DNA from: Synechococcus sp.
GTDB lineage: Bacteria; Cyanobacteriota; Cyanobacteriia; PCC-6307; Cyanobiaceae
NCBI GenBank assembly: GCA_047285535.1
Contig: JBJBDC010000001.1
Location: forward strand, 2,016,136-2,080,135
Reading direction: 5' to 3'
DNA length: 64,000 nucleotides
Translations under genes and position numbers: made by a program
The notes under the pieces: model-generated
Told to the model about the DNA's origin: nothing
Databases searched by the model: none
What the model saw: only the letters and a program-made list of their open reading frames with translations
In this document: positions 1-64,000 of the stretch, in pieces
Position numbering within the stretch: the stretch's first letter is position 1
Layout of the letters: each line of letters starts with the position of its first letter

Positions 1-1863
1 GCGAGCCACAACATCGGCGATATCAGCGGCTTCCACCTGTTCTCTCAACAAGGCAGAGCCGTCCTCCTGTGCCTCATTCAGCAACTGTTCGAGATCAGCT
101 CGGCGTTGCTGAACACGATGCAACTGGTCGAATTGAAGCCGTGCAGCCTCCTCCAAATTTCCGTCGCGTTCTGCTTCGGCGATGGCATGACGAAGGTCTT
201 CATCTTCCTGAAGCAGCTGACGCAACTCCTCCAGCTGTTCTCGTTCGGCCTGCCAACGCTCTCGAAGCTGACTTAATCGCGACGAGGCCTCGAGACGATT
301 GCGCTGGAGCTGGACCCTTTCACCTTCAGGGGATTGCTCAGCGGCTAGAACCGCCAACTCCACCCGGCGCAGATCAGCTTCCGCATCCTCTACCACCTGG
401 GGCTTGGAGGTCACATCCATTTTCAACTGGGCCGCTGCCTCATCGATCAAATCAATGGCCTTATCCGGCAAACAACGATCACTGATGTAGCGATCCGCCA
501 GACGTGCCGCCGCCATCACCGCCTCATCGGTAATGGTCACCCCGTGATGCAACTCATAACGCTCCTTCAATCCACGCAGGATGTCCACACTGAGCTCAAT
601 CGAAGGTTCCTGAATCGACACTTTCTGAAAGCGACGGTTCAAGGCCGGATCCTTCTCAACGGTACGGCGATAGTCCTCTGGCGTTGTCGCCGCAATGCAA
701 CGCAACTCCCCACGCGCTAAGGCTGGTTTCAGCAGGCTGGCCGCATCAGCGCTGGAACGGTCACTATTCACCACGGTGTGCAGTTCATCAATAAACAGCA
801 CAACAGCGGCCTCTGGATCACTCACCTCATCGAGCACCGCTCGAAGACGTTCCTCAAACTGACCTCGAAACTTCGCTCCAGCAATCAAGGCACCGCCATC
901 AAGAGCGACTAGACGCAAGCCTTGAAGTGATTCCGGCACCTCGCCAGCAACGATCCTCTGAGCCAGCAGCTCTGCCAGAGCAGTCTTGCCCACGCCAGGG
1001 GCACCAATCAACACAGGATTGTTCTTTCCGCGCCTCGACAGCACCTTGATCAGGGTGCGAATTTCCCCATCCCTGCCGATCACTGGATCGAGAAGCCCGG
1101 CGGCGGCGGCGGCGGTTAGGTCTCGACCGTAACTCTCAAGTGCAGTCGGCTCGCTCAGCGGCTCGAGGGGCAGGTCACCAGCATGGATCGCCGGCTGGGT
1201 TGATGCAGTCGGCTGCGCAACAGTGGTTGTCTGCAATGGCGGCGGCGGCGGCTGAACAGAAGGTGACTGCACAGCAGGAACAGAGGCTGCAGATTGATGG
1301 TTGGCAGAACGTGAGGAGTTGTCTTGCCTTCCCTGGGATTGGGAGCGTGGCCTGGGAGAAAGAGACGGCACCCTTTCTGACGACGCTCGATCCGGCGCAC
1401 GGGTCAGTTCCGCTTCAAGGCGGTCGGCAGGCAATCCAAATTGCGCAAATAAATCAGCCCCAATCCGAGGATCTCGCCCCATCGCAATCAGCAGATGGGA
1501 GACATCGATCAATCTGGACCCCCAGAGAGAGCGCACCCGATCCGCCTCCTCAAGCAGGGATTCGAGGTCTTCCCCTACGAATAAGTCCTCACCTCGAGCC
1601 ATGGGCTGCTCAGCCAGAAAGCCCTCGAGCCGATCGAGCAGCTGGTCGATCGGCAGAGGCAAGGCCTGAATGAAGCGCCGATAGCGTTGATCGCTAAAGA
1701 GCACCTGAAGCAGATGCTCCACGTCAAGATCTGCATGACGCCAGCGACGGGCCACATCCTGCCCCGAAAGCACAAGCTCCCAAGCATCGTCACTGAAGCG
1801 ATCTGGCTCTGAAGTAAGACTGACTGGAAGCTCAGGACCGGGGCGAGAGGTGGAAGTCGTCAT
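1..1863 (-). CDS. clpB: ATP-dependent chaperone ClpB (ClpB2-type), 5' part; runs off the window start
   Basis: Not in the ORF track because it has no stop in the window. Hand translation from ATG at 1863 gives [31 protein letters not shown]...[10 protein letters not shown]...[12 protein letters not shown]...[15 protein letters not shown] (Walker A)...FIDELH (Walker B)...[10 protein letters not shown]. The start overlaps the gloA stop (ATGA). Confidence 0.93.
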
Positions 1864-2279
1864 TGTGTGGAAGCTTGTTGAACCGTGTCTGAGCTGAAAG
1901 AGCGCTGAATCAGTTCCACCTTGTAGCCATCTGGATCTTCGACGAAAGCAATCACGGTGTTGCCGTGTTTCATCGGACCAGGCTCACGAACAACCCGCCC
2001 ACCTTTGGCTGCAATCGCAGCACACGCCGCATGGATGTCGTCAAGACCAAGAGCGATGTGGCCATAGCCATCACCGAGAGTGTATTGGTGTGTATCCCAG
2101 TTGTGAGTTAATTCAAGAACCGTGTTCTCACGTTCATCTCCAAATCCCACAAAGGCAAGCGTGAAGCGACCGGATGGATAGTCCTTTCGTCGCAACAACT
2201 GCATTCCCAAGACCTCAGTGTAGAAGCGAATTGATCGCTCCAAATCACCCACTCTGAGCATGGTGTGAAGCATGCGCAT
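1860..2279 (-). CDS. gloA: Lactoylglutathione lyase (glyoxalase I)
   Basis: [16 protein letters not shown]...LELTHNW...GYGHIALG...[15 protein letters not shown]; start taken at the internal Met (2279). Confidence 0.95.
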
Positions 2280-2350
2280 GTTGCTGGTTCCGGCCGTTCT
2301 TTCAACATGGTGCCAAAACCGATGGAGTCGCGGCAGGGGGCGTTCCATAG

Positions 2351-3670
<1,320 letters not shown>

Positions 3671-3689
3671 ACTCAAAATTTGATTCATC

Positions 3690-4349
3690 ATGAGATCAAG
3701 ATTCCAAGGAATGGCGATCATGCAACCACTGCTGTGGCTGATCCCCTTGGCCCTGCCCTCAACCGCTTGGGCCTCCACCGTGGTGTCTGAAGAGGTCCAT
3801 GAAAAATGCCTCAAGGCAGCTGATTACCTAGGGTGTGTAGAAGCCCAAACAGATGGAATCTCTCCACTAACAAAACCAAATAACGTTGATCAATTCGGAC
3901 TGCCAACACCAGCAGGAGCCATAGCTCACACCCGAAGAGATGGAACAATCAGCTATTTCTTCCCTGATTCTGTAGTTGCAATCAAGAACAAAAATAAATA
4001 CGGTCGCTACCTGTCATGGAGATACATTTATCACTACAACGACCCCGGGACACCTGGCTTCTGGAAACCTGGAACGCAAATTTGTACAGGCTCGGGAACC
4101 CTGAGACGATGTTTCCAAACACCATCTGTGTTTGTCAGAGGGCGTCCAGCGGGGCCACGCAGCACAAGCTGGAGAGTTGATGGAGACTGCGTGGATTACA
4201 CAGCCAAATGGGAGAAAGATGGAAGGCCTTGGAAATCATTAAATGGAGGCCGCAGTTTCGAATCTGAAAAGCTGGAAGAAGCCAGAGAAATCCTGCAAAG
4301 CCATTGTCCAAAAATTGATCAGCTAGCTAAATCACCACGGGCAATCTAA
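3690..4349 (+). CDS. Hypothetical exported protein (start may be a later Met at 3711 or 3720)
   Basis: 219-aa ORF with a signal-peptide-like N-terminus (LLWLIPLALPSTAWA), HEKCLKAADYLGCV motif and 6 Cys; inserted between eno and the ABC1 kinase. Confidence 0.7.
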   Translation: MRSRFQGMAIMQPLLWLIPLALPSTAWASTVVSEEVHEKCLKAADYLGCVEAQTDGISPLTKPNNVDQFGLPTPAGAIAHTRRDGTISYFFPDSVVAIKNKNKYGRYLSWRYIYHYNDPGTPGFWKPGTQICTGSGTLRRCFQTPSVFVRGRPAGPRSTSWRVDGDCVDYTAKWEKDGRPWKSLNGGRSFESEKLEEAREILQSHCPKIDQLAKSPRAI

Positions 4350-4407
4350 TTTTTATCGCAGAACACCTGACCTGTAGCAATCAGGAATAGTCCCTAAAAA
4401 AGAAACG

Positions 4408-6093
4408 TCACTGACGATCTGTTCCCGACAAATTCTCAAGACGTCCATCCCGACGAAGTTTCCCTTGAAGCTTCAGCCAACCCATCCCTACGGGAACAGC
4501 AGCTCCTAGCGGAAGCAAGGCCCAAAGGGGCCTGGAGCTGGCACCCATCAAGGCTGCTGCAACTGCAAGCCCACCTAGCAACACCGACTGTCCGACTGAA
4601 TGCTGAGCCGTCACCATTCTGCGGAACTGCCGATCTGATTCACCCATACGGATCTGCAGTTGCAGATCGCCTTGCTCCAGTCGCTCCAGGCTTTCATCCA
4701 GCCTGCGAGGAATGCCCACGGCTCTTGAACTCAGGGCACCAACCTGACGACCCAATTCATTGAAAAGATCATTCGAGCCAGATCCACTGGAAGTCATGAG
4801 CGGTAGCAGATAGGGCTTTGCAATCGCCACAAGGCTAAAGCCAGGATCAAGGCTTTTGCCGACCCCTTCAAAAGTGGACAGCGCACGCATCACGAAGATC
4901 AGCTCAACTGGCAAGCGAAATGGCTGTCCATACACCAGCTCGTACAGATCAGCCGATAATTTGTCGATCACTGAGCTGCTGAACGGCGGAGTGAGCGCTT
5001 CGTTCAGCATCAAACGGACCAAGCGGCGCACCGGCCCAACATCAACCTCAGTAGCGATGACTCCAGCGGCTTGCATCTCTTCAACCAGAGCCGAAGCATC
5101 ACGCGCTGCAGCAGCTCTCACCATCCCTCCCAGCCGCCTGCGTAGACGCTCCGACAGCTGACCCATCATCCCGAAATCGTAATAAATGAGAGAACCATCA
5201 AGAGCAACCGCCAAATTTCCTGGGTGAGGATCCGCATGAAAAAAGCCAAAGCGCACAAGTTGCTGCAGATAGCTGGCAGAACCGATTTCTGCCACGGACG
5301 TTGGATCAATCCCTGCCTCTTCCAAAGCCGCGCGATCATTGATCTTGATCCCTGGCAAGTAGTCGAGACAGAGCACACGCCTAGTGCTCAGCTCCCAGAT
5401 CACACCAGGGACACGAATATTTGGATCATCCAAAAACTGCTGACGGAACCGGGCAGCGTGCTGAGCCTCAAGGCGAAAATCAAGCTCCCTCAGCAACACT
5501 CTTCTGCACTCCTGCGCCATGGCAACCCAGTCGCGCCCCCGCCCCCATTGAGGATGACGCTGAAGCACAGATGCCACCTGCTGCATCACTTCTAGATCCA
5601 GCCGGAACAGACTCTCCAACCCAGGACGCTGAATCTTCAACACCACTTGGCGTCCACTGCGAAGGCTCGCCCGATGCACCTGGGCCAGCGATGCGGCCGC
5701 CATGGGCTTCTCATCCAAATCAATAATCTCAGCGCAACGCGCTCCAAGTTCCTCTTCGAGGGCTAACTGAGCGCGATCAAATGAAAACGAAGGAACACGA
5801 TCCTGCAGTTCTGCTAGTTCAGAGACCCAACCAATAGGCAGAACATCAGGCCGAGCTGAAAGCAATTGGCCGAGCTTGATAAACGCAGGCCCGAGCTGCA
5901 GGAGCTCCTGCGTCAACCAACGGGCACGCACCTTTTGCCTGGCTTCGCGACGCTCCGTCGTTGGGCCTCCTGGATAGCTGAAGGCTCTGGCATCCCACCA
6001 CAACAATGCAAGCAAAGTCAGAACAGCACGCCAAATGCGAAGGCCCCGAAATGCTTTACGCACAAGGCCAATCATTCGCCTCAACAGCCTCAC
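4408..6093 (-). CDS. ABC1/AarF/UbiB family atypical protein kinase
   Basis: LGPAFIKLGQLLSARPD, AAASLAQVHRA, VVLKIQRP, FFHADPHPGN, YYDFGM motifs; C-terminal TM helices. Confidence 0.95.
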   Translation of the reverse strand: MRLLRRMIGLVRKAFRGLRIWRAVLTLLALLWWDARAFSYPGGPTTERREARQKVRARWLTQELLQLGPAFIKLGQLLSARPDVLPIGWVSELAELQDRVPSFSFDRAQLALEEELGARCAEIIDLDEKPMAAASLAQVHRASLRSGRQVVLKIQRPGLESLFRLDLEVMQQVASVLQRHPQWGRGRDWVAMAQECRRVLLRELDFRLEAQHAARFRQQFLDDPNIRVPGVIWELSTRRVLCLDYLPGIKINDRAALEEAGIDPTSVAEIGSASYLQQLVRFGFFHADPHPGNLAVALDGSLIYYDFGMMGQLSERLRRRLGGMVRAAAARDASALVEEMQAAGVIATEVDVGPVRRLVRLMLNEALTPPFSSSVIDKLSADLYELVYGQPFRLPVELIFVMRALSTFEGVGKSLDPGFSLVAIAKPYLLPLMTSSGSGSNDLFNELGRQVGALSSRAVGIPRRLDESLERLEQGDLQLQIRMGESDRQFRRMVTAQHSVGQSVLLGGLAVAAALMGASSRPLWALLPLGAAVPVGMGWLKLQGKLRRDGRLENLSGTDRQ

Positions 6094-6407
6094 GACCGCT
6101 CCTCCAAGCGCATGCCAAGGTCTGCAACCCTGGCTCGCAACTGATCAATTTTGGTCTGCAGGCTCTCATCATCGAAGGATGACTGGGGTGCAGCCTCTTC
6201 GTCATCACCACGTGTATCTCCTCCTCGCTCAAGCCTCTCTGCCTCAGCCTTCACTTCCTCCTGAAACAGATCCCATTCCTGGCGGACACGTTCAGGAGCA
6301 TCCTGGATTAACACGGCTATTCCGGCCGCGGCATCAGCCACGCCGTGACCCATCCGAGCAAGCACACGATGCATCGCCGCTCTAAGCAGAGCATCTCGGG
6401 AGGTCAT
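6090..6407 (-). CDS. Conserved cyanobacterial hypothetical protein
   Basis: ORF coupled to the ABC1 kinase start; predicted coiled-coil character (QDAPERVRQEWDLFQEEV...IDQLRARVADL). Confidence 0.75.
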   Translation of the reverse strand: MTSRDALLRAAMHRVLARMGHGVADAAAGIAVLIQDAPERVRQEWDLFQEEVKAEAERLERGGDTRGDDEEAAPQSSFDDESLQTKIDQLRARVADLGMRLEERS

Positions 6408-6466
6408 GGCCAAACGTCTCAACCTTGGAACTGTGGCAGATTTAGCGCTCGATCAGCGACGTTCGA

Positions 6467-7162
6467 TCAGGGAGCGGGAGGCTCTTCAATCGGAGTGGTG
6501 AAGAACTCGGTCTGATCCAGCATGGGCTCAACGACTACAGGATCAATCAAGACGGGTTCAACGATCCCTGGTGCAGGATCCTGAGCCGCCGCCGTGGGCT
6601 GGGACTCCGGATCCTGGAAGGGAAATGGTGACGGTTCACTCAGGGTTGGCTGTGAATCAGGCAATTCAGAGGGGGCTGAGGGCTCGATCACCGGCGTTTC
6701 GTTCAGTGCTGGGATGTCTTCCGCGCGAGGAGGCGTACTCACCGCCGCCTGCTGACTGCGCTGACGCTCGATGGCCGCAGCAGCGATGCGCTCCGCCTGT
6801 TCCTTGGCTTTGCGTTGCTCAAGCTCTTTCGCAAGCTTGGCCTCTTTCACCTCATTGGCCTGTTTCAACTCTTTCGCATCTTTCAGTTCTTTCGCTGCCA
6901 CATCAGCCGCCAGAGCATGGGTCTCTCCATGCCGAAGCCGTAAAGCCTCAAGGCTGTCGCCTGGAAATGAACGGAAGGCAAAGACCTGACTCTCAGGTTG
7001 TTGCCAACCCGCTCGAATCAGAACAATGCGCTGGGTAATGCCGTAACCGAGCGCGAAGCCAGCACCAGCAACCAAGGGGCCAACCCAAAAGCGAGGACGA
7101 ACTCGCCGCTTTGAATTCAACGAAGAAGGGTTGGTCTCAGCGGGCACAGTCATGGCCTCCAT
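6467..7162 (-). CDS. Hypothetical membrane-anchored protein with coiled coil and Pro-rich tail
   Basis: TM segment FWVGPLVAGAGFALGYGI; K/E-rich helix; P/E-rich C-terminus; directly downstream of argJ. Confidence 0.7.
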   Translation of the reverse strand: MEAMTVPAETNPSSLNSKRRVRPRFWVGPLVAGAGFALGYGITQRIVLIRAGWQQPESQVFAFRSFPGDSLEALRLRHGETHALAADVAAKELKDAKELKQANEVKEAKLAKELEQRKAKEQAERIAAAAIERQRSQQAAVSTPPRAEDIPALNETPVIEPSAPSELPDSQPTLSEPSPFPFQDPESQPTAAAQDPAPGIVEPVLIDPVVVEPMLDQTEFFTTPIEEPPAP

Positions 7163-7194
7163 GGCTTCACCATCCTGGCAGCGATGTCCAGACC

Positions 7195-8448
7195 TCAAGT
7201 TGTGTAATCAGCGTTAATACGTACGTATTGATCTGAAAGGTCGCACCCCCAAGCGACGCCATGGCCTGGACCATCGCCAAGACAAAGACGAATGTGAACG
7301 GTGTCATCAACCAGATAACGACCGCAAGCACATTCGCTGAGGTACGCAGACACTGCAGCGCGATCAAATGGCACCGGCTCACCCAATGCCATCAACTGAT
7401 GAGGTCCAATCCAAAGAGCCACAGCATCCGAGGCAAAAGCCACCCCTGCTCGACCTGCAGCCGCCACAATTCTGCCCCAATTGGGATCGCGCCCATGCAC
7501 GGCTGTTTTCACCAGTGACGAACCAATAATTGTGCGAGCGATCTTGAGCGCCTCCATTTCTGAGCCTGTTCCCTCCACCTCCACCTCAATCAGGCAAGTG
7601 GCTCCCTCTCCATCCCTGGCGATAGCTCGGGCCAGGTGCTGTGCAACAAGGGTGACCCCTTGCTCGAGGAGCTCAAACTGATCGAGCGGCAAAGCCTTCC
7701 CCGCAGCGAAGGCCAGGAAGGTGTCATTCGTGCTGGTGTCGCCATCCACGGAGATGACATTGAAGGAACGCTGAACCACACGCTGGACCATGTCCTGCCA
7801 GGCCTCTGCTGGCATCCCTACATCACAGGTCAGGTAACCGAGCATGGTGGCCATATCGGGATGAATCATTCCCGACCCTTTGGCCATTCCGCCGATCCGC
7901 ACCCGGCGGCCTCCAAGGTGGGCCTCGAGAGCAATCTGCTTGTTGACGAGATCCGTGGTGAGGATGGCCTCTGCGGCCGCTCCGCCTCCCTGATCCGACA
8001 GTGAAGACACCAGAGGATCCACCGCTTCCAAGAGTTTGTCGATAACAATCGGCACTCCGATCACCCCGGTGGAACAGATCAATACCTGCTGCGCTGACAC
8101 GCCCAGGCGACTGGCCACAGCCTGCGTTACTTGAAGACTGTCGATCAGGCCCCGATCACCCGTGCAGGCATTGGCCTGGCCGGAATTCGTCACCACAGCC
8201 CGTGCATGGCCAGCACCAAGCTTCAACCGCTCGGCACAGAGATCAACACAGGCAGCTCGTACCACTGAAGTGGTGAAGGTCCCGGCACAGACCGAGCCCT
8301 CCGGCGCCAGCAGTAACGAAAGATCGGGCTTCCCGGAGGTCTTAAGCCCGACAGTGAGACCAGAGGCCTTAAATCCATCTGGTGCCGTGATTCCTCCCTG
8401 CACGGGAAGCCAGCTGGGGAAAGAGGATCCGCTGTTGGCCGCAATCAC
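7195..8448 (-). CDS. argJ: Bifunctional glutamate N-acetyltransferase / amino-acid acetyltransferase ArgJ (start uncertain: GTG 8448 or ATG 8490)
   Basis: NSGQANACTG, STGVIG, GMAKGSGMIHPDMATML, VDGDTSTND, DGEGAT, DPNWGR, INADYTT. Confidence 0.97.
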   Translation of the reverse strand: MIAANSGSSFPSWLPVQGGITAPDGFKASGLTVGLKTSGKPDLSLLLAPEGSVCAGTFTTSVVRAACVDLCAERLKLGAGHARAVVTNSGQANACTGDRGLIDSLQVTQAVASRLGVSAQQVLICSTGVIGVPIVIDKLLEAVDPLVSSLSDQGGGAAAEAILTTDLVNKQIALEAHLGGRRVRIGGMAKGSGMIHPDMATMLGYLTCDVGMPAEAWQDMVQRVVQRSFNVISVDGDTSTNDTFLAFAAGKALPLDQFELLEQGVTLVAQHLARAIARDGEGATCLIEVEVEGTGSEMEALKIARTIIGSSLVKTAVHGRDPNWGRIVAAAGRAGVAFASDAVALWIGPHQLMALGEPVPFDRAAVSAYLSECACGRYLVDDTVHIRLCLGDGPGHGVAWGCDLSDQYVRINADYTT

Positions 8449-8488
8449 GGGCGCACGGGAGACACTGGAACCATCCTGACGCCGTGCC

Positions 8489-9100
8489 ATGCCCCGCCAA
8501 CGCCGGATCGGCCTCACTGGCGGCATCGCCAGTGGCAAAAGCAGCGTGGGCGATTGGCTGGAGAAGAGGGGCCTTCCTGTGCTCGATGCCGATCAATTCG
8601 CCCGAGAAGCTCTAGCCCCAGGAAGTGAAGGCGCTCAGAGAGTTCTCAACCGTTACGGCGACAAGGTCCGGCTCCATGCATCCAAACCAGAAGACGCTTG
8701 CATCGACCGCGCTGTCCTGGGTCGGATCGTGTTCAGCGATGAGAGTGAGCGGCGATGGCTGGAACAGCTGGTGCACCCAATGGTCAGGAGAAGGTTCGAG
8801 CAGGAGCTGGCCTCCCTAGCTGAGGCACCGGTGGTAGTGCTGATGATCCCGCTGCTCTTTGAAGCGGGCCTGGAGGCGATTTGCAACGAGGTTTGGGTGG
8901 TGCACTGCTCATTGGCTCAACAGAAACGACGGCTCATGACCAGGAACCATCTAGGAGCCAAAGAAGCCGAGCAGCGGATTCATGCTCAATGGTGTCTCAA
9001 ACAAAAATGCCAACGTGCAGACCAGGTCATCAATAACACGGGCACTCCTGGCGCCTGGCAGCAACAGGTTGCATCACTGATTGACATCAGAAACCTCTAA
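8489..9100 (+). CDS. coaE: Dephospho-CoA kinase
   Basis: IGLTGGIASGKS P-loop, VLDAD, LVHP, IPLLFE, ADQVINN. Confidence 0.97.
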   Translation: MPRQRRIGLTGGIASGKSSVGDWLEKRGLPVLDADQFAREALAPGSEGAQRVLNRYGDKVRLHASKPEDACIDRAVLGRIVFSDESERRWLEQLVHPMVRRRFEQELASLAEAPVVVLMIPLLFEAGLEAICNEVWVVHCSLAQQKRRLMTRNHLGAKEAEQRIHAQWCLKQKCQRADQVINNTGTPGAWQQQVASLIDIRNL

Positions 9101-9226
9101 TCAACCACCAATTTCGACATCTCTGAACACACGCAATTATAGGCCTTTCGTCAATCAAGACGTCGGGAATTATCAATACTTGAACCAAATCCACCAGGAA
9201 ACGCTCGCATGGACAACCAATGATCA

Positions 9227-9262
9227 AAAGACAAAATAAAAGCTGGCCGATATGGCCAGCTT
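9227..9262 (-). terminator. Probable intrinsic terminator of the tandem-repeat gene
   Basis: Hairpin aagctggcc-gatat-ggccagctt followed on the minus strand by a T-rich tract. Confidence 0.6.
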
Positions 9263-9284
9263 CAGCGAAATTCAATGATCGCTC

Positions 9285-10127
9285 TCACTTAGCCCAAACG
9301 CCATTAAACCGTACACCTTTTGAAGAATTAAACCCTTCAACATATGCCGGCTGAAGATTGTTAGCAATAATGCCATCAAAAACTTGCTGATACTGACCGC
9401 TTGGGACACCATGCCTGGCCTGCCAGCTTGAATTGACCCCAGGCCTTTTAGTGAAAATAGCAACATAGCGATCTTGCCCACCTTTACGATAACCACTCAC
9501 GACCTTCACTCGATAGCCCTTCTTTGAAGCCTTGTTGAATAGCTGTTGATACTTCACAGAAGTCATATCATGCCTCGTAAAAGATCCTGATACACCTTTC
9601 TGGAAAATCGCAGCAAAACGTGGCAAGCTTCCTACAGTGAAAGCACTTACATGCACAGGCCTAAATCCTTGCTTAGCATAAACTTTTTTTTGATTCAGAT
9701 ATTGAGACTCTGTTAATCCATGGCGAGCAATATAGGCAGGCCCCGAGGACTTTTCCCAAATTGCAGCGTAATATGGCTGATTTCCGACTGAATAACCATT
9801 CACGTAGGTGAGACGATAGCCCTTTTGAGTTAGATCATTGAATACGGATTGATACTGGTTAGGCGTTAACCCATGACGAGCCTGGAAGGGTTTGCAATTA
9901 TCTTTACTCCAAACACCTGTATAACGAGCCCTATTCCCTTGCTGGTAGCCAGAAACCGACTTCAGGCAGTATCCACTATTCACAAAGTCATCAAAAGACT
10001 GTTGATACTGCACACTTGACAAGCCATGCCTTGCAACCCATTGGCCCGCAGAAGATGGCAGAGCCGAAGAACAGAGAAGGCCCGTGGCAATGAAGAAACC
10101 CAGTGCGGTAGTTTTTTGAACAGTCAT
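9285..10127 (-). CDS. Secreted protein made of five ~50-aa bacterial tandem repeats (polyglycine-hydrolase-like/BTRD1-type)
   Basis: Five repeats of type W/F-x-ARHGL-x3-YQ-x2-F...GY..x.V.GY...Y.(A/G)(I/V)W; signal peptide MTVQKTTALGFFIATGLLCSSALPSSA. Confidence 0.85.
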   Translation of the reverse strand: MTVQKTTALGFFIATGLLCSSALPSSAGQWVARHGLSSVQYQQSFDDFVNSGYCLKSVSGYQQGNRARYTGVWSKDNCKPFQARHGLTPNQYQSVFNDLTQKGYRLTYVNGYSVGNQPYYAAIWEKSSGPAYIARHGLTESQYLNQKKVYAKQGFRPVHVSAFTVGSLPRFAAIFQKGVSGSFTRHDMTSVKYQQLFNKASKKGYRVKVVSGYRKGGQDRYVAIFTKRPGVNSSWQARHGVPSGQYQQVFDGIIANNLQPAYVEGFNSSKGVRFNGVWAK

Positions 10128-10253
10128 CTTGCTACCCCTAGATGAGCAATCGTTCAGATTCAAAGATGTAGAAGTCATCGTTTTTTGATGTGAAGAGCAC
10201 GTCAGAAAAAGATTCCTGACATCCACACCATTGCCTTTCTAAATGAAGGTCCT

Positions 10254-10291
10254 GGTGATTGAACTCAATGCGATCTGTGATCTTTCACACA
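10254..10291. promoter_or_regulatory. Two tandem CRP-like boxes upstream of the tandem-repeat gene
   Basis: GGTGA-ttgaac-TCAAT (10254-10269) and TGTGA-tctttc-ACACA (10276-10291), versus consensus TGTGA-N6-TCACA. Confidence 0.5.
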
Positions 10292-10393
10292 AATTGCGAT
10301 CACTAAACGCTCAACAGGCCAGAGCTTCGAACAACCTAAGTGTCGCGTCAGCCATGTCTAATGCGGAGATCTGATTGAGATTTCGCAACCGTC

Positions 10394-10740
10394 CGGCATG
10401 CAATTGCGCTACCACCAAAGGGCACAAGACCTTTGCAATGAAAAAGAAAAGACAGAACACCAAGACATAAGTTGCTGCCCTTAGCCAAGCTAGTTGAGCA
10501 ATAATCAATCGAATCAACCAGCCCAATGGTTTAAACCAGCTTGAAAGATTCCTTACAGGATGGTCCACCCGCCGCAAAGAGAGAGATGACGGCCATCCAA
10601 ACCAAGGCATTGATTGATTCCTCTGTTGTGACTGCGAAACCAGAACGAAACGATTGACCATGACTAATCGGAATGCCATTTGATCGCATGATCAAAAAAC
10701 AATCAAAAAGGCATCACGTTTGATCAGGCCTGACCAAGCT
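10394..10740 (+). pseudogene. Possible older, heavily eroded coaE remnant
   Basis: Colinear CoaE-like fragments across frameshifts: RHAIALPPKG (cf. REALAPGSEG), AAL/AKLV, QW/NQL, MVHP, LIPLL, DC..KRL.M..RN. Confidence 0.4.
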
Positions 10741-10805
10741 TCACCACCCAAGGTGAGTTCAATCCTCCTCCTGGCAAAACTGTCAAGACTCCAGGACAAG
10801 GACTG

Positions 10806-11385
10806 CAACGGCGCATCGGACTAACCGGTGGGATCTCTAGTGGCAAAAACAGCGTGGGGCGCCACCTCTACGAACGAGGAATCGCAGTACTCGACGCCGA
10901 TCTCTATGCCCATCAAGCCCTAGCCCCCGGTACCAATGGAGCAGATTCTGTGATCTAGCGCTACTCAACACGGGATCAGAACACAGCCGACGCTCATAGC
11001 GATACAACAACCAGCCCAGGCTGCATCAACCAAAAGGCTCTGGGAAGTTTCGTGTTCAATGAACAGCGCGAGCGTCTTTGGCTCGAGAGACTTATCCATC
11101 CGCAAATGCGTGCAAACTTTGAGTAAGCACTCACAAAGCACGTCAATTCAGAAACTGTTGCCTTGACGATTCGCTTCTGTTCAAAGCCGGACTCAGGGAC
11201 CTTTGCACCGCGAACTGGGTGGTCTATGCAGCCCAGCTCCAGCAACGGGACAAACTGGATGAAGCTGCCACAAGGGCTCGCATCCAGTCCCAATGGCACT
11301 GAAGCAAAAATGTCAAATCACAGACTTCTTAGTTAACAACTGAGAAGGATCTGGCTGCTGGAACAAGCAACTTAAAACGTTGGCC
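10806..11385 (+). pseudogene. coaE: Near full-length degenerate coaE copy
   Basis: QRRIGLTGGISSGKNSVG...VLDADLYAHQALAPG...VI*RY...WLERLIHP...FE*...RIQSQW/LKQKCQITDFLVNN*...W; in-frame stops at 10956 and 11124 plus frameshifts. Confidence 0.92.
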
Positions 11386-11683
11386 AAAACCAAAAAAGTA
11401 ATAAGTAAAGGCTTTTTTCAAAAGAACACATGCACAGATCAGACAAGTCGATCAAGACGAACCACGTGACTCTTCACTCCACAAACAACTCACAAACCCT
11501 CAAGAACACAAACAGAAACACCAACATTCCGCATGGCCTCTCCCAAGCCAGGGACAATCTCACAACCAAGATTAATCCAAGTCACAACATGGCAACGCAC
11601 CCAAGGGAAAACTAAGTGCACTGGACAAGCCACCTTGGCAAACCAGAGCTCAACCATTGAAATCCACTCACTCTGGAAACCTC

Positions 11684-13522
11684 ATGAACAACCAACAGAA
11701 CCTCAAAACCGCCCGCACACTGATCGCAGGCGGTCTTCTCGCCAGCAGCTTGATCGCTGGAGTCAACCCAGCACATGCTGACGTCTCACAAAGCAACATC
11801 CAATCACTGAATCCAAGACAACAGAAATACAACCGATGTCCAAAGGATGCTGATTGCTACATCCTCAGCACACGCATCATCTCAGGCCAAGTCGCTGATC
11901 CAAGCGAGCTAAGCGGTGACGAAAACTACATTCTTCCAATCTGGTCAATCATTGACGGCATGGGCGTTGATGTGCACCCCCTTGCCACTGACTCCGACGA
12001 CTTCTTCAGAGTCAATATCGCCAAAAAAACCATTGGCAACATGGGAAGGCGGTTTAACCAACGCAGAACAAGCAACACAATCAAGCTGAAAACTGGACAG
12101 CCAGGAGCTTACAAACTACACCTCAATAAAGACTTTGTAGTCCCAATGTCACGCGACAAGTGGACGACCGATGGACTCATTTTTTCCGTCAACATGATGG
12201 AGCATGACAACAGCAAACGCTCCGACATTGACAGGGAATACCTTAAAAGTGCTAGACGAGTTCAAAATGGGCTACTCCGCAACGCCCAAAACGTACGGGT
12301 TGGGATGAGATCACCAACGTATTATTCAGATGCCGCAAAAGCCACTTACAAGTTCACAAAAGAAGCGGCACCCATGGCAGCCAAGGCCTACGCCGCGTAT
12401 CAAACCGGTGGAGCCGCCTCTGCCGCAGGAACTGTTGACATCAGCTCCCTACCAGGTCTATTCAAAGGCTTATGGAACGGATTGAAAAGGCTCGACAGAG
12501 ATGATGTAGGCCATCAAAAAACTGTCTACATCCCCTTCAATTCACTCCGCAACGGCGTCGAGAAAGTAAAGAAAATCTGCGGCAAAACAGATCCAGGAGC
12601 GGCCAATACAGGGAAATTTTGCATTAAAATTGGTGTCAAATTAGATCTTCATTCTCGTAAAAGTACGGCCTCCGCATTCGACAAAAAGATTGATTCTGGC
12701 ACTGGTGGAAGCAACACGGGGACCAATCCCAATCAAAACACCAAATACAAACTTGCCGGAACTTGGAAAGCCAATGACGGCGGCACCTACAAAATTACGC
12801 AATCTGGAAACCGCATTTACTGGAAAGGGAAAGGTGGCAACTTCATCAACAAATTCTCAGGTGTCATCTCCGGTCGAACCATCACCGGCAAATGGCGAGA
12901 CACTGCTTCGAGCCAAACCCAAAATCGCGGGACGCTAAAGCTGCGCATCGATAACTCAAAAAAACTGACACGCATCGGCAGAACTGGGCCTTTCACTGGC
13001 TCTGTCTGGAAGCGAGTCACAGGCAGCACAGGCAGCACAGGCAGCACGAGTCAACTCAAAGAAGATTGCCTAGCCTTCAATCCCAGAGCACTTTCAATTC
13101 GTAACCAAGGCGGGTCAGGAGGATGGACCATCACTCAAGGCAGCCGTCTTCTCTTCGCATTTGGAGATAAAAAAGCTAACGCCAAAGAAGCGCTGAAACT
13201 AATCAAGGGTTACGGCTTCAACCAATCCTGCTTTGTTGGCCGTCCTGGCCCCTCCATGAGATATCTCAAAAAAGGGACATCAGTACCCAATATTTCCAAT
13301 TCAGCGATCAAGCCGCGAGATTGCATCAACATTAACAACCGAAACTTAAGTCTTAGAAAAAGAGGAGCGAATTGGGCACTCACTGACGGGCGCTCAATCC
13401 CGCTGTCTTCTCGAAGCAAAGCTGAAATGGTTCAAGCCAAGGGAATCATCAAAAAATACGGCCTCTCCAAGCAATGCTTTGTCGGCCGCCCAAACCCACC
13501 CTTCGCTTTTTGGCTCCGCTGA
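11684..13522 (+). CDS. Large secreted multidomain hypothetical protein
   Basis: Signal peptide MNNQQNLKTARTLIAGGLLASSLIAGVNPAHA; GTW..NDGG beta-rich module; TGS linker; two C-terminal repeats DC(L/I)..N.R.LS.R...W..T.G...IK.YG..(Q)CFVGRP. Confidence 0.85.
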   Translation: MNNQQNLKTARTLIAGGLLASSLIAGVNPAHADVSQSNIQSLNPRQQKYNRCPKDADCYILSTRIISGQVADPSELSGDENYILPIWSIIDGMGVDVHPLATDSDDFFRVNIAKKTIGNMGRRFNQRRTSNTIKLKTGQPGAYKLHLNKDFVVPMSRDKWTTDGLIFSVNMMEHDNSKRSDIDREYLKSARRVQNGLLRNAQNVRVGMRSPTYYSDAAKATYKFTKEAAPMAAKAYAAYQTGGAASAAGTVDISSLPGLFKGLWNGLKRLDRDDVGHQKTVYIPFNSLRNGVEKVKKICGKTDPGAANTGKFCIKIGVKLDLHSRKSTASAFDKKIDSGTGGSNTGTNPNQNTKYKLAGTWKANDGGTYKITQSGNRIYWKGKGGNFINKFSGVISGRTITGKWRDTASSQTQNRGTLKLRIDNSKKLTRIGRTGPFTGSVWKRVTGSTGSTGSTSQLKEDCLAFNPRALSIRNQGGSGGWTITQGSRLLFAFGDKKANAKEALKLIKGYGFNQSCFVGRPGPSMRYLKKGTSVPNISNSAIKPRDCININNRNLSLRKRGANWALTDGRSIPLSSRSKAEMVQAKGIIKKYGLSKQCFVGRPNPPFAFWLR

Positions 13523-13556
13523 TCTGGCAGGCAACACAACACCACTCATCAACACT

Positions 13557-13584
13557 GCCTCCGTCACAACGGGGGCTTTTTCTT
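13557..13584 (+). terminator. Intrinsic terminator (repeated at 14243-14270 and 14929-14956)
   Basis: gcctccgt-caca-acgggggc-tttttctt. Confidence 0.8.
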
Positions 13585-13641
13585 GTCTGATCCCCACGCT
13601 GCCTTGCTCAAAGCCATTGCACTGGAATCACTCTCAACACC

Positions 13642-13657
13642 TGTGACCAATCTCACA
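13642..13657. promoter_or_regulatory. Perfect CRP-type box (repeated at 14328-14343 and 15014-15029)
   Basis: TGTGA-ccaatc-TCACA about 100 bp upstream of the ATG. Confidence 0.7.
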
Positions 13658-13755
13658 AACCCCTGAGACACACCTCATCAAGTCCACTGCCGATTGAGGC
13701 GATCTTGAGTTCATCGGCGGCGCTCACCGCCCTCCACTCCTCACACTCAAATACC

Positions 13756-14208
13756 ATGAATCGCTCTCTATCCCTTCTCTCCGCATTCGCCCTCTCGTCT
13801 GCTGCTCTGCTCTCTTTTCAACCTCAAGAGGCGAAGGCGATGAACATCGCCTTCGATTGCTTTGAACGGAGCAGCGAAAAACTCATCGCACGCAGTGCGG
13901 TCGATATGACCAGCACCGCCATCAGCTGCCTCCCCGTTCCAGGCACAACCCTCACCGATGCTTCCAGCATCGATTCAGGCGACGGAGTCATTCTCGCTAA
14001 TCACACCACCACAGAAGAAGATACCTACTTTGATGAGGACGTTGCCCACGAAAATACCTATGAAGACGATGGAGGTGCCTATGAAGACGATGGAGGTGCC
14101 TATGAAGACGATGGAGATGAACGCTCCACAGGCTCAAAACTGGGGTCAGCCGTCGGAGAACACCTCGGCAAACTCTTAGGACAGGGGATTAGTGATCTCT
14201 TCCGCTGA
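13756..14208 (+). CDS. Secreted acidic 150-aa protein with C-terminal glycine zipper, copy 1
   Basis: Signal peptide ending ...QEAKA; Cys-pair domain; YEDDGGA repeats; GSKLGSAVGEHLGKLLG. Confidence 0.8.
   Translation: MNRSLSLLSAFALSSAALLSFQPQEAKAMNIAFDCFERSSEKLIARSAVDMTSTAISCLPVPGTTLTDASSIDSGDGVILANHTTTEEDTYFDEDVAHENTYEDDGGAYEDDGGAYEDDGDERSTGSKLGSAVGEHLGKLLGQGISDLFR
14057..14116 (+). repeat. 21-bp coding minisatellite (cctatgaagacgatggaggtg, ~3 copies), present in each 686-bp unit
   Basis: Encodes YEDDGGA-YEDDGGA-YEDDG. Confidence 0.9.
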
Positions 14209-14441
14209 TCTGGCAGGCAACACAACACCACTCATCAACACTGCCTCCGTCACAACGGGGGCTTTTTCTTGTCTGATCCCCACGCTGCCTTGCTCAAAGC
14301 CATTGCACTGGAATCACTCTCAACACCTGTGACCAATCTCACAAACCCCTGAGACACACCTCATCAAGTCCACTGCCGATTGAGGCGATCTTGAGTTCAT
14401 CGGCGGCGCTCACCGCCCTCCACTCCTCACACTCAAATACC

Positions 14442-14894
14442 ATGAATCGCTCTCTATCCCTTCTCTCCGCATTCGCCCTCTCGTCTGCTGCTCTGCTCTC
14501 TTTTCAACCTCAAGAGGCGAAGGCGATGAACATCGCCTTCGATTGCTTTGAACGGAGCAGCGAAAAACTCATCGCACGCAGTGCGGTCGATATGACCAGC
14601 ACCGCCATCAGCTGCCTCCCCGTTCCAGGCACAACCCTCACCGATGCTTCCAGCATCGATTCAGGCGACGGAGTCATTCTCGCTAATCACACCACCACAG
14701 AAGAAGATACCTACTTTGATGAGGACGTTGCCCACGAAAATACCTATGAAGACGATGGAGGTGCCTATGAAGACGATGGAGGTGCCTATGAAGACGATGG
14801 AGATGAACGCTCCACAGGCTCAAAACTGGGGTCAGCCGTCGGAGAACACCTCGGCAAACTCTTAGGACAGGGGATTAGTGATCTCTTCCGCTGA
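14442..14894 (+). CDS. Secreted acidic glycine-zipper protein, copy 2
   Basis: Translation identical to copy 1. Confidence 0.8.
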   Translation: MNRSLSLLSAFALSSAALLSFQPQEAKAMNIAFDCFERSSEKLIARSAVDMTSTAISCLPVPGTTLTDASSIDSGDGVILANHTTTEEDTYFDEDVAHENTYEDDGGAYEDDGGAYEDDGDERSTGSKLGSAVGEHLGKLLGQGISDLFR

Positions 14895-15127
14895 TCTGGC
14901 AGGCAACACAACACCACTCATCAACACTGCCTCCGTCACAACGGGGGCTTTTTCTTGTCTGATCCCCACGCTGCCTTGCTCAAAGCCATTGCACTGGAAT
15001 CACTCTCAACACCTGTGACCAATCTCACAAACCCCTGAGACACACCTCATCAAGTCCACTGCCGATTGAGGCGATCTTGAGTTCATCGGCGGCGCTCACC
15101 GCCCTCCACTCCTCACACTCAAATACC

Positions 15128-15580
15128 ATGAATCGCTCTCTATCCCTTCTCTCCGCATTCGCCCTCTCGTCTGCTGCTCTGCTCTCTTTTCAACCTCAAG
15201 AGGCGAAGGCGATGAACATCGCCTTCGATTGCTTTGAACGGAGCAGCGAAAAACTCATCGCACGCAGTGCGGTCGATATGACCAGCACCGCCATCAGCTG
15301 CCTCCCCGTTCCAGGCACAACCCTCACCGATGCTTCCAGCATCGATTCAGGCGACGGAGTCATTCTCGCTAATCACACCACCACAGAAGAAGATACCTAC
15401 TTTGATGAGGACGTTGCCCACGAAAATACCTATGAAGACGATGGAGGTGCCTATGAAGACGATGGAGGTGCCTATGAAGACGATGGAGATGAACGCTCCA
15501 CAGGCTCAAAACTGGGGTCAGCCGTCGGAGAACACCTCGGCAAACTCTTAGGACAGGGGATTAGTGATCTCTTCCGCTGA
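15128..15580 (+). CDS. Secreted acidic glycine-zipper protein, copy 3
   Basis: Translation identical to copy 1. Confidence 0.8.
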   Translation: MNRSLSLLSAFALSSAALLSFQPQEAKAMNIAFDCFERSSEKLIARSAVDMTSTAISCLPVPGTTLTDASSIDSGDGVILANHTTTEEDTYFDEDVAHENTYEDDGGAYEDDGGAYEDDGDERSTGSKLGSAVGEHLGKLLGQGISDLFR

Positions 15581-15773
15581 TCCTCAAAACCCCGACACAC
15601 CCTCCGCGTAGAAGCAACACTTCCGCCCTTCTCTCCAAATCAACACAGAAAGCAGGGCCTCCACAGTGCTGAAAGAGCCAACCAACAACGGCCTCGTCGC
15701 ATAGCGACACAACACCCTTCCATCGTCTTAGGCCTTTTCAGAATAAAACTGAAGGTCGTTGATGATTCAAGGC

Positions 15774-16373
15774 ATGCGCATAGTCCACCCAAGCGCTGCG
15801 GCACTAATCCTCCTAGCCAGCAGCACAGTCACATTCACGCCAAAAGTCGAAGCCAACGCCTTTCGATGCTTCGATCGCCAAACCGGCCAGCTGATCGCAG
15901 TCAGCGACAAAGACATCACCACTATCAGCGTGAGCTGTCTTCCCAACGGCGGAATCAAGACCCCTCCCCGTAGGGAAAGCGACTCAGATCCCGGAAAGTT
16001 ACCACCAAGCAGAGGTTCTACAGTCAGCGAAGACTGGGCCTATGAGGATGAGGATGATTCCGGCTCTGAGCAGTCTCTCCAGTCTCCATCGGACACAAAA
16101 GTTGATCCATTGGCTGCCCGACGGGCCATCAACTTGGCTCGCGGAACTGCCGTATCAATCAATGGTGGACTGAGTCAATACCGCCCTAGTACTTGCATGT
16201 TTGCCAGCGCCATGGGCAACCCCTGCATCACTCGCTCTGATTCACAAGGCATTGTTTTCACGATTCCCGGTGGTCCTCCAGGCTGGGAACAAAACGATGA
16301 AGAGCCAAGCGTGGTCACCGTGGTAGTTATTGCACTAGACGGCCGCTCTGTCCTGGAAGCAAGTAACAACTGA
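15774..16373 (+). CDS. Secreted hypothetical protein, partial paralogue of the triplicated gene
   Basis: Signal peptide ...KVEA; AFRCFDRQTGQLIA...SVSCLP matches AFDCFERSSEKLIA...AISCLP; distinct C-terminal domain (AINLARG..NGGLSQYRP..CMF...GGPPGW). Confidence 0.8.
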   Translation: MRIVHPSAAALILLASSTVTFTPKVEANAFRCFDRQTGQLIAVSDKDITTISVSCLPNGGIKTPPRRESDSDPGKLPPSRGSTVSEDWAYEDEDDSGSEQSLQSPSDTKVDPLAARRAINLARGTAVSINGGLSQYRPSTCMFASAMGNPCITRSDSQGIVFTIPGGPPGWEQNDEEPSVVTVVVIALDGRSVLEASNN

Positions 16374-16381
16374 ACGAGTTT

Positions 16382-16605
16382 TTACCCTTTCAACTTTTGT
16401 CACAGAATCTGATTGGCCAATTGGGATCAGCCTTTCCACCAGTTTTCTTCATCAGTTGATCCACAAACAAGCCCTGCTGTTTGTTTTTCCACCAGGAATG
16501 CCTCAACTTCATCAGGATGGGGAGCCAGAAGCTCTTCCAAGATCACCTTCGGGGAGCCCCCCTCTCAAGAAGTTCAGGAAGTATCCCCTGTACGATCTTG
16601 CCGCC
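16382..16605 (-). pseudogene. gatB: Degenerate copy of the gatB 3' end
   Basis: Aligns by eye to gatB 18435-~18716 (agaatctgattggccaat, ttttcttcatcag, tcatcaggatggg, ggggagcccccc, gatcttgccgc) with frameshifts and a ~57-bp internal deletion; stop codon retained at 16382-16384. Confidence 0.9.
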
Positions 16606-16799
16606 ATGACAATCATATTTATCACAAGACCTTGAATTAGAGCACTTCAACTGGACAGGGCCTAGGCCAGGAGACGCAAACGAATGGCCCAAAAAGTTAA
16701 CATCAAGGAGAAAAACATTTAAACCCTAAAACCTAATAAGACACGTTCCATATCCAAGACAAAATTACAGTCTACGAACGATATATTCTTTCGTGACAC

Positions 16800-18335
16800 C
16801 TAATCATTGAGCCCCATCTCTGCACGAAACCATTTCGTAATCACCCATTTGCTGCCAGCTTCTACAGGCATCGATTCATGTAGCGTAAATGGATTAGGAG
16901 TCCCATCTGCCTGAAGATTGTTCCATGCCAAAGCCAGCCCTTTCACGGGTGTAAAACAACGACCCAAATCCTTAAAGCAGGTCTCTCCACCGCGTTCAAC
17001 GGCATTGAGATAGACCATCACGGTCCAAGTTCTCTGACCGCCCTTCGTACTGTGTTCTTCAAATTCCTTTGAGTGAGGTGCGAACCAATCCGTATGTTCC
17101 TTGAAATATTCACCAGGGTCATAACGCTGACCCTGAATCGGTTCAGAGAGTCGAGGATCCACACCTAGGAGCGCAGCAAAGCGTCGATCAAGCTCCTCTG
17201 CCAACGCAGCATGTCTTTGGCGCAAATGGCATGTCCGGCTCGTCCGGTAATCGCTGGACCCACGGGTCACGGTGGAAGGCTGCAGTCCCTGATCGATCGC
17301 CCCAATCACGCGCTGGCATTCCTCCCAGCCCAGAAAATCAGGGATCTCATAGATCTGCGCCAACGGTGTATCCAGCTTCCAGGCCCTCGGTCGATGCTGT
17401 GGGAAGGTGAGCGGAACCTGGAACCACTGCAACATTGATGGATGGTCCGTGTTTGCACTCTTTGCCTGCATGGGAACCAGCCGCATCTCGAGTCGAGCCT
17501 CCGCTGGTGGAAGCTCCGACACAGGACTAAACGCTTGAGCGGTTGACACTGAATTCAACACCGCTTCAAGGGAATCTCGCGCGAAACCATGGGCCATCGC
17601 CCGTTCAATAATGCCTTCGCGATCACATCCACGCTCACGATTCAGGATCAACCATTCACGCCACGTTTCCGGAATTAAAGCAATTTTTTTCAAGGCTTGA
17701 TTGCTCAAACAAGCCATTTCAACACTGGAGAACTTGCTCTCTAACTGTTGATATGGAGCTGGATCCCAATCCTTGGGACGCCAATGAAAGTACATATTGC
17801 GATAAAACTCGCCTTCAAATTCAGATGCACGACCATGGGGGCAAAGGCTTTCATAAAAAAGCATGGATCCCGGCTCGAATAACACCCGATGATGAACAGC
17901 TTCGTGATCAATGAAATCCAAGGGCCAGGGCTGATTGGACTGATCAGCCACATGAACAATGCAGCTCACCACGTGGGTATCCACCCGATCGCGATGCATA
18001 TGCAACCAAGACCCAGGTCCATAACTACGAACGCCATAGCCCCAGCTTCGCTCGAGCGGCTGCCCAACCCATTGCTCCATCAAGGGGGTCAACTGGTCAT
18101 AGGCCAGTGTCATTAACTCCGCAGACATCGGCGAATAGCGCAGATCCGGTGTTTTGGATCGCACGGATGAAATTCCCGAAATCACCTCGGCTTCGAAAGA
18201 CGGATCCAACCGGGCGTCTTCCTCCACCGGTTCAAATGACATCGCCTTGTACTCATCCTCCAGAGCGTTTTGCAGGCACTGTGGAGTTGCCAGCAACCGA
18301 AAGGGAGCTGATGCGAAGCGGGGGAGTAGAACCAT
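16800..18335 (-). CDS. Tandem two-domain 2OG-Fe(II) oxygenase (C-terminal prolyl 4-hydroxylase-like domain)
   Basis: Domain 1 HRD...HGR; domain 2 RTSRT, Y.PGEYFKEHTD, RTWTVMVYLN...GGET.F, LHESMPV...KW. Confidence 0.88.
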   Translation of the reverse strand: MVLLPRFASAPFRLLATPQCLQNALEDEYKAMSFEPVEEDARLDPSFEAEVISGISSVRSKTPDLRYSPMSAELMTLAYDQLTPLMEQWVGQPLERSWGYGVRSYGPGSWLHMHRDRVDTHVVSCIVHVADQSNQPWPLDFIDHEAVHHRVLFEPGSMLFYESLCPHGRASEFEGEFYRNMYFHWRPKDWDPAPYQQLESKFSSVEMACLSNQALKKIALIPETWREWLILNRERGCDREGIIERAMAHGFARDSLEAVLNSVSTAQAFSPVSELPPAEARLEMRLVPMQAKSANTDHPSMLQWFQVPLTFPQHRPRAWKLDTPLAQIYEIPDFLGWEECQRVIGAIDQGLQPSTVTRGSSDYRTSRTCHLRQRHAALAEELDRRFAALLGVDPRLSEPIQGQRYDPGEYFKEHTDWFAPHSKEFEEHSTKGGQRTWTVMVYLNAVERGGETCFKDLGRCFTPVKGLALAWNNLQADGTPNPFTLHESMPVEAGSKWVITKWFRAEMGLND

Positions 18336-18434
18336 TCAGGCTGAGGTAGGACTCAACAAAATCTCAAACTAGAGGAAGTTCAGATCTAAAACCCCCAAAA
18401 TAATTTGATTATCAACAACGCAGCCCAACAAGTC

Positions 18435-19919
18435 TCAGCCTTTGAGCTTCTGACTGAGAATCTGATTGGCCAATTTGGGGTCAGCCTTACCACCGGTTTT
18501 CTTCATCAGCTGACCCACAAAGAAGCCCTGCAATTTGTTTTTTCCGCCACGAAAAGCTTCGACCTCATCAGGATGGGCGGCAAGAAGCTCTTCAACGATC
18601 GCAGTGATCGCTGCCGGATCACTGATCATCCCGAGTCCACGTTCATCCACAATCGCCTTGGGGGAGCCCCCCTTCTCAAGGAGCTCGGGGAGGATCTCCT
18701 TCGCGATCTTGCCGCTGATCTTGCCCCCATCAATCAGCTTGATCATCTCTGCAAGCTGTTCAGGGCGAAAGGCCAATTCAGCAAAGTTCAGGCGATTGCT
18801 ATTCACATAAGCAGCAATATCACCCGTAATCCAATTGGCCGAAAGCTTGGGGTCTGCACCGGCTTCCACAACAGATTCAAAATATTGCGCCATGGAGCGC
18901 TCATCCGTGAGAACGCGAGCGTCGTACTGCGATAAACCAAACGAATCGGCATAGCGATGACGCTTGGCAGACGGCAGCTCTGGCAACTCACTTCGCCAGG
19001 CATCACGCTGATCAGCACTCACCTCAATCGGACCCAGATCCGGATCGGGGAAATAGCGGTAATCGCTGGCACCTTCCTTGCTACGCATGCTCTTGGTGAG
19101 CTGCTTGCCTTCGTCCCAAAGACGCGTTTCCTGAACGATCGGTTCACCGGTTTCGTAGGCCTTGATCTGACGCTGAATCTCGTATTCGCAAGCCTTTTGA
19201 ATGGCCGAAAACGAGTTCATATTCTTGATCTCCACCTTCGTACCAAAGGGAGCATCGGGGCCACGACGAACCGAGATGTTCACGTCACAGCGCAAGGATC
19301 CCTCTTGCATATTTCCATCGCTCACGCCCAGATAGCGCATGATCCTGCGAATTTCAGATGCATATTCGGCGGCTTCCCGTCCGGTACGTAAATCTGGCTT
19401 GCTGACAATTTCTGCCAAAGCCACACCAGCCCGGTTGTAGTCCACCAGCGAGTGAGTGGAACCTGCCAAGCGATCACTGCCGGCATGCACCAACTTGCCT
19501 GCATCTTCTTCCATATGCAGACGCTCGATTCCTATTTTTTTGAGATAAGAGTCTTTTCCTTTCTCCGCAACTTCAACCTCGATCCAGCCGTCTTCGGCAA
19601 TTGGCTCATCGAATTGAGAAATTTGATAGTTCTTGGGCAAATCTGGATAGAAGTACTGCTTGCGATCGAATTTGCTGTGCTCAGCAATGTTCAGATTCAG
19701 AGCCATCGCTGCTTTCACGGCGTACTCGAGCACTTTTTGATTCAGAACAGGAAGCGTTCCTGGAAGGCCGCACACCACAGGGTCGATATGGGTGTTGGGG
19801 TCATCCCCAAAAGCGGTGGAGGCAGCTGTAAAAATTTTGCTGTTGGTACCCAACTGAACATGGGTCTCCAAGCCAATCACGGCTTCCCAGGCCAGTTGCG
19901 TTGCTACAGGTGCTGCCAT
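18435..19919 (-). CDS. gatB: Asp/Glu-tRNA amidotransferase subunit B
   Basis: VIGLETHVQL, FDRKQYFYPDLPKNYQISQ, HMEEDAGK, RCDVNIS, YRYFPDPDL, FFVGQLMK. Confidence 0.99.
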   Translation of the reverse strand: MAAPVATQLAWEAVIGLETHVQLGTNSKIFTAASTAFGDDPNTHIDPVVCGLPGTLPVLNQKVLEYAVKAAMALNLNIAEHSKFDRKQYFYPDLPKNYQISQFDEPIAEDGWIEVEVAEKGKDSYLKKIGIERLHMEEDAGKLVHAGSDRLAGSTHSLVDYNRAGVALAEIVSKPDLRTGREAAEYASEIRRIMRYLGVSDGNMQEGSLRCDVNISVRRGPDAPFGTKVEIKNMNSFSAIQKACEYEIQRQIKAYETGEPIVQETRLWDEGKQLTKSMRSKEGASDYRYFPDPDLGPIEVSADQRDAWRSELPELPSAKRHRYADSFGLSQYDARVLTDERSMAQYFESVVEAGADPKLSANWITGDIAAYVNSNRLNFAELAFRPEQLAEMIKLIDGGKISGKIAKEILPELLEKGGSPKAIVDERGLGMISDPAAITAIVEELLAAHPDEVEAFRGGKNKLQGFFVGQLMKKTGGKADPKLANQILSQKLKG

Positions 19920-20107
19920 CAGCTGTGAGCGTCGTCAAAGACAAACAATCCTAATGGCGTTGGCATCGACCTCTATGGCTAGAGGCTGAGGCAAGGTCGT
20001 CATCCCTGCCAATCAGCAACACTCCACAATTTCATTCGAGGCCGCATCACCATCCTTAAAAAGATCAGTGGCAGAAAAGATAAAATTAGTCATCTCATGG
20101 CCGAAAA

Positions 20108-21742
20108 ATGTATTTCGACTGCCCTGCACCAATCCCCATCGAAAGAACTGAAAGGGCAGACTATGACCGGAACAACATTAAAGGAATAACTGTATTTGGC
20201 GACAGTATGAGCGACTTTGGCTCAAGATCTGCCGCCATGTACAAACAGGTTCTCTATCCCAACTCCCATCCTGGTTGGAGCGGCACTACGTTCAACCATT
20301 CGAACAACAACTGGCAAACCTTTTTGCGTCAATCCTTGGACGAATCCGACCAAGATCATTCGCGTCAAGACATTACAAACAGCTTGATTGGTGGGCCCCC
20401 AAGCCCGATCAAAGCAAACGACCTCAACTCTTCATATGCCCTGGGTGGTGCCTTGACCGGCCGCAATACGATCTTTGATGTATTGCATTCTCTTGGACAA
20501 TTCCCTCCAGAACTCCTTAACCCTCCTTATGCAGTCGGCAAACTAGGAATACGCTCACAGATTGAGCACTTTGTTCAAAGTGATCCCCACGACCTCTCAG
20601 CTCAGCTCACGGTGATCTGGGGCGGAGGAAATGACATCTTGGCGACGGTCTTACAGCAACAGGAGCTCAGCACTGGTTTTGGGCAGATTCTGAACAACAG
20701 CAGAGCCAATCTGATCGCTTTACTGCGCAAAAGCAATGCAAAAACCGTCTTGATCTCCAGCGGTGCTCCGATCATCGGCACCGTCGACGGAGTGCGCTAT
20801 ACCCTGCCCTACCTAAGAGATCTTCCACAAAGTTGGCAGGAACAAATTCAATCTGGTGCCGCCTCCGTCCTACACGCTCAAACCGAAAAAATAGCAGATG
20901 CCGTGACAAAAATGTTCCCTTATGCAACGATCATTCCTTTCAATAATGAATACGAATACAACTGGGAGCGTTTTGGCGACAAACTTGGAAACTTCAAAAA
21001 ATACGGCATCATCAATACCAAAGATCCTGCGCAAGAAGAAGCTCAGCTAGATCAGAAAGACGGAATCCTGTACAACACGCCTCCCCTCACCAAAAGGAAT
21101 CACCCAATCCAGGGGAAGCGGAGCGAGGATGGTTTTCTCTATTTCGACTCACTGCACCCAACAGAGTCCGGACACAAAATGCTCGCCAAAGCCATCGAAC
21201 TAACACTCGAAGAGCATCAATCAGCAATCAAATCATCACTGACGCAAACAGTAATCACCACACAAAATTCATTCTGCATTGGAACATCAGGCCATGATTT
21301 CATCACTTCATCCACCCATGGCAGCATTCTTCAGGGTGTAGAAGGGAATGACATTCTTCAAGGCCAAGCTGGAGATGACTACCTTCAAGGTGGACTTGGC
21401 AATGACAAACTTGATGGAAAAGGAGGCAGCAATCGCCTGAAAGGGGGACCTGGTGCTGACGTCTTTGTCATTGGCCTCAAAGGGCTGATCGATGGCCCGC
21501 AAATCATTGAAGACTTCAACAGTGAGGAGGGAGACAGAATTTTGCTTTCAACTGCTCTAAGTGAACTGATGGGCGATCCTTTTCTTCTTCCCACCCCTGC
21601 AAAGTGGGACAACGCCATTCAAATCAGGCGCACCAAAGAAGGGAACCTTAAGCTTGAGATCGCGCTGAGTCCAATCAGCACAAGCCCAGGAGTTGTGATC
21701 CTGAACAACATCAAGACCTTGGATTTCAATGCTCTGTCCTGA
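20108..21742 (+). CDS. SGNH/GDSL hydrolase with RTX Ca-binding repeats (probable type I secretion substrate)
   Basis: VFGDSMSD, WGGGND, FDSLHP catalytic blocks; nonapeptides GVEGNDILQ, GQAGDDYLQ, GGLGNDKLD, GGPGADVF; IEDFNSEEGDRI. Confidence 0.88.
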   Translation: MYFDCPAPIPIERTERADYDRNNIKGITVFGDSMSDFGSRSAAMYKQVLYPNSHPGWSGTTFNHSNNNWQTFLRQSLDESDQDHSRQDITNSLIGGPPSPIKANDLNSSYALGGALTGRNTIFDVLHSLGQFPPELLNPPYAVGKLGIRSQIEHFVQSDPHDLSAQLTVIWGGGNDILATVLQQQELSTGFGQILNNSRANLIALLRKSNAKTVLISSGAPIIGTVDGVRYTLPYLRDLPQSWQEQIQSGAASVLHAQTEKIADAVTKMFPYATIIPFNNEYEYNWERFGDKLGNFKKYGIINTKDPAQEEAQLDQKDGILYNTPPLTKRNHPIQGKRSEDGFLYFDSLHPTESGHKMLAKAIELTLEEHQSAIKSSLTQTVITTQNSFCIGTSGHDFITSSTHGSILQGVEGNDILQGQAGDDYLQGGLGNDKLDGKGGSNRLKGGPGADVFVIGLKGLIDGPQIIEDFNSEEGDRILLSTALSELMGDPFLLPTPAKWDNAIQIRRTKEGNLKLEIALSPISTSPGVVILNNIKTLDFNALS

Positions 21743-21832
21743 CCGACATCTGAGGTCTAGGGATGATCAGAGGCAACGCATCCGACATCATCCTGGGGGA
21801 TAACACGGCGCAAAAGGGGTCCAGAACCTGAC

Positions 21833-22945
21833 ATGACGGCACAGAGCAGCGACTTCAGAGAGATTTTGATCCTCGGCGGCGGACTGATGGGCCTCGCATT
21901 AGCCCATCAGCTGGCTCGACGTGGCCGCACCGTGACCGTGCTGAGCCGGCGGCGCAACGAAGCAGCAGGCTTTGTCGCGGCAGGCATGTTGGCACCCCAT
22001 GCAGAAGGGCTCAGCGGAGACCAGCTCACCCTTGGTCAACTCAGCCTAGAGAGGGTTCCGAGCTGGGTGGCTCAAATTGAAGCGGATAGCGGCCTGCCCT
22101 GCGGCCTGCGTTCGACTGGAATCATCGTTCCCTTTCTGAATACAGAAGAACGAGACCTTTTCCCTACCCGCGATTTTGGTCAATCTCTCGATCGCAGCCA
22201 ACTCGAACAAGAGCTCCCTGGCCTCAGTTCGTCCTGGACCACAGGCCTGCTCTTTGAACAAGACGGCCAGATCGATAACCGCCGCCAGCTGATGCGCGCC
22301 CTAGAAAGCGCCTGCGTGGATCGCGGTGTGATGTTCCAAGAAGGCGTAGAGGTTCAGGAACTTCTCCACACCAGCGACTCCCTCACGGGAGCACGCATCC
22401 GTAACGCCGAAGGAACGATAGAGACCCTGTACTGCAACGAAGCCGTGCTTTGCTGCGGCGCCTGGAGCGCCAAGCTCCTGCCCCTGCTCCCCATCTTCCC
22501 CGTGAAAGGGCAAATGTTGTCACTCCAAGCACCAAGAGGAGCTCTCAAGCGTGTGATTTTCGGGCCTGGAACCTATTTAGTCCCAAGGGAAGACGGCCTG
22601 GTCGTCGTAGGCGCAACAAGTGAACGCGATGCAGGTTTTTACGAGGGCCTCACGCCGCAAGGGCAACAACAACTCAAGAGAGGCATTGCTTCATTACTGC
22701 CTACAGCAGCTGCCTGGCCGCCGATGGAGCGCTGGTGGGGATTTAGACCTTGCACACCAGACGAAGGCCCACTCCTGGGAGCAGGCCCAATCCCCGGGTT
22801 ATGGCTGGCCTGTGGTCATCACCGCAATGGCGTTTTGTTGGCAGCCATCACAACAGAATTGTTGACAGACGCCATCACAAATCAAACCACTGATTCCGAA
22901 AACAGAAGGCTGGTCAAAGCCTTCCGCTGGGACAGATTTCAGTGA
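21833..22945 (+). CDS. thiO: Glycine oxidase ThiO
   Basis: ILGGGLMG FAD motif, AAGMLAP, PVKGQM, YLVPR, GFRP, GHHRNGVLLA. Confidence 0.93.
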   Translation: MTAQSSDFREILILGGGLMGLALAHQLARRGRTVTVLSRRRNEAAGFVAAGMLAPHAEGLSGDQLTLGQLSLERVPSWVAQIEADSGLPCGLRSTGIIVPFLNTEERDLFPTRDFGQSLDRSQLEQELPGLSSSWTTGLLFEQDGQIDNRRQLMRALESACVDRGVMFQEGVEVQELLHTSDSLTGARIRNAEGTIETLYCNEAVLCCGAWSAKLLPLLPIFPVKGQMLSLQAPRGALKRVIFGPGTYLVPREDGLVVVGATSERDAGFYEGLTPQGQQQLKRGIASLLPTAAAWPPMERWWGFRPCTPDEGPLLGAGPIPGLWLACGHHRNGVLLAAITTELLTDAITNQTTDSENRRLVKAFRWDRFQ

Positions 22946-23022
22946 GCTTCAGTGCTCCAAACCAAACCCCCGAGTGTCATCCCGAGGGCAGGCCGGACAG
23001 AAACACTCTCACAGGGGAGGGC

Positions 23023-23481
23023 TCAGCCCTCGGTTCTCCAGGTCTGATCAGAAGGGGTCCAATCGCTCAACTCAGAGGGCTGGAACCACAGGCCAATCTC
23101 AAACTGAGCTGTTTCCGGTGCATCGGAACCATGAATCACATTGCGACCGATATTGATGGCCAAATCGCCACGAATAGTTCCCGGTTCTGCCTCCAGAGGC
23201 TTAGTGGCACCAATCAATTTGCGCGCACTGGCGATCACTCCATCGCCTTCCCAAACCATGGCCACCACAGGACCTGAGGTAATGAAGTCCACCAGACCAG
23301 CAAAGAAGGGACGCTCTTTATGCACGCCGTAATGCTGTTCAGCAAGCGCACGACTTGGAGTGAGCTGTTTCAGCCCCACCAACTTGAATCCCTTGCGCTC
23401 AAAGCGCCCCAGGATCTCGCCTACAAGACCGCGTTGAACGCCGTCAGGCTTGATGGCAATAAAAGAGCGTTCGGCAGCCAT
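23023..23481 (-). CDS. ndk: Nucleoside diphosphate kinase
   Basis: [16 protein letters not shown]...PGTIRGD...NVIHGSD. Confidence 0.99.
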
Positions 23482-23728
23482 GACAAAGAAAAAAACCGAC
23501 ACCATGGTCAGTGGACGAAGGCCTAGTTGGCAAGCTTCAACAGCGGATTGCGTTCCAAACAAGGAAAAACGCCCAACCGGCAGCTGTATTCAGCAGGCAA
23601 GATCTCCAAAAATCCAAAGAAAAAACAATCATTACCGATCAAAATCACATCAGGGATGGTTCCTGCCTGCTGAGAAAGGATGTATTCAAAGCAGTCATAT
23701 CAAGCAATTTCATCACTCCTAAACCAAC

Positions 23729-23828
23729 TGTGACTCAGATCACTTGATGGTGTGAGCAACTGGTGTCTGAACGTTGATCGGAATCACCACATCAAACAGA
23801 TTCACAACGGATTGTGAGCAAGGTCACA
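23729..23828. promoter_or_regulatory. Cluster of CRP-type boxes upstream of the RTX-like gene
   Basis: TGTGA-ctcaga-TCACT (23729-44), GTTGA-tcggaa-TCACC (23773-88), perfect TGTGA-gcaagg-TCACA (23813-28). Confidence 0.7.
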
Positions 23829-23858
23829 TCATCTTCTCTCTAATCCCATTTCTTTATC

Positions 23859-26117
23859 GTGAATTACAACTTCAATGATTTCGACAACACAACGGGGACT
23901 GGCAGCAGTGCGCAGGCCAGTGCTTTCCGTGCACAGAACCTCAGCACCACGTCAAACAACGATCGAGTCTCCATTCAGGCGACTGCCGTCAACATGGATG
24001 GCTATGCCGAAGCGGTTGGTGCTGATGGCTCCAGAATCGCTACCCATGGAGGAAACGACAACATTCGAATCACTGCCCATGCCCGTGGCCTAGACACCAA
24101 TGCCTGGGCGATACGAAATAGCGAGATCGACTCTGGCATCGGCAACGATGATGTTGAGTTAATCGCTACCACCAGTGCCAACGGCTTTGATCCTGCCTAT
24201 GGCGCTGAAGACAGCACGATCAAGCTTGGGGCGGGGGATGACAGCTTCAAAGTTAGAGCACAGGCAACTGGAAATACCACCGGAACCATTGCGTCCTATG
24301 GAGTACTGAATTCGGACATCTCAACAGATAACGGCCGAGATCAAGTCCACATCCAAGCCCATGCCACCAACCGTGGAGGTTATGCCGAAGCCATCGGCCT
24401 TGGTGACGGCACCATCCTGGACACAGGTAACGATGACGACCGAATCCTGATTCGTGCCAGCGCGCGTGGTCAAGAGACCAATGCCTGGGCTGTTCTTGAC
24501 AGCACAGTGCTTACCGGCGACGGCAATGACATTTTGGATTTGCGCGCCTCCACGAACTCCAAAGCCTTCGATCCCTCCTATGGCCTTCAAAACAGCACGA
24601 TCGATCTTGGGGATGGGGGCGACCGGTTAAACATCAGCTCCATGGCCCTGGGCAACACCACGGGCTCCATCGCCGCTTATGGAGCACTCAATTCCACAAT
24701 CACGAGCGGAGATGGCGGTGACCATCTTTCAATCAAGGCCAATGCCCGCAACACAGGTGGCTACGCCGAAGCCATCGGTCTTGGTGACGGCTCGATCCTG
24801 GACACAGGTAACGACGACGACCGAATCCGCATCGAAGCGCGCTCCGCTGGAGACAGTACTAATGCATGGGCAGTACGCGACAGCACGGTGATCACCGGTA
24901 GTGGTAATGACGAAGTCATGCTGATCGCGACGACCAGCTCAGGAGATGTGGACCCTGCCTTCGGAGCCCAGAACAGCTCATTCGATCTGGGTGAGGGAAG
25001 AGACCGTTTTGACATTAATTCTGTCGCTCGGGGGAACACCAGCGAACTCATTGCAGCCTATGGAGCTCTGAACAGCAACATCGACAGCGGGGATGGCGAA
25101 GCCCATATCAACTTGCGCGCTCAGGCCGATAACGGGGGTGGAGAAGCCCTGGCAATGACCGTTGGTGAGAATTCTCGGCTCAGCACAGGCGCAGACAAGG
25201 CTCGCCTCCATCTCAGTGCCAATAGCAACGGCCAAAGCGCAAATGCTTACGCCATTCACAGCAGCCATGTCGAAACCGGCGAAGACCACGACGAGTTGTG
25301 GATTCAGGCCACCAAAACCGGCAATGGCGAAGCCGTCGCATTGGATGCTGGTGCCAGTGTTCAGACCGGAGGAGGCATGGACCGCGTTCATATCGCAGCC
25401 AGCAGCCGAGATGGTGATGGGCAGATCTGGGCCATGCGCGACAGCAGCTTGCACACCGGAGATGATGACGATCAGGTTGATGTGGTTGGCAATGCACTCC
25501 GCAGTGTGATCACAACAGACAAAGGCGATGACCATGTGAGACTTTCAGGCTCAGAAACACGCGAGTTGGTTGTGAACACCGGAACAGGAGACGATGACCT
25601 GATCGTGAATGGTGGTACAGCAATTCGCTACATCAGCGGCGATGGCGTCGATCGTTTCGAGCTCACCCGCAACTACTACGAGGACATGAGCAGGCAAGTT
25701 ACTGTCCACAGCCCCGACCTGAATGACGCCAAATCACAGGCATATCACTACAGCCTCCAGGATCACACGTTCAGAGTGGAGGACTTCCTCACGGGAGTTG
25801 GCGGCGACAGCTTCGAGATCGATGATGTCATCATCGGTCACGCCAATGGATTTGATCGCCGCAGCGCAACCGAGGACGGCTTCCTCAGATTCGTTGAGGT
25901 GGGAAATGACAGCGTCCTGCTCTTCGACGCCGATGGTTCAGCAGGAGATGAATCGCATTGGGTAGCTCTGGCAATCCTGGAAAACGTTTCAATGGAAACT
26001 TTTACAGCAGACAACATTGCAACCAACCTGTTCAATGCAAACAGCCTTGCTCATGATTACGACACATTTACCACAGGCATCGCCGATACAACTTCCTATT
26101 CCCAACTCGAGATTTAG
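23859..26117 (+). CDS. Large repetitive RTX-like/beta-roll surface protein with type I secretion-type C-terminus
   Basis: Many (T/S/L)G.G.D motifs; ~127-aa super-repeats starting GYAEA; C-terminal VEDF..G.GGD...F...GND....FDADG...LA.LENV; no signal peptide. Confidence 0.85.
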   Translation: MNYNFNDFDNTTGTGSSAQASAFRAQNLSTTSNNDRVSIQATAVNMDGYAEAVGADGSRIATHGGNDNIRITAHARGLDTNAWAIRNSEIDSGIGNDDVELIATTSANGFDPAYGAEDSTIKLGAGDDSFKVRAQATGNTTGTIASYGVLNSDISTDNGRDQVHIQAHATNRGGYAEAIGLGDGTILDTGNDDDRILIRASARGQETNAWAVLDSTVLTGDGNDILDLRASTNSKAFDPSYGLQNSTIDLGDGGDRLNISSMALGNTTGSIAAYGALNSTITSGDGGDHLSIKANARNTGGYAEAIGLGDGSILDTGNDDDRIRIEARSAGDSTNAWAVRDSTVITGSGNDEVMLIATTSSGDVDPAFGAQNSSFDLGEGRDRFDINSVARGNTSELIAAYGALNSNIDSGDGEAHINLRAQADNGGGEALAMTVGENSRLSTGADKARLHLSANSNGQSANAYAIHSSHVETGEDHDELWIQATKTGNGEAVALDAGASVQTGGGMDRVHIAASSRDGDGQIWAMRDSSLHTGDDDDQVDVVGNALRSVITTDKGDDHVRLSGSETRELVVNTGTGDDDLIVNGGTAIRYISGDGVDRFELTRNYYEDMSRQVTVHSPDLNDAKSQAYHYSLQDHTFRVEDFLTGVGGDSFEIDDVIIGHANGFDRRSATEDGFLRFVEVGNDSVLLFDADGSAGDESHWVALAILENVSMETFTADNIATNLFNANSLAHDYDTFTTGIADTTSYSQLEI

Positions 26118-26171
26118 CCAGGGACAAGCCTAATTCCACAAGGCAATTGCTTCACCACAGCACTATTAATC

Positions 26172-26207
26172 AAGCCCGCTTTTAACAACAAAGCGGGCTT
26201 TCATCTT
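26172..26207 (+). terminator. Probable intrinsic terminator
   Basis: aagcccgcttt-taacaac-aaagcgggctt-tcatctt. Confidence 0.7.
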
Positions 26208-26428
26208 GTTAAATCACAACTTTAAGCAGACACTTTCCTGCCCCTTGTGAGGGACAAAGATCAACACAAACAACTTCAATGCACAGCTAGCACGTTAGTT
26301 TCACGTAGATCGAACCATCAAGAGACCAGGCAAGATTCACCAGCATGGCACCCCCCGAAACACTCGACTGTGCTGGCCGGATGAGCGCCCTTCCTTAGAT
26401 TTTCAGCATTAACCCTCTCTCCCGCTCC

Positions 26429-28363
26429 ATGGTGCTGCCCGACCCCATTAATTGGACGGTGATCGATAGTGCCCAGCTCTACGGGCTAGAACGCTGGGGT
26501 GATCCCTACTTCTCCATCAATCCCCGCGGCCATGTGAGCGTTCAACCGCGCGGAGATCGGGGAGGAAGTCTTGATCTGATGGAGCTGGTCTCCGGCCTAC
26601 AAGACCGAAGTCTCGGCCTGCCCTTGCTCATCCGATTCGATGACATCCTTGAAGACAGGCTTGAACGCCTGCACGCTGCCTTTGAACGCGCAATAACGCG
26701 GTACGACTACGACGGTCGCTACCAGGGCGTGTTCCCCGTGAAATGCAATCAACAGCGGCATGTGGTGGAGGAGTTAGTCAGCTGCGGGAGACGTTGGCAT
26801 TTCGGTCTGGAGGCAGGCAGCAAAGCGGAACTCCTGATTGCTCTCTCCTTGATTGAAGATCCCGAAGCGCTTCTCATCTGCAACGGCTATAAAGACCAGC
26901 GCTACATCGAAACGGCCATCCTGGCGAGACGCCTAGGTCGTCGACCTGTGGTGGTCATCGAACAGCCGGACGAAGTACAGCGCATCATCGATGCAAGCCA
27001 GGAGCTTGGAGCAGCGCCACTGATCGGAATCAGGGCACGTCTTTCAAGCCGCAGCACTGGACGCTGGGGAAGCTCTATTGGAGATAAAGCAAAATTCGGT
27101 CTTCCCGCTCCTGAGATCATCTCCACCATTGATGCACTGCGTGAAGCCAACCTGCTGAGCGAATTGCGCCTCTTGCATTTCCATGTAGGCAGCCAAATCA
27201 ATGACATTGCCGTGGTCAAAGATGCCTTGCAAGAAGCCTCCCGCATGTATGTAGAACTTCATGCCTTGGGTGCACCAATGGGTTATTTGGATGTTGGAGG
27301 CGGTCTCGGCATCGACTACGACGGCAGTCGCACAGCGACATCAGCCTCTACCAACTATTCCCTGCAGAACTACGCCAACGATGTTGTGGCGACAGTGAAA
27401 GAAGGATGTGAACCAAAAGACGTTCCAGTACCCATACTTATCAGCGAAAGCGGTCGCGCAATCGCCAGCCATTTCTCAGTGCTGGTCTTTAACGTTCTCG
27501 GTAGCGGTGGCCTTCAGCAGCCGGCACCACCATTCGAACAGGATTGGCCTCTGATTGTGCGCAATCTGTGCGAGACCCTTGAAGGCATCAAAGCTTTACC
27601 CCAAGAGACGCCTACAGATCCCTCACGCCTGCAAGAAGCCTGGAACGATGCACTCAAATTCAAAGAAGACGCCTTAGCCGCGTTCCGTCTGGGGTATCTG
27701 AGCTTGAAAGAGCGCAGCGTGGCGGAACAACTGACATGGGCATGCGCTAGAGCATTGCTCGACCTCCTGCCCGACGATGAAAAACTTCCAGACGAGCTCA
27801 AAACACTTCCAGCTGTCTTGGCCGAAACCTATTACGCCAACCTTTCGATCTTCCGGTCTGCTCCGGACACCTGGGCCATTCAGCAACTCTTCCCGGTAAT
27901 GCCCCTGCATCGTCTGAACGAAAAGCCTGCACGTCTAGGACATTTCGCCGATTTAACCTGTGACTCCGACGGCAAGCTGAATCGATTCATCAACGACGGA
28001 CAAAACAAGCCCCTGCTTGAACTCCATCAACTGAAACCCAACGAGCCTTATCTGATCGGTATGTTTCTTGGTGGCGCCTACCAGGAGGTGATGGGGAATT
28101 TACACAACCTGTTCGGGAGCACAGATGCGGCGCATATCCGCCTGGCACCAGGTGGTGATTACCAAGTGGATCACGTTGTTCGTGGAGACACCAACGCCGA
28201 GGTCCTTGAGATGATGGAACATGATCCCAACCTCTTGCTCGAACGTCTTCGCGTAGCGAGTGAGCAAGCAATCAGCTGCGGGCAATTGCGCATCAGCGAA
28301 GCAAGACGACTGATGGACCACCTTGAAAGCAGCCTGCGTCAGAGCACATATCTACAAAACTGA
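26429..28363 (+). CDS. speA: Biosynthetic arginine decarboxylase
   Basis: VFPVKCNQ (PLP Lys), GLEAGSKAE, HFHVGSQ, DVGGGLGIDYDG, DLTCDSDG, GAYQEVMGNLHNLFG. Confidence 0.98.
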   Translation: MVLPDPINWTVIDSAQLYGLERWGDPYFSINPRGHVSVQPRGDRGGSLDLMELVSGLQDRSLGLPLLIRFDDILEDRLERLHAAFERAITRYDYDGRYQGVFPVKCNQQRHVVEELVSCGRRWHFGLEAGSKAELLIALSLIEDPEALLICNGYKDQRYIETAILARRLGRRPVVVIEQPDEVQRIIDASQELGAAPLIGIRARLSSRSTGRWGSSIGDKAKFGLPAPEIISTIDALREANLLSELRLLHFHVGSQINDIAVVKDALQEASRMYVELHALGAPMGYLDVGGGLGIDYDGSRTATSASTNYSLQNYANDVVATVKEGCEPKDVPVPILISESGRAIASHFSVLVFNVLGSGGLQQPAPPFEQDWPLIVRNLCETLEGIKALPQETPTDPSRLQEAWNDALKFKEDALAAFRLGYLSLKERSVAEQLTWACARALLDLLPDDEKLPDELKTLPAVLAETYYANLSIFRSAPDTWAIQQLFPVMPLHRLNEKPARLGHFADLTCDSDGKLNRFINDGQNKPLLELHQLKPNEPYLIGMFLGGAYQEVMGNLHNLFGSTDAAHIRLAPGGDYQVDHVVRGDTNAEVLEMMEHDPNLLLERLRVASEQAISCGQLRISEARRLMDHLESSLRQSTYLQN

Positions 28364-28696
28364 GCCAAAACTGTCAGTTCGAAGATTACATCGCCTGCAT
28401 AAAATCAATCCACCAGTCTCGAGGGACAAGTGAATTGAGTGCTTAAGCGACGGATGATCGATCATCTGCCTTACGCGCAGTACACATCAAAGCACTCATG
28501 GAGATCCCTCAGGTGCAATTCCTTCAGGTTGGTCGAGGCAAGAAGACTGCATACCCCAATCTTGTACCAGCACAATCACCTGGTCAGCTGAATGGGAGGC
28601 TCACGATGGCTGTCCAGCAAATGCAAGAGATGAATGTTTTTAGAAACTTCAAAAATCTGCAGTTCAGTCAAAGAAGTCACAGCAAGCGGCGCCATC

Positions 28697-29035
28697 TCAG
28701 ATCCTGATCAAGAGCAAAACCCAAATCAACTTGCAGAGCACATGAAGGCTCTGATCCCAGGCAAGAGTGAAGCGATAACGGGCTTTCAACCAATCAAGAA
28801 TGGCGTGAATCAGTGTTTCCAGCGCTCCAAGCAAGGGAATCCCGGTCAGGAGAGCAACGGCAAGTCCATGGGTGGCAGCATGAGATCCCAGCCACCAACC
28901 CCAATGAAGCGTGCGGTCACGTCCTGGGATCTTTTCAACTGCCATCCGGTCGCTCTGCAGCACAAAATCGCAGACGAAATGAGCCAGCACCAACACGATC
29001 AGAAGATTGAATGATTCCAACGCCGATGCCGACAC
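28697..29035 (-). CDS. DUF3307-like membrane protein
   Basis: LAHFVCDFVLQ...K...H...H...H.ILDWLK...DQSLH conserved His/Asp pattern in TM helices. Confidence 0.8.
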   Translation of the reverse strand: MSASALESFNLLIVLVLAHFVCDFVLQSDRMAVEKIPGRDRTLHWGWWLGSHAATHGLAVALLTGIPLLGALETLIHAILDWLKARYRFTLAWDQSLHVLCKLIWVLLLIRI

Positions 29036-29082
29036 AAGGCTGCAAGCCGCTATAGCAGAAGAGGCCGTTCCAATAGTGCTGT

Positions 29083-29619
29083 ATGGAGGGCGTCCAACCC
29101 CGACTGAGCCAGCTGCTGGTCACTCACCTTAAAGAGCTGAAGGCCGAATCTCAGCTGTTCGACAGCGGGGATGTGGTCATCGAACAGCAGAAAAGTGCGG
29201 ATGAGATCCTCCTGGTGATGAGTGGAGAGCTCAGTGTGGAGATCGGTGTGAAACGGGAGCTAGCCCGCATCAAACCAGGGGAAATGCTCGGGGAAATGGG
29301 ACTTTCCGGCAATAACCGACACTGCGCAACGGTTCGAGTGCACCGTGGTCCCGCAGAGATCATTCGAGTCAACGCAGATGCCCTGCTTCGCTTAGCCCTC
29401 TTTGATGGCGATCTTGCGTTGGAAATGCTCGCCCTGACCAGCAACCGCTGCAAGCAAGGCAATCAGCTCACCACGTTGCTCCTGGACTCGATCCAGGCTC
29501 TCTCTGCAGGCAACGAAACTGAATTCCAAACATGCCTGAAACAATTAGCAACCGAAGCAGGCTGTTTCCGGACCGCTGCCAAACAATTGGCGGGAATCTA
29601 CGAGCGTTGTCACCAGTGA
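29083..29619 (+). CDS. Cyclic-nucleotide-binding domain protein without a recognisable HTH
   Basis: F..GDVVIEQ...LLVMSGEL.V...PGEMLGEMGL...CATV. Confidence 0.85.
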   Translation: MEGVQPRLSQLLVTHLKELKAESQLFDSGDVVIEQQKSADEILLVMSGELSVEIGVKRELARIKPGEMLGEMGLSGNNRHCATVRVHRGPAEIIRVNADALLRLALFDGDLALEMLALTSNRCKQGNQLTTLLLDSIQALSAGNETEFQTCLKQLATEAGCFRTAAKQLAGIYERCHQ

Positions 29620-29633
29620 GGCTCTAACGACCC

Positions 29634-31532
29634 ATGAAACCGGTGCGTGGGGTCAAAAATTGGCTCAAAAAAAATAGCGCCATCCTGATCCTCAGCGGAG
29701 GAATCGCGATTGCAGGCGGAGTGGGACAAGAAGAGCTGCGCCAGGGAGAACTCTGGTTGGCCGACTGGGCTTTGGAATTTGCCGGACCGAGAAGGGTGCC
29801 CAACAAATTGGTGATTGTCGCGATTGACGATTTCAGCCTGCAACAGGCAGCCAACGCGGATCTAAGCGATGACCCGGCACTTCAGAGATTGCGTGAATGG
29901 CCATGGCCTCGAAGTACCCATGCACTGGTGCTGGACCGCCTCATCGAAAGCGGAGCAAAAGCGATTGGATTCGATTTGTTGTTTGACACCCCAAGCAGTC
30001 ATGGCCGCGAAGACGATGCTGTCTTTGCTGCAAGCCTTCGTCGCCACGTTGACCACGTGGTTTTAGGTGTGCAGGCCCTAAGCAGCGAAGGACCTGTTGC
30101 CGCTCTTTCCTTGCTTGACCTGACCCCCACTCTTCAAGCCGCGCATCCTTTACTGAGGCGGGGGCTACTCAACGGCCGTCCAGATCCTGATGGTGTATTG
30201 CGCAGACCCCCTGGTAACACCAGCCTCGATCTGCGCCAACAACTTGGATCAGCGGTACCTCCAGGCATGGCATCAGCCCTCCTGAACACGCCACCAGCCA
30301 ATCCAAAAACGGGAATACCACTATTGGCTCCTTATGGGCCACCGCGCACGATCCCCACACTGTCGATCTGGGAACTGCTTGAGCCAAAAGCCTTCAGCGC
30401 ACTCAAGCAATCAGGAAAACTCCAAGACGCAGTGGTACTGATAGGCCCTACAGCAGCAGTGTTTCAGGACTTGCACCGCAGCGTGTTCTCTGGGGCCGTG
30501 GGAATGCCGGGGGTGGAAGTGCATGCCACTGAAGTTGCCAACCGTCTTGAAGGTCGCAGCCTCCAATTTGTTCAACCCATCCCGGGTTGGAACCTCGTTC
30601 TCGCGGCCCTCGCCTGTGGTTTGGGACTGGCCATCAGTGGCATGGAACGTCCCTTTCAAAGGCTGAGCCTTGCGGCAGTCGCCACAGTCGGCTCCGTGCT
30701 GATTGGAGTGCTGTTGGTCACCAAGGCCTGGGTGGTGCTTCCGTTGGGCAGTGTCGCTTTGACCATCCTTGCCACAGGCATCGTGTCCAGCGCTGATGCA
30801 ACTGTGAAACTGCAGTGGCAGCGCCGACGACTTCGCAACACACTGGGTCGCTACCTGTCTCCAGCAGTTGCTGCGGAAATCGCAGACCAACCAGACAACG
30901 CCGATGGCTTACTGCAAGGTCGGCTGGTCGATGTTGTTGTGCTGATGAGTGACATCCGTGGATTCACAGCTTTTACGCAAGCGATGACCGAGAAAGGTGA
31001 AGTCCACGGACTCGTGAACCGACTCAACGCCTATTTCAGCGAGATCGTCGATGCGGTTCACGCTCAGCAAGGCACCATTGATAAGTTCATCGGAGATGCA
31101 ACGCTTGCAGTGTTTGGCGCTCCACTCCAACGCAGCGGAGCTATGAATGCAGCGGCAGGAGTCAAGACCGCCATTGCCATTCAAGAACGTTTGGAACGTC
31201 TGAATGAAGGGTGGATTTCCCATGGCCAAGAGCCCTGGTCCCAAGTCATTGTTCTGAGTTATGGGTGGGTCGTGAGCGGCAATATCGGAAGCAGCAGTCG
31301 CATGGATTACACAGTGATCGGCGATGCGGTGAACACAGCCAGTCGACTCGAACAAATCGCAAAGCAATGCAACCGCACAATCGTGATGAGCGCAGCCGTA
31401 GCAAAGCTGCTCGAGAATCAATGGCCTCTGGACGATCTCGGTGAATTTCCGATCAGAGGACAAAAGCCTCAACGTGTGTTCGCCCTAAAAACCGTCACCA
31501 ATTGGTCGCAGAAGCCAGGCATTTACACCTAA
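29634..31532 (+). CDS. CHASE2-domain class III adenylate cyclase
   Basis: CHASE2 motifs IVAIDD, WPWPRS, IGFDLLF, DPDGVLR, VLIGPTA, MPGVEVHA; 3 TM; cyclase SDIRGFT, DKFIGD, YTVIGDAVNTASRLE (Lys/Thr pair indicates ATP specificity). Confidence 0.95.
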   Translation: MKPVRGVKNWLKKNSAILILSGGIAIAGGVGQEELRQGELWLADWALEFAGPRRVPNKLVIVAIDDFSLQQAANADLSDDPALQRLREWPWPRSTHALVLDRLIESGAKAIGFDLLFDTPSSHGREDDAVFAASLRRHVDHVVLGVQALSSEGPVAALSLLDLTPTLQAAHPLLRRGLLNGRPDPDGVLRRPPGNTSLDLRQQLGSAVPPGMASALLNTPPANPKTGIPLLAPYGPPRTIPTLSIWELLEPKAFSALKQSGKLQDAVVLIGPTAAVFQDLHRSVFSGAVGMPGVEVHATEVANRLEGRSLQFVQPIPGWNLVLAALACGLGLAISGMERPFQRLSLAAVATVGSVLIGVLLVTKAWVVLPLGSVALTILATGIVSSADATVKLQWQRRRLRNTLGRYLSPAVAAEIADQPDNADGLLQGRLVDVVVLMSDIRGFTAFTQAMTEKGEVHGLVNRLNAYFSEIVDAVHAQQGTIDKFIGDATLAVFGAPLQRSGAMNAAAGVKTAIAIQERLERLNEGWISHGQEPWSQVIVLSYGWVVSGNIGSSSRMDYTVIGDAVNTASRLEQIAKQCNRTIVMSAAVAKLLENQWPLDDLGEFPIRGQKPQRVFALKTVTNWSQKPGIYT

Positions 31533-31555
31533 AGATCTGCATCGAATCAAAACTG

Positions 31556-33394
31556 ATGCATTTGCGCCAAAGCCTGCTTGGTCTGCTGGCAATTTCGTCG
31601 CTGACCGTGCCTGCTATGGCGGCACCGTTTCAAAACGCCACAGTCCGGCGGATCCTGGACGGGAAGGAAGTATTCATTGACAAAACACCAGCTCGGGTCG
31701 ATCAAACAGCAGGTAAGGGTCAGGAACTCAGTACCGGCCAAAGCCGCGCGGAGCTTCTGTTTGATCGCCGTGCCCTGGGCTTTCTGGGAAATAACAGTCT
31801 GATCAAACTCGGTGAAGAGTGCTTTCGTCTCGACAAAGGCCAGGTTCTCATTAATGGGCCGCAAAACAGTTGTCTTGGCACCAAGGTGCTGGGAATTCGT
31901 GGCACGACCTATGTCTTAAATGCCCTGAATGAGGGAGGCTATCGCCTGTCTGTTTTGAGTGGCGAAGCGATCATCTCAGATCAAGGAATAGCAGAAATCG
32001 ATCAAAACAGCCCAGACATCCTTGAGCAGTACCCCCGTCTCAACCCTGTGATCGGCTTTGGCTCCAGTGCCTGGGGAAGCAATGCCAGCGGCACCACGCT
32101 GGGACAAGCGGCTGGCCTGATTCTTGGTGATGCCTCTTTTTTCCTACCGATCAGCCAAAGCCAGGGCAGCAAACTTTTTTATAACTACTCAACAGCGAGC
32201 AGCAATTTCGACACCTCCTGGGGAGCGAGCACCGAATTTGGATACAAATGGTTCGACCCCAATAATCGCAGCATCAGCTCCGTCCTGGTGGGCTATGACG
32301 GCTGGAAGACTTCTGGATGCTTTCATTCACAGCTCGCGATTGGAGGGCAATGGCAGAAGGATCGCTGGCAATTTGGCGCGACCGGAGGTATTCCCGTCGA
32401 CGGTTGCGACAACAACCTCGGATTTGCCATCGGTCAGATAGGAGTTCCCATCATCGATCTTGGCGAACAATCTGTTCTCCTCTCTCTATCTCCCTACGTG
32501 ATGCATGGCATCGGCAACACCTATGGCGGAGGCAGGATCGGACTCAACGTTCCCGTAGGCGAGAGTGTCAACCTCTCGGCTTATGGTCAATACGACGAGC
32601 TCCTTGACACCGTCATCGGCGGGCAGATCAGCTACCGCTTTGGCACCAACGGGGGATTCGTCAATGACCCCAACATGCAACCTGCGCGTACCACACCAGT
32701 TCCCTGGCAATCAGCTGAATTCAATGAATTCAAAACCGGTCGCCCAATACAGCTGGCGTTAGGGGGTGATGCGTCCATGGTCAGTCCACTTGTGACGACA
32801 GACTCAGGCGCTCTGGCCAATCAGCCCTCGGGCGAGGAATCAAGTATCACTCTCCAAGCTGGAGAAGAAGCTGTTTTTGATGCTGATGGCAACCTCCTCA
32901 GCCGTAATGCAATGTCTCGAGAACAATTTGCCCAACTCGTTTTCGAGAATATGGACGGTCAGAATCTTTTGCCAGAAAGCCACGTCATCAGCTTGATCTA
33001 TCAAGAGCTCTATGGCTTGCCGAATCCACAGCTGTTATCGATTCTTGGATCCGATTGGCTCGTTGCAGCACGCAGACCTTATCCCCGCCTACGAGCCGCT
33101 AATAGCCTCGTCATACCCGAGAACAAGTTACCTAAAGAAGAAGAAGTTGTAGAAGAAGTTGTAGAAGAAGAAGTTGTAGAAGAAGAGCCTGAGCCAGAGC
33201 CAATAGTTTTAACCTACGTCTGTAAAGCAATCGTCGACCAAGGTCCCAGCTACAACTACTACGTCGGTAGCACTGAAGGCGGACCTTTCTCCTCAGCAGT
33301 TCGATTCACCGTACAATCACCAAGTCAACCTTCATGCCAAGGTCTTTTTGCTGGAGTATTTAATGATGCAGTTACTAGCCCTGAACTTATTTAA
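31556..33394 (+). CDS. Exported FecR-like domain protein fused to a probable outer-membrane beta-barrel
   Basis: Signal peptide; FecR-like STGQSRAELLF...LGNNS...L.KGQVL...GIRGT...SVLSG; amphipathic beta strands (FLPI...GASTEFGYKW...GYD...QLAIGG...GQISYRF); E/V- and PE-rich linker; Cys-pair tip. Confidence 0.8.
   Translation: MHLRQSLLGLLAISSLTVPAMAAPFQNATVRRILDGKEVFIDKTPARVDQTAGKGQELSTGQSRAELLFDRRALGFLGNNSLIKLGEECFRLDKGQVLINGPQNSCLGTKVLGIRGTTYVLNALNEGGYRLSVLSGEAIISDQGIAEIDQNSPDILEQYPRLNPVIGFGSSAWGSNASGTTLGQAAGLILGDASFFLPISQSQGSKLFYNYSTASSNFDTSWGASTEFGYKWFDPNNRSISSVLVGYDGWKTSGCFHSQLAIGGQWQKDRWQFGATGGIPVDGCDNNLGFAIGQIGVPIIDLGEQSVLLSLSPYVMHGIGNTYGGGRIGLNVPVGESVNLSAYGQYDELLDTVIGGQISYRFGTNGGFVNDPNMQPARTTPVPWQSAEFNEFKTGRPIQLALGGDASMVSPLVTTDSGALANQPSGEESSITLQAGEEAVFDADGNLLSRNAMSREQFAQLVFENMDGQNLLPESHVISLIYQELYGLPNPQLLSILGSDWLVAARRPYPRLRAANSLVIPENKLPKEEEVVEEVVEEEVVEEEPEPEPIVLTYVCKAIVDQGPSYNYYVGSTEGGPFSSAVRFTVQSPSQPSCQGLFAGVFNDAVTSPELI
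33137..33203 (+). repeat. Low-complexity coding repeat (gaagaagttgta)n / (gagcc.)n
   Basis: Encodes EEEVVEEVVEEEVVEEEPEPEP. Confidence 0.85.
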
Positions 33395-33650
33395 CTCCAA
33401 TTATTTGTTTCAAACTGCTAGCCAGCAAATTGCAAGGGCCACCAACGCATTAGCAAAGCAAGATGCTTGATAGATCAGAATGAAGCAGCGTACATCCGAC
33501 GATTGCTCATTGATAAAGCCGAAACAAGCTAGAGATCAAGCCAAACCATGAACATGCTGATTCACTTCTGCCAATCGGGGTACAGGCAGAAACTGAGTTG
33601 ATAGTCGGAGAGATTCTGTCTAGACAGACTGACTGATCCGAACTTTGGCC

Positions 33651-34313
33651 ATGCAACTCAAATTGCGAGAACGCCTACAGAACTTGAAGATGGTGGCCGC
33701 TCTGGCCAGCTTTCTGAAAACTCCAGGGTCTTTAGACAGCGTGTTTGCTGTTGCCGACAGTGTCAAAGACGGTCCTTTAGGTGAACAGGCCGTTCGCCAC
33801 CTGCTCTCTGACAGCCACTTCAAAGCCCTCGTAGATGAAGGCTGGAGACCTGAGCCGATTGATCTGCAACAACTACAGAGCCTTCCGGAGGGCAGCCTCG
33901 GACGTTGCTACGCCGATCAGCTGATCAGCCAGGGCATCACTCCCGAGACCCTGATTGATCCAACACCCGTCACCAATGTCACTGAGTTTGTCGTTCATCG
34001 AGTGCGGGAAACTCACGACATTGTTCATGTGCTCACCGGTTTTGGGCTTGACGGCGATAGCGAAATAGGCCTGCAGGGCTTCAACCTCGCCCAGAACCGC
34101 TCACCGGTTGCTGTCATGTTGATCTTTGGCGCAATGTTAAGCGGCCTTCAAAACGATGAACCACTCGAGCCCCTTCTGCGTGCCCTGGCTCACGGTTTTC
34201 AGATGGGACTCGATGCCGAACTCGTGATCAGCCGAAAGCTGGAGGAAGGCTGGGAGCGACCACTCAAAGACTGGCGAGAAGAACTGAAATTACCTTCAGT
34301 CACTCAGAGCTGA
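33651..34313 (+). CDS. Coq4-family protein
   Basis: L..LPEGSLG..Y...R.RETHDIVHVLTGF....EIGLQ.F (HDxxH...E metal motif). Confidence 0.85.
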   Translation: MQLKLRERLQNLKMVAALASFLKTPGSLDSVFAVADSVKDGPLGEQAVRHLLSDSHFKALVDEGWRPEPIDLQQLQSLPEGSLGRCYADQLISQGITPETLIDPTPVTNVTEFVVHRVRETHDIVHVLTGFGLDGDSEIGLQGFNLAQNRSPVAVMLIFGAMLSGLQNDEPLEPLLRALAHGFQMGLDAELVISRKLEEGWERPLKDWREELKLPSVTQS

Positions 34314-34452
34314 GCACTAAAGGATGAGCGCTGCAGGCCAAAGAATCACATTGCAATCTCAATACTGAATCAACGCTGAGAGCTTTCACTAAACCATCAC
34401 AACTATGGTGAGAGTAGATGTTTGCAACCACTTAAGAAGACTGAAAAAATGA

Positions 34453-37400
34453 TCAAACCTCAGGTTTCACTGGTGGAGGCTCTTTAGACAGTCTAGCTTC
34501 CAGACTTTTAATGAAAACATAGACAGAAGGTACAACACCTAAAGAAAGAATGGTACCTACGAGAAGGCCCCCAAATACAACCGTGCCGATCGATTGCTGA
34601 GCATTCGCTCCAGCATTCCTTGCAACCACAAGGGGAAAGAAACCTGCCAAAGAGGCAATGGATGTCATCAGAATTGGGCGCAATCGAGATTTAGCAGCTT
34701 CGAGCGCTGCTTTAGCTGCCCCCAAGCCATCGGCCATACGTTGATCAGCAAATTCCACAACAAGGATGGCATTCTTTGCAGCAAGACCAATCAGCATAAG
34801 CAAACCCACCTGAGAAAATATATTGAGATCCATAGATCTCATCTTTACAAAAACTAGGCTTCCCAATATAGCCAAAGGAACAGTCAATAAAATCGTAGTA
34901 GACGTGATGTAGCTTTCATAGTTTGCTGAAAGAATCAAGAATACTGCCAAACCAGCCAATGAAAACAAGAATAAGATCTGCCCACCTGATTGAAGCTGAG
35001 TTCGAGCAAGTCCGTCGAATTGGATACCCAGTTCTTTGAAATTATTTTCCGCAAACACATCCTGAAGGCGACTAATCACTTGTCCTTGAGAAAATCCAGG
35101 GGCAGCCTTAATGGAGAATTTAACCGACCTATCGAATTGGAAATGGTCAATTGATGGAGGGGCACTAATTAATTCAGCATCAGCGAATTGCCTTATTTTA
35201 ACCATATTGCCATTATTTGACTGAACAGAGTAATTCAAAAGGTCCTTAATTTCGCGCCTACCCATTGAATCACTAATGATTCGAACATCCCTGACACCAC
35301 CAGGAATCGATGTCTGACTCGCTCTGAAACCCCCAGCAAGATCTGCGAGTGTTGTCATCGCCTTATCAAAATCAACGCCTAGAGACGAAAGCTTAGAACG
35401 ATCAATCACCAACTCGTAAGCAGGCGCATCAGGAGAAAAGAGTATATTAATACTGGCAATTGATGGATCTTTTTGAGCCGAGTCTCTGATGCGCTGGGCA
35501 AATTCAAGTAACTCTTCAAATGTGTACCTCTTATTACTCTTATCTACAAGCAACATAGTAATCGAAGAATCCTGTGCAACGTTAATCATTGGCGGCTGAA
35601 AAAATATCGGAGGGATAGCCGTTGGCAAAGGAAATAATTTTGCGCCCAGTGATCGTGCCTGTGCATCTGCACCTTGTGATTTCTTAGGACGTTCCTTAAG
35701 ATCCTTTAAAGAGACAAAAACGTTCATTTGTTCTGGGCGGTTGCCAGACCCTGCAACAACAATTGCATCTTTGATAGCAGAGTCTTTCGACTGCTTATCT
35801 TGTTTCAAAATAGAAGAGGCTTGGGCAGCAACCTTGGCCGTTGCGGGGAGGGATGCACCTGAAGCTAACTGCATGAATCCAAACAATTGTTTCATATCTT
35901 CTTGAGGTATCAAACCTGTAGGAGTTGAGTTAAACAAGAAGATCGTGAGGATGAAAGCTGGAACCAAGCAAGCCGTCACGACACGATATTTCTGAATCAA
36001 ATACCCCACAAGACCTGCAAACCTTTTTTCAAGTGCGGCGTATACAGACTCAAAGGCCTGGAATACTTTATTGAGATAAAACCCAACAAGACCAAAGGAA
36101 GCGATCGCAATTGGTACGATTAAATTACCGAAGTTTGCACGAGTGAACATTCCGAACAATGACCCTACAATCAAACCTCCGATCCCAGTAATCCATTTAG
36201 ATGCGGTTTTTTGATCACCAGGAAGGAGTATCAAGCCTGCCATCATGGGCGAAAATGTTAGAGCATTAAATGTAGATATTGCAATCGCAAAAATAATCGT
36301 AACGGCAAATTGTTGATAGATCTGTCCTACAGACGAAGCAACCAACGTGACCGGCAAAAACATCGTAATCAGGACCAGAGATGTGGAGAACACCGCACCT
36401 GAAAGCTCATTCATGGTGGAGAATGCAGCTTGCTTTGGTGGCATACCTGCTTCTATATTTTTAGACACAGACTCAACCACCAAGATTGCATCATCAACCA
36501 CTAAACCGGTAGCAAGAACCAGTCCGGTTAGAGTTAGAAAATTTAGAGAAAAGTCAAATAGGCCTAAAAACAGAAAAGTACCAACAATCGCCACTGGAAT
36601 AGCCAGGGCAGGAATTAAGACTGTTCGCCACTTTTTTAAAAATAAGACAAGAGTGACCAATACCAAGATAACGGCCAATCCAAGGGCATCGGTTACATTT
36701 TGAATAGATTCTAAGATGAAAGATTTTTGATCTTGCATATTCACAACCCGAATACCAGGTGGAGCTACTTCTTTGAAGTTGTTGATAACTTGTTCTATAT
36801 CTTGCGAAACCTGGACAGCATTACTACCTGATTTTTGATTAATATTTATATAGCTTGCAGGATAACCATCCAAAGTTCTCAAAGATTGGGATGGATCTGA
36901 AATATATTTAACGGTACCGATATCTTTCACTCGAATCAGCGCTCCGGAGGGAGCTGTTTTCACTGCAAGATTTTCAAATTCCTCTACTGTCTGAACATAC
37001 CCGCCGTCTTTAACCAGTACCGGATAGGAGTAAGAAGCATCATCAGTAATGTAAGGAGCCCCTACATTACCGGCTGATGATGGAGAATTTTGTGATCGTA
37101 TTTGTTTATCAATATCATCAATTGTCAAATCATAGGCTTTGAGCAAATCAGGATCTAAAAACAGCTGAAATCGGGAATCTCCAGGATAAATAGTGACTGT
37201 ACCTATACCATTAATAACCTGAAGTTGTTTTTTCAGATTATCCTCGACCAAGGTTGCAAGATATACTGAATTATATTGGCCTTGATCAGATGTAATCATA
37301 TAGCCACTGAGTGCTGTGTCAGAAGACTGGGTAACGGTAACACCCATATCTTGCGTTGTTTGTGGTAACATTCGGATTCCTTTTTGAATGCGATTTTGCG

Positions 37401-37722
37401 CATCCAACATTGCCGTATCTGCAGAGGTTTCCGGGTACAAATACAAATTTATCGAACTAGAACCTGGGGTTGAACTTGATGTCAAGTAATCCACGCCAGG
37501 AGTATCGGAGAGCAAATTCTCTAACGGATCAGTAACTGATTTCTCAACAATATTGGCATTTCCACCCTGATAAGTAGCATTAACTTGTATCTGAGGTTGC
37601 GAAACATCAGGCACAAATTCAATTGGCAGCGTTTGATAAACAACCAGTCCAGCAATAAAAATTGCAAGACTGCAAACACTCGTGAGAACGGGTCTTTTTA
37701 TAAAGGGATCGGCAAATGACAT
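34453..37722 (-). CDS. RND efflux permease (HAE1/AcrB-like)
   Basis: FIKRPV, GLVVDDAILVVE, ALTFSPMM, LIGLAAKNAILVVEFA, RLRPILMTS; visibly AT-rich. Confidence 0.95.
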   Translation of the reverse strand: MSFADPFIKRPVLTSVCSLAIFIAGLVVYQTLPIEFVPDVSQPQIQVNATYQGGNANIVEKSVTDPLENLLSDTPGVDYLTSSSTPGSSSINLYLYPETSADTAMLDAQNRIQKGIRMLPQTTQDMGVTVTQSSDTALSGYMITSDQGQYNSVYLATLVEDNLKKQLQVINGIGTVTIYPGDSRFQLFLDPDLLKAYDLTIDDIDKQIRSQNSPSSAGNVGAPYITDDASYSYPVLVKDGGYVQTVEEFENLAVKTAPSGALIRVKDIGTVKYISDPSQSLRTLDGYPASYININQKSGSNAVQVSQDIEQVINNFKEVAPPGIRVVNMQDQKSFILESIQNVTDALGLAVILVLVTLVLFLKKWRTVLIPALAIPVAIVGTFLFLGLFDFSLNFLTLTGLVLATGLVVDDAILVVESVSKNIEAGMPPKQAAFSTMNELSGAVFSTSLVLITMFLPVTLVASSVGQIYQQFAVTIIFAIAISTFNALTFSPMMAGLILLPGDQKTASKWITGIGGLIVGSLFGMFTRANFGNLIVPIAIASFGLVGFYLNKVFQAFESVYAALEKRFAGLVGYLIQKYRVVTACLVPAFILTIFLFNSTPTGLIPQEDMKQLFGFMQLASGASLPATAKVAAQASSILKQDKQSKDSAIKDAIVVAGSGNRPEQMNVFVSLKDLKERPKKSQGADAQARSLGAKLFPLPTAIPPIFFQPPMINVAQDSSITMLLVDKSNKRYTFEELLEFAQRIRDSAQKDPSIASINILFSPDAPAYELVIDRSKLSSLGVDFDKAMTTLADLAGGFRASQTSIPGGVRDVRIISDSMGRREIKDLLNYSVQSNNGNMVKIRQFADAELISAPPSIDHFQFDRSVKFSIKAAPGFSQGQVISRLQDVFAENNFKELGIQFDGLARTQLQSGGQILFLFSLAGLAVFLILSANYESYITSTTILLTVPLAILGSLVFVKMRSMDLNIFSQVGLLMLIGLAAKNAILVVEFADQRMADGLGAAKAALEAAKSRLRPILMTSIASLAGFFPLVVARNAGANAQQSIGTVVFGGLLVGTILSLGVVPSVYVFIKSLEARLSKEPPPVKPEV

Positions 37723-37726
37723 CAGA

Positions 37727-38896
37727 TTATTTTCCTGGAGGATTTGGTATAATTTTGACCGGCATTCCGCTGCTCAATACTTTTGTCTGGCTAATTGCCA
37801 CCTTGTCACCTGCCACCAATCCTTTTAGCACCGGAAACTGGTTGTCCTGAAGCTCGCCTAAAGCAATAGGCGATTCAACAGCTATTAAAGAATTGGGAGA
37901 CAATGCTTTCAGAGGTTTACTTTGTTTTTCATCAAGCTTATTCAAGCGAAGAAAAGTATTAACAGGAATAAGCTTAAACACAAAGGCTTGCTGCGCTTTC
38001 ATCGTAATTGCACCAGTAGGAATGGCCGGCAGATTGCGGACTCCAGTTTGGATTTCCGAACGCAACAACTGACCAGGCTTAAGACCAGCCTGTATATTTG
38101 GGAACGAAGCTTGAACGGTCAATGTATTTGCTGGAGTAGAAGAATTGCCGTCAGAATTAAAATCAAAGAATGGAGCCACATAATCAACTTGTCCCTCCGC
38201 AATAGGTGTGTCTGAGTCTCCTGAATAGATCCGAGTAGACTGACCCAAATTAATAGATTTTGCCTGAGCTGCAGGAACCTTCATTGTAACGATGAGCTCG
38301 TCATTATTAACAAGACCCATTAATGGCTTACCTTGTTCTATATAAGCGCCTACATTGACGATAAAGTCAGACCCAATAACGCCATCAAAAGGTGCTTTGA
38401 TATAGCGATGGCTCAAGTCAACCTGGGATCCTATAAATGCACTTGCCTTAGAAATTGCCTGGATTTTCTTTTCTTCAGCTTGTACGGGCGGAACCGCTCC
38501 AACATCTGCCAAGTATTGATATCGAGAGGCCTGAAGCTTGGCTTCCTGAGCTTCTGCTTTTGCAGTGGCAAGGTCGGCAACTTGTGACTGATTCTCCAAC
38601 GCAAGCATCACCTGACCCTTTTGGACCTTTTGACCGGCCTTAACTAAGACTTGAGTGACGATGCCACTTACGGACGGCATAAATGGAATAAAATTATTAT
38701 TTCCTATCGTTCCTTCAGTACTAACAACCTGCCTAAAGTTCTTTTTAACAATCGTATCCGCATACAAAGGCAGGGGCTGAGGAGCTTTCGATTGAGAACT
38801 GCAACCAACAACCAATAGGCTAAATGAAAGACAAACCAAGGACAAAGAATACTTTTGCCTACAGGTTTGTCTTAGCGATTGAAGCTGCAAAATCAT
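37727..38896 (-). CDS. RND periplasmic adaptor (membrane fusion protein), probable lipoprotein
   Basis: Lipobox LVVGC; VSGIVTQVLVKAGQKVQKGQ; IKAPFDGVIG; LKPG; GLVAGDKV. Confidence 0.92.
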   Translation of the reverse strand: MILQLQSLRQTCRQKYSLSLVCLSFSLLVVGCSSQSKAPQPLPLYADTIVKKNFRQVVSTEGTIGNNNFIPFMPSVSGIVTQVLVKAGQKVQKGQVMLALENQSQVADLATAKAEAQEAKLQASRYQYLADVGAVPPVQAEEKKIQAISKASAFIGSQVDLSHRYIKAPFDGVIGSDFIVNVGAYIEQGKPLMGLVNNDELIVTMKVPAAQAKSINLGQSTRIYSGDSDTPIAEGQVDYVAPFFDFNSDGNSSTPANTLTVQASFPNIQAGLKPGQLLRSEIQTGVRNLPAIPTGAITMKAQQAFVFKLIPVNTFLRLNKLDEKQSKPLKALSPNSLIAVESPIALGELQDNQFPVLKGLVAGDKVAISQTKVLSSGMPVKIIPNPPGK

Positions 38897-39110
38897 CGCC
38901 TGGCAAATTCCTGTGAACTATAGAGCTTATGTCTGAAAACTGCATGAAAATTTGATGAGGATGCGTTCCTGTCAGCACATTCAACACTGTGAAACGCACA
39001 TCGATCTCTATCTTTTATCCGCAAAGGAACAATCTTTCATAGGCAAATTGAAACTTAAGGTTGAGGCCATGATGAATCACAGCTTCAACCAAAGCCACGC
39101 AAAGCCGTCT

Positions 39111-41789
39111 TCATTCCAAACTCTTCTTTAATTCAGCGCGCGCTGTCTTGAGTGCGCCATCCAGTGCCGCACCATCACGACCTCCTGCCTGAGCCAGGTT
39201 TGGACGGCCACCACCCCCACCACCGCAGATCTTGGCAATAGCTCCGATGAATTTGCCGGCTTGCAGACCCTTGGCAATAACCAAAGTCCCAAACGCAGCT
39301 ATCAGAATGACTTTTCCTTGATCACTCGGATCAGGACATCCCCCCAATACAACAGCAGTGGCATCCCCCAGCTGATCCAGCAATCCCTGGGCTGCTCCCT
39401 GCAGACCAGCACCATCCACACCATCAAGGCGAGCCACCAACAGTTGAGAGTCACCAACGGCAACGGCTTGCGTTTCTAATGCCGCAGACTTGGCAACCGC
39501 CAATTCAGCGCGAGCGGCAACCAAAGCTTTTTGACTGCTCTTGAGCTCCTCCTGCAGTGCCGAAACACGATCAACAATTTCTGCAGGCTGGGCTTTAAAC
39601 AGTTCTCCCAACCGCTTCACCACCCCATCTCGCTCCTTGAGATAGGCAAGGACCGAAGGCCCTGCTACAGCTTCAATTCTGCGGATACCAGCAGCAACTC
39701 CACTTTCACTCACGATCTTGAATAAACCGATCTCTGCCGTATTACGCACATGGGTGCCTCCGCAGAGCTCCATCGACACACCGGGGACGTCAACAACACG
39801 CACGACATCGGAGTATTTCTCACCAAACATCGCTACCGCGCCAGCGGCTTTGGCTTGATCAATCGCCATCTCATTCACTTCAAGCGTGTGTGCATCGCTG
39901 ATCCAGCCATTGATCAAGGTTTCAATCTGCTCGAGCTCCTCAGCTTTCACAGCCCTTGAGGAATGAAAATCAAAGCGCAATCGCTCAAAATCCACGAGTG
40001 ATCCAGCCTGTCCAATCCCCGGATCGACCACCTGTTTCAACGCTGCTTGCAGCAGATGTGTTGCCGTGTGATTGGCCTGTGCTCGACGGCGGCAGGCGCG
40101 ATCCACCCTGCCATGCACAACATCACCGACTTGAAGATTGCCGCGCTCGACTCGACCGCTATGCACAAACACACTGCGATTACGACTCACAGCATCAATC
40201 ACCACAATCAAGCCACTGCCGTCTGGACCAGGACCGGCCAGGATTCCACGATCACCAACTTGACCTCCACCTTCTCCATAAAAAGGCGTGGTATCAAGCA
40301 CCACCTGGACCGCATCGCCAGCCTGTGCCTGCGTTGCAGACACACCATTGACGACCAGTGCTTGCACACAGCTGCTCTGCTCCAGGTGCTCATATCCGCT
40401 AAATTCAGTATCTGCAAGGCCAATAGCCACTTGATCAATGGCATCTTGCAGCGTCAGGTCAATGCTCACAGCCGCGGCCTTGGCTCTCTGACGCTGCTCC
40501 TTCATCGCCTGCTCAAATCCATCCAAATCGACACTCAGACCCTGCTCTTCGGCAATTTCCTGGGTGAGTTCGAGAGGGAAGCCAAAGGTGTCATACAGCT
40601 CAAAAGCTTGAGGACCTGAAATCTCCGTTGGCTTGGTTGCCAATACATCGGCCAATAGCTTTTCTCCGCGCTCCAAAGTCTCCAGAAACCGTGCTTCCTC
40701 GCGTTGAAGCTCCGCCAAGATCACCGCCTTACGTTCCGTGAGCTGTGGATAAGCGTTGCCCATCAACGCTATCGACGCCTCGCCCATCGCCATCAGAAAT
40801 GGTTTGTCGATCCCAAGGAGCCGTCCATGCCGTACCACCCGCCTGAGGAGACGTCTGAGGATGTAGCCCCGTCCAAGATTACTTGCGGTGACACCATCAC
40901 AAATCAGCTGCGTGATCGCCCTGCTGTGATCACCGATCACCTTGAGCGATGTTTTTCCCTTCTCGTCTAGCTGGTGATACTCAAGGCCCGCCATCTCTCC
41001 TGCAGCCCTGATCAAGGGAAAAATCAGATCCGTTTCGTAGTTGTTTGGAACCCGCTGCAAGATTTGAGCCATACGCTCCAGGCCCATTCCGGTATCGATA
41101 TTGCGATTCTCAAGAGGCGTGAGCACCCCGTCGGCATCACGGTTGTATTGCATGAACACCAAGTTGTAGAACTCGATGAAGCGGCTGTCGTCCTCAAGAT
41201 CGATGCCCTCATCACCCATCTCAGGCTTGAAGTCGTAATAGATCTCCGAACACGGTCCACAGGGCCCGGTGGGGCCTGATGCCCAGAAGTTGTCAGCCTC
41301 ATCCATGCGAATGATCCGCTTGGGGTTGACGCCAACCACATCCCGCCAGATCTGTTCTGCCTCATCGTCCTCCCTGAAAACGCTCACCACCAAATGCTTT
41401 GGATCAATGGCGTAGATCCCCGTACTGAGCTCCCAGGCCCACTCAATCGCCTGTTGCTTGAAATAATCACCGAAGGAAAAATTGCCAAGCATCTCAAAAA
41501 ACGTGTGATGCCGAGCCGTGCGTCCAACGTTCTCGATATCATTTGTACGTATACATTTTTGGCTGGTCGTAGCCCGCGCCGAGGGTCGCTCCACTTGGCC
41601 CAAAAACACGGGTTTAAACGGCAGCATTCCTGCAATCGTGAGCAACACGGTGGGATCCTCAGGAACCAGCGAAGCGCTCGGCATGACGATGTGTTCACGC
41701 GACTGATAGAAAGCCAAAAATGCAGCTCGAATCTCGTCACCTGTGCGGGGAGTGGCACCGGCGGAACGCGACGAACGTGCAACAGCCAT
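39111..41789 (-). CDS. alaS: Alanine--tRNA ligase
   Basis: TIAGMLPFKP, RHHTFFEMLGNFSFGDYFK, GPCGPCSEI, DTGMGLER, NHTATHLL, MELCGGTHV, GGGGGRP. Confidence 0.99.
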   Translation of the reverse strand: MAVARSSRSAGATPRTGDEIRAAFLAFYQSREHIVMPSASLVPEDPTVLLTIAGMLPFKPVFLGQVERPSARATTSQKCIRTNDIENVGRTARHHTFFEMLGNFSFGDYFKQQAIEWAWELSTGIYAIDPKHLVVSVFREDDEAEQIWRDVVGVNPKRIIRMDEADNFWASGPTGPCGPCSEIYYDFKPEMGDEGIDLEDDSRFIEFYNLVFMQYNRDADGVLTPLENRNIDTGMGLERMAQILQRVPNNYETDLIFPLIRAAGEMAGLEYHQLDEKGKTSLKVIGDHSRAITQLICDGVTASNLGRGYILRRLLRRVVRHGRLLGIDKPFLMAMGEASIALMGNAYPQLTERKAVILAELQREEARFLETLERGEKLLADVLATKPTEISGPQAFELYDTFGFPLELTQEIAEEQGLSVDLDGFEQAMKEQRQRAKAAAVSIDLTLQDAIDQVAIGLADTEFSGYEHLEQSSCVQALVVNGVSATQAQAGDAVQVVLDTTPFYGEGGGQVGDRGILAGPGPDGSGLIVVIDAVSRNRSVFVHSGRVERGNLQVGDVVHGRVDRACRRRAQANHTATHLLQAALKQVVDPGIGQAGSLVDFERLRFDFHSSRAVKAEELEQIETLINGWISDAHTLEVNEMAIDQAKAAGAVAMFGEKYSDVVRVVDVPGVSMELCGGTHVRNTAEIGLFKIVSESGVAAGIRRIEAVAGPSVLAYLKERDGVVKRLGELFKAQPAEIVDRVSALQEELKSSQKALVAARAELAVAKSAALETQAVAVGDSQLLVARLDGVDGAGLQGAAQGLLDQLGDATAVVLGGCPDPSDQGKVILIAAFGTLVIAKGLQAGKFIGAIAKICGGGGGGRPNLAQAGGRDGAALDGALKTARAELKKSLE

Positions 41790-42248
41790 GACGGATTCCG
41801 CGAAGACAGCAGATAGAAAAGCCATGATCGCCCCTGACGCCGCCGGGCCCCCTCGTCGCGCCGTCTCTTTTCATCGAAAGCAGCGATTGACTGAGGCTCT
41901 TCTCCATGGGCCAGGCCTCCCCCTATCGCATAGCAGCAGAGCTTCTATTCTTTTCTTTCCCCGCCAGGACTCCAGACTGTCAACATTGCTTGGACACCAG
42001 TAGTTGCAACTTGTTTGATGGCCTTTTAGCTTTTCACCAAGAGACTATCAACTCCAGGATCTGCCATTCGCAATCGGGAGTTTTGGCTCTGTTCATGGGT
42101 TAAGAAGCCTGAGGATGCCCTTACCCCCCCTTGGCAAAAGCCAACACCCTGGCATTATTAGGACGGATCTCCTCATCGAGTGGTTGCCGTTGATCGGTAG
42201 TGCACTCCTGCTTCACGGAACCCAAAGCATGTTTTCTGCGTCGCGGCC

Positions 42249-45200
42249 ATGAGCCTGCTGCACGCCACCTGGCTTCCAGCCATTCGTACTCCGACCAGCT
42301 CAGGACGAGCTGCCTTATTGGTTTGGGCTGACACCTGGCGCGTCGCCGAACCAGCAGGCGCAAGCGCCACCCCTGCCATTCATCCCTTCACCCTCAGCAC
42401 AGACGAGCTGCGTGACTTACTGAGTTCACGGGACCTGTTACCCGAAGGCATCATTGATGCCATGGCCTGCCTCACCCTGCCAAGCCGCAGCGTGAAGCCC
42501 CGAAAAAAACGAGGATCTGAGACCAGCAGCACAGAACAACCTGGCTGGACTGGCCTGCCCTTACAAGCTGGCGAGCCGATTCCCAAACAAACTGAGTGGT
42601 GGCCTTGGCAGGTTCAAGGTCTAGCGATCGAGCCGATGGCAGCAACCGCATGGCTGTCCAGGCTCCCTCTTTCAGGGCGTCACCCTGACTTAGCTGATGA
42701 GTTGCGCTGGTGGAGTCATATGCAGCGTTGGTCCCTAAGCCTGGTCGCACGGAGTCGCTGGCTGCCCCAGGTGGAATTGAGTAAGGGCGAGGGCTATCCC
42801 CATCGCGCCCGCTGGGTACCGCTCCTGAATCGCGAGGAAGACCGTCGACGTCTTGAGGACATGGCGTCAAGCCTGCCCCTCGTCGCCACCTGTGCCCTGC
42901 CATGGCGCGAACCAACCGGGCGCAGAAGCAACCGCACAACACGGCTCCGACCGGAGGCCATGCGCGCCGCCAATCCAGTGGCCTGCTGCAGGCCCCGCAG
43001 CGGAAGGCTCAGGGTTGCCACGCTTTTAGCCGACCTGATGGATGCCCAGTTGCGCAAGGGCTTCACCCCAGATTCAGACCAGGACGGCTTGGATCCTCTG
43101 CTACTCGCCTGGGAGGAGGCCTTGAGTTCAGAGACCGGCGAAATTCAACTCGGTGATGAAGATGTCGAACGCTTAGCCACCGCCAGCAACCATTGGCGTG
43201 AAGGGGTCGCTGGCAATGTGGCAGCCGCCCGTGCCTGCCTGGACCTTGCCACACCAGCGGAGGGCGAAGAACTGTGGCCGCTGCGCTTCTTCCTGCAAGC
43301 AGAAGCCGATCCAACACTCAAGCTGAAGGCGGGGGCCGCCTGGGCCGCAGGGCCAAGCGGTTTACAACTCGGAGAAATCAAGGTGGATCACCCGGGTGAG
43401 GTGCTGCTTGAGGGGATGGGCCGAGCGTTGACCGTGTTCCAGCCAATCGAGCGCGGACTGGACAGTGCCACGCCAGAGAGCATGGAGCTCACACCGGCTG
43501 AAGCCTTTGTTCTGGTGCGTACGGCTGCCCGCCAACTGCGGGATGTAGGCGTCGGCGTTGACCTACCACCAAGTCTGTCGGGTGGTCTCGCCAGCCGACT
43601 CGGCCTCGCCATCAAGGCAGAACTATCGGAGCGCTCCCGCGGCTTCACCCTTGGAGAAAACCTTGATTGGAGCTGGGAGCTCATGATCGGTGGTGTGACG
43701 CTGACGTTACGAGAGCTCGAGCGTCTTGCCGGAAAGCGCAGCCCACTCGTCCGTCACAAGGGGGCCTGGATCGAACTGCGCCCCAATGACCTTAAAAATG
43801 CTGAGCGCTTTTGTGCTGCCAATCCAGACCTCAGCCTCGACGACGCCCTGCGTCTGACTGCCACAGAAGGCGACACCATGATGCGGTTGCCTGTGCATCA
43901 GTTCGATTCCGGTCCGCGGCTGCAAGCCGTACTGGAGCAATACCACCAGCAAAAAGCTCCAGACCCCCTGCCTGCACCCGAAGGATTTTCAGGGCAACTC
44001 CGGCCATATCAGGAGCGTGGCCTCGGCTGGCTGGCCTTCCTGCATCGTTTCGATCAAGGCGCTTGCTTAGCCGACGACATGGGCCTAGGCAAAACCATCC
44101 AACTGTTGGCCTTTCTTCAACACCTCAAAGCAGAGAAAGAGCTCAAGCGATCCGTGCTGTTAATCGCGCCCACTTCCGTTCTCACCAATTGGAAACGCGA
44201 AGCAACAGCATTCACTCCAGAGCTCAATGTGCATGAGCACTACGGTCCAAAACGACCCAGCACACCAGCTGCCCTGAAAAAGGCTTTGAAGGATGTGGAC
44301 CTCGTGCTCACCAGCTACGGGCTCTTGCAACGAGACAGCGAACTGCTCGAAAGTCATGATTGGCAAGGCCTCGTCATCGATGAAGCGCAGGCCATCAAAA
44401 ACCCATCGGCCAAGCAAAGCCAAGCGGCCCGTGATCTGGCGCGCCCGAAAAAAAGCAGCCGATTCCGCATCGCACTCACTGGAACACCAGTCGAAAACCG
44501 GGTCAGCGAACTCTGGGCATTGATGGATTTCCTCAACCCGCGAGTGCTGGGCGAAGAAGAATTTTTTCGACATCGCTATCGCATGCCGATTGAGCGCTAC
44601 GGGGACCTGTCATCCCTCCGTGACCTCAAAGCCCGGGTGGGTCCATTCATCCTCAGGAGACTGAAAACCGACAAAGCAATCATCTCGGATCTGCCTGAAA
44701 AAGTGGAATTGAGCGAATGGGTAGGCCTGAGCAAAGAACAGAAATCGCTCTACGCCAAAACCGTCGAAGACACCCTCGATGCCATTGCCCGCGCACCGCG
44801 TGGCAAGCGTCATGGTCAGGTTTTAGGGCTTCTGACCAAACTCAAGCAAATCTGCAACCACCCTGCCCTTGCACTCAAAGAGGAGACTGCCGGCGATGAT
44901 TTCCTCAAGCGATCTGTGAAATTGCAACGTCTCGAAGAAATTCTTGACGAGGTGGTCGAAGCGGGAGATCGAGCGTTGCTCTTTACCCAGTTCGCGGAAT
45001 GGGGAAAATTGCTGCAGGACTATTTGCAGCGTCGCTGGCGCAGCGAAGTGCCATTCCTGAGTGGTAGCACCAGCAAGAGTGAGCGTCAGGCCATGGTCGA
45101 TCGCTTCCAGGAGGATCCTCGAGGACCTCAGTTATTTCTGCTCTCACTCAAGGCCGGCGGAGTCGGGCTCAACCTCACACGGGCGAGTCATGTCTTTCAC

Positions 45201-45443
45201 ATTGATCGCTGGTGGAACCCCGCAGTTGAGAATCAAGCCACCGATCGTGCTTATCGCATTGGCCAGAGCAATCGGGTCATGGTGCATAAGTTCATCACCA
45301 GCGGCTCAGTTGAAGAAAAAATCGATCGGATGATCCGCGAAAAATCCAGACTCGCCGAAGACATCATTGGTTCTGGCGAAGACTGGCTTGGGGGCCTAGA
45401 GATGGGACAACTCAAGGAATTGGTAAGCCTGGAGAACAACTGA
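42249..45443 (+). CDS. SNF2-family helicase/ATPase
   Basis: LADDMGLGKT, DEAQ, ALTGTP.EN, ILRRLK, LSLKAGGVGLNL, WWNPA.E.QATDRAYRIGQ. Confidence 0.97.
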   Translation: MSLLHATWLPAIRTPTSSGRAALLVWADTWRVAEPAGASATPAIHPFTLSTDELRDLLSSRDLLPEGIIDAMACLTLPSRSVKPRKKRGSETSSTEQPGWTGLPLQAGEPIPKQTEWWPWQVQGLAIEPMAATAWLSRLPLSGRHPDLADELRWWSHMQRWSLSLVARSRWLPQVELSKGEGYPHRARWVPLLNREEDRRRLEDMASSLPLVATCALPWREPTGRRSNRTTRLRPEAMRAANPVACCRPRSGRLRVATLLADLMDAQLRKGFTPDSDQDGLDPLLLAWEEALSSETGEIQLGDEDVERLATASNHWREGVAGNVAAARACLDLATPAEGEELWPLRFFLQAEADPTLKLKAGAAWAAGPSGLQLGEIKVDHPGEVLLEGMGRALTVFQPIERGLDSATPESMELTPAEAFVLVRTAARQLRDVGVGVDLPPSLSGGLASRLGLAIKAELSERSRGFTLGENLDWSWELMIGGVTLTLRELERLAGKRSPLVRHKGAWIELRPNDLKNAERFCAANPDLSLDDALRLTATEGDTMMRLPVHQFDSGPRLQAVLEQYHQQKAPDPLPAPEGFSGQLRPYQERGLGWLAFLHRFDQGACLADDMGLGKTIQLLAFLQHLKAEKELKRSVLLIAPTSVLTNWKREATAFTPELNVHEHYGPKRPSTPAALKKALKDVDLVLTSYGLLQRDSELLESHDWQGLVIDEAQAIKNPSAKQSQAARDLARPKKSSRFRIALTGTPVENRVSELWALMDFLNPRVLGEEEFFRHRYRMPIERYGDLSSLRDLKARVGPFILRRLKTDKAIISDLPEKVELSEWVGLSKEQKSLYAKTVEDTLDAIARAPRGKRHGQVLGLLTKLKQICNHPALALKEETAGDDFLKRSVKLQRLEEILDEVVEAGDRALLFTQFAEWGKLLQDYLQRRWRSEVPFLSGSTSKSERQAMVDRFQEDPRGPQLFLLSLKAGGVGLNLTRASHVFHIDRWWNPAVENQATDRAYRIGQSNRVMVHKFITSGSVEEKIDRMIREKSRLAEDIIGSGEDWLGGLEMGQLKELVSLENN

Positions 45444-45445
45444 AC

Positions 45446-46339
45446 ATGAGCACCACCCCACCTGGCATCAACACTTCAATGAGTGACGACGGGCTGTCAC
45501 ATCAGCCTTGGTGGGTTGAGCAATGGATGGAACTGATCAATTCCTATCGCTTTAAAAAGCGACTGGAGAGAGCCTGGGCCTACGCGCGCGAAGGACATGT
45601 GACCTCAATCCGCTTTGAAGGTCGAAGGGTGCATGCCCGCGTCCAAGGCACCGATGCAGACCCCTACAAGGTGAAGCTCTGGCTCGACGTTTTAAAAGAT
45701 GAGGACTGGGGTTATGTGCTCGAAGCGCTCACGGGGAAGGCTCGCTGGTCCGCTCAACTTCTGGCCGGAATCATGCCAGCCGATATCGAACGGGCCTTTG
45801 CTGCCAGTGGTCGTCGTCTGTTTCCCTTCAAGCTTCAAGAGGTGAGAAGCGAATGCAGCTGTCCCGATAAAGCCAACCCCTGCAAGCACATCAGCGCCGT
45901 TTACTTCCTGATGGGAGAACGGTTCAGCGAAGATCCATTTGTGCTGTTCCAGCTACGTGGTCGCACTCGAGCCAAACTGCTCGAAGATCTAGCAGAACAC
46001 CGTCTACAGGCCCTGCAGGCCATTGCCGAGAGCGAGAACAGCAACGACAATGCCGAGACCCCTGCCGTTGATGCCAGCAGCGGTGAACTCAATCCGCCCC
46101 ATCCCGCGGTTCTCGATCCCACGCTCTGGTGGCGTTACGACGCTGGCCTAGACAGCGACCTTGTTGTGATCACACCGGCGATGGAGGGAGATACAGGGCT
46201 CGATGCGGCGGGGGATCTCCCTCTGGCTGAAGAACCACGCTTTCCGGAAGCCCGTCCTCGTTTTTTACAGCACCTTCGCCAACAGGGCCAAGCTTTAGCG
46301 CAGCAAGCCATGCTGGAGGCGATGGCAGCAGGGAACTAA
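45446..46339 (+). CDS. SWIM zinc-finger protein
   Basis: ECSCPDKANPCKH; DPFVLFQLRG; coupled to the SNF2 gene. Confidence 0.93.
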   Translation: MSTTPPGINTSMSDDGLSHQPWWVEQWMELINSYRFKKRLERAWAYAREGHVTSIRFEGRRVHARVQGTDADPYKVKLWLDVLKDEDWGYVLEALTGKARWSAQLLAGIMPADIERAFAASGRRLFPFKLQEVRSECSCPDKANPCKHISAVYFLMGERFSEDPFVLFQLRGRTRAKLLEDLAEHRLQALQAIAESENSNDNAETPAVDASSGELNPPHPAVLDPTLWWRYDAGLDSDLVVITPAMEGDTGLDAAGDLPLAEEPRFPEARPRFLQHLRQQGQALAQQAMLEAMAAGN

Positions 46340-46378
46340 ATCGTCTTTTCAATCGTTCACTCCATCGTCGCAAGAGTT

Positions 46379-46861
46379 ATGGAGAACTCCGTAGCCCCCT
46401 GGTTAAGTCTGGAAACTCAGGCGCTCATTCAAAACCTGCTGATTTCCCATCAACGAGCCTTCTCTCAACCGCTGGTGCAAGGAAATCTGGGGACCGACTC
46501 GAAGCGCACTGCAGCTCAAGAGCTCTTTATAAGCCCAATCGTCGTATTAGCCCATGACAACAACAGTGACCCCTTGTTGACCTATGCCAATAGCAGGGCC
46601 CTAAGGCTCTGGGGTCACAACTGGGCCAGCATGGTGGGCATGCCCTCCCGCCTCACAGCGGAAGAAAGCGAGCGCGGTGAACGCGCAAGTGCACTGAAGC
46701 AAGCCCATCAAGTTGACGGCTTCCGCGACTACAGCGGCATTCGAATCAACCGAAACGGCCGACGTTTCATGATCAACAAGGCCCGAATCTGGTCCATTTG
46801 GGATGCAAACAACGAAAAGCGCGGACAAGCAGCTGCCTTTTCGAGCTGGTGGTGGATTTGA
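46379..46861 (+). CDS. MEKHLA (PAS-like) domain protein
   Basis: VLAHD..DP..TYAN..AL.LW...GMPSRLTAE..ER...YSGIRI...GRRF.I..A.IW...GQAA.F. Confidence 0.85.
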   Translation: MENSVAPWLSLETQALIQNLLISHQRAFSQPLVQGNLGTDSKRTAAQELFISPIVVLAHDNNSDPLLTYANSRALRLWGHNWASMVGMPSRLTAEESERGERASALKQAHQVDGFRDYSGIRINRNGRRFMINKARIWSIWDANNEKRGQAAAFSSWWWI

Positions 46862-46874
46862 TTCAAGACCCAAC

Positions 46875-46914
46875 GGTTCGGTTCTTGCGATATCCCAGTA
46901 GCAGCAACCGAACC
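46875..46914. promoter_or_regulatory. Inverted repeat with GTTCGG cores upstream of the small HSP gene
   Basis: ggttcggtt-N22-aaccgaacc. Confidence 0.4.
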
Positions 46915-47036
46915 AAGTAGTCTAGACCGCACTAAAACTGACGGTTCTTACACTCCCTATTAGCATTAATCCAGTGCAGATTGGCGTTGTGGAAAACAAG
47001 ATCTTTCCCATTTCATCGTCACTTTAAGGAATCACC

Positions 47037-47462
47037 ATGATCACCCTTCGCCCATCACCTTTCGATCTATTTGATCGTCTTGAGCAACAAGTCTCTCAAG
47101 CTGAAAGAGTTCCAGCCGCCGAAGTCATCGAAAACAAATCTGGCTACATCGTGCGCTTAGAACTGCCAGGCGTCGACCATGACTCGATTGATGTCAAAGC
47201 CACCGATCGTTCACTGGTCATTAGCGCCGAACGCAAGTCCGCCGCCTTCGTCGAAGACGGTGCCACGCCCGATGAACGGTCTGAGCCGGAGAATCAACAC
47301 CTTCTAAGCGAATTCCGCACTGGAACTTGGAGTCGCAGTTTCCGCTTCGCCCAGCCCCTCGATCGTGACCATTTAGAAGCCTCGTACCGCGACGGCATTC
47401 TTGAAATCAAGGCGGCAAAAAGCGATAACCGCACTTCAGTTTCGGTGAAAGTCAATAGCTAA
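47037..47462 (+). CDS. hspA: Small heat-shock protein (HSP20/alpha-crystallin)
   Basis: PAAEV.E...VRLELPGV...IDV...LVISAER...F.F...ASYRDGIL.I. Confidence 0.9.
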   Translation: MITLRPSPFDLFDRLEQQVSQAERVPAAEVIENKSGYIVRLELPGVDHDSIDVKATDRSLVISAERKSAAFVEDGATPDERSEPENQHLLSEFRTGTWSRSFRFAQPLDRDHLEASYRDGILEIKAAKSDNRTSVSVKVNS

Positions 47463-47516
47463 ACCAACCAACACACCACGGTCCACGGAACGGAGTTCTA
47501 CGGGAAAGAAGCTCAA

Positions 47517-47545
47517 GGCTCCTCGCTGCGGCGGGAGCCATTTTT
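47517..47545 (+). terminator. Probable intrinsic terminator
   Basis: ggctcctcgc-tgcg-gcgggagcc-attttt. Confidence 0.65.
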
Positions 47546-47566
47546 CAGGTTGGTGGTTGGTACCCA

Positions 47567-47641
47567 CTGAGCTTGTTGAACCTGAGCTTGTTGAAACTCA
47601 GCCGTTTGAAACTGAGATTTTTGAATCAGAGCAGCTCGATA
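47567..47641. repeat. Degenerate 15-bp tandem repeat, 5 copies
   Basis: ctgagcttgttgaac/ctgagcttgttgaaa/ctcagccgtttgaaa/ctgagatttttgaat/cagagcagctcgata. Confidence 0.7.
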
Positions 47642-47694
47642 AAGTGAACCGTTGTTCCGTCGGATGATCGGCGGGCTTCCGGAGAACGCAAGCC

Positions 47695-48888
47695 ATGCAT
47701 CGACGGCAGCTGCTTCGCAGCGGTGGGCAGGCGGCGGCGGCGGCAGGAGCCGTTGCTTTAAGCGCCTGCACCATCCGCCGAGCGGAAGAAACCCGCGCCA
47801 GCGGCTTACCCCAAGTTCGCTGGCGGATGGCCACCAGTTGGCCTGTGTCCTTAGACACGATTTACGGAGGGGCCACCACCATCAGCCAACGGATCGAGGA
47901 GATGAGCGGTGGAGCCTTCCGTATCGAACCGTTTGCAGCAGGTGAAATCGTGCCTGGGCTTGAGGTGCTGGATGCAGTTCAAGCCGGATCCGTGGAATGC
48001 GGCCACACCGCCAGTTACTACTACATCGGGAAAAATCCTGCGTTTGCCTTTGGGACCGCTGTGCCGTTTGGGTTATCAGCCCAACAACAAAACGCCTGGC
48101 TGTATTACGGCGGCGGCAACGAGGCCATGAATGAGCTGTTCGCCGATTTCGGAGCCATCAGTTTTCCTGCGGGCAATACGGGGGGACAACTGGGTGGATG
48201 GTTCAAGAAACCGATCAAAAGCCTTGCTTCTCTCCAGGGCTTGAAAATGCGAATCCCTGGGCTTGGGGGAAAGGTCATGGCCAAACTGGGCGTGAATGTT
48301 CAGGTGCTACCTGGAGGCGAGATCTTCCTGGCCTTAGAACGGGGCGCCATTGATGCCGCCGAATTCACTGGCCCTTACGACGATGAAAAGCTTGGTTTGC
48401 CAAAAGCGGCCAAGCATTATTACTACCCGGGTTGGTGGGAGCCTGGACCCACCCTCATGGCTCTGGTCAACCGCAAAGCCTGGTCTGCCCTTCCCAAGGA
48501 ATACCAAGCCATGGTGCGCACGGCTTGTTATGAAGCCAATCTCGGCATGCTGAGTCATTACGAGCGACGTAACAGCGAAGCCCTGCAACGGATCACCCGA
48601 CAAGGCATCAAACTCGAGCGCTACAGCGACGAAATCCTGCGAGCAGCCCGCAGGGCAAGCGCAGAGATTTTCCAGGAACTGGCGGATGCCGATGCGGGCT
48701 TCCGCAATTTGCTTGAACGCTGGCGCATCTTCCGCCGTGAAGCCAGAACCTGGAACAGCATTAATGAACTGCCACTAGCTGAGTTTGATGACGGCAACAT
48801 CGGGGACCAGAACAGCGAAACGACAGGAAAACCAACCAGAGAACCATCAAGAGAACAGATAGGAGAACAAAACGGAGAACAGCGATGA
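47695..48888 (+). CDS. dctP: TRAP transporter substrate-binding protein (TakP-like, Tat signal)
   Basis: RRQLL Tat motif, WRMATSWP, GNTGGQLGGWF, LKMRIPGLGG, YYYPGWWEP. Confidence 0.93.
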   Translation: MHRRQLLRSGGQAAAAAGAVALSACTIRRAEETRASGLPQVRWRMATSWPVSLDTIYGGATTISQRIEEMSGGAFRIEPFAAGEIVPGLEVLDAVQAGSVECGHTASYYYIGKNPAFAFGTAVPFGLSAQQQNAWLYYGGGNEAMNELFADFGAISFPAGNTGGQLGGWFKKPIKSLASLQGLKMRIPGLGGKVMAKLGVNVQVLPGGEIFLALERGAIDAAEFTGPYDDEKLGLPKAAKHYYYPGWWEPGPTLMALVNRKAWSALPKEYQAMVRTACYEANLGMLSHYERRNSEALQRITRQGIKLERYSDEILRAARRASAEIFQELADADAGFRNLLERWRIFRREARTWNSINELPLAEFDDGNIGDQNSETTGKPTREPSREQIGEQNGEQR

Positions 48889-49496
48889 ACGATCGCTTTT
48901 CAGGCCTCGTTCGTGGTCTCGACGGGATTAATGCCGTTGCCGCCTGGCTAGCGCGCTGGTCGGTGTTGCTGATGCTGGCAATCGGCTTCTGGAATGTGAT
49001 CGGTCGGTATGTGGGATCGGCCCTAGGGATCAACCTCAGCAGCAATGGGCTGATCGAAGCCCAATGGTATTTATTTGACCTGATTTTTCTGCTCGGCTTG
49101 GGCTGGACGCTGCAAAAGGGCGGCCATGTTCGGGTTGATGTCCTTCAAAATCGCTGGAGCGCCCGCCAGCGGGATCGTCAAGAACTCAGTGGACTACTCG
49201 TGCTGCTGTTGCCGTTCGCATTTGGCGTCATGGCCCTCTCGATGGCACCAGCACTGAGCTCTTGGAGCATTGGAGAGATGTCTCCCGACCCGGGTGGATT
49301 ACCCCGAACCTGGGTGAAATCACTCATCCCAGTTGGTTTTCTGCTGTTGGGGCTTCAGGGAGTTGCCGAATCCTTGCGTCTGCGTTGGAGGCTGATGCAT
49401 CCGGATGCATCTTCATCAGCGCAGGCCGAATCGAGGAGCGACCTCGAGGTGAGGGGTGGCGATCAGCAACCACCTCATGGAGGCATCAACCTGTGA
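48885..49496 (+). CDS. dctQ: TRAP transporter small permease
   Basis: 4 TM, EAQWYLF, HVRVD, GEMSPDPGGLP. Confidence 0.92.
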   Translation: MNDRFSGLVRGLDGINAVAAWLARWSVLLMLAIGFWNVIGRYVGSALGINLSSNGLIEAQWYLFDLIFLLGLGWTLQKGGHVRVDVLQNRWSARQRDRQELSGLLVLLLPFAFGVMALSMAPALSSWSIGEMSPDPGGLPRTWVKSLIPVGFLLLGLQGVAESLRLRWRLMHPDASSSAQAESRSDLEVRGGDQQPPHGGINL

Positions 49497-49510
49497 TTGA
49501 AATCGAATCC

Positions 49511-50884
49511 ATGGGTTGGGTCTTGAGTTTCGACCCCTCCGCTGTGCTCGCACCCGGCATGTTTCTGGCCCTGATTGTGGTCCTGCTCAGTGGATTCCCC
49601 GTGGCCTTCTGTCTCGGCGGCATCGGCGTGATCTTTGCGTTGCTGGGCATACTCAGCGGCGAAATCGAACCCCAATTCGCCACAGCTCTACCCCAACGAA
49701 TCCTGGGAATCATGAGCAACTTCACGTTGCTGGCCATTCCTGCCTTTGTCTTCATGGGATCGATGCTTGAAAGCTCAGGAATCGCCGAACGACTGCTCAA
49801 GAGTATGGGTCGCCTACTGGGACGAATTCGTGGTGGACTGGCCCTCGCCGTCGTGCTCGTTGGCTCACTCCTGGCAGCCACGACTGGGGTGGTCGCTGCG
49901 ACTGTCACCACGATGGGAATGATTTCCTTGCCCGCCATGCTGAAGGCTGGCTACGACAAAACCCTCGCCACAGGTGTGATTGTGGCGTCAGGAACCCTTG
50001 GACAGATCATCCCCCCAAGCATCGTGCTCGTCGTGCTTGGAGATCAGTTGGGAATCTCTGTGGGGGACCTGTTTATTGGCGCCATGATTCCTGGCCTGCT
50101 GATGGCAACAGTGTTCGCGATCTATGTACTGGTCGTTAGTGCCCTCAAACCCGAACTTGCTCCCCAGCTGGAGGAACAAGAGCGGGGTTCAAGCCGCCCG
50201 ATGCAACTGATCCAGTCGATGCTGCCGCCGCTGGCCTTGATCCTGATTGTGCTGGGAAGCATCTTTTTCGGGATCGCTACTCCCACAGAGGCAGGCGTCA
50301 TCGGAGCTGTCGGAGCAACCCTCCTGGCAGCACTGAATGGAGGCTTCAGCCGCAATCAGCTGTCCAGAGTGTGCGAAACAACGATGCGCACGACGGCCAT
50401 GGTGATGGCAATCCTTTTGGGATCAACGGCCTTCAGCCTTGTCTTTAGAGGAGTCGGCGGTGATCAGTTGATCGCCGACGTGCTCCTCAACCTCCCCGGT
50501 GGTCGCATCGGATTTCTGGTGTTCAGCATGCTGATCATCTTTGTGCTCGGCTTTTTTATTGATTTCTTCGAAATCGCTTTCATTGCCGTGCCATTACTGC
50601 TGCCAGCAGCACGACAACTGCTTGGCCCCGATGCACTGATCTGGTTCGGCGTGATGATCGGGGCCAATTTGCAGACGTCCTTTCTCACACCACCCTTCGG
50701 CTTCGCCCTCTTCTATCTTCGCGGGGTCGCCCCCAAAGAGGTGCGCACCCGCGACATCTATCGCGGAGCCCTGCCTTTTGTCGGCTTACAGGTGGCCGTC
50801 CTGGCTTTGATCATCAGCGTGCCTGGTCTCGTGGACTGGTTACCGCGCCTTGCAACCACACTCACACCAGGACCAGTGACCTGA
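49511..50884 (+). CDS. dctM: TRAP transporter large permease
   Basis: GFPVAF, LAIP.FVFMG, SGTLGQIIPPS, ATPTEA, SFLTPPFG. Confidence 0.95.
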   Translation: MGWVLSFDPSAVLAPGMFLALIVVLLSGFPVAFCLGGIGVIFALLGILSGEIEPQFATALPQRILGIMSNFTLLAIPAFVFMGSMLESSGIAERLLKSMGRLLGRIRGGLALAVVLVGSLLAATTGVVAATVTTMGMISLPAMLKAGYDKTLATGVIVASGTLGQIIPPSIVLVVLGDQLGISVGDLFIGAMIPGLLMATVFAIYVLVVSALKPELAPQLEEQERGSSRPMQLIQSMLPPLALILIVLGSIFFGIATPTEAGVIGAVGATLLAALNGGFSRNQLSRVCETTMRTTAMVMAILLGSTAFSLVFRGVGGDQLIADVLLNLPGGRIGFLVFSMLIIFVLGFFIDFFEIAFIAVPLLLPAARQLLGPDALIWFGVMIGANLQTSFLTPPFGFALFYLRGVAPKEVRTRDIYRGALPFVGLQVAVLALIISVPGLVDWLPRLATTLTPGPVT

Positions 50885-50920
50885 AGTTCTCCGTAGAGTT
50901 TGAATCAGCGTGTAACTGTT

Positions 50921-52696
50921 ATGGCCACCTCCAGCTTGAAGCCATCAGTGACTGCGGCAAGCACCAGTCCAAGGCTGTCGCTTCAATCAGAAGTGATTGC
51001 TGCAGACAGCAGCACAATCCGCTCCCTCGACTGGGAGCGAAGCCGTTTTGATATCGAATTCGGACTGCGCAACGGCACCACCTACAACGCGTTTCTGGTG
51101 CACGGTCAACGTACCGCCCTAATTGACAGCAGTCATGCAAAATTCCGCGACACCTGGCTGCCGCTCTTGCAGGAGCAAATCGATCCCAAACAGATCGATC
51201 ACCTCATCGTGAGTCACACCGAACCAGACCACTCAGGTCTGATTGGAGACCTGATTGATCTCAACCCTGAAATCGAGATCATCGGCTCCAAGGTGGCGAT
51301 TCAATTCCTGACAGACCAGGTGCACAGACCCTTCCGCTCCAGAGCCGTCAAAACAGGGGAAATTCTCGATCTTGGGATGAATCCCGAGAGCGGAGTGGAG
51401 CATCGCATTGAATTTTTAAGTGCACCGAATCTGCACTGGCCAGACACCATCTTCTCTTATGACCATGGCACCGGAATTCTGTACACCTGCGATGCCTTTG
51501 GGCTGCACTATTGCTCTGAGGAGTTATTCGATAGCGATCCCGGCGCGATCGCTCCGGATTTCCGTTTTTATTACGACTGCTTGATGGGGCCCAATGCCCG
51601 TAGCGTGATTCAGGCGCTCAAGCGTATGGATGGTCTGCCAGAGATCACCACCATCGCAGTAGGCCACGGCCCTTTGCTGCGTCATCACCTCAGCCATTGG
51701 ATCAGCGATTACCGCGAGTGGAGCGGACAACGCAATAAAGGGGAAAGTTATGCAGCCGTTTGCTATCTGAGCCAATACGGGTTCTGCGATCGCCTGAGCC
51801 AGGCCATCGCCCATGGCATCGGCAAAACTGAAGCGCAGGTGCAGCTCGTGGACCTAAGGGCCACCGATGCCCAAGAGCTCACGGCTCTGATTAGCGAAGC
51901 GAAAGCCGTTGTCGTTCCCACCTGGCCTACAGAAGCGGATGCGGAACTGCAAAGCAGCATTGGAACGCTACTTGCCGCTTTGAATAGCAAGCAGCTGGTA
52001 GGTGTTTACGACGCATTCGGCGGCAATGATGAGCCGATTGATTCCGTTGCCGGACAGCTGCGCAGCCAAGGCCAAAAGGAAGCCTTCCCACCTCTTCGCA
52101 TTCGCCAACTTCCGCAAGGTAGCGACTACCAGCGATGCGAAGAATCAGGCACCGACCTTGGCCAACTCCTAACGCGCGACAAAACGATCGCTGCCATGAA
52201 AAGCCTTGACGGCGATCTCGACAAAGCCCTGGGCCGTCTGAGTGGTGGGCTCTACGTCGTCACCGCCAGCCAAGGAGAAGGAGAAAGTTTGCGCCGTAGT
52301 GCCATGGTGGCGAGTTGGGTCAGCCAAGCCAGCTTCACCCCACCAGGCATCTCGGTTGCAGTCGCTAAAGACCGAGCGATCGAAGCCCTGATGCAAGTGG
52401 GAGATCGCTTTGTCTTGAACATCCTCCGAGCCGACAACCATCAACAATTACTCCGCCATTTCCTCAAACGGTTCCCACCCGGCGCAGATCGTTTCGCTGG
52501 AGTACACGTTCTGGAAGAGGAAGCTGAAGGCGGTCCCGTTCTGGGTGATGCCCTGGCGTACCTTGGTTGTCGGGTAGATCAACGCCTTGAGGGCCCCGAT
52601 CACTGGATCATCTATGCCGTGGTGGAGCAAGGGAATGTGGCTGATGCCAGCGCCATGACTGCCGTCCATCACCGGAAAGTTGGGAATCACTACTAA
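50921..52696 (+). CDS. flv3: Flavodiiron protein Flv3 (canonical diiron ligands)
   Basis: RFDIEFGLRNGTTYN, HTEPDH, LHWPD, TCDAFG.H, GHGP; flavodoxin and flavin-reductase domains. Confidence 0.9.
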   Translation: MATSSLKPSVTAASTSPRLSLQSEVIAADSSTIRSLDWERSRFDIEFGLRNGTTYNAFLVHGQRTALIDSSHAKFRDTWLPLLQEQIDPKQIDHLIVSHTEPDHSGLIGDLIDLNPEIEIIGSKVAIQFLTDQVHRPFRSRAVKTGEILDLGMNPESGVEHRIEFLSAPNLHWPDTIFSYDHGTGILYTCDAFGLHYCSEELFDSDPGAIAPDFRFYYDCLMGPNARSVIQALKRMDGLPEITTIAVGHGPLLRHHLSHWISDYREWSGQRNKGESYAAVCYLSQYGFCDRLSQAIAHGIGKTEAQVQLVDLRATDAQELTALISEAKAVVVPTWPTEADAELQSSIGTLLAALNSKQLVGVYDAFGGNDEPIDSVAGQLRSQGQKEAFPPLRIRQLPQGSDYQRCEESGTDLGQLLTRDKTIAAMKSLDGDLDKALGRLSGGLYVVTASQGEGESLRRSAMVASWVSQASFTPPGISVAVAKDRAIEALMQVGDRFVLNILRADNHQQLLRHFLKRFPPGADRFAGVHVLEEEAEGGPVLGDALAYLGCRVDQRLEGPDHWIIYAVVEQGNVADASAMTAVHHRKVGNHY

Positions 52697-54525
52697 TGGC
52701 AACATCCAATCAGACGTCGCCGGCGGCAATGACTCGCCAAGTGATCACTCTGCCCATTGATGACGGACTCACCTGCCTGAGGGGGCTGAGTCCTCAACGC
52801 CTGCGCTTCGAGCTGGAATACGCCCTTGAGCGAGGTAGTACCGCCAACAGTTTCCTGTTTGATGCCGGCGTTGATGGCGAAGGGCAACAACAGAGTGCCT
52901 TGCTTGTCCATCCCCCTGGGAAGGCGTATGACACGGCCTTTATCCCAGCTCTTTCCGCCCTGCTTCCTGACACCACTCATGCGCTACGAGTTGTTGTTGG
53001 CCACGTGAATCCCAACCGGGTAGCGCTGCTCCGCGAGCTTGCCAACCTTTATTCCGAGCTTGAATTGATTGCCTCGAATCCTGGCGCCAGGCTCCTAAAA
53101 GAACTCTGGACACAACGCAAGCCAACTGCCTCAGGGCAAGAAAGCGAACAGCCGCCGATTCCAGATCTGCCATCAATCCAGGTGATGCGCCATGGCCAAA
53201 CGTTGCCCCTCAGCCATGGGCACCGGCTTCAGCTTGTTCCCGCTCCCACACCCCGCTGGCCAGGTGGCCTGCTGGCCTTTGAAGAAACGCTTGGGTTGCT
53301 GATGAGCGGCAAACTCTTTTCAGCGCATATCTGCACCGATGACTGGGCAGAATCGGGTCGCAGTGCCACGGAAGAGGAAAGGCGCCATTTTTACGACTGC
53401 CTGATGGCACCCATGGCTAGCCAGGTGGATGCTCTTGTAGAGCGCTTAGAAGACCTGGACATCAGCACGGTGGCACCTGGCCACGGCCCTGCCATCGACA
53501 CCAGCTGGCGCAGTCTGTTTAATGACTACCGCCGCTGGGGGGAAAGCCAACAGCAAGCCAGCTTGTCCGTTGCACTGCTCTTCGCTAGTGCCTACGGCAA
53601 TACAGCCGCGATTGCTGATGCCTTAGCCCAGGGCGTCAGCCGTACAGGGGTGCGGATCACGAGCCTGAATTGTGAATTCACTCCTCCCGATGAACTGATC
53701 CACACGATCAAAGCGGCCGATGGCGTCTTGATCGGCTCACCCACTCTTGGCGGCCATGCACCCACCCCAATCGTTTCCGCCTTAGGAACCCTTCTTGCAG
53801 AAGGAGATCGCAGCAAACCCGTAGGCGTATTTGGCAGCTTTGGCTGGAGCGGTGAAGCCATCGATCTGCTGGAAAACAAGTTGCGCGATGGAGGATTTCG
53901 CTTCGCTTTTGAACCAATCCGGGTGAAGTTCAGCCCTGACGCAACCATGATTCGCACCCTGGAAGAAACGGGCACCCATTTCGGCCGCGAATTGCTTAAG
54001 GATCAACAAAAACAACAACGGCGCAGTGGCGGCGGTCTCAGTGAAAGTCGGAGTGATCCGGCCGTTTTGGCCCTCGGCCGAGTGGTGGGTTCTCTCTGTG
54101 TACTGACGGCGCGAAAAGGAGATCTCAGTGGTGCCATGATCGCGAGCTGGGTGACTCAAGCCAGTTTCACTCCTCCTGGTTTCACGGTGGCTGTCGCCAA
54201 AGATCGAGCTGTTGAAGCGTTAATGCATATCGGTGATCGCTTTGCTTTAAACGTCCTGGCCGAGGGCCGTAAAAGTGGACCGATGAAGCAATTCCTACAA
54301 CCATTTGAACCTGGAGCCGATCGCTTCGCGGGGCTCGAAATCAATGAAAGCCCCGGGGAACAGCCATTGCTACCCGATGCTTTGGCCTGGATGGAAGCAA
54401 CGGTGAAGCAAAGAATGGAATGCGGAGATCACTGGTTGATTTATGCCGAAGCCATCCATGGAGGCGTGCTCGATTCTGATGGTGAAACAGCAGTGCATCA
54501 GCGCCGCAGTGGTGCTAATTACTAG
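52696..54525 (+). CDS. flv1: Flavodiiron protein Flv1 (non-canonical ligands)
   Basis: RFELEYALERGSTAN, GHVNPNR, PRWPG, ASAYGNT, GSFGWSGEA; flavin-reductase C-terminus. Confidence 0.9.
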   Translation: MATSNQTSPAAMTRQVITLPIDDGLTCLRGLSPQRLRFELEYALERGSTANSFLFDAGVDGEGQQQSALLVHPPGKAYDTAFIPALSALLPDTTHALRVVVGHVNPNRVALLRELANLYSELELIASNPGARLLKELWTQRKPTASGQESEQPPIPDLPSIQVMRHGQTLPLSHGHRLQLVPAPTPRWPGGLLAFEETLGLLMSGKLFSAHICTDDWAESGRSATEEERRHFYDCLMAPMASQVDALVERLEDLDISTVAPGHGPAIDTSWRSLFNDYRRWGESQQQASLSVALLFASAYGNTAAIADALAQGVSRTGVRITSLNCEFTPPDELIHTIKAADGVLIGSPTLGGHAPTPIVSALGTLLAEGDRSKPVGVFGSFGWSGEAIDLLENKLRDGGFRFAFEPIRVKFSPDATMIRTLEETGTHFGRELLKDQQKQQRRSGGGLSESRSDPAVLALGRVVGSLCVLTARKGDLSGAMIASWVTQASFTPPGFTVAVAKDRAVEALMHIGDRFALNVLAEGRKSGPMKQFLQPFEPGADRFAGLEINESPGEQPLLPDALAWMEATVKQRMECGDHWLIYAEAIHGGVLDSDGETAVHQRRSGANY

Positions 54526-54599
54526 CGAACGTAGCGATCAAACCCATCGCCTCAAGCACTGACTCATAGCAACTACAAGCCAGCCTTAGTATCAAATGA

Positions 54600-55328
54600 T
54601 TGATTAATCAACTGTTGGATCTCTCCAATCCTTCCACCCTGGCCAACCTTGAAGCTGCCTTTGGCGGCGAAAGCATGGCCAATCGCAAGTACTTGTTCTT
54701 TGCCGATGTAGCCAAAAAACTCGGTCGCACCGATCTCGCCAAACTCTTTCGCGACACCGCCGCCCAAGAAACAGAGCATGCTTTTGCTCACTTCCGCCTG
54801 TTGCATCCAGAGCTCGTGGTCCAGGACCCCAGTGCCCTCAGCGACGACGAAAAAGAGGCCATACTCACCCGCTGCCTTGAGCTGGCCATCGAAGGCGAAA
54901 CTTACGAATACACCACCATGTATCCGGAGTTTGCTGAGCAAGCCCGCAACGATCGCGATCAGGGAGCTGAAGCGGAGTTTGTCGAACAGACCAGCGAATC
55001 CAAGGAACACGCTGAAACCTTTAAAACAGCTGCGAAGAACTTCGGCCTGCTCACTCCCATCGAAGAGCACCATGCCAAATCGTATGGCGTTGCCCTTGAA
55101 GCACTGCAAGGCAAAGGCCAAGCGGGACAGGCCGATGAGCCGGTACCGGGCCAATGGATCTGCAAAGTGTGCTCCATGATTTACGACCCTGCAGAGGGTG
55201 ATCCAGACTCCGGAATTGAGCCCGGCACACCTTTTGAAGCGATTCCAGATGATTGGTCTTGCCCCATTTGCGGTGTTCGCAAAGCCAGCTTCGTGCCCTA
55301 TCGGGAGGCGGAATTGAAGTCCGCCTGA
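54600..55328 (+). CDS. Rubrerythrin with C-terminal rubredoxin domain
   Basis: [36 protein letters not shown]...YDP...PDDWSCPIC. Confidence 0.93.
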
Positions 55329-55470
55329 CGCTCGCCCCAGGGGTTCAGATCATCCAAAACTGGCCACAACTCAAGGCCGAAGTCCGTCAAGGCATCGTCC
55401 ACCCGTGGCAGCCAGGCCCTGAATTCGAAGACGTCAGCCAAAATTCAGCGTAAATAGTGGACATTCTGGG

Positions 55471-55995
55471 ATGAATACAGCAAACACGAGCGATGTGCTG
55501 GTGATCACCGCAAGCAACGGCGAAAACCTCAAGCTGGCCCAGCGCTTCGTTGAGACGGCAGAGGTCCTGGGCCAATCAGCCGATCTGCTCGATCTCACGA
55601 CCATCGACCTGCCCTTGTTCACTCCCAGAGCTCAAACGCAAGGAACACCTCAGGCGATTGCCCCACTCGAGACACAACTGATGGCCTTTACCCGCTGGGT
55701 GATCTGCGCTCCGGAATACAACGGCTCGATTCCACCCTGCCTCACGAATGCCATCGCCTGGTTATCGGTGCAGGGGGATGACTTCCGGGCTCTCTTCAAC
55801 GGCCGGCCCATCGCAATCGCCACCTTCTCAGGTGGAGGTGGTATGGAACTCCTGCTGTCATTACGCATCCAGCTCACCCATCTAGGGGCCGAAGTGGTGG
55901 GTCGTCAATTGCTGAGCAATTACGCAAAACCAGCCAAAGACGAGAGCATCCAAGACCTCTTGAAACGTCTGGGACAAAAGCAACCGCTCTCATGA
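55471..55995 (+). CDS. NADPH-dependent FMN reductase
   Basis: APEYNGSIPP.L.NAI.W; flavodoxin-like. Confidence 0.88.
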   Translation: MNTANTSDVLVITASNGENLKLAQRFVETAEVLGQSADLLDLTTIDLPLFTPRAQTQGTPQAIAPLETQLMAFTRWVICAPEYNGSIPPCLTNAIAWLSVQGDDFRALFNGRPIAIATFSGGGGMELLLSLRIQLTHLGAEVVGRQLLSNYAKPAKDESIQDLLKRLGQKQPLS

Positions 55996-56759
55996 CGACA
56001 CCCCTACACCATCAGTCGCTGGTGTTCCGACCCTCCAAAGAACGCTTCCACAGCGTCAATGACTGGCTTGATTCTTGGCACAGCTTTTCATTCGCAGGTC
56101 ATCACCATCCCGAGTGGATGGGATTCGGGCCTCTGCGCGTCATCAATGACGACACGATTGCGGCAGGTCGAGGATTTGGGATGCATTCCCATCGCGACAT
56201 GGAGATCATCACGGTGATGATCGAGGGAGAACTCCAACACCAGGATTCGGCCGGAAACAACCGCGTCATCCAGGCTGGAGATGTGCAACGCATGAGCGCC
56301 GGAACTGGAATCATGCACAGTGAAACGAATGAGAGCTCGCAAGCCTGCCGATTGCTCCAGATCTGGATCGACCCCAGCCACCCAGGACTAGAGCCTGCCT
56401 ATGAGCAACGAAGGATTGCCTTAACCGAACAACACTGGATCCCAGTGCTCGATCCAAATGACCGCGCAGCCATGGCGATTGCTCGACCGATTCAGCTCTG
56501 GCGCCTAAGGCTTCCACAAGGCGAAAGCATTCAACTGCCAGACCTCGACTATCCACAGGCCTGGATTCAGATGATCAACGGAAACATCACCCTCACAAAC
56601 GCCACCACATCGTCAAGCTGGGATCTTGACCGAGGCGATGGTGTTGGATTCCATCCCAGACAATCCAAGCGAAGCAAATCCAACCCAATCGCATCGGATG
56701 TCAAAAGCATCTCCAGCCGAAGCGATCAGACCGATTTACTGCTCTTTGCGTTGAGCTAA
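55992..56759 (+). CDS. Pirin family protein
   Basis: HSFSFA...FGPLRVINDD...GFGMHSHRDMEI...MSAGTGIMHSE...LLQIWI. Confidence 0.95.
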   Translation: MTTPLHHQSLVFRPSKERFHSVNDWLDSWHSFSFAGHHHPEWMGFGPLRVINDDTIAAGRGFGMHSHRDMEIITVMIEGELQHQDSAGNNRVIQAGDVQRMSAGTGIMHSETNESSQACRLLQIWIDPSHPGLEPAYEQRRIALTEQHWIPVLDPNDRAAMAIARPIQLWRLRLPQGESIQLPDLDYPQAWIQMINGNITLTNATTSSSWDLDRGDGVGFHPRQSKRSKSNPIASDVKSISSRSDQTDLLLFALS

Positions 56760-56990
56760 GTAGTGACTGGCATGAATTGGACAGCTAAACAGCAAACTAG
56801 TTTTGTATAAAAAGACACAGAAACTCAGCTGGTTTTAATCATGGTCACAGGAAATAGCCGAGCCAAACAGTTGAAAAAGTTGAAATACTAACAATCAAAA
56901 GAATAAATCTAAAGAAAATAAATAACTCACGCCAGCATGATCGTTTTCGGTCTGAACTAGTCCCGTATCGCCCCGCTGACCCCCATCACC

Positions 56991-57206
56991 ATGGGATTTC
57001 TTGGCAAACCACAATTCGCAGTTCGTTACCGCGGATTCATTCTTTTGCAACAACCGAATGAAAGTTGGCTTGTGCGACCCGAACGGAGCCCCATGCAACT
57101 TCTTCCTTTTAGAACAGACATCTGCTCGATAGAAGATGTGAAAATCTTGGTGGACCTAAAACTAAAAAGCAATCAATCCAATCCCTCTCTGAAATCGGCT
57201 GCCTAA
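56991..57206 (+). CDS. Small hypothetical protein
   Basis: 71-aa ORF (YRGFILLQQ...WLVRPERSPM.LLPFRT) filling the intergenic space. Confidence 0.65.
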   Translation: MGFLGKPQFAVRYRGFILLQQPNESWLVRPERSPMQLLPFRTDICSIEDVKILVDLKLKSNQSNPSLKSAA

Positions 57207-57215
57207 GAAGGTTGA

Positions 57216-57488
57216 TCAGGCAGCTTGAGGAGGAGGCGTAGGGGACCCTTGTGGCTGCAATGGCAACACCAATGTTGCCCAACGCTCTGGCCGCTGGGGC
57301 CGCTCTCTACGGGCATGCCTTACTCCAAAGGGAACTCGCACAACATTGGTGCCTTCAATAGAGAGAGTGTGCCCTCGACCCAACGCGGCCTGCAGGCATT
57401 CAGGAATCTCAGGCAACTGAAGCGAATCGGCTTTAGCAGCGAGCGACGAGGTGCCTTGACCGTAGTTGGTTGAAATGTTGCTGCTCAT
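57216..57488 (-). CDS. Small hypothetical protein
   Basis: GGAGG Shine-Dalgarno before the ATG at 57488; ends PTPPPQAA. Confidence 0.7.
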   Translation of the reverse strand: MSSNISTNYGQGTSSLAAKADSLQLPEIPECLQAALGRGHTLSIEGTNVVRVPFGVRHARRERPQRPERWATLVLPLQPQGSPTPPPQAA

Positions 57489-57583
57489 GTTGCCTCCAAA
57501 AGACGGAGCAATTGCCGAACAGTGTGCAAACATGTCAGCAAGCGTGTGTGAAATCGAAACTTTTTTTTCCGATTTCAGTGAAT

Positions 57584-60520
57584 TTACCGCATTAATTCAG
57601 GTTCGGCCATCTCTTCAACGCTCGGACAGGTACAAACCAAATTTCGGTCCCCAAATGCATTGTCAATGCGAGCCACTGAGGGCCAAAACTTGTTTTGGCG
57701 CTGATCGGACAGTGGGAATGCTGCCTGCTGCCGGCTATAGGGACGATCCCAACTCTCAGCTGTCACTGCGGCGAGTGTGTGCGGTGCTCGGCGCAAAGGG
57801 TTGTTCTCCCGATCACTGGAGCCGTTTTCGATTGCAGCCGCTTCGGCGCGAATCGCGATCATCGCATCACAGAAACGATCAAGTTCCTCCAAGCTCTCAC
57901 TTTCGGTGGGTTCCACCATCACCGTGCCAGCAACTGGCCAACTCACAGTGGGCGCATGAAAACCAAAGTCCATCAAGCGCTTCGCCAGATCATCCACTTC
58001 CAATCCGGCCGTTCGCTTGAGGCCACGCAGATCAAGGATGCATTCATGGGCGACCAGACCACTCTCTCCACGAAAAAGCACCGGATAGTGCGCATCCAAG
58101 CGACTCGCCAGGTAATTCGCAGACAGCAGGGAAACTGCAGTGGCCTGACGCAGACCAAACGGCCCCATCAAACGCAAATACATCCAGCTGATTGGCAAGA
58201 TGCCTGCACTACCCCAAGGAGCCGCAGACACCGCATGAATCGCCTGCTCTCCACCACAAGCCATCAAGGGATGGCCTGGCAAGAAAGGCAGAAGATGAGA
58301 AGCAACCCCGATCGGACCCACTCCGGGTCCACCGCCCCCATGAGGAATGCAAAAGGTCTTGTGCAAATTGAGGTGACAGACATCAGCGCCATAGGCACCT
58401 GGTCGGCATAGCCCGACCTGCGCATTCAAATTGGCGCCGTCGAGATAAACCTGGCCCCCGTGCTCATGCACAAGCGCACAGATCTCACGGATGCAAGGTT
58501 CGAACACCCCGTGAGTTGAGGGGTAGGTGACCATCAACGCCGCTAAGGATGCGTTGTACTGCTCCGCCTTGGAACGCAAATCGCCCACATCCACATTGCC
58601 TTCGTCGTCACAGGCCACCGGCACCACACGCATACCTGCCATGACTGCGCTGGCTGGATTGGTGCCATGTGCACTTGTGGGGATGAGGCAAACATCACGA
58701 TTGCCCTCACCGCGGGAACAATGCCACGCACGAATCACGAGCAGCCCTGCGTATTCACCTTGAGATCCAGCATTGGGCTGCAAAGACACGCCAGCAAAAC
58801 CAGTCAAAGCAGCAAGCCTGGTTGCTAGGTCCTGAACCATCCGCTGAGAACCCTGCTGCTGCTCAAGGGGAGCAAAGGGATGCATCGCCGCAAACTCGCG
58901 CCAGCTCACAGGAACAAGTTCAGCAGCAGCATTGAGCTTCATCGTGCAGCTGCCCAGCGGAATCATGCCGTGCACCAAGGAAAGGTCCTTGTTCACCAAT
59001 CGCTGGATGTAGCGCATCAGCTCCGTTTCACTGCGATAGCGGTGAAACACGGACTGCTGGAGCCAGGGGGTTTGGCGGCAAGGAACGCCGTTCAGAGACC
59101 CATCTGAGCTCAGCTCGCCTAAATCGTCTGGAACAGCAGCCCCGATCGCTTGAGCCAAGACCGACAGAAGTCGGGTGATCTCCTCGGAATCCGAGTGTTC
59201 ATCAAGACTGATCCCAAATCCCTGAGACGACTCCACTGTTGCCCCATCAGGAAGCACGCGCAAATTGAAGCCTTCTAGCGCCGCGAGGCGATGGACCTCC
59301 GGTGCCATCGATCCATACACATCAAAACTGTCAAACCGAGGGGTCGGCTCAACGGCGTAGCCCAACTGACGCATAGCCCGTTCGAGCTTGAGGCGAAGAC
59401 CCACGAGTTTGTGGGCCATCTTCTCCAAACCCTCAGGACCATGGTGAATGGCATAAAACGAGGCCATCACCGCAAGCAGCACTTGAGCCGTACAGATATT
59501 GCTGGTGGCTTTGTCGCGTCGGATGTGCTGCTCGCGGGTCTGCAACGCCAACCGAAACGCTGGCTGGCCATCAGCATCGCGAGACTGACCCACGATCCGA
59601 CCAGGCACTTGGCGGCGGAATGCATCGCGGGTCGCAAAAAAAGCGGCATGGGGCCCTCCTCCACCCATCGGCACGCCAAAGCGCTGTGTGCTGCCCACAG
59701 CAATATCGGCACCAAGCTCCCCAACAGGAGCCAGCAACACCTGGGCGAGAGGATCCACCGCTACGGTCACAAGAGCTCCACTGTCATGAGCAGCAGCGAT
59801 GCAGGCAGATGGATCCCAAAGCCGTCCGCAACGACCTGGCAATTGGAGCAGAACACCAAAGACATCGTCACCCCAGCGGAAGACATCAGGCTCCTCAACT
59901 TCAAGTTCAACGCCGATTGGCTCCGCCCTGGTTTGCAGCACAGCCAGGGTCTGAGGCAACACGGCCGCATCCACCAGAAAGCGCTTTGCCTGCGGCCTCC
60001 GACTGACCGCCAAGCTCAGGCCCATCGCTTCAGCCGCTGCGGTGCCCTCATCCAAAAGGGATGCATTGGCGATCGGCAAACCGGTGAGCTCACTAATCAG
60101 GGTCTGAAAATTGAATAGGGCTTCCAGGCGCCCCTGAGCAATCTCCGCTTGATAAGGGGTATAGGCCGTATACCACGAGGGATTTTCCAGCACCTGACGC
60201 TGAATCACTGCTGGCGTCAACGTGTCGTAATAGCCAAGGCCAATGAGTGACCGTTTGACCTCATTGGCCTCTGCAATACCACGCAATTCAGCGAGGGCAC
60301 TGGCCTCGGTACAACCACGGGGCAGGTCCTCTACAGGCGGCAGCTGATCAAAAATATTCGCCGGAACAACGGACCGCAGAAAAGCATCCATATCAGTGAA
60401 GCCCAAAGCATCAAGCATTCGTTGCTGTGCCTGATCTCCAGGACCGATATGCCGACTGATGAATGGGGACAGTGGCTCCGCCAACGACGCAGCAGAGACA
60501 CACTGTTCAAGCAAGGTCAA
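57584..60520 (-). CDS. gcvP: Glycine dehydrogenase (decarboxylating), glycine cleavage P protein
   Basis: [66 protein letters not shown]. Confidence 0.99.
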
Positions 60521-60587
60521 AGAGCCGGTTGCGGTGACGGTGACTGTAAGGAAGTCTCCGTTGCAGTGACGACCTTGAACTCTCCGA

Positions 60588-60977
60588 TTAAGCGGCTGCC
60601 ACTTTGGCGGAGTAGGTGACGGAATCCATCAACTCATCGATCTGAGCCGGCTCTGCAGGGCGAACGACCAGAAGCCAACCCTCTCCATGAGGATCATTTT
60701 GAAGCTCTTCTGGATTGGCCAGCACGGCCTCATTCCTTTGCAGGACTTCACCCGTGATGGGTGCATACATCTCCTCAACAGCCTTCACCGATTCCACGGT
60801 TCCAAAGCTGTTTCCTCGATTGAGCCCAGAGCCCACCTCAGGCAGATCCACGAACACAATGTCTCCGAGCTGATCCACGGCATAGGCACTGAGGCCAACC
60901 CGCACAATCCCAGTCTCTTGCCGAACATATTCGTGACTGTCGGCGAACCGAAACTGGTCGGGAAAGTCGAAGGCCAT
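60588..60977 (-). CDS. gcvH: Glycine cleavage H protein
   Basis: SHEYV...LGDIVFV...VESVKA (lipoyl Lys)...DPHGEGWL. Confidence 0.98.
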
Positions 60978-60994
60978 CGGGCCAGCACATGCGG

Positions 60995-62305
60995 TTAACC
61001 ACCAGTTTGCGCCAGATCAACCCAACCTGCCTTCACCAAAGCGCAGAGAGCTCTGATCAAAGCCAGCTCAACATGGGCGCGGTGGGTGCCTCCTTGGACG
61101 TACAAATTAAACGGTGCTCGCAAGGGAGCATCAGCCGAAAACTCACTGGTGCTGCCATCGATGAAGGTGCCACCTGCCATCACAAGATCACTGGCATAAC
61201 CCGGCATTGAGGCAGGCACGGGATCGAGGTAAGACCCCACCGGCGACGCGCCCTGGAAAGCCCTGCAAATCAATTTCAAGGCTTCTGGGTCTCCAATCTG
61301 AACGGCCTGAATGAGATCACTGCGGAACTCACCGGCTGAAGGCTGCACGGGAAAGCCAAGATCAGCAAACACAGCCGCGACCAAATCAGCGCCAATCAGC
61401 GCCTCTGCAACCATCTGAGGGGCAAGGAACAAGCCCTGCAGCAAGAGACGGTGCAGGTCAAAACCGCTTCCGGCCTCGCTGCCGATTCCTGGAGCCGTGA
61501 GCCTGCAACAAGCTTGTTCCACCAAAGAGGCACGACCTGCCACATAGCCACCAGCGGGAGCAATCGTGCCCCCAAGATTTTTGATTAAGGAACCTGCCAC
61601 CAAATCAGCCCCCACTTCAGGGGGCTCGCGCTCCTCCACTAGCTCTCCATAACAATTGTCAACGAAACACACACATTCAGGCTGGCGGGTATGAATGCGG
61701 TCACAGAGCCGGCCAATCGCGTCAACGGACAACGATGGACGCCAGCTGTAGCCACAGCTGCGCTGAATTAACACCAACCGTTGCGGCGTTTCGAGGGCTT
61801 GATCCAGAGCGGCTTCGTCGACCACACCAGAGGCATGCAGAGGCAGCTCCTCGTAGGCCACCCCAAAGTCGCGCAGAGATCCCTTTCCCGTCCCCCTCAA
61901 GCCAATCACTTCCTCAAGGGTGTCGTAGGGCCGCCCCGTGATCGACAGCATTGTGTCTCCAGGGCGCAGCACACCGAACAAGGCGGCGGCGATCGCATGG
62001 GTACCACTCACAAACTGCAGACGCACGGCCGCGGCTTCAGCACCCAGAACCCTGGCGAACACGCGATCCAGGACCTCTCGCCCCTGATCTCCATGGCCAT
62101 AGCCGCTCACAGATGCGAAATGCTGGGTGCCAACTCGCTCAGCAGCAAAGGCCCCCAACACCTTCTCCAAGCGAACCGACACCGCTGCCGTCCGCTGCTC
62201 TGCCAAGGGTCTCAGCCGCGAGCGCGCCTTGCTAATCCGCGCTCGCGCCCAAACTTCGGCCGCTGCCGCCTGCCTAGGGTCATCCCCAGAATTTGAATCG
62301 ATCAC
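60995..62305 (-). CDS. Methionine gamma-lyase-like / aluminium-resistance family PLP protein
   Basis: GYGHGD.GR, VSGTHA, G.PYDTLEEVIG, IQRSCGY, FVDNCYGE, GSLIKN.GG. Confidence 0.9.
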   Translation of the reverse strand: MIDSNSGDDPRQAAAAEVWARARISKARSRLRPLAEQRTAAVSVRLEKVLGAFAAERVGTQHFASVSGYGHGDQGREVLDRVFARVLGAEAAAVRLQFVSGTHAIAAALFGVLRPGDTMLSITGRPYDTLEEVIGLRGTGKGSLRDFGVAYEELPLHASGVVDEAALDQALETPQRLVLIQRSCGYSWRPSLSVDAIGRLCDRIHTRQPECVCFVDNCYGELVEEREPPEVGADLVAGSLIKNLGGTIAPAGGYVAGRASLVEQACCRLTAPGIGSEAGSGFDLHRLLLQGLFLAPQMVAEALIGADLVAAVFADLGFPVQPSAGEFRSDLIQAVQIGDPEALKLICRAFQGASPVGSYLDPVPASMPGYASDLVMAGGTFIDGSTSEFSADAPLRAPFNLYVQGGTHRAHVELALIRALCALVKAGWVDLAQTGG

Positions 62306-62418
62306 TCCTGAATTTGCACTTTTCGGACTGGGTTCTTTTACATTCGCATCTTCAGCCGACTAAAAATTCAGCGGTTTCCCACCGTCTGCATCTTTAGATA
62401 CGGCGCAAGGAGTCTGTT

Positions 62419-63330
62419 TTGGTCACATCCATCCCGACTGACGCCAGCACCAAACGCGAGTTGCGCATACGCGCAGCCGTGATGGCACCGCGTCAGACAC
62501 TTCCCTCTCAACAGCGTCGCTTCAAGGGAGGAACGACCGGATTCATGGTTGTGATCCATGTCCTGGCGACGGTCGCCTTGCTTCCACGCTTTTGGAGCTG
62601 GCAAGGCCTGGTCGCTTTTGGCGTTTTGTACTGGATGACGGTGATCGGCGTCACCCTGGGCCTGCATCGGCTGGTCGCCCACCGCAGCTTTGCCGTACCC
62701 GGCTGGCTCGAACGCATCCTCGTACTCATGGGCAGCCTGGCCGCCCAGAGCGGACCGATCGATTGGGTTGCCCTGCATCGTCACCACCATCGTTTTTCGG
62801 ATCAACCCAACGACCATCACGATGCGGGCCGGGGGTTGTGGTGGAGTCACAGCGAATGGATGCTCCATGACATTCCCGCGTTAAGGGAGAAGCATCGTTT
62901 CGCAGGCGATCTGCTGAACGATCGTTTTTACGTCTGGCTCGATCGCTGGTTCCTCTTGCTCCAAATCCCCCTGGGTCTTGCCTTGTATTGGTATGGAGAA
63001 GCAGCAGGCGTGCACGGTGGTGGTGTCGGCCTGGTTCTGTGGGCCATCCCTCTTCGGCTTGTCGTCGTTTACCACGTGACTTGGTTGGTGAATTCTGCAA
63101 CCCACGCTTTTGGATACCGGAACTTCAACAGCCCGGATTTGTCTCGTAATTGTTGGTGGGTTGCCGTGCTCTCCTTTGGCGAGGGCTGGCATAACAATCA
63201 TCATGCTTATCCCGATAGCGCCCGCCACGGCCTGCGTTGGTTCGAATTCGACATCACCTGGATGCACATTCGCCTGCTCCAGCGACTCGGACTCACGCGG
63301 AGGATTCGTCAAGCGCGCTACTCGGGCTGA
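62419..63330 (+). CDS. desC: Delta-9 acyl-lipid desaturase
   Basis: His boxes HRLVAH, HRHHH, HNNHH; VNSATH; GEGWH. Confidence 0.92.
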   Translation: MVTSIPTDASTKRELRIRAAVMAPRQTLPSQQRRFKGGTTGFMVVIHVLATVALLPRFWSWQGLVAFGVLYWMTVIGVTLGLHRLVAHRSFAVPGWLERILVLMGSLAAQSGPIDWVALHRHHHRFSDQPNDHHDAGRGLWWSHSEWMLHDIPALREKHRFAGDLLNDRFYVWLDRWFLLLQIPLGLALYWYGEAAGVHGGGVGLVLWAIPLRLVVVYHVTWLVNSATHAFGYRNFNSPDLSRNCWWVAVLSFGEGWHNNHHAYPDSARHGLRWFEFDITWMHIRLLQRLGLTRRIRQARYSG

Positions 63331-63995
63331 TGGCCCCTTGATGTCAGGGACGGGATACGGCTGCGCAATGCCTCAAGGAATGTTGCGGGAGTCTCCCCGT
63401 CTTGACCGTTCAGAGCGAGATGGGTGGCATGGAGGTCTAGGAATTCTCCATCAAGCTCATCAGCTGAGTAGTCGCGCAGCCCGGCCATGACCGCAGCAAA
63501 ACGTTCGCGACGTTGCGACTTACCAACCGGATAAGCCGTCATGACCTGGTCCCGACATTGACGCCACGACCGTCCGGCACAGAGGGTATCGGCTAGTGCA
63601 GCACTCAAACCAGCCGCTTCTCCTTCATGAATGCGCCAATCAAAACCTGGCGGCAAAGGGGCTAACCCAACAAAGATCTCTAACAACTCTCCAGCTCCGA
63701 GCGGGTTGCCGTTGGCGCTCACAACAGGAACAGCACTGCCTTCAAGCACCTTGAGAAGATCAGGATGAACCTCGGCCAAATGCTCCTGAATCGACTCCAA
63801 ACCACCATCAAGGATGGCATTGGCTTGACCTAGCGCCAGGAAAACCTCTGGACCTGGAGAAGCGAGCTTGCCATTGCGCAAGTTGGAGATTTGGGAGTTG
63901 TGCACCCGCCCGAGATCCAGGGCGTCCGCGAGGGCGGGCAACACCTTGTGCGACCAGCCATTGCGCTCATGCCACACATGAATCAAATGGGCCAT
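63318..63995 (-). CDS. Conserved hypothetical protein with possible XRE-like HTH N-terminus
   Basis: NGWSH...LA.....VHNSQISNLRNGK...P...F.AL pattern; ATG at 63995 is next to the window edge, so the start may lie upstream. Confidence 0.7.
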   Translation of the reverse strand: MAHLIHVWHERNGWSHKVLPALADALDLGRVHNSQISNLRNGKLASPGPEVFLALGQANAILDGGLESIQEHLAEVHPDLLKVLEGSAVPVVSANGNPLGAGELLEIFVGLAPLPPGFDWRIHEGEAAGLSAALADTLCAGRSWRQCRDQVMTAYPVGKSQRRERFAAVMAGLRDYSADELDGEFLDLHATHLALNGQDGETPATFLEALRSRIPSLTSRGHQPE

Positions 63996-64000
63996 CGCCC

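Follow-up and report, generated by a model that had tools for sequence, protein, structure and literature searches.

Diverged remnants of both flanking housekeeping genes within the variable coaE-gatB interval of a marine Synechococcus-like cyanobacterium

In a marine Synechococcus-like cyanobacterium, the 9.3-kb interval between the housekeeping genes coaE and gatB contains one dead copy of each of these two flanking genes. In the window (viz. the whole 64-kb stretch of DNA that was analysed), the stop codons of intact coaE and intact gatB bound the interval 9101-18434 exactly, and the two remnants, psi-coaE and psi-gatB, are nested within the intact pair, each oriented like its intact parent as had been predicted (Table 1). 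We lean towards the interpretation that this interval is an integrase-free exchange hotspot, in which the inner block represents an older allele and the outer cassettes were added later by one-sided recombination.

Organization of the interval and its cargo

The original prediction described four compartments separated by three remnants, of which psi-coaE and the 3' part of gatB are real. The third of these, a suspected older psi-coaE, was rejected, as a CoaE profile HMM applied to the six frames of positions 9050-18450 matched only one pseudogene, the best match elsewhere having an E value of 4.5. As no older psi-coaE is present, there are three compartments divided by two remnants, rather than four. 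The left spacer (10227..10796), to which this older copy had been assigned, showed no similarity to CoaE, GatB or ArgJ in HMM, tblastn and tblastx searches, and no Pfam family was found in its frames or in those of the spacer at 16605..16799. Self-blastn of all 64 kb indicates that psi-coaE/coaE and psi-gatB/gatB are the only diverged copies of window genes, the remaining off-diagonal matches being due to the 686-bp array, to a repeat inside a single gene and to a pair of neighbouring flavoprotein paralogues. The GC content of the compartments ranges from 0.446 to 0.545. At the left flank, the 5' end of argJ overlaps the 5' end of coaE on the opposite strand, and the hairpin beyond coaE, which is a pattern match from a consensus scan, has a 10-bp stem with 6 GC pairs and a T-run.

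Table 1. Position, strand and identifying evidence of features in and around the coaE-gatB interval
Feature	Position in window	Strand	Evidence or remark
argJ	7195..8538	-	conserved left flank; Pfam ArgJ 8e-134
intact coaE (dephospho-CoA kinase)	8489..9100	+	Pfam CoaE 2e-53
terminator-like hairpin	9239..9263	.	separates convergent coaE and BTRD1 genes
BTRD1 gene, outer-left cargo	9285..10226	-	Pfam PF17660
spacer	10227..10796	.	holds 122-aa ORF 10311-10679 (-) without a family
psi-coaE	10797..11382	+	tblastn, CoaE HMM; near full-length
621-aa gene (p621), inner cargo	11657..13522	+	no Pfam, NCBIfam or PADLOC family
tandem array 686 bp x 3.01, inner cargo	13515..15582	+	three 167-aa ORFs (p167)
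204-aa gene (p204), inner cargo	15759..16373	+	tail-to-tail with psi-gatB
psi-gatB 3'	16382..16604	-	tblastn; blastn; Pfam GatB_Yqey 4.8e-4 in one frame
spacer, 2OG oxygenase stop codon to psi-gatB inner boundary	16605..16799	.	junction of the right-hand addition
2OG oxygenase gene, outer-right cargo	16800..18335	-	Pfam PF13640 1.6e-16
intact gatB	18435..19919	-	conserved right flank; Pfam GatB_N and GatB_Yqey

The outer-left cargo is a tandem-repeat gene that had been drawn in the direction of coaE and actually lies on the minus strand. Its 313-aa product contains five BTRD1 (polyglycine-hydrolase-like structural) repeats (PF17660, 3e-85, 5 stretches) and an N-terminus that reads as a probable signal peptide; the gene is low in GC (0.446), and a homologue is absent from all 80 fetched loci among the matches listed, so that none is seen beside coaE. 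The 621-aa protein of the inner block is modular and apparently secreted, and its 2043 HMMER matches in 1.84 billion representatives are mostly to a C-terminal repeated domain (aa ~460-620). It is followed by a perfect array with a 10-bp TCCGCTGATC repeat at either end, whose ORFs (13705-14208, 14391-14894 and 15077-15580) are 100% identical; three copies had indeed been predicted, with a size of 150 aa in place of the 167 aa found. Over its N-terminal part, p167 shares 33% identity with p204 (E 5e-11), and the C-terminal 96 aa of p204 show 50% identity (E 5e-35) to a 278-aa protein of Synechococcus MIT S9451 (locus L002), whose gene lies tail-to-tail with intact gatB, mirroring the arrangement of p204 and psi-gatB here. 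The outer-right gene, co-oriented with gatB and 99 nt downstream of it, encodes a protein of 511 aa whose C-terminal half carries a 2OG-Fe(II) oxygenase domain, and its homologues occur immediately after gatB in loci L003 (57%) and L004 (64% in tblastn; 77% over 209 aa in tblastx). In other genomes, too, cargo thus lies next to its respective core gene and is not unlinked from it, which the original prediction had named as an observation that would speak against it.

No tRNA or tmRNA gene was detected in the 64 kb by ARAGORN and there were no Rfam matches at gathering score. Pfam searches of 45 ORFs (9 in the island and 36 others of >=110 aa) and of 41 spacer frames of >=30 aa revealed no integrase, resolvase or transposase domain, in agreement with what had been predicted. 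The integron test likewise yielded no integrase domain, and no imperfect inverted repeat that recurs between the cassettes emerged from the repeat search.

The two coaE alleles and the gatB remnant

In tblastn searches with the resident proteins, which had been proposed as a check, both remnants are recovered. The resident CoaE matches psi-coaE in three HSPs, each in a different frame (10806-11171, 11174-11296 and 11299-11382), which span aa 4-197 of 203 with 38-48% identity and a summed E value of 1e-33. The similarity of the relatives' coaE to this region begins at ~10797, and the pseudogene, spanning aa ~1-197 of 203, has at least two frameshifts and at least two in-frame stops. Its identity to resident coaE is 47.5% in amino acids and ~54% in nucleotides, and its best database identity is 57%, to P0001. 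The intact CoaE has a single database cluster at 96% (P0121), the next best match being 67%. In a CoaE tree with a poorly resolved backbone (19 of 42 inner branches with <80% support, bootstrap not settled), psi-coaE groups with L001, L002 and P0001-6 (clade support 94/93) and the intact CoaE lies outside the clade of psi-coaE, L001 and L002; in a larger quick tree, a 43-row clade (SH-aLRT 95) contains the intact CoaE, with psi-coaE, L001 and L002 falling outside it. Forcing psi-coaE and intact coaE into one clade costs 19.3 lnL, with a marginal AU p of 0.045, and forcing the intact CoaE into the clade of L001, L002 and the pseudogene gives an AU p of 0.018, which is also marginal, the group having been picked post hoc from the tree. 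These results support the view that psi-coaE is probably not a local copy of resident coaE. The intact coaE appears instead to be the copy that is discordant with the nearest relatives of this genome, which would fit the displacement of an old copy by a newcomer.

The gatB remnant (tblastn E 5e-8) comprises the final ~93 gatB codons (aa ~403-495) and ~15 nt past the stop codon, corresponding to the 3' ~280 nt of the intact gene, and the similarity stops abruptly at ~16604. It is 82.7% identical in nucleotides to positions 18439-18600 (162 nt, E 3e-38) and carries a 54-nt deletion and several indels of 1-2 nt. The 3' end of gatB and psi-gatB form direct repeats around the 2OG gene that are ~82% identical, with an identical core of at most ~15 nt. 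However, the phylogenetic separation seen for psi-coaE, which the original prediction led one to expect of both remnants, does not extend to psi-gatB, which is closest to its own gatB (81.6%, compared with 78.9% for the best relative, L002). Due to this, a local duplication would account for psi-gatB just as well. No clear recombination breakpoint emerged when ArgJ and gatB were compared in sliding windows.

The different decay of the remnants was predicted to provide a chronological record of acquisitions. This idea has to be abandoned, because coaE evolves far faster than gatB and because the displaced copies may have differed in their starting divergence. The intact GatB is 86-93% identical to its Synechococcus/Cyanobium relatives among the matches listed, and relatives at this level of GatB identity show only 52-61% CoaE identity.

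The same locus in related cyanobacteria

The predicted variability between strains is borne out by the 80 loci fetched, 14 of which are picocyanobacterial; these counts, and those that follow for the loci, refer to the matches listed. The order gatB-coaE-argJ is conserved in picocyanobacteria, where argJ adjoins coaE in 10 of the 14 loci and gatB does so in 12. The gap between gatB and coaE is 11-38 bp in six of these 12 (L005, L043 and four Prochlorococcus loci), and in the other six it is 0.2-4.5 kb and holds unrelated cargo, the genes in relatives' gaps including gltS, a CHASE2 cyclase, Cu/Zn SOD, a Na/H exchanger and an alanine symporter. As the gap thus varies between 11 bp and, in the present genome, 9.3 kb, and the order of the core genes is conserved, this spot has the character of an integrase-free hotspot.

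A gatB remnant was seen in only one of the 80 loci, that of the nearest relative (L001), where the order is gatB, gltS, psi-gatB (last 28 codons) and CHASE2 cyclase and psi-coaE is absent; no integrase was found in the three large ORFs of this interval that were scanned. The one-sided structure of L001 indicates that single-sided additions happen in this lineage. L001 and L002 are also the closest to the window by their core proteins, with 85% identity for SpeA (at most 76% for the others) and 87% and 84%, respectively, for ABC1 (73% for the others), among the matches listed; in a large database, ABC1 is 84% identical to that of MIT S9451 and UW105, 81% to WH 8103 and 78% to CC9902. As L001 and L002 are the closest relatives of the window itself, the inner block looks native.

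Known systems, alternative explanations and proposed history

The two-sided coaE/gatB structure appears to resemble the displacement arrays of Rhs and T6SS loci. In the accounts cited, homologous recombination with circular intermediates is proposed for rhs C-terminal displacement arrays (Jackson 2009, PMC2935791) and homology-facilitated illegitimate recombination for the "sequential displacement" effector-immunity arrays of Vibrio cholerae (Kirchberger 2017, PMC5361080). As described there, an incoming piece homologous to the conserved 5' part brings a new 3' end and downstream genes, and the old 3' end is shifted along with its genes and decays, which produces ordered stacks with no integrase involved. 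The comparable series are intact gatB, 2OG oxygenase, co-oriented psi-gatB (codons ~403-495) and the p204 block here, and gatB, gltS, psi-gatB and CHASE2 cyclase in L001. However, the anchors in the present case are the housekeeping genes gatB and coaE, whose protein function is unchanged and which have no variable toxin tip, the C-terminus of intact GatB being an ordinary GatB_Yqey domain. No toxin-immunity logic at coaE-gatB favours the retention of a displaced part, and no toxin or immunity family was detected in the cargo with Pfam, NCBIfam and PADLOC. Further, there is a single displaced copy per side, one of which (psi-coaE) is a whole gene and not a tip, and the remnants are 82% (gatB) and ~54% (coaE) identical in nucleotides to the active copies, whereas the Rhs core fragments in the cited account range from ~92% in amino acids to nearly identical.

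Tycheposon islands, known from the same organism group (Prochlorococcus/Synechococcus), are described as stacked cassettes at a fixed site, with partial copies of the target gene between the elements and with older ones moving inward and degrading (bioRxiv 10.1101/2020.12.28.424599; Grebert 2022, PMC8995045). The stacked cargo is shared with coaE-gatB, and so, apparently, are the partial target copies as separators. However, tycheposons rely on recombinases of the tyrosine or serine type and on tRNA/tmRNA targets, whereas here the targets are protein-coding, one duplicate spans a complete gene, and neither a recombinase or its remnant nor a tRNA was found. Integron features (the intI integrase) are also absent from the interval. 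Hotspots that lack an integrase and whose content is renewed through homologous recombination within the core genes beside them, as reported from 80 bacterial species (Oliveira 2017, PMC5635113), share with this locus a variable spot, conserved core flanks, the absence of mobility genes and, apparently, an incongruent flanking gene; but in the model given there a double crossover replaces cargo cleanly and without traces, whereas at coaE-gatB the exchange is apparently one-sided, with cargo added and the displaced core copies left as fossils.

Three other explanations need consideration. Site-specific integration, which we regard as unlikely, would involve tycheposon-like or non-autonomous elements that insert at the gatB 3' terminus and supply a new terminus in its place. 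The original one would persist as an att-like repeat, and their integrase would have been lost since or would possibly be encoded elsewhere. A duplicated 3' end of the target gene is a signature of such elements, stacked elements split by partial tRNA copies are described for Prochlorococcus islands (bioRxiv 10.1101/2020.12.28.424599), and in the window as well as in L001 just one gene of the same orientation (2OG oxygenase and gltS, respectively) separates gatB from a remnant whose similarity stops within ~17 nt past the stop codon. However, this explanation is difficult to reconcile with the lack of tRNA and of an integrase or its remnant in the window, with inner boundaries of the remnants that differ (codon ~403 here, ~467 in L001), with the short identical core of the two gatB copies and the rarity of such remnants among the 80 loci, and with a full-length psi-coaE, which is unlike an att duplication.

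A comparably low probability is given to the insertion of one foreign block, in which a MIT S9451-like fragment that began at the start of coaE and reached codon ~403 of gatB would have entered the middle of a resident coaE-BTRD1-2OG-gatB locus by illegitimate joins at both ends, the pseudogenes being immigrants whose redundant core pieces decayed. A single event would then suffice, the best counterparts of psi-coaE and p204 are those of the L001/L002 lineage, and the gatB-2OG adjacency, seen in three lineages, could be old. But the closeness of L001 and L002 to the window makes the inner block native-looking and the intact coaE discordant, end homology of ~600 bp and ~280 bp predicts replacement of the interval and not landing inside it, and L001 has a remnant on one side only. 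Least probable, and in our opinion very much so, is local duplication without transfer, by which the coaE and gatB 3' segments were copied within the genome, the spares decayed and the cargo arrived by unrelated insertions. Although the affinity of psi-gatB to resident gatB (81.6%) agrees with this, and the 686-bp unit, perfectly repeated three times and with 10-bp microhomology, indicates that the locus is capable of tandem duplication, a clade of psi-coaE with resident coaE is disfavoured (AU p 0.045), psi-coaE is nearer to the CoaE of P0001 (57%) than to the resident copy (47.5%), the cargo beside each copy accompanies that core gene in further genomes too, and the compartments differ in GC.

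The original proposal that incoming DNA from relatives displaced the old copies is thus favoured by the apparently discordant intact coaE and by the independent one-sided structure of L001, and not by psi-gatB with its affinity to its own gatB. In the history that we prefer, viz. one-sided recombination at an exchange hotspot, the older, lineage-typical allele would have comprised psi-coaE, the 621-aa gene, the three 167-aa genes, the 204-aa gene and psi-gatB 3'. On the left, a fragment with another coaE and the BTRD1 gene would have been joined through or beyond coaE/argJ, with its other end beside the start of the old coaE; in what may have been a separate event on the right, a fragment with a gatB 3' end and the 2OG oxygenase gene would have been joined inside gatB, with its other end at ~codon 403 of the old gatB. 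The order of these events is suggested by nesting alone, which would make the inner block older than the outer cassettes. Each event would give two copies of core sequence, of which the copy joined to the chromosome would be kept by selection and the inner, displaced copy would decay. Physically, this could occur either with linear DNA, joined by a homologous crossover at one end and illegitimately at the other, or with a circular intermediate, by a single homologous crossover. Alleles of the kind "core flank plus cargo" may in this manner pass whole between relatives via the homology of their flanking housekeeping genes.

Organization of the coaE-gatB interval

The host of this sequence is a Synechococcus-like picocyanobacterium (window GC 53.6%), and its interval 9101-18434 shows a nested order, viz. 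intact coaE, psi-coaE, psi-gatB and intact gatB, where psi-coaE and psi-gatB are dead copies of the two flanking core genes.

Features of the coaE-gatB interval, with the corresponding structure in the related locus L001 (a Synechococcus MAG)
Feature	Position	Strand	Remarks
Intact coaE	8489-9100	+	Left limit; stop codon borders the interval exactly
Gene with five BTRD1 repeats	9285-10226	-	GC 0.446
Spacer, 570 bp	Between BTRD1 gene and psi-coaE		Holds a 122-aa ORF (orf122) without family
psi-coaE	10797-11382	+	Dead coaE
621-aa gene (p621)	11657-13522		Inner cargo
Tandem array, 686 bp x 3.01	13515-15582		100% identical; each unit encodes a 167-aa protein (p167)
204-aa gene (p204)	After the tandem array		Paralogous to p167
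psi-gatB	16382-16604	-	Dead copy of the last ~93 gatB codons
2OG-Fe(II) oxygenase gene, 511 aa	16800-18335	-	99 nt downstream of gatB
Intact gatB	18435-19919	-	Right limit; stop codon borders the interval exactly
L001 one-sided structure	11486-16033 of L001		gatB, gltS (same direction), gatB remnant, convergent CHASE2 adenylate/guanylate cyclase, FecR-like gene, coaE

The coaE and gatB remnants claimed in the original prediction are real, as judged from their similarity to the resident (i.e. intact) copies, and each has the orientation of its parent. The psi-coaE matches resident CoaE in three reading frames (aa 4-197, E 1e-33) and contains in-frame stops, and psi-gatB is 82.7% identical to gatB in nucleotides over 162 nt (E 3e-38), its damage consisting of a 54-nt deletion and several frameshifting indels. 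When the whole 64 kb is compared with itself, these two are the only diverged copies of genes located elsewhere in the window; the remaining off-diagonal matches come from the tandem array, from an internal repeat of one gene and from two flavoprotein paralogues that lie side by side. The older second psi-coaE which had been suspected in 9101-10805 is absent at a detectable level, as none was found there by tblastn, by a CoaE profile HMM in six frames (best other match E 4.5), or by blastn/tblastx with the coaE upstream regions of eight relatives, and the finding stands with two remnants where three were claimed. A match to ArgJ aa 1-13 at 10846-10808 was rejected as separate evidence: in the intact locus the start of coaE overlaps argJ, and the match is only this coaE 5' region read on the other strand. 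Upstream of 10797, blastn/tblastx with the same eight upstream regions gave no similarity to argJ, though a decayed argJ piece could go undetected there because the ArgJ N-terminus is so poorly conserved. The predicted lack of mobility determinants is upheld: the 64-kb window has 0 tRNA or tmRNA genes, and no integrase or transposase domain was found in its 45 ORFs or 41 spacer frames. An Rfam search of the whole window gave zero matches, and in a promoter/terminator scan promoter-like sites were less frequent than in shuffled sequence.

Relatives and the relative age of the copies

A genome scan listed 80 loci, at least 14 of them picocyanobacterial. In 12 of the 14 picocyanobacterial loci listed, gatB and coaE adjoin, usually with argJ next. 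The gap between the two genes is 11-38 bp in six of these loci (four Prochlorococcus loci, L005 and L043) and 0.2-4.5 kb in six others, where it contains unrelated genes, e.g. gltS, a CHASE2 cyclase and a FecR-like gene in L001, a Cu/Zn SOD in L006, and a Na/H exchanger with an alanine symporter in L007. The window gap of 9.3 kb is the largest among the loci listed. Gap size thus runs from 11 bp to 9.3 kb and the wider gaps hold unrelated cargo, which makes the gatB-coaE spot a genuinely variable site, and one that is integrase-free. In the freshwater locus L043, where gatB and coaE are 11 bp apart, a 2.8-kb insert at 12057-14873, encoding either a cNMP-binding protein of 944 aa or an overlapping ORF of 1110 aa, parts coaE from argJ, so that variation extends to the coaE/argJ junction as well.

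Parts of the cargo are linked to the same core gene in other strains. The 2OG oxygenase gene lies directly after gatB in L003 and L004 too (57-64% identity; in L004 the C-terminal 209 aa are 77% identical). In L002 (Synechococcus sp. MIT S9451), intact gatB stands tail-to-tail with the gene of a protein whose conserved domain shares 50% identity with p204 over the C-terminal half of the latter, and in the window p204 has the same placement with respect to psi-gatB. A gatB remnant is present in 1 of the 80 listed loci, viz. L001, when each is searched with its own GatB (75 loci have at least 500 nt downstream); this remnant (13154-13237, ~90 nt) comprises the last 28 codons of gatB. The gltS of L001 is a Na+/glutamate symporter gene. 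No motif common to the inner junctions of the window and L001 was seen by eye in their alignment.

Based on core proteins outside the island, the nearest among the loci listed is L001, followed by L002. SpeA of the window shows 85% identity versus 76% or less for the others listed, the ABC1 kinase 87% (L001) and 84% (L002) versus 73%, and enolase 94% (L001) and 90% (L002) versus 85%; a search of the large protein database places ABC1 at 84% identity to MIT S9451 and UW105, versus 81% to WH 8103 and 78% to CC9902. GatB is 93% identical to L001 and 92% to L002. However, the intact CoaE is only 52% identical to that of L001 and 58% to that of L002, versus 59-61% for distant lineages, so that the relatives are no nearer, and its database matches consist of a single 96% cluster followed by 67%. 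A careful CoaE tree of 45 rows places psi-coaE together with L001, L002 and the database CoaE clusters P0001-6 in a clade of 10 rows (support 94/93), with the intact CoaE outside. A quick tree (59 rows) has a 43-row clade (SH-aLRT 95) uniting intact CoaE with named Synechococcus, Cyanobium and Vulcanococcus proteins and leaving out psi-coaE, L001 and L002. Forcing both coaE copies together costs 19.3 lnL (AU test, p 0.045), and forcing intact CoaE into the psi/L001/L002 clade, a group picked after the tree was seen, costs 18.2 lnL (p 0.018). The remnant thus does not group with the resident coaE and falls instead with L001 and L002, and, on these trees, the pseudogene looks like the lineage's own coaE and the working coaE like an import. 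The support for this polarity is moderate, not strong: CoaE is a fast-evolving protein, the backbone of its tree lacks resolution, and the psi-coaE branch is long. For psi-gatB, the identities to resident gatB (81.6%), L002 (78.9%) and L001 (74.0%) are too close to discriminate its origin. Sliding-window identity gave no clear breakpoint in gatB (nucleotides, 9 relatives) or ArgJ (protein, 6 relatives).

The original prediction had also read a chronological record in the interval. The part of it which stands is the nesting, which does say that the inner block (psi-coaE to psi-gatB) is older than the two outer cassettes, viz. coaE with the BTRD1 gene and the gatB 3' end with the 2OG oxygenase gene; the GC of the BTRD1 gene (0.446 versus 0.536 for the window) fits a recent arrival. 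However, it will be incorrect to read the degree of decay as a clock, because a displaced copy may have been diverged from the start and the intact genes have themselves diverged: against any intact coaE the nucleotide identity of psi-coaE is ~54%, and the relatives' intact coaE genes reach only ~61% among themselves, while psi-gatB is 82% identical to a gene which is itself 75-85% identical among relatives over the same 3' stretch.

Cargo genes and neighbouring segments

No Pfam, NCBIfam or PADLOC family was found for p621, p167, p204 or orf122. The p621 protein has a modular build. Few proteins are related to its N-terminal ~350 aa, and the pair of Cys-containing repeats of ~75 aa each near its C-terminus (aa ~460-620) turns up in proteins of widely differing length. 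Among 1.84 billion representatives p621 has 2043 matches with E of 1e-3 or lower, mostly to these repeats, and 883 with E of 1e-10 or lower; due to these many matches and the lack of a Pfam or NCBIfam family, the C-terminal domain appears to be a widespread unnamed domain. An atlas search with p621 gave a single lead (0.82), phage genomes gave no match, and a 624-aa L001 protein considered as its kin was rejected as unrelated. An N-terminal domain is common to p167 and p204 (33% identity, E 5e-11). The AlphaFold model of p204 built without an alignment was unusable (pLDDT 35.7). A 210-aa L002 protein was rejected as a p167 counterpart (E 7.7), and weak tblastx matches to the p167 unit were therefore dropped. 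In each unit of the array the p167 ORF is of an acidic-repeat type. The 10-bp TCCGCTGATC is found at both array ends and derives from the resemblance between p621 and p167 at their 3' ends; this suggests a very recent microhomology-mediated amplification, and the copy number of the array possibly reflects assembly collapse or expansion. Phage proteins resemble both halves of the 2OG oxygenase: Synechococcus phage S-SCSM1 has a 2OG-Fe(II) oxygenase 48.7% identical to the N-terminal half (aa 2-190), and oxygenases of unrelated phages match the C-terminal half at 34-46%; L004 has the C-terminal oxygenase domain only, in a 268-aa gene.

At 20108-21742, a GDSL lipase of 544 aa (GC 0.484), which carries RTX calcium-binding repeats, is encoded between gatB and a DAO-type oxidase gene on the other side of gatB. 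In at least 8 picocyanobacterial relatives the start of the oxidase gene is no farther than about 120-300 nt from gatB, no lipase homologue was found among the 80 loci listed, and the lipase is a second insertion beside gatB; the 64-kb self-comparison gave no core-gene remnant there. Farther away, 34453-38896 encodes an AcrB-type pump and a HlyD-type fusion protein (GC 0.42-0.43, GC3 0.35-0.37), whose neighbours, a Coq4-like gene and alaS, have a much higher GC (0.545), and is probably another acquired segment. A 752-aa ORF without family at 23859-26117 has ~381-bp internal tandem repeats (~66% nucleotide and 53% translated identity).

Proposed growth of the interval and its significance

The original prediction had proposed that DNA from relatives recombined into the core gene on one side, adding cargo and displacing the old copy. 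In view of the nesting, the cargo linkages and the coaE trees this is the best-supported reading, with a somewhat better than even chance of being correct, although the gatB side does not discriminate. The nested order, the cargo linkages and the one-sided structure of L001 fit an older inner allele which received two additions in separate events, each on one side only. The anatomy, the linkages and the split in the trees are observed; polarity, number of events and recombination chemistry are inferred. The incoming DNA of a relative would pair, on the outer side, with chromosomal sequence within the core gene or past it, and its inner end would be attached by a non-homologous join; or else a circle with cargo and a segment of the core gene may be integrated by a single crossover. 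Either route would duplicate the core segment, of which the copy on the rest of the chromosome would be kept, and the other would be stranded and then decay.

If instead an integrase-borne element were aimed at the gatB 3' end, similar to tycheposons, which are described as targeting tRNAs (bioRxiv 10.1101/2020.12.28.424599; PMC8995045), this would account for the single-gene cassettes in the window and L001. However, a recombinase or its remnant is absent from the window, the inner boundaries of the window and L001 remnants differ, gatB and psi-gatB have no identical core longer than ~15 nt, and a whole-gene psi-coaE is left unexplained, making such an element unlikely. Insertion of a single foreign coaE...gatB' block in the middle of the interval, which is improbable to a similar extent, requires two illegitimate joins although the ends are homologous and does not explain the discordance of the intact coaE. 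A purely local duplication is disfavoured by both the AU test and the cargo linkages, and its likelihood is lower still.

One-sided displacement at this locus would be a new variant of known displacement/accretion processes, now with housekeeping flanks in a picocyanobacterium, and not a new kind of system. The same logic is proposed for Rhs "C-terminal displacement", through circular intermediates (PMC2935791), and for T6SS effector-immunity arrays, via homology-facilitated illegitimate recombination (PMC5361080), and the double-crossover model put forward for integrase-free hotspots (PMC5635113) would be extended here by one-sided addition. There is also a small chance that picocyanobacteria have an unrecognised recombinase-independent or trans-acting addition of single-gene cassettes at the gatB 3' end and coaE. 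If so, every addition would carry a fresh core-gene end, the hotspot would be an ordered stack in which displaced housekeeping-gene fossils log the acquisition sequence, and the different cargo in two sister lineages (the window and L001) would reflect targeting and not chance.

Genomic-island hotspots of bacteria are mostly without a mobility gene, and gene gain at them, as opposed to mere swapping, is inferred chiefly from statistics; marine picocyanobacteria, with their huge pangenomes and few known transfer mechanisms, are a prime case. Rhs and T6SS arrays, as well as att-based accretion, have already made the principle known, and its present extent is one locus and one relative. Readable displaced housekeeping copies would nonetheless provide direct evidence, for each event, that homology in a core flank adds cargo and does not only replace it, that an intact "core" gene adjacent to an island may be an import, and that the relative order of acquisitions can be obtained from nesting. 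Should such copies prove frequent at other hotspots, island growth without an integrase could be recognised by the pseudogene remnants of the flanking genes.
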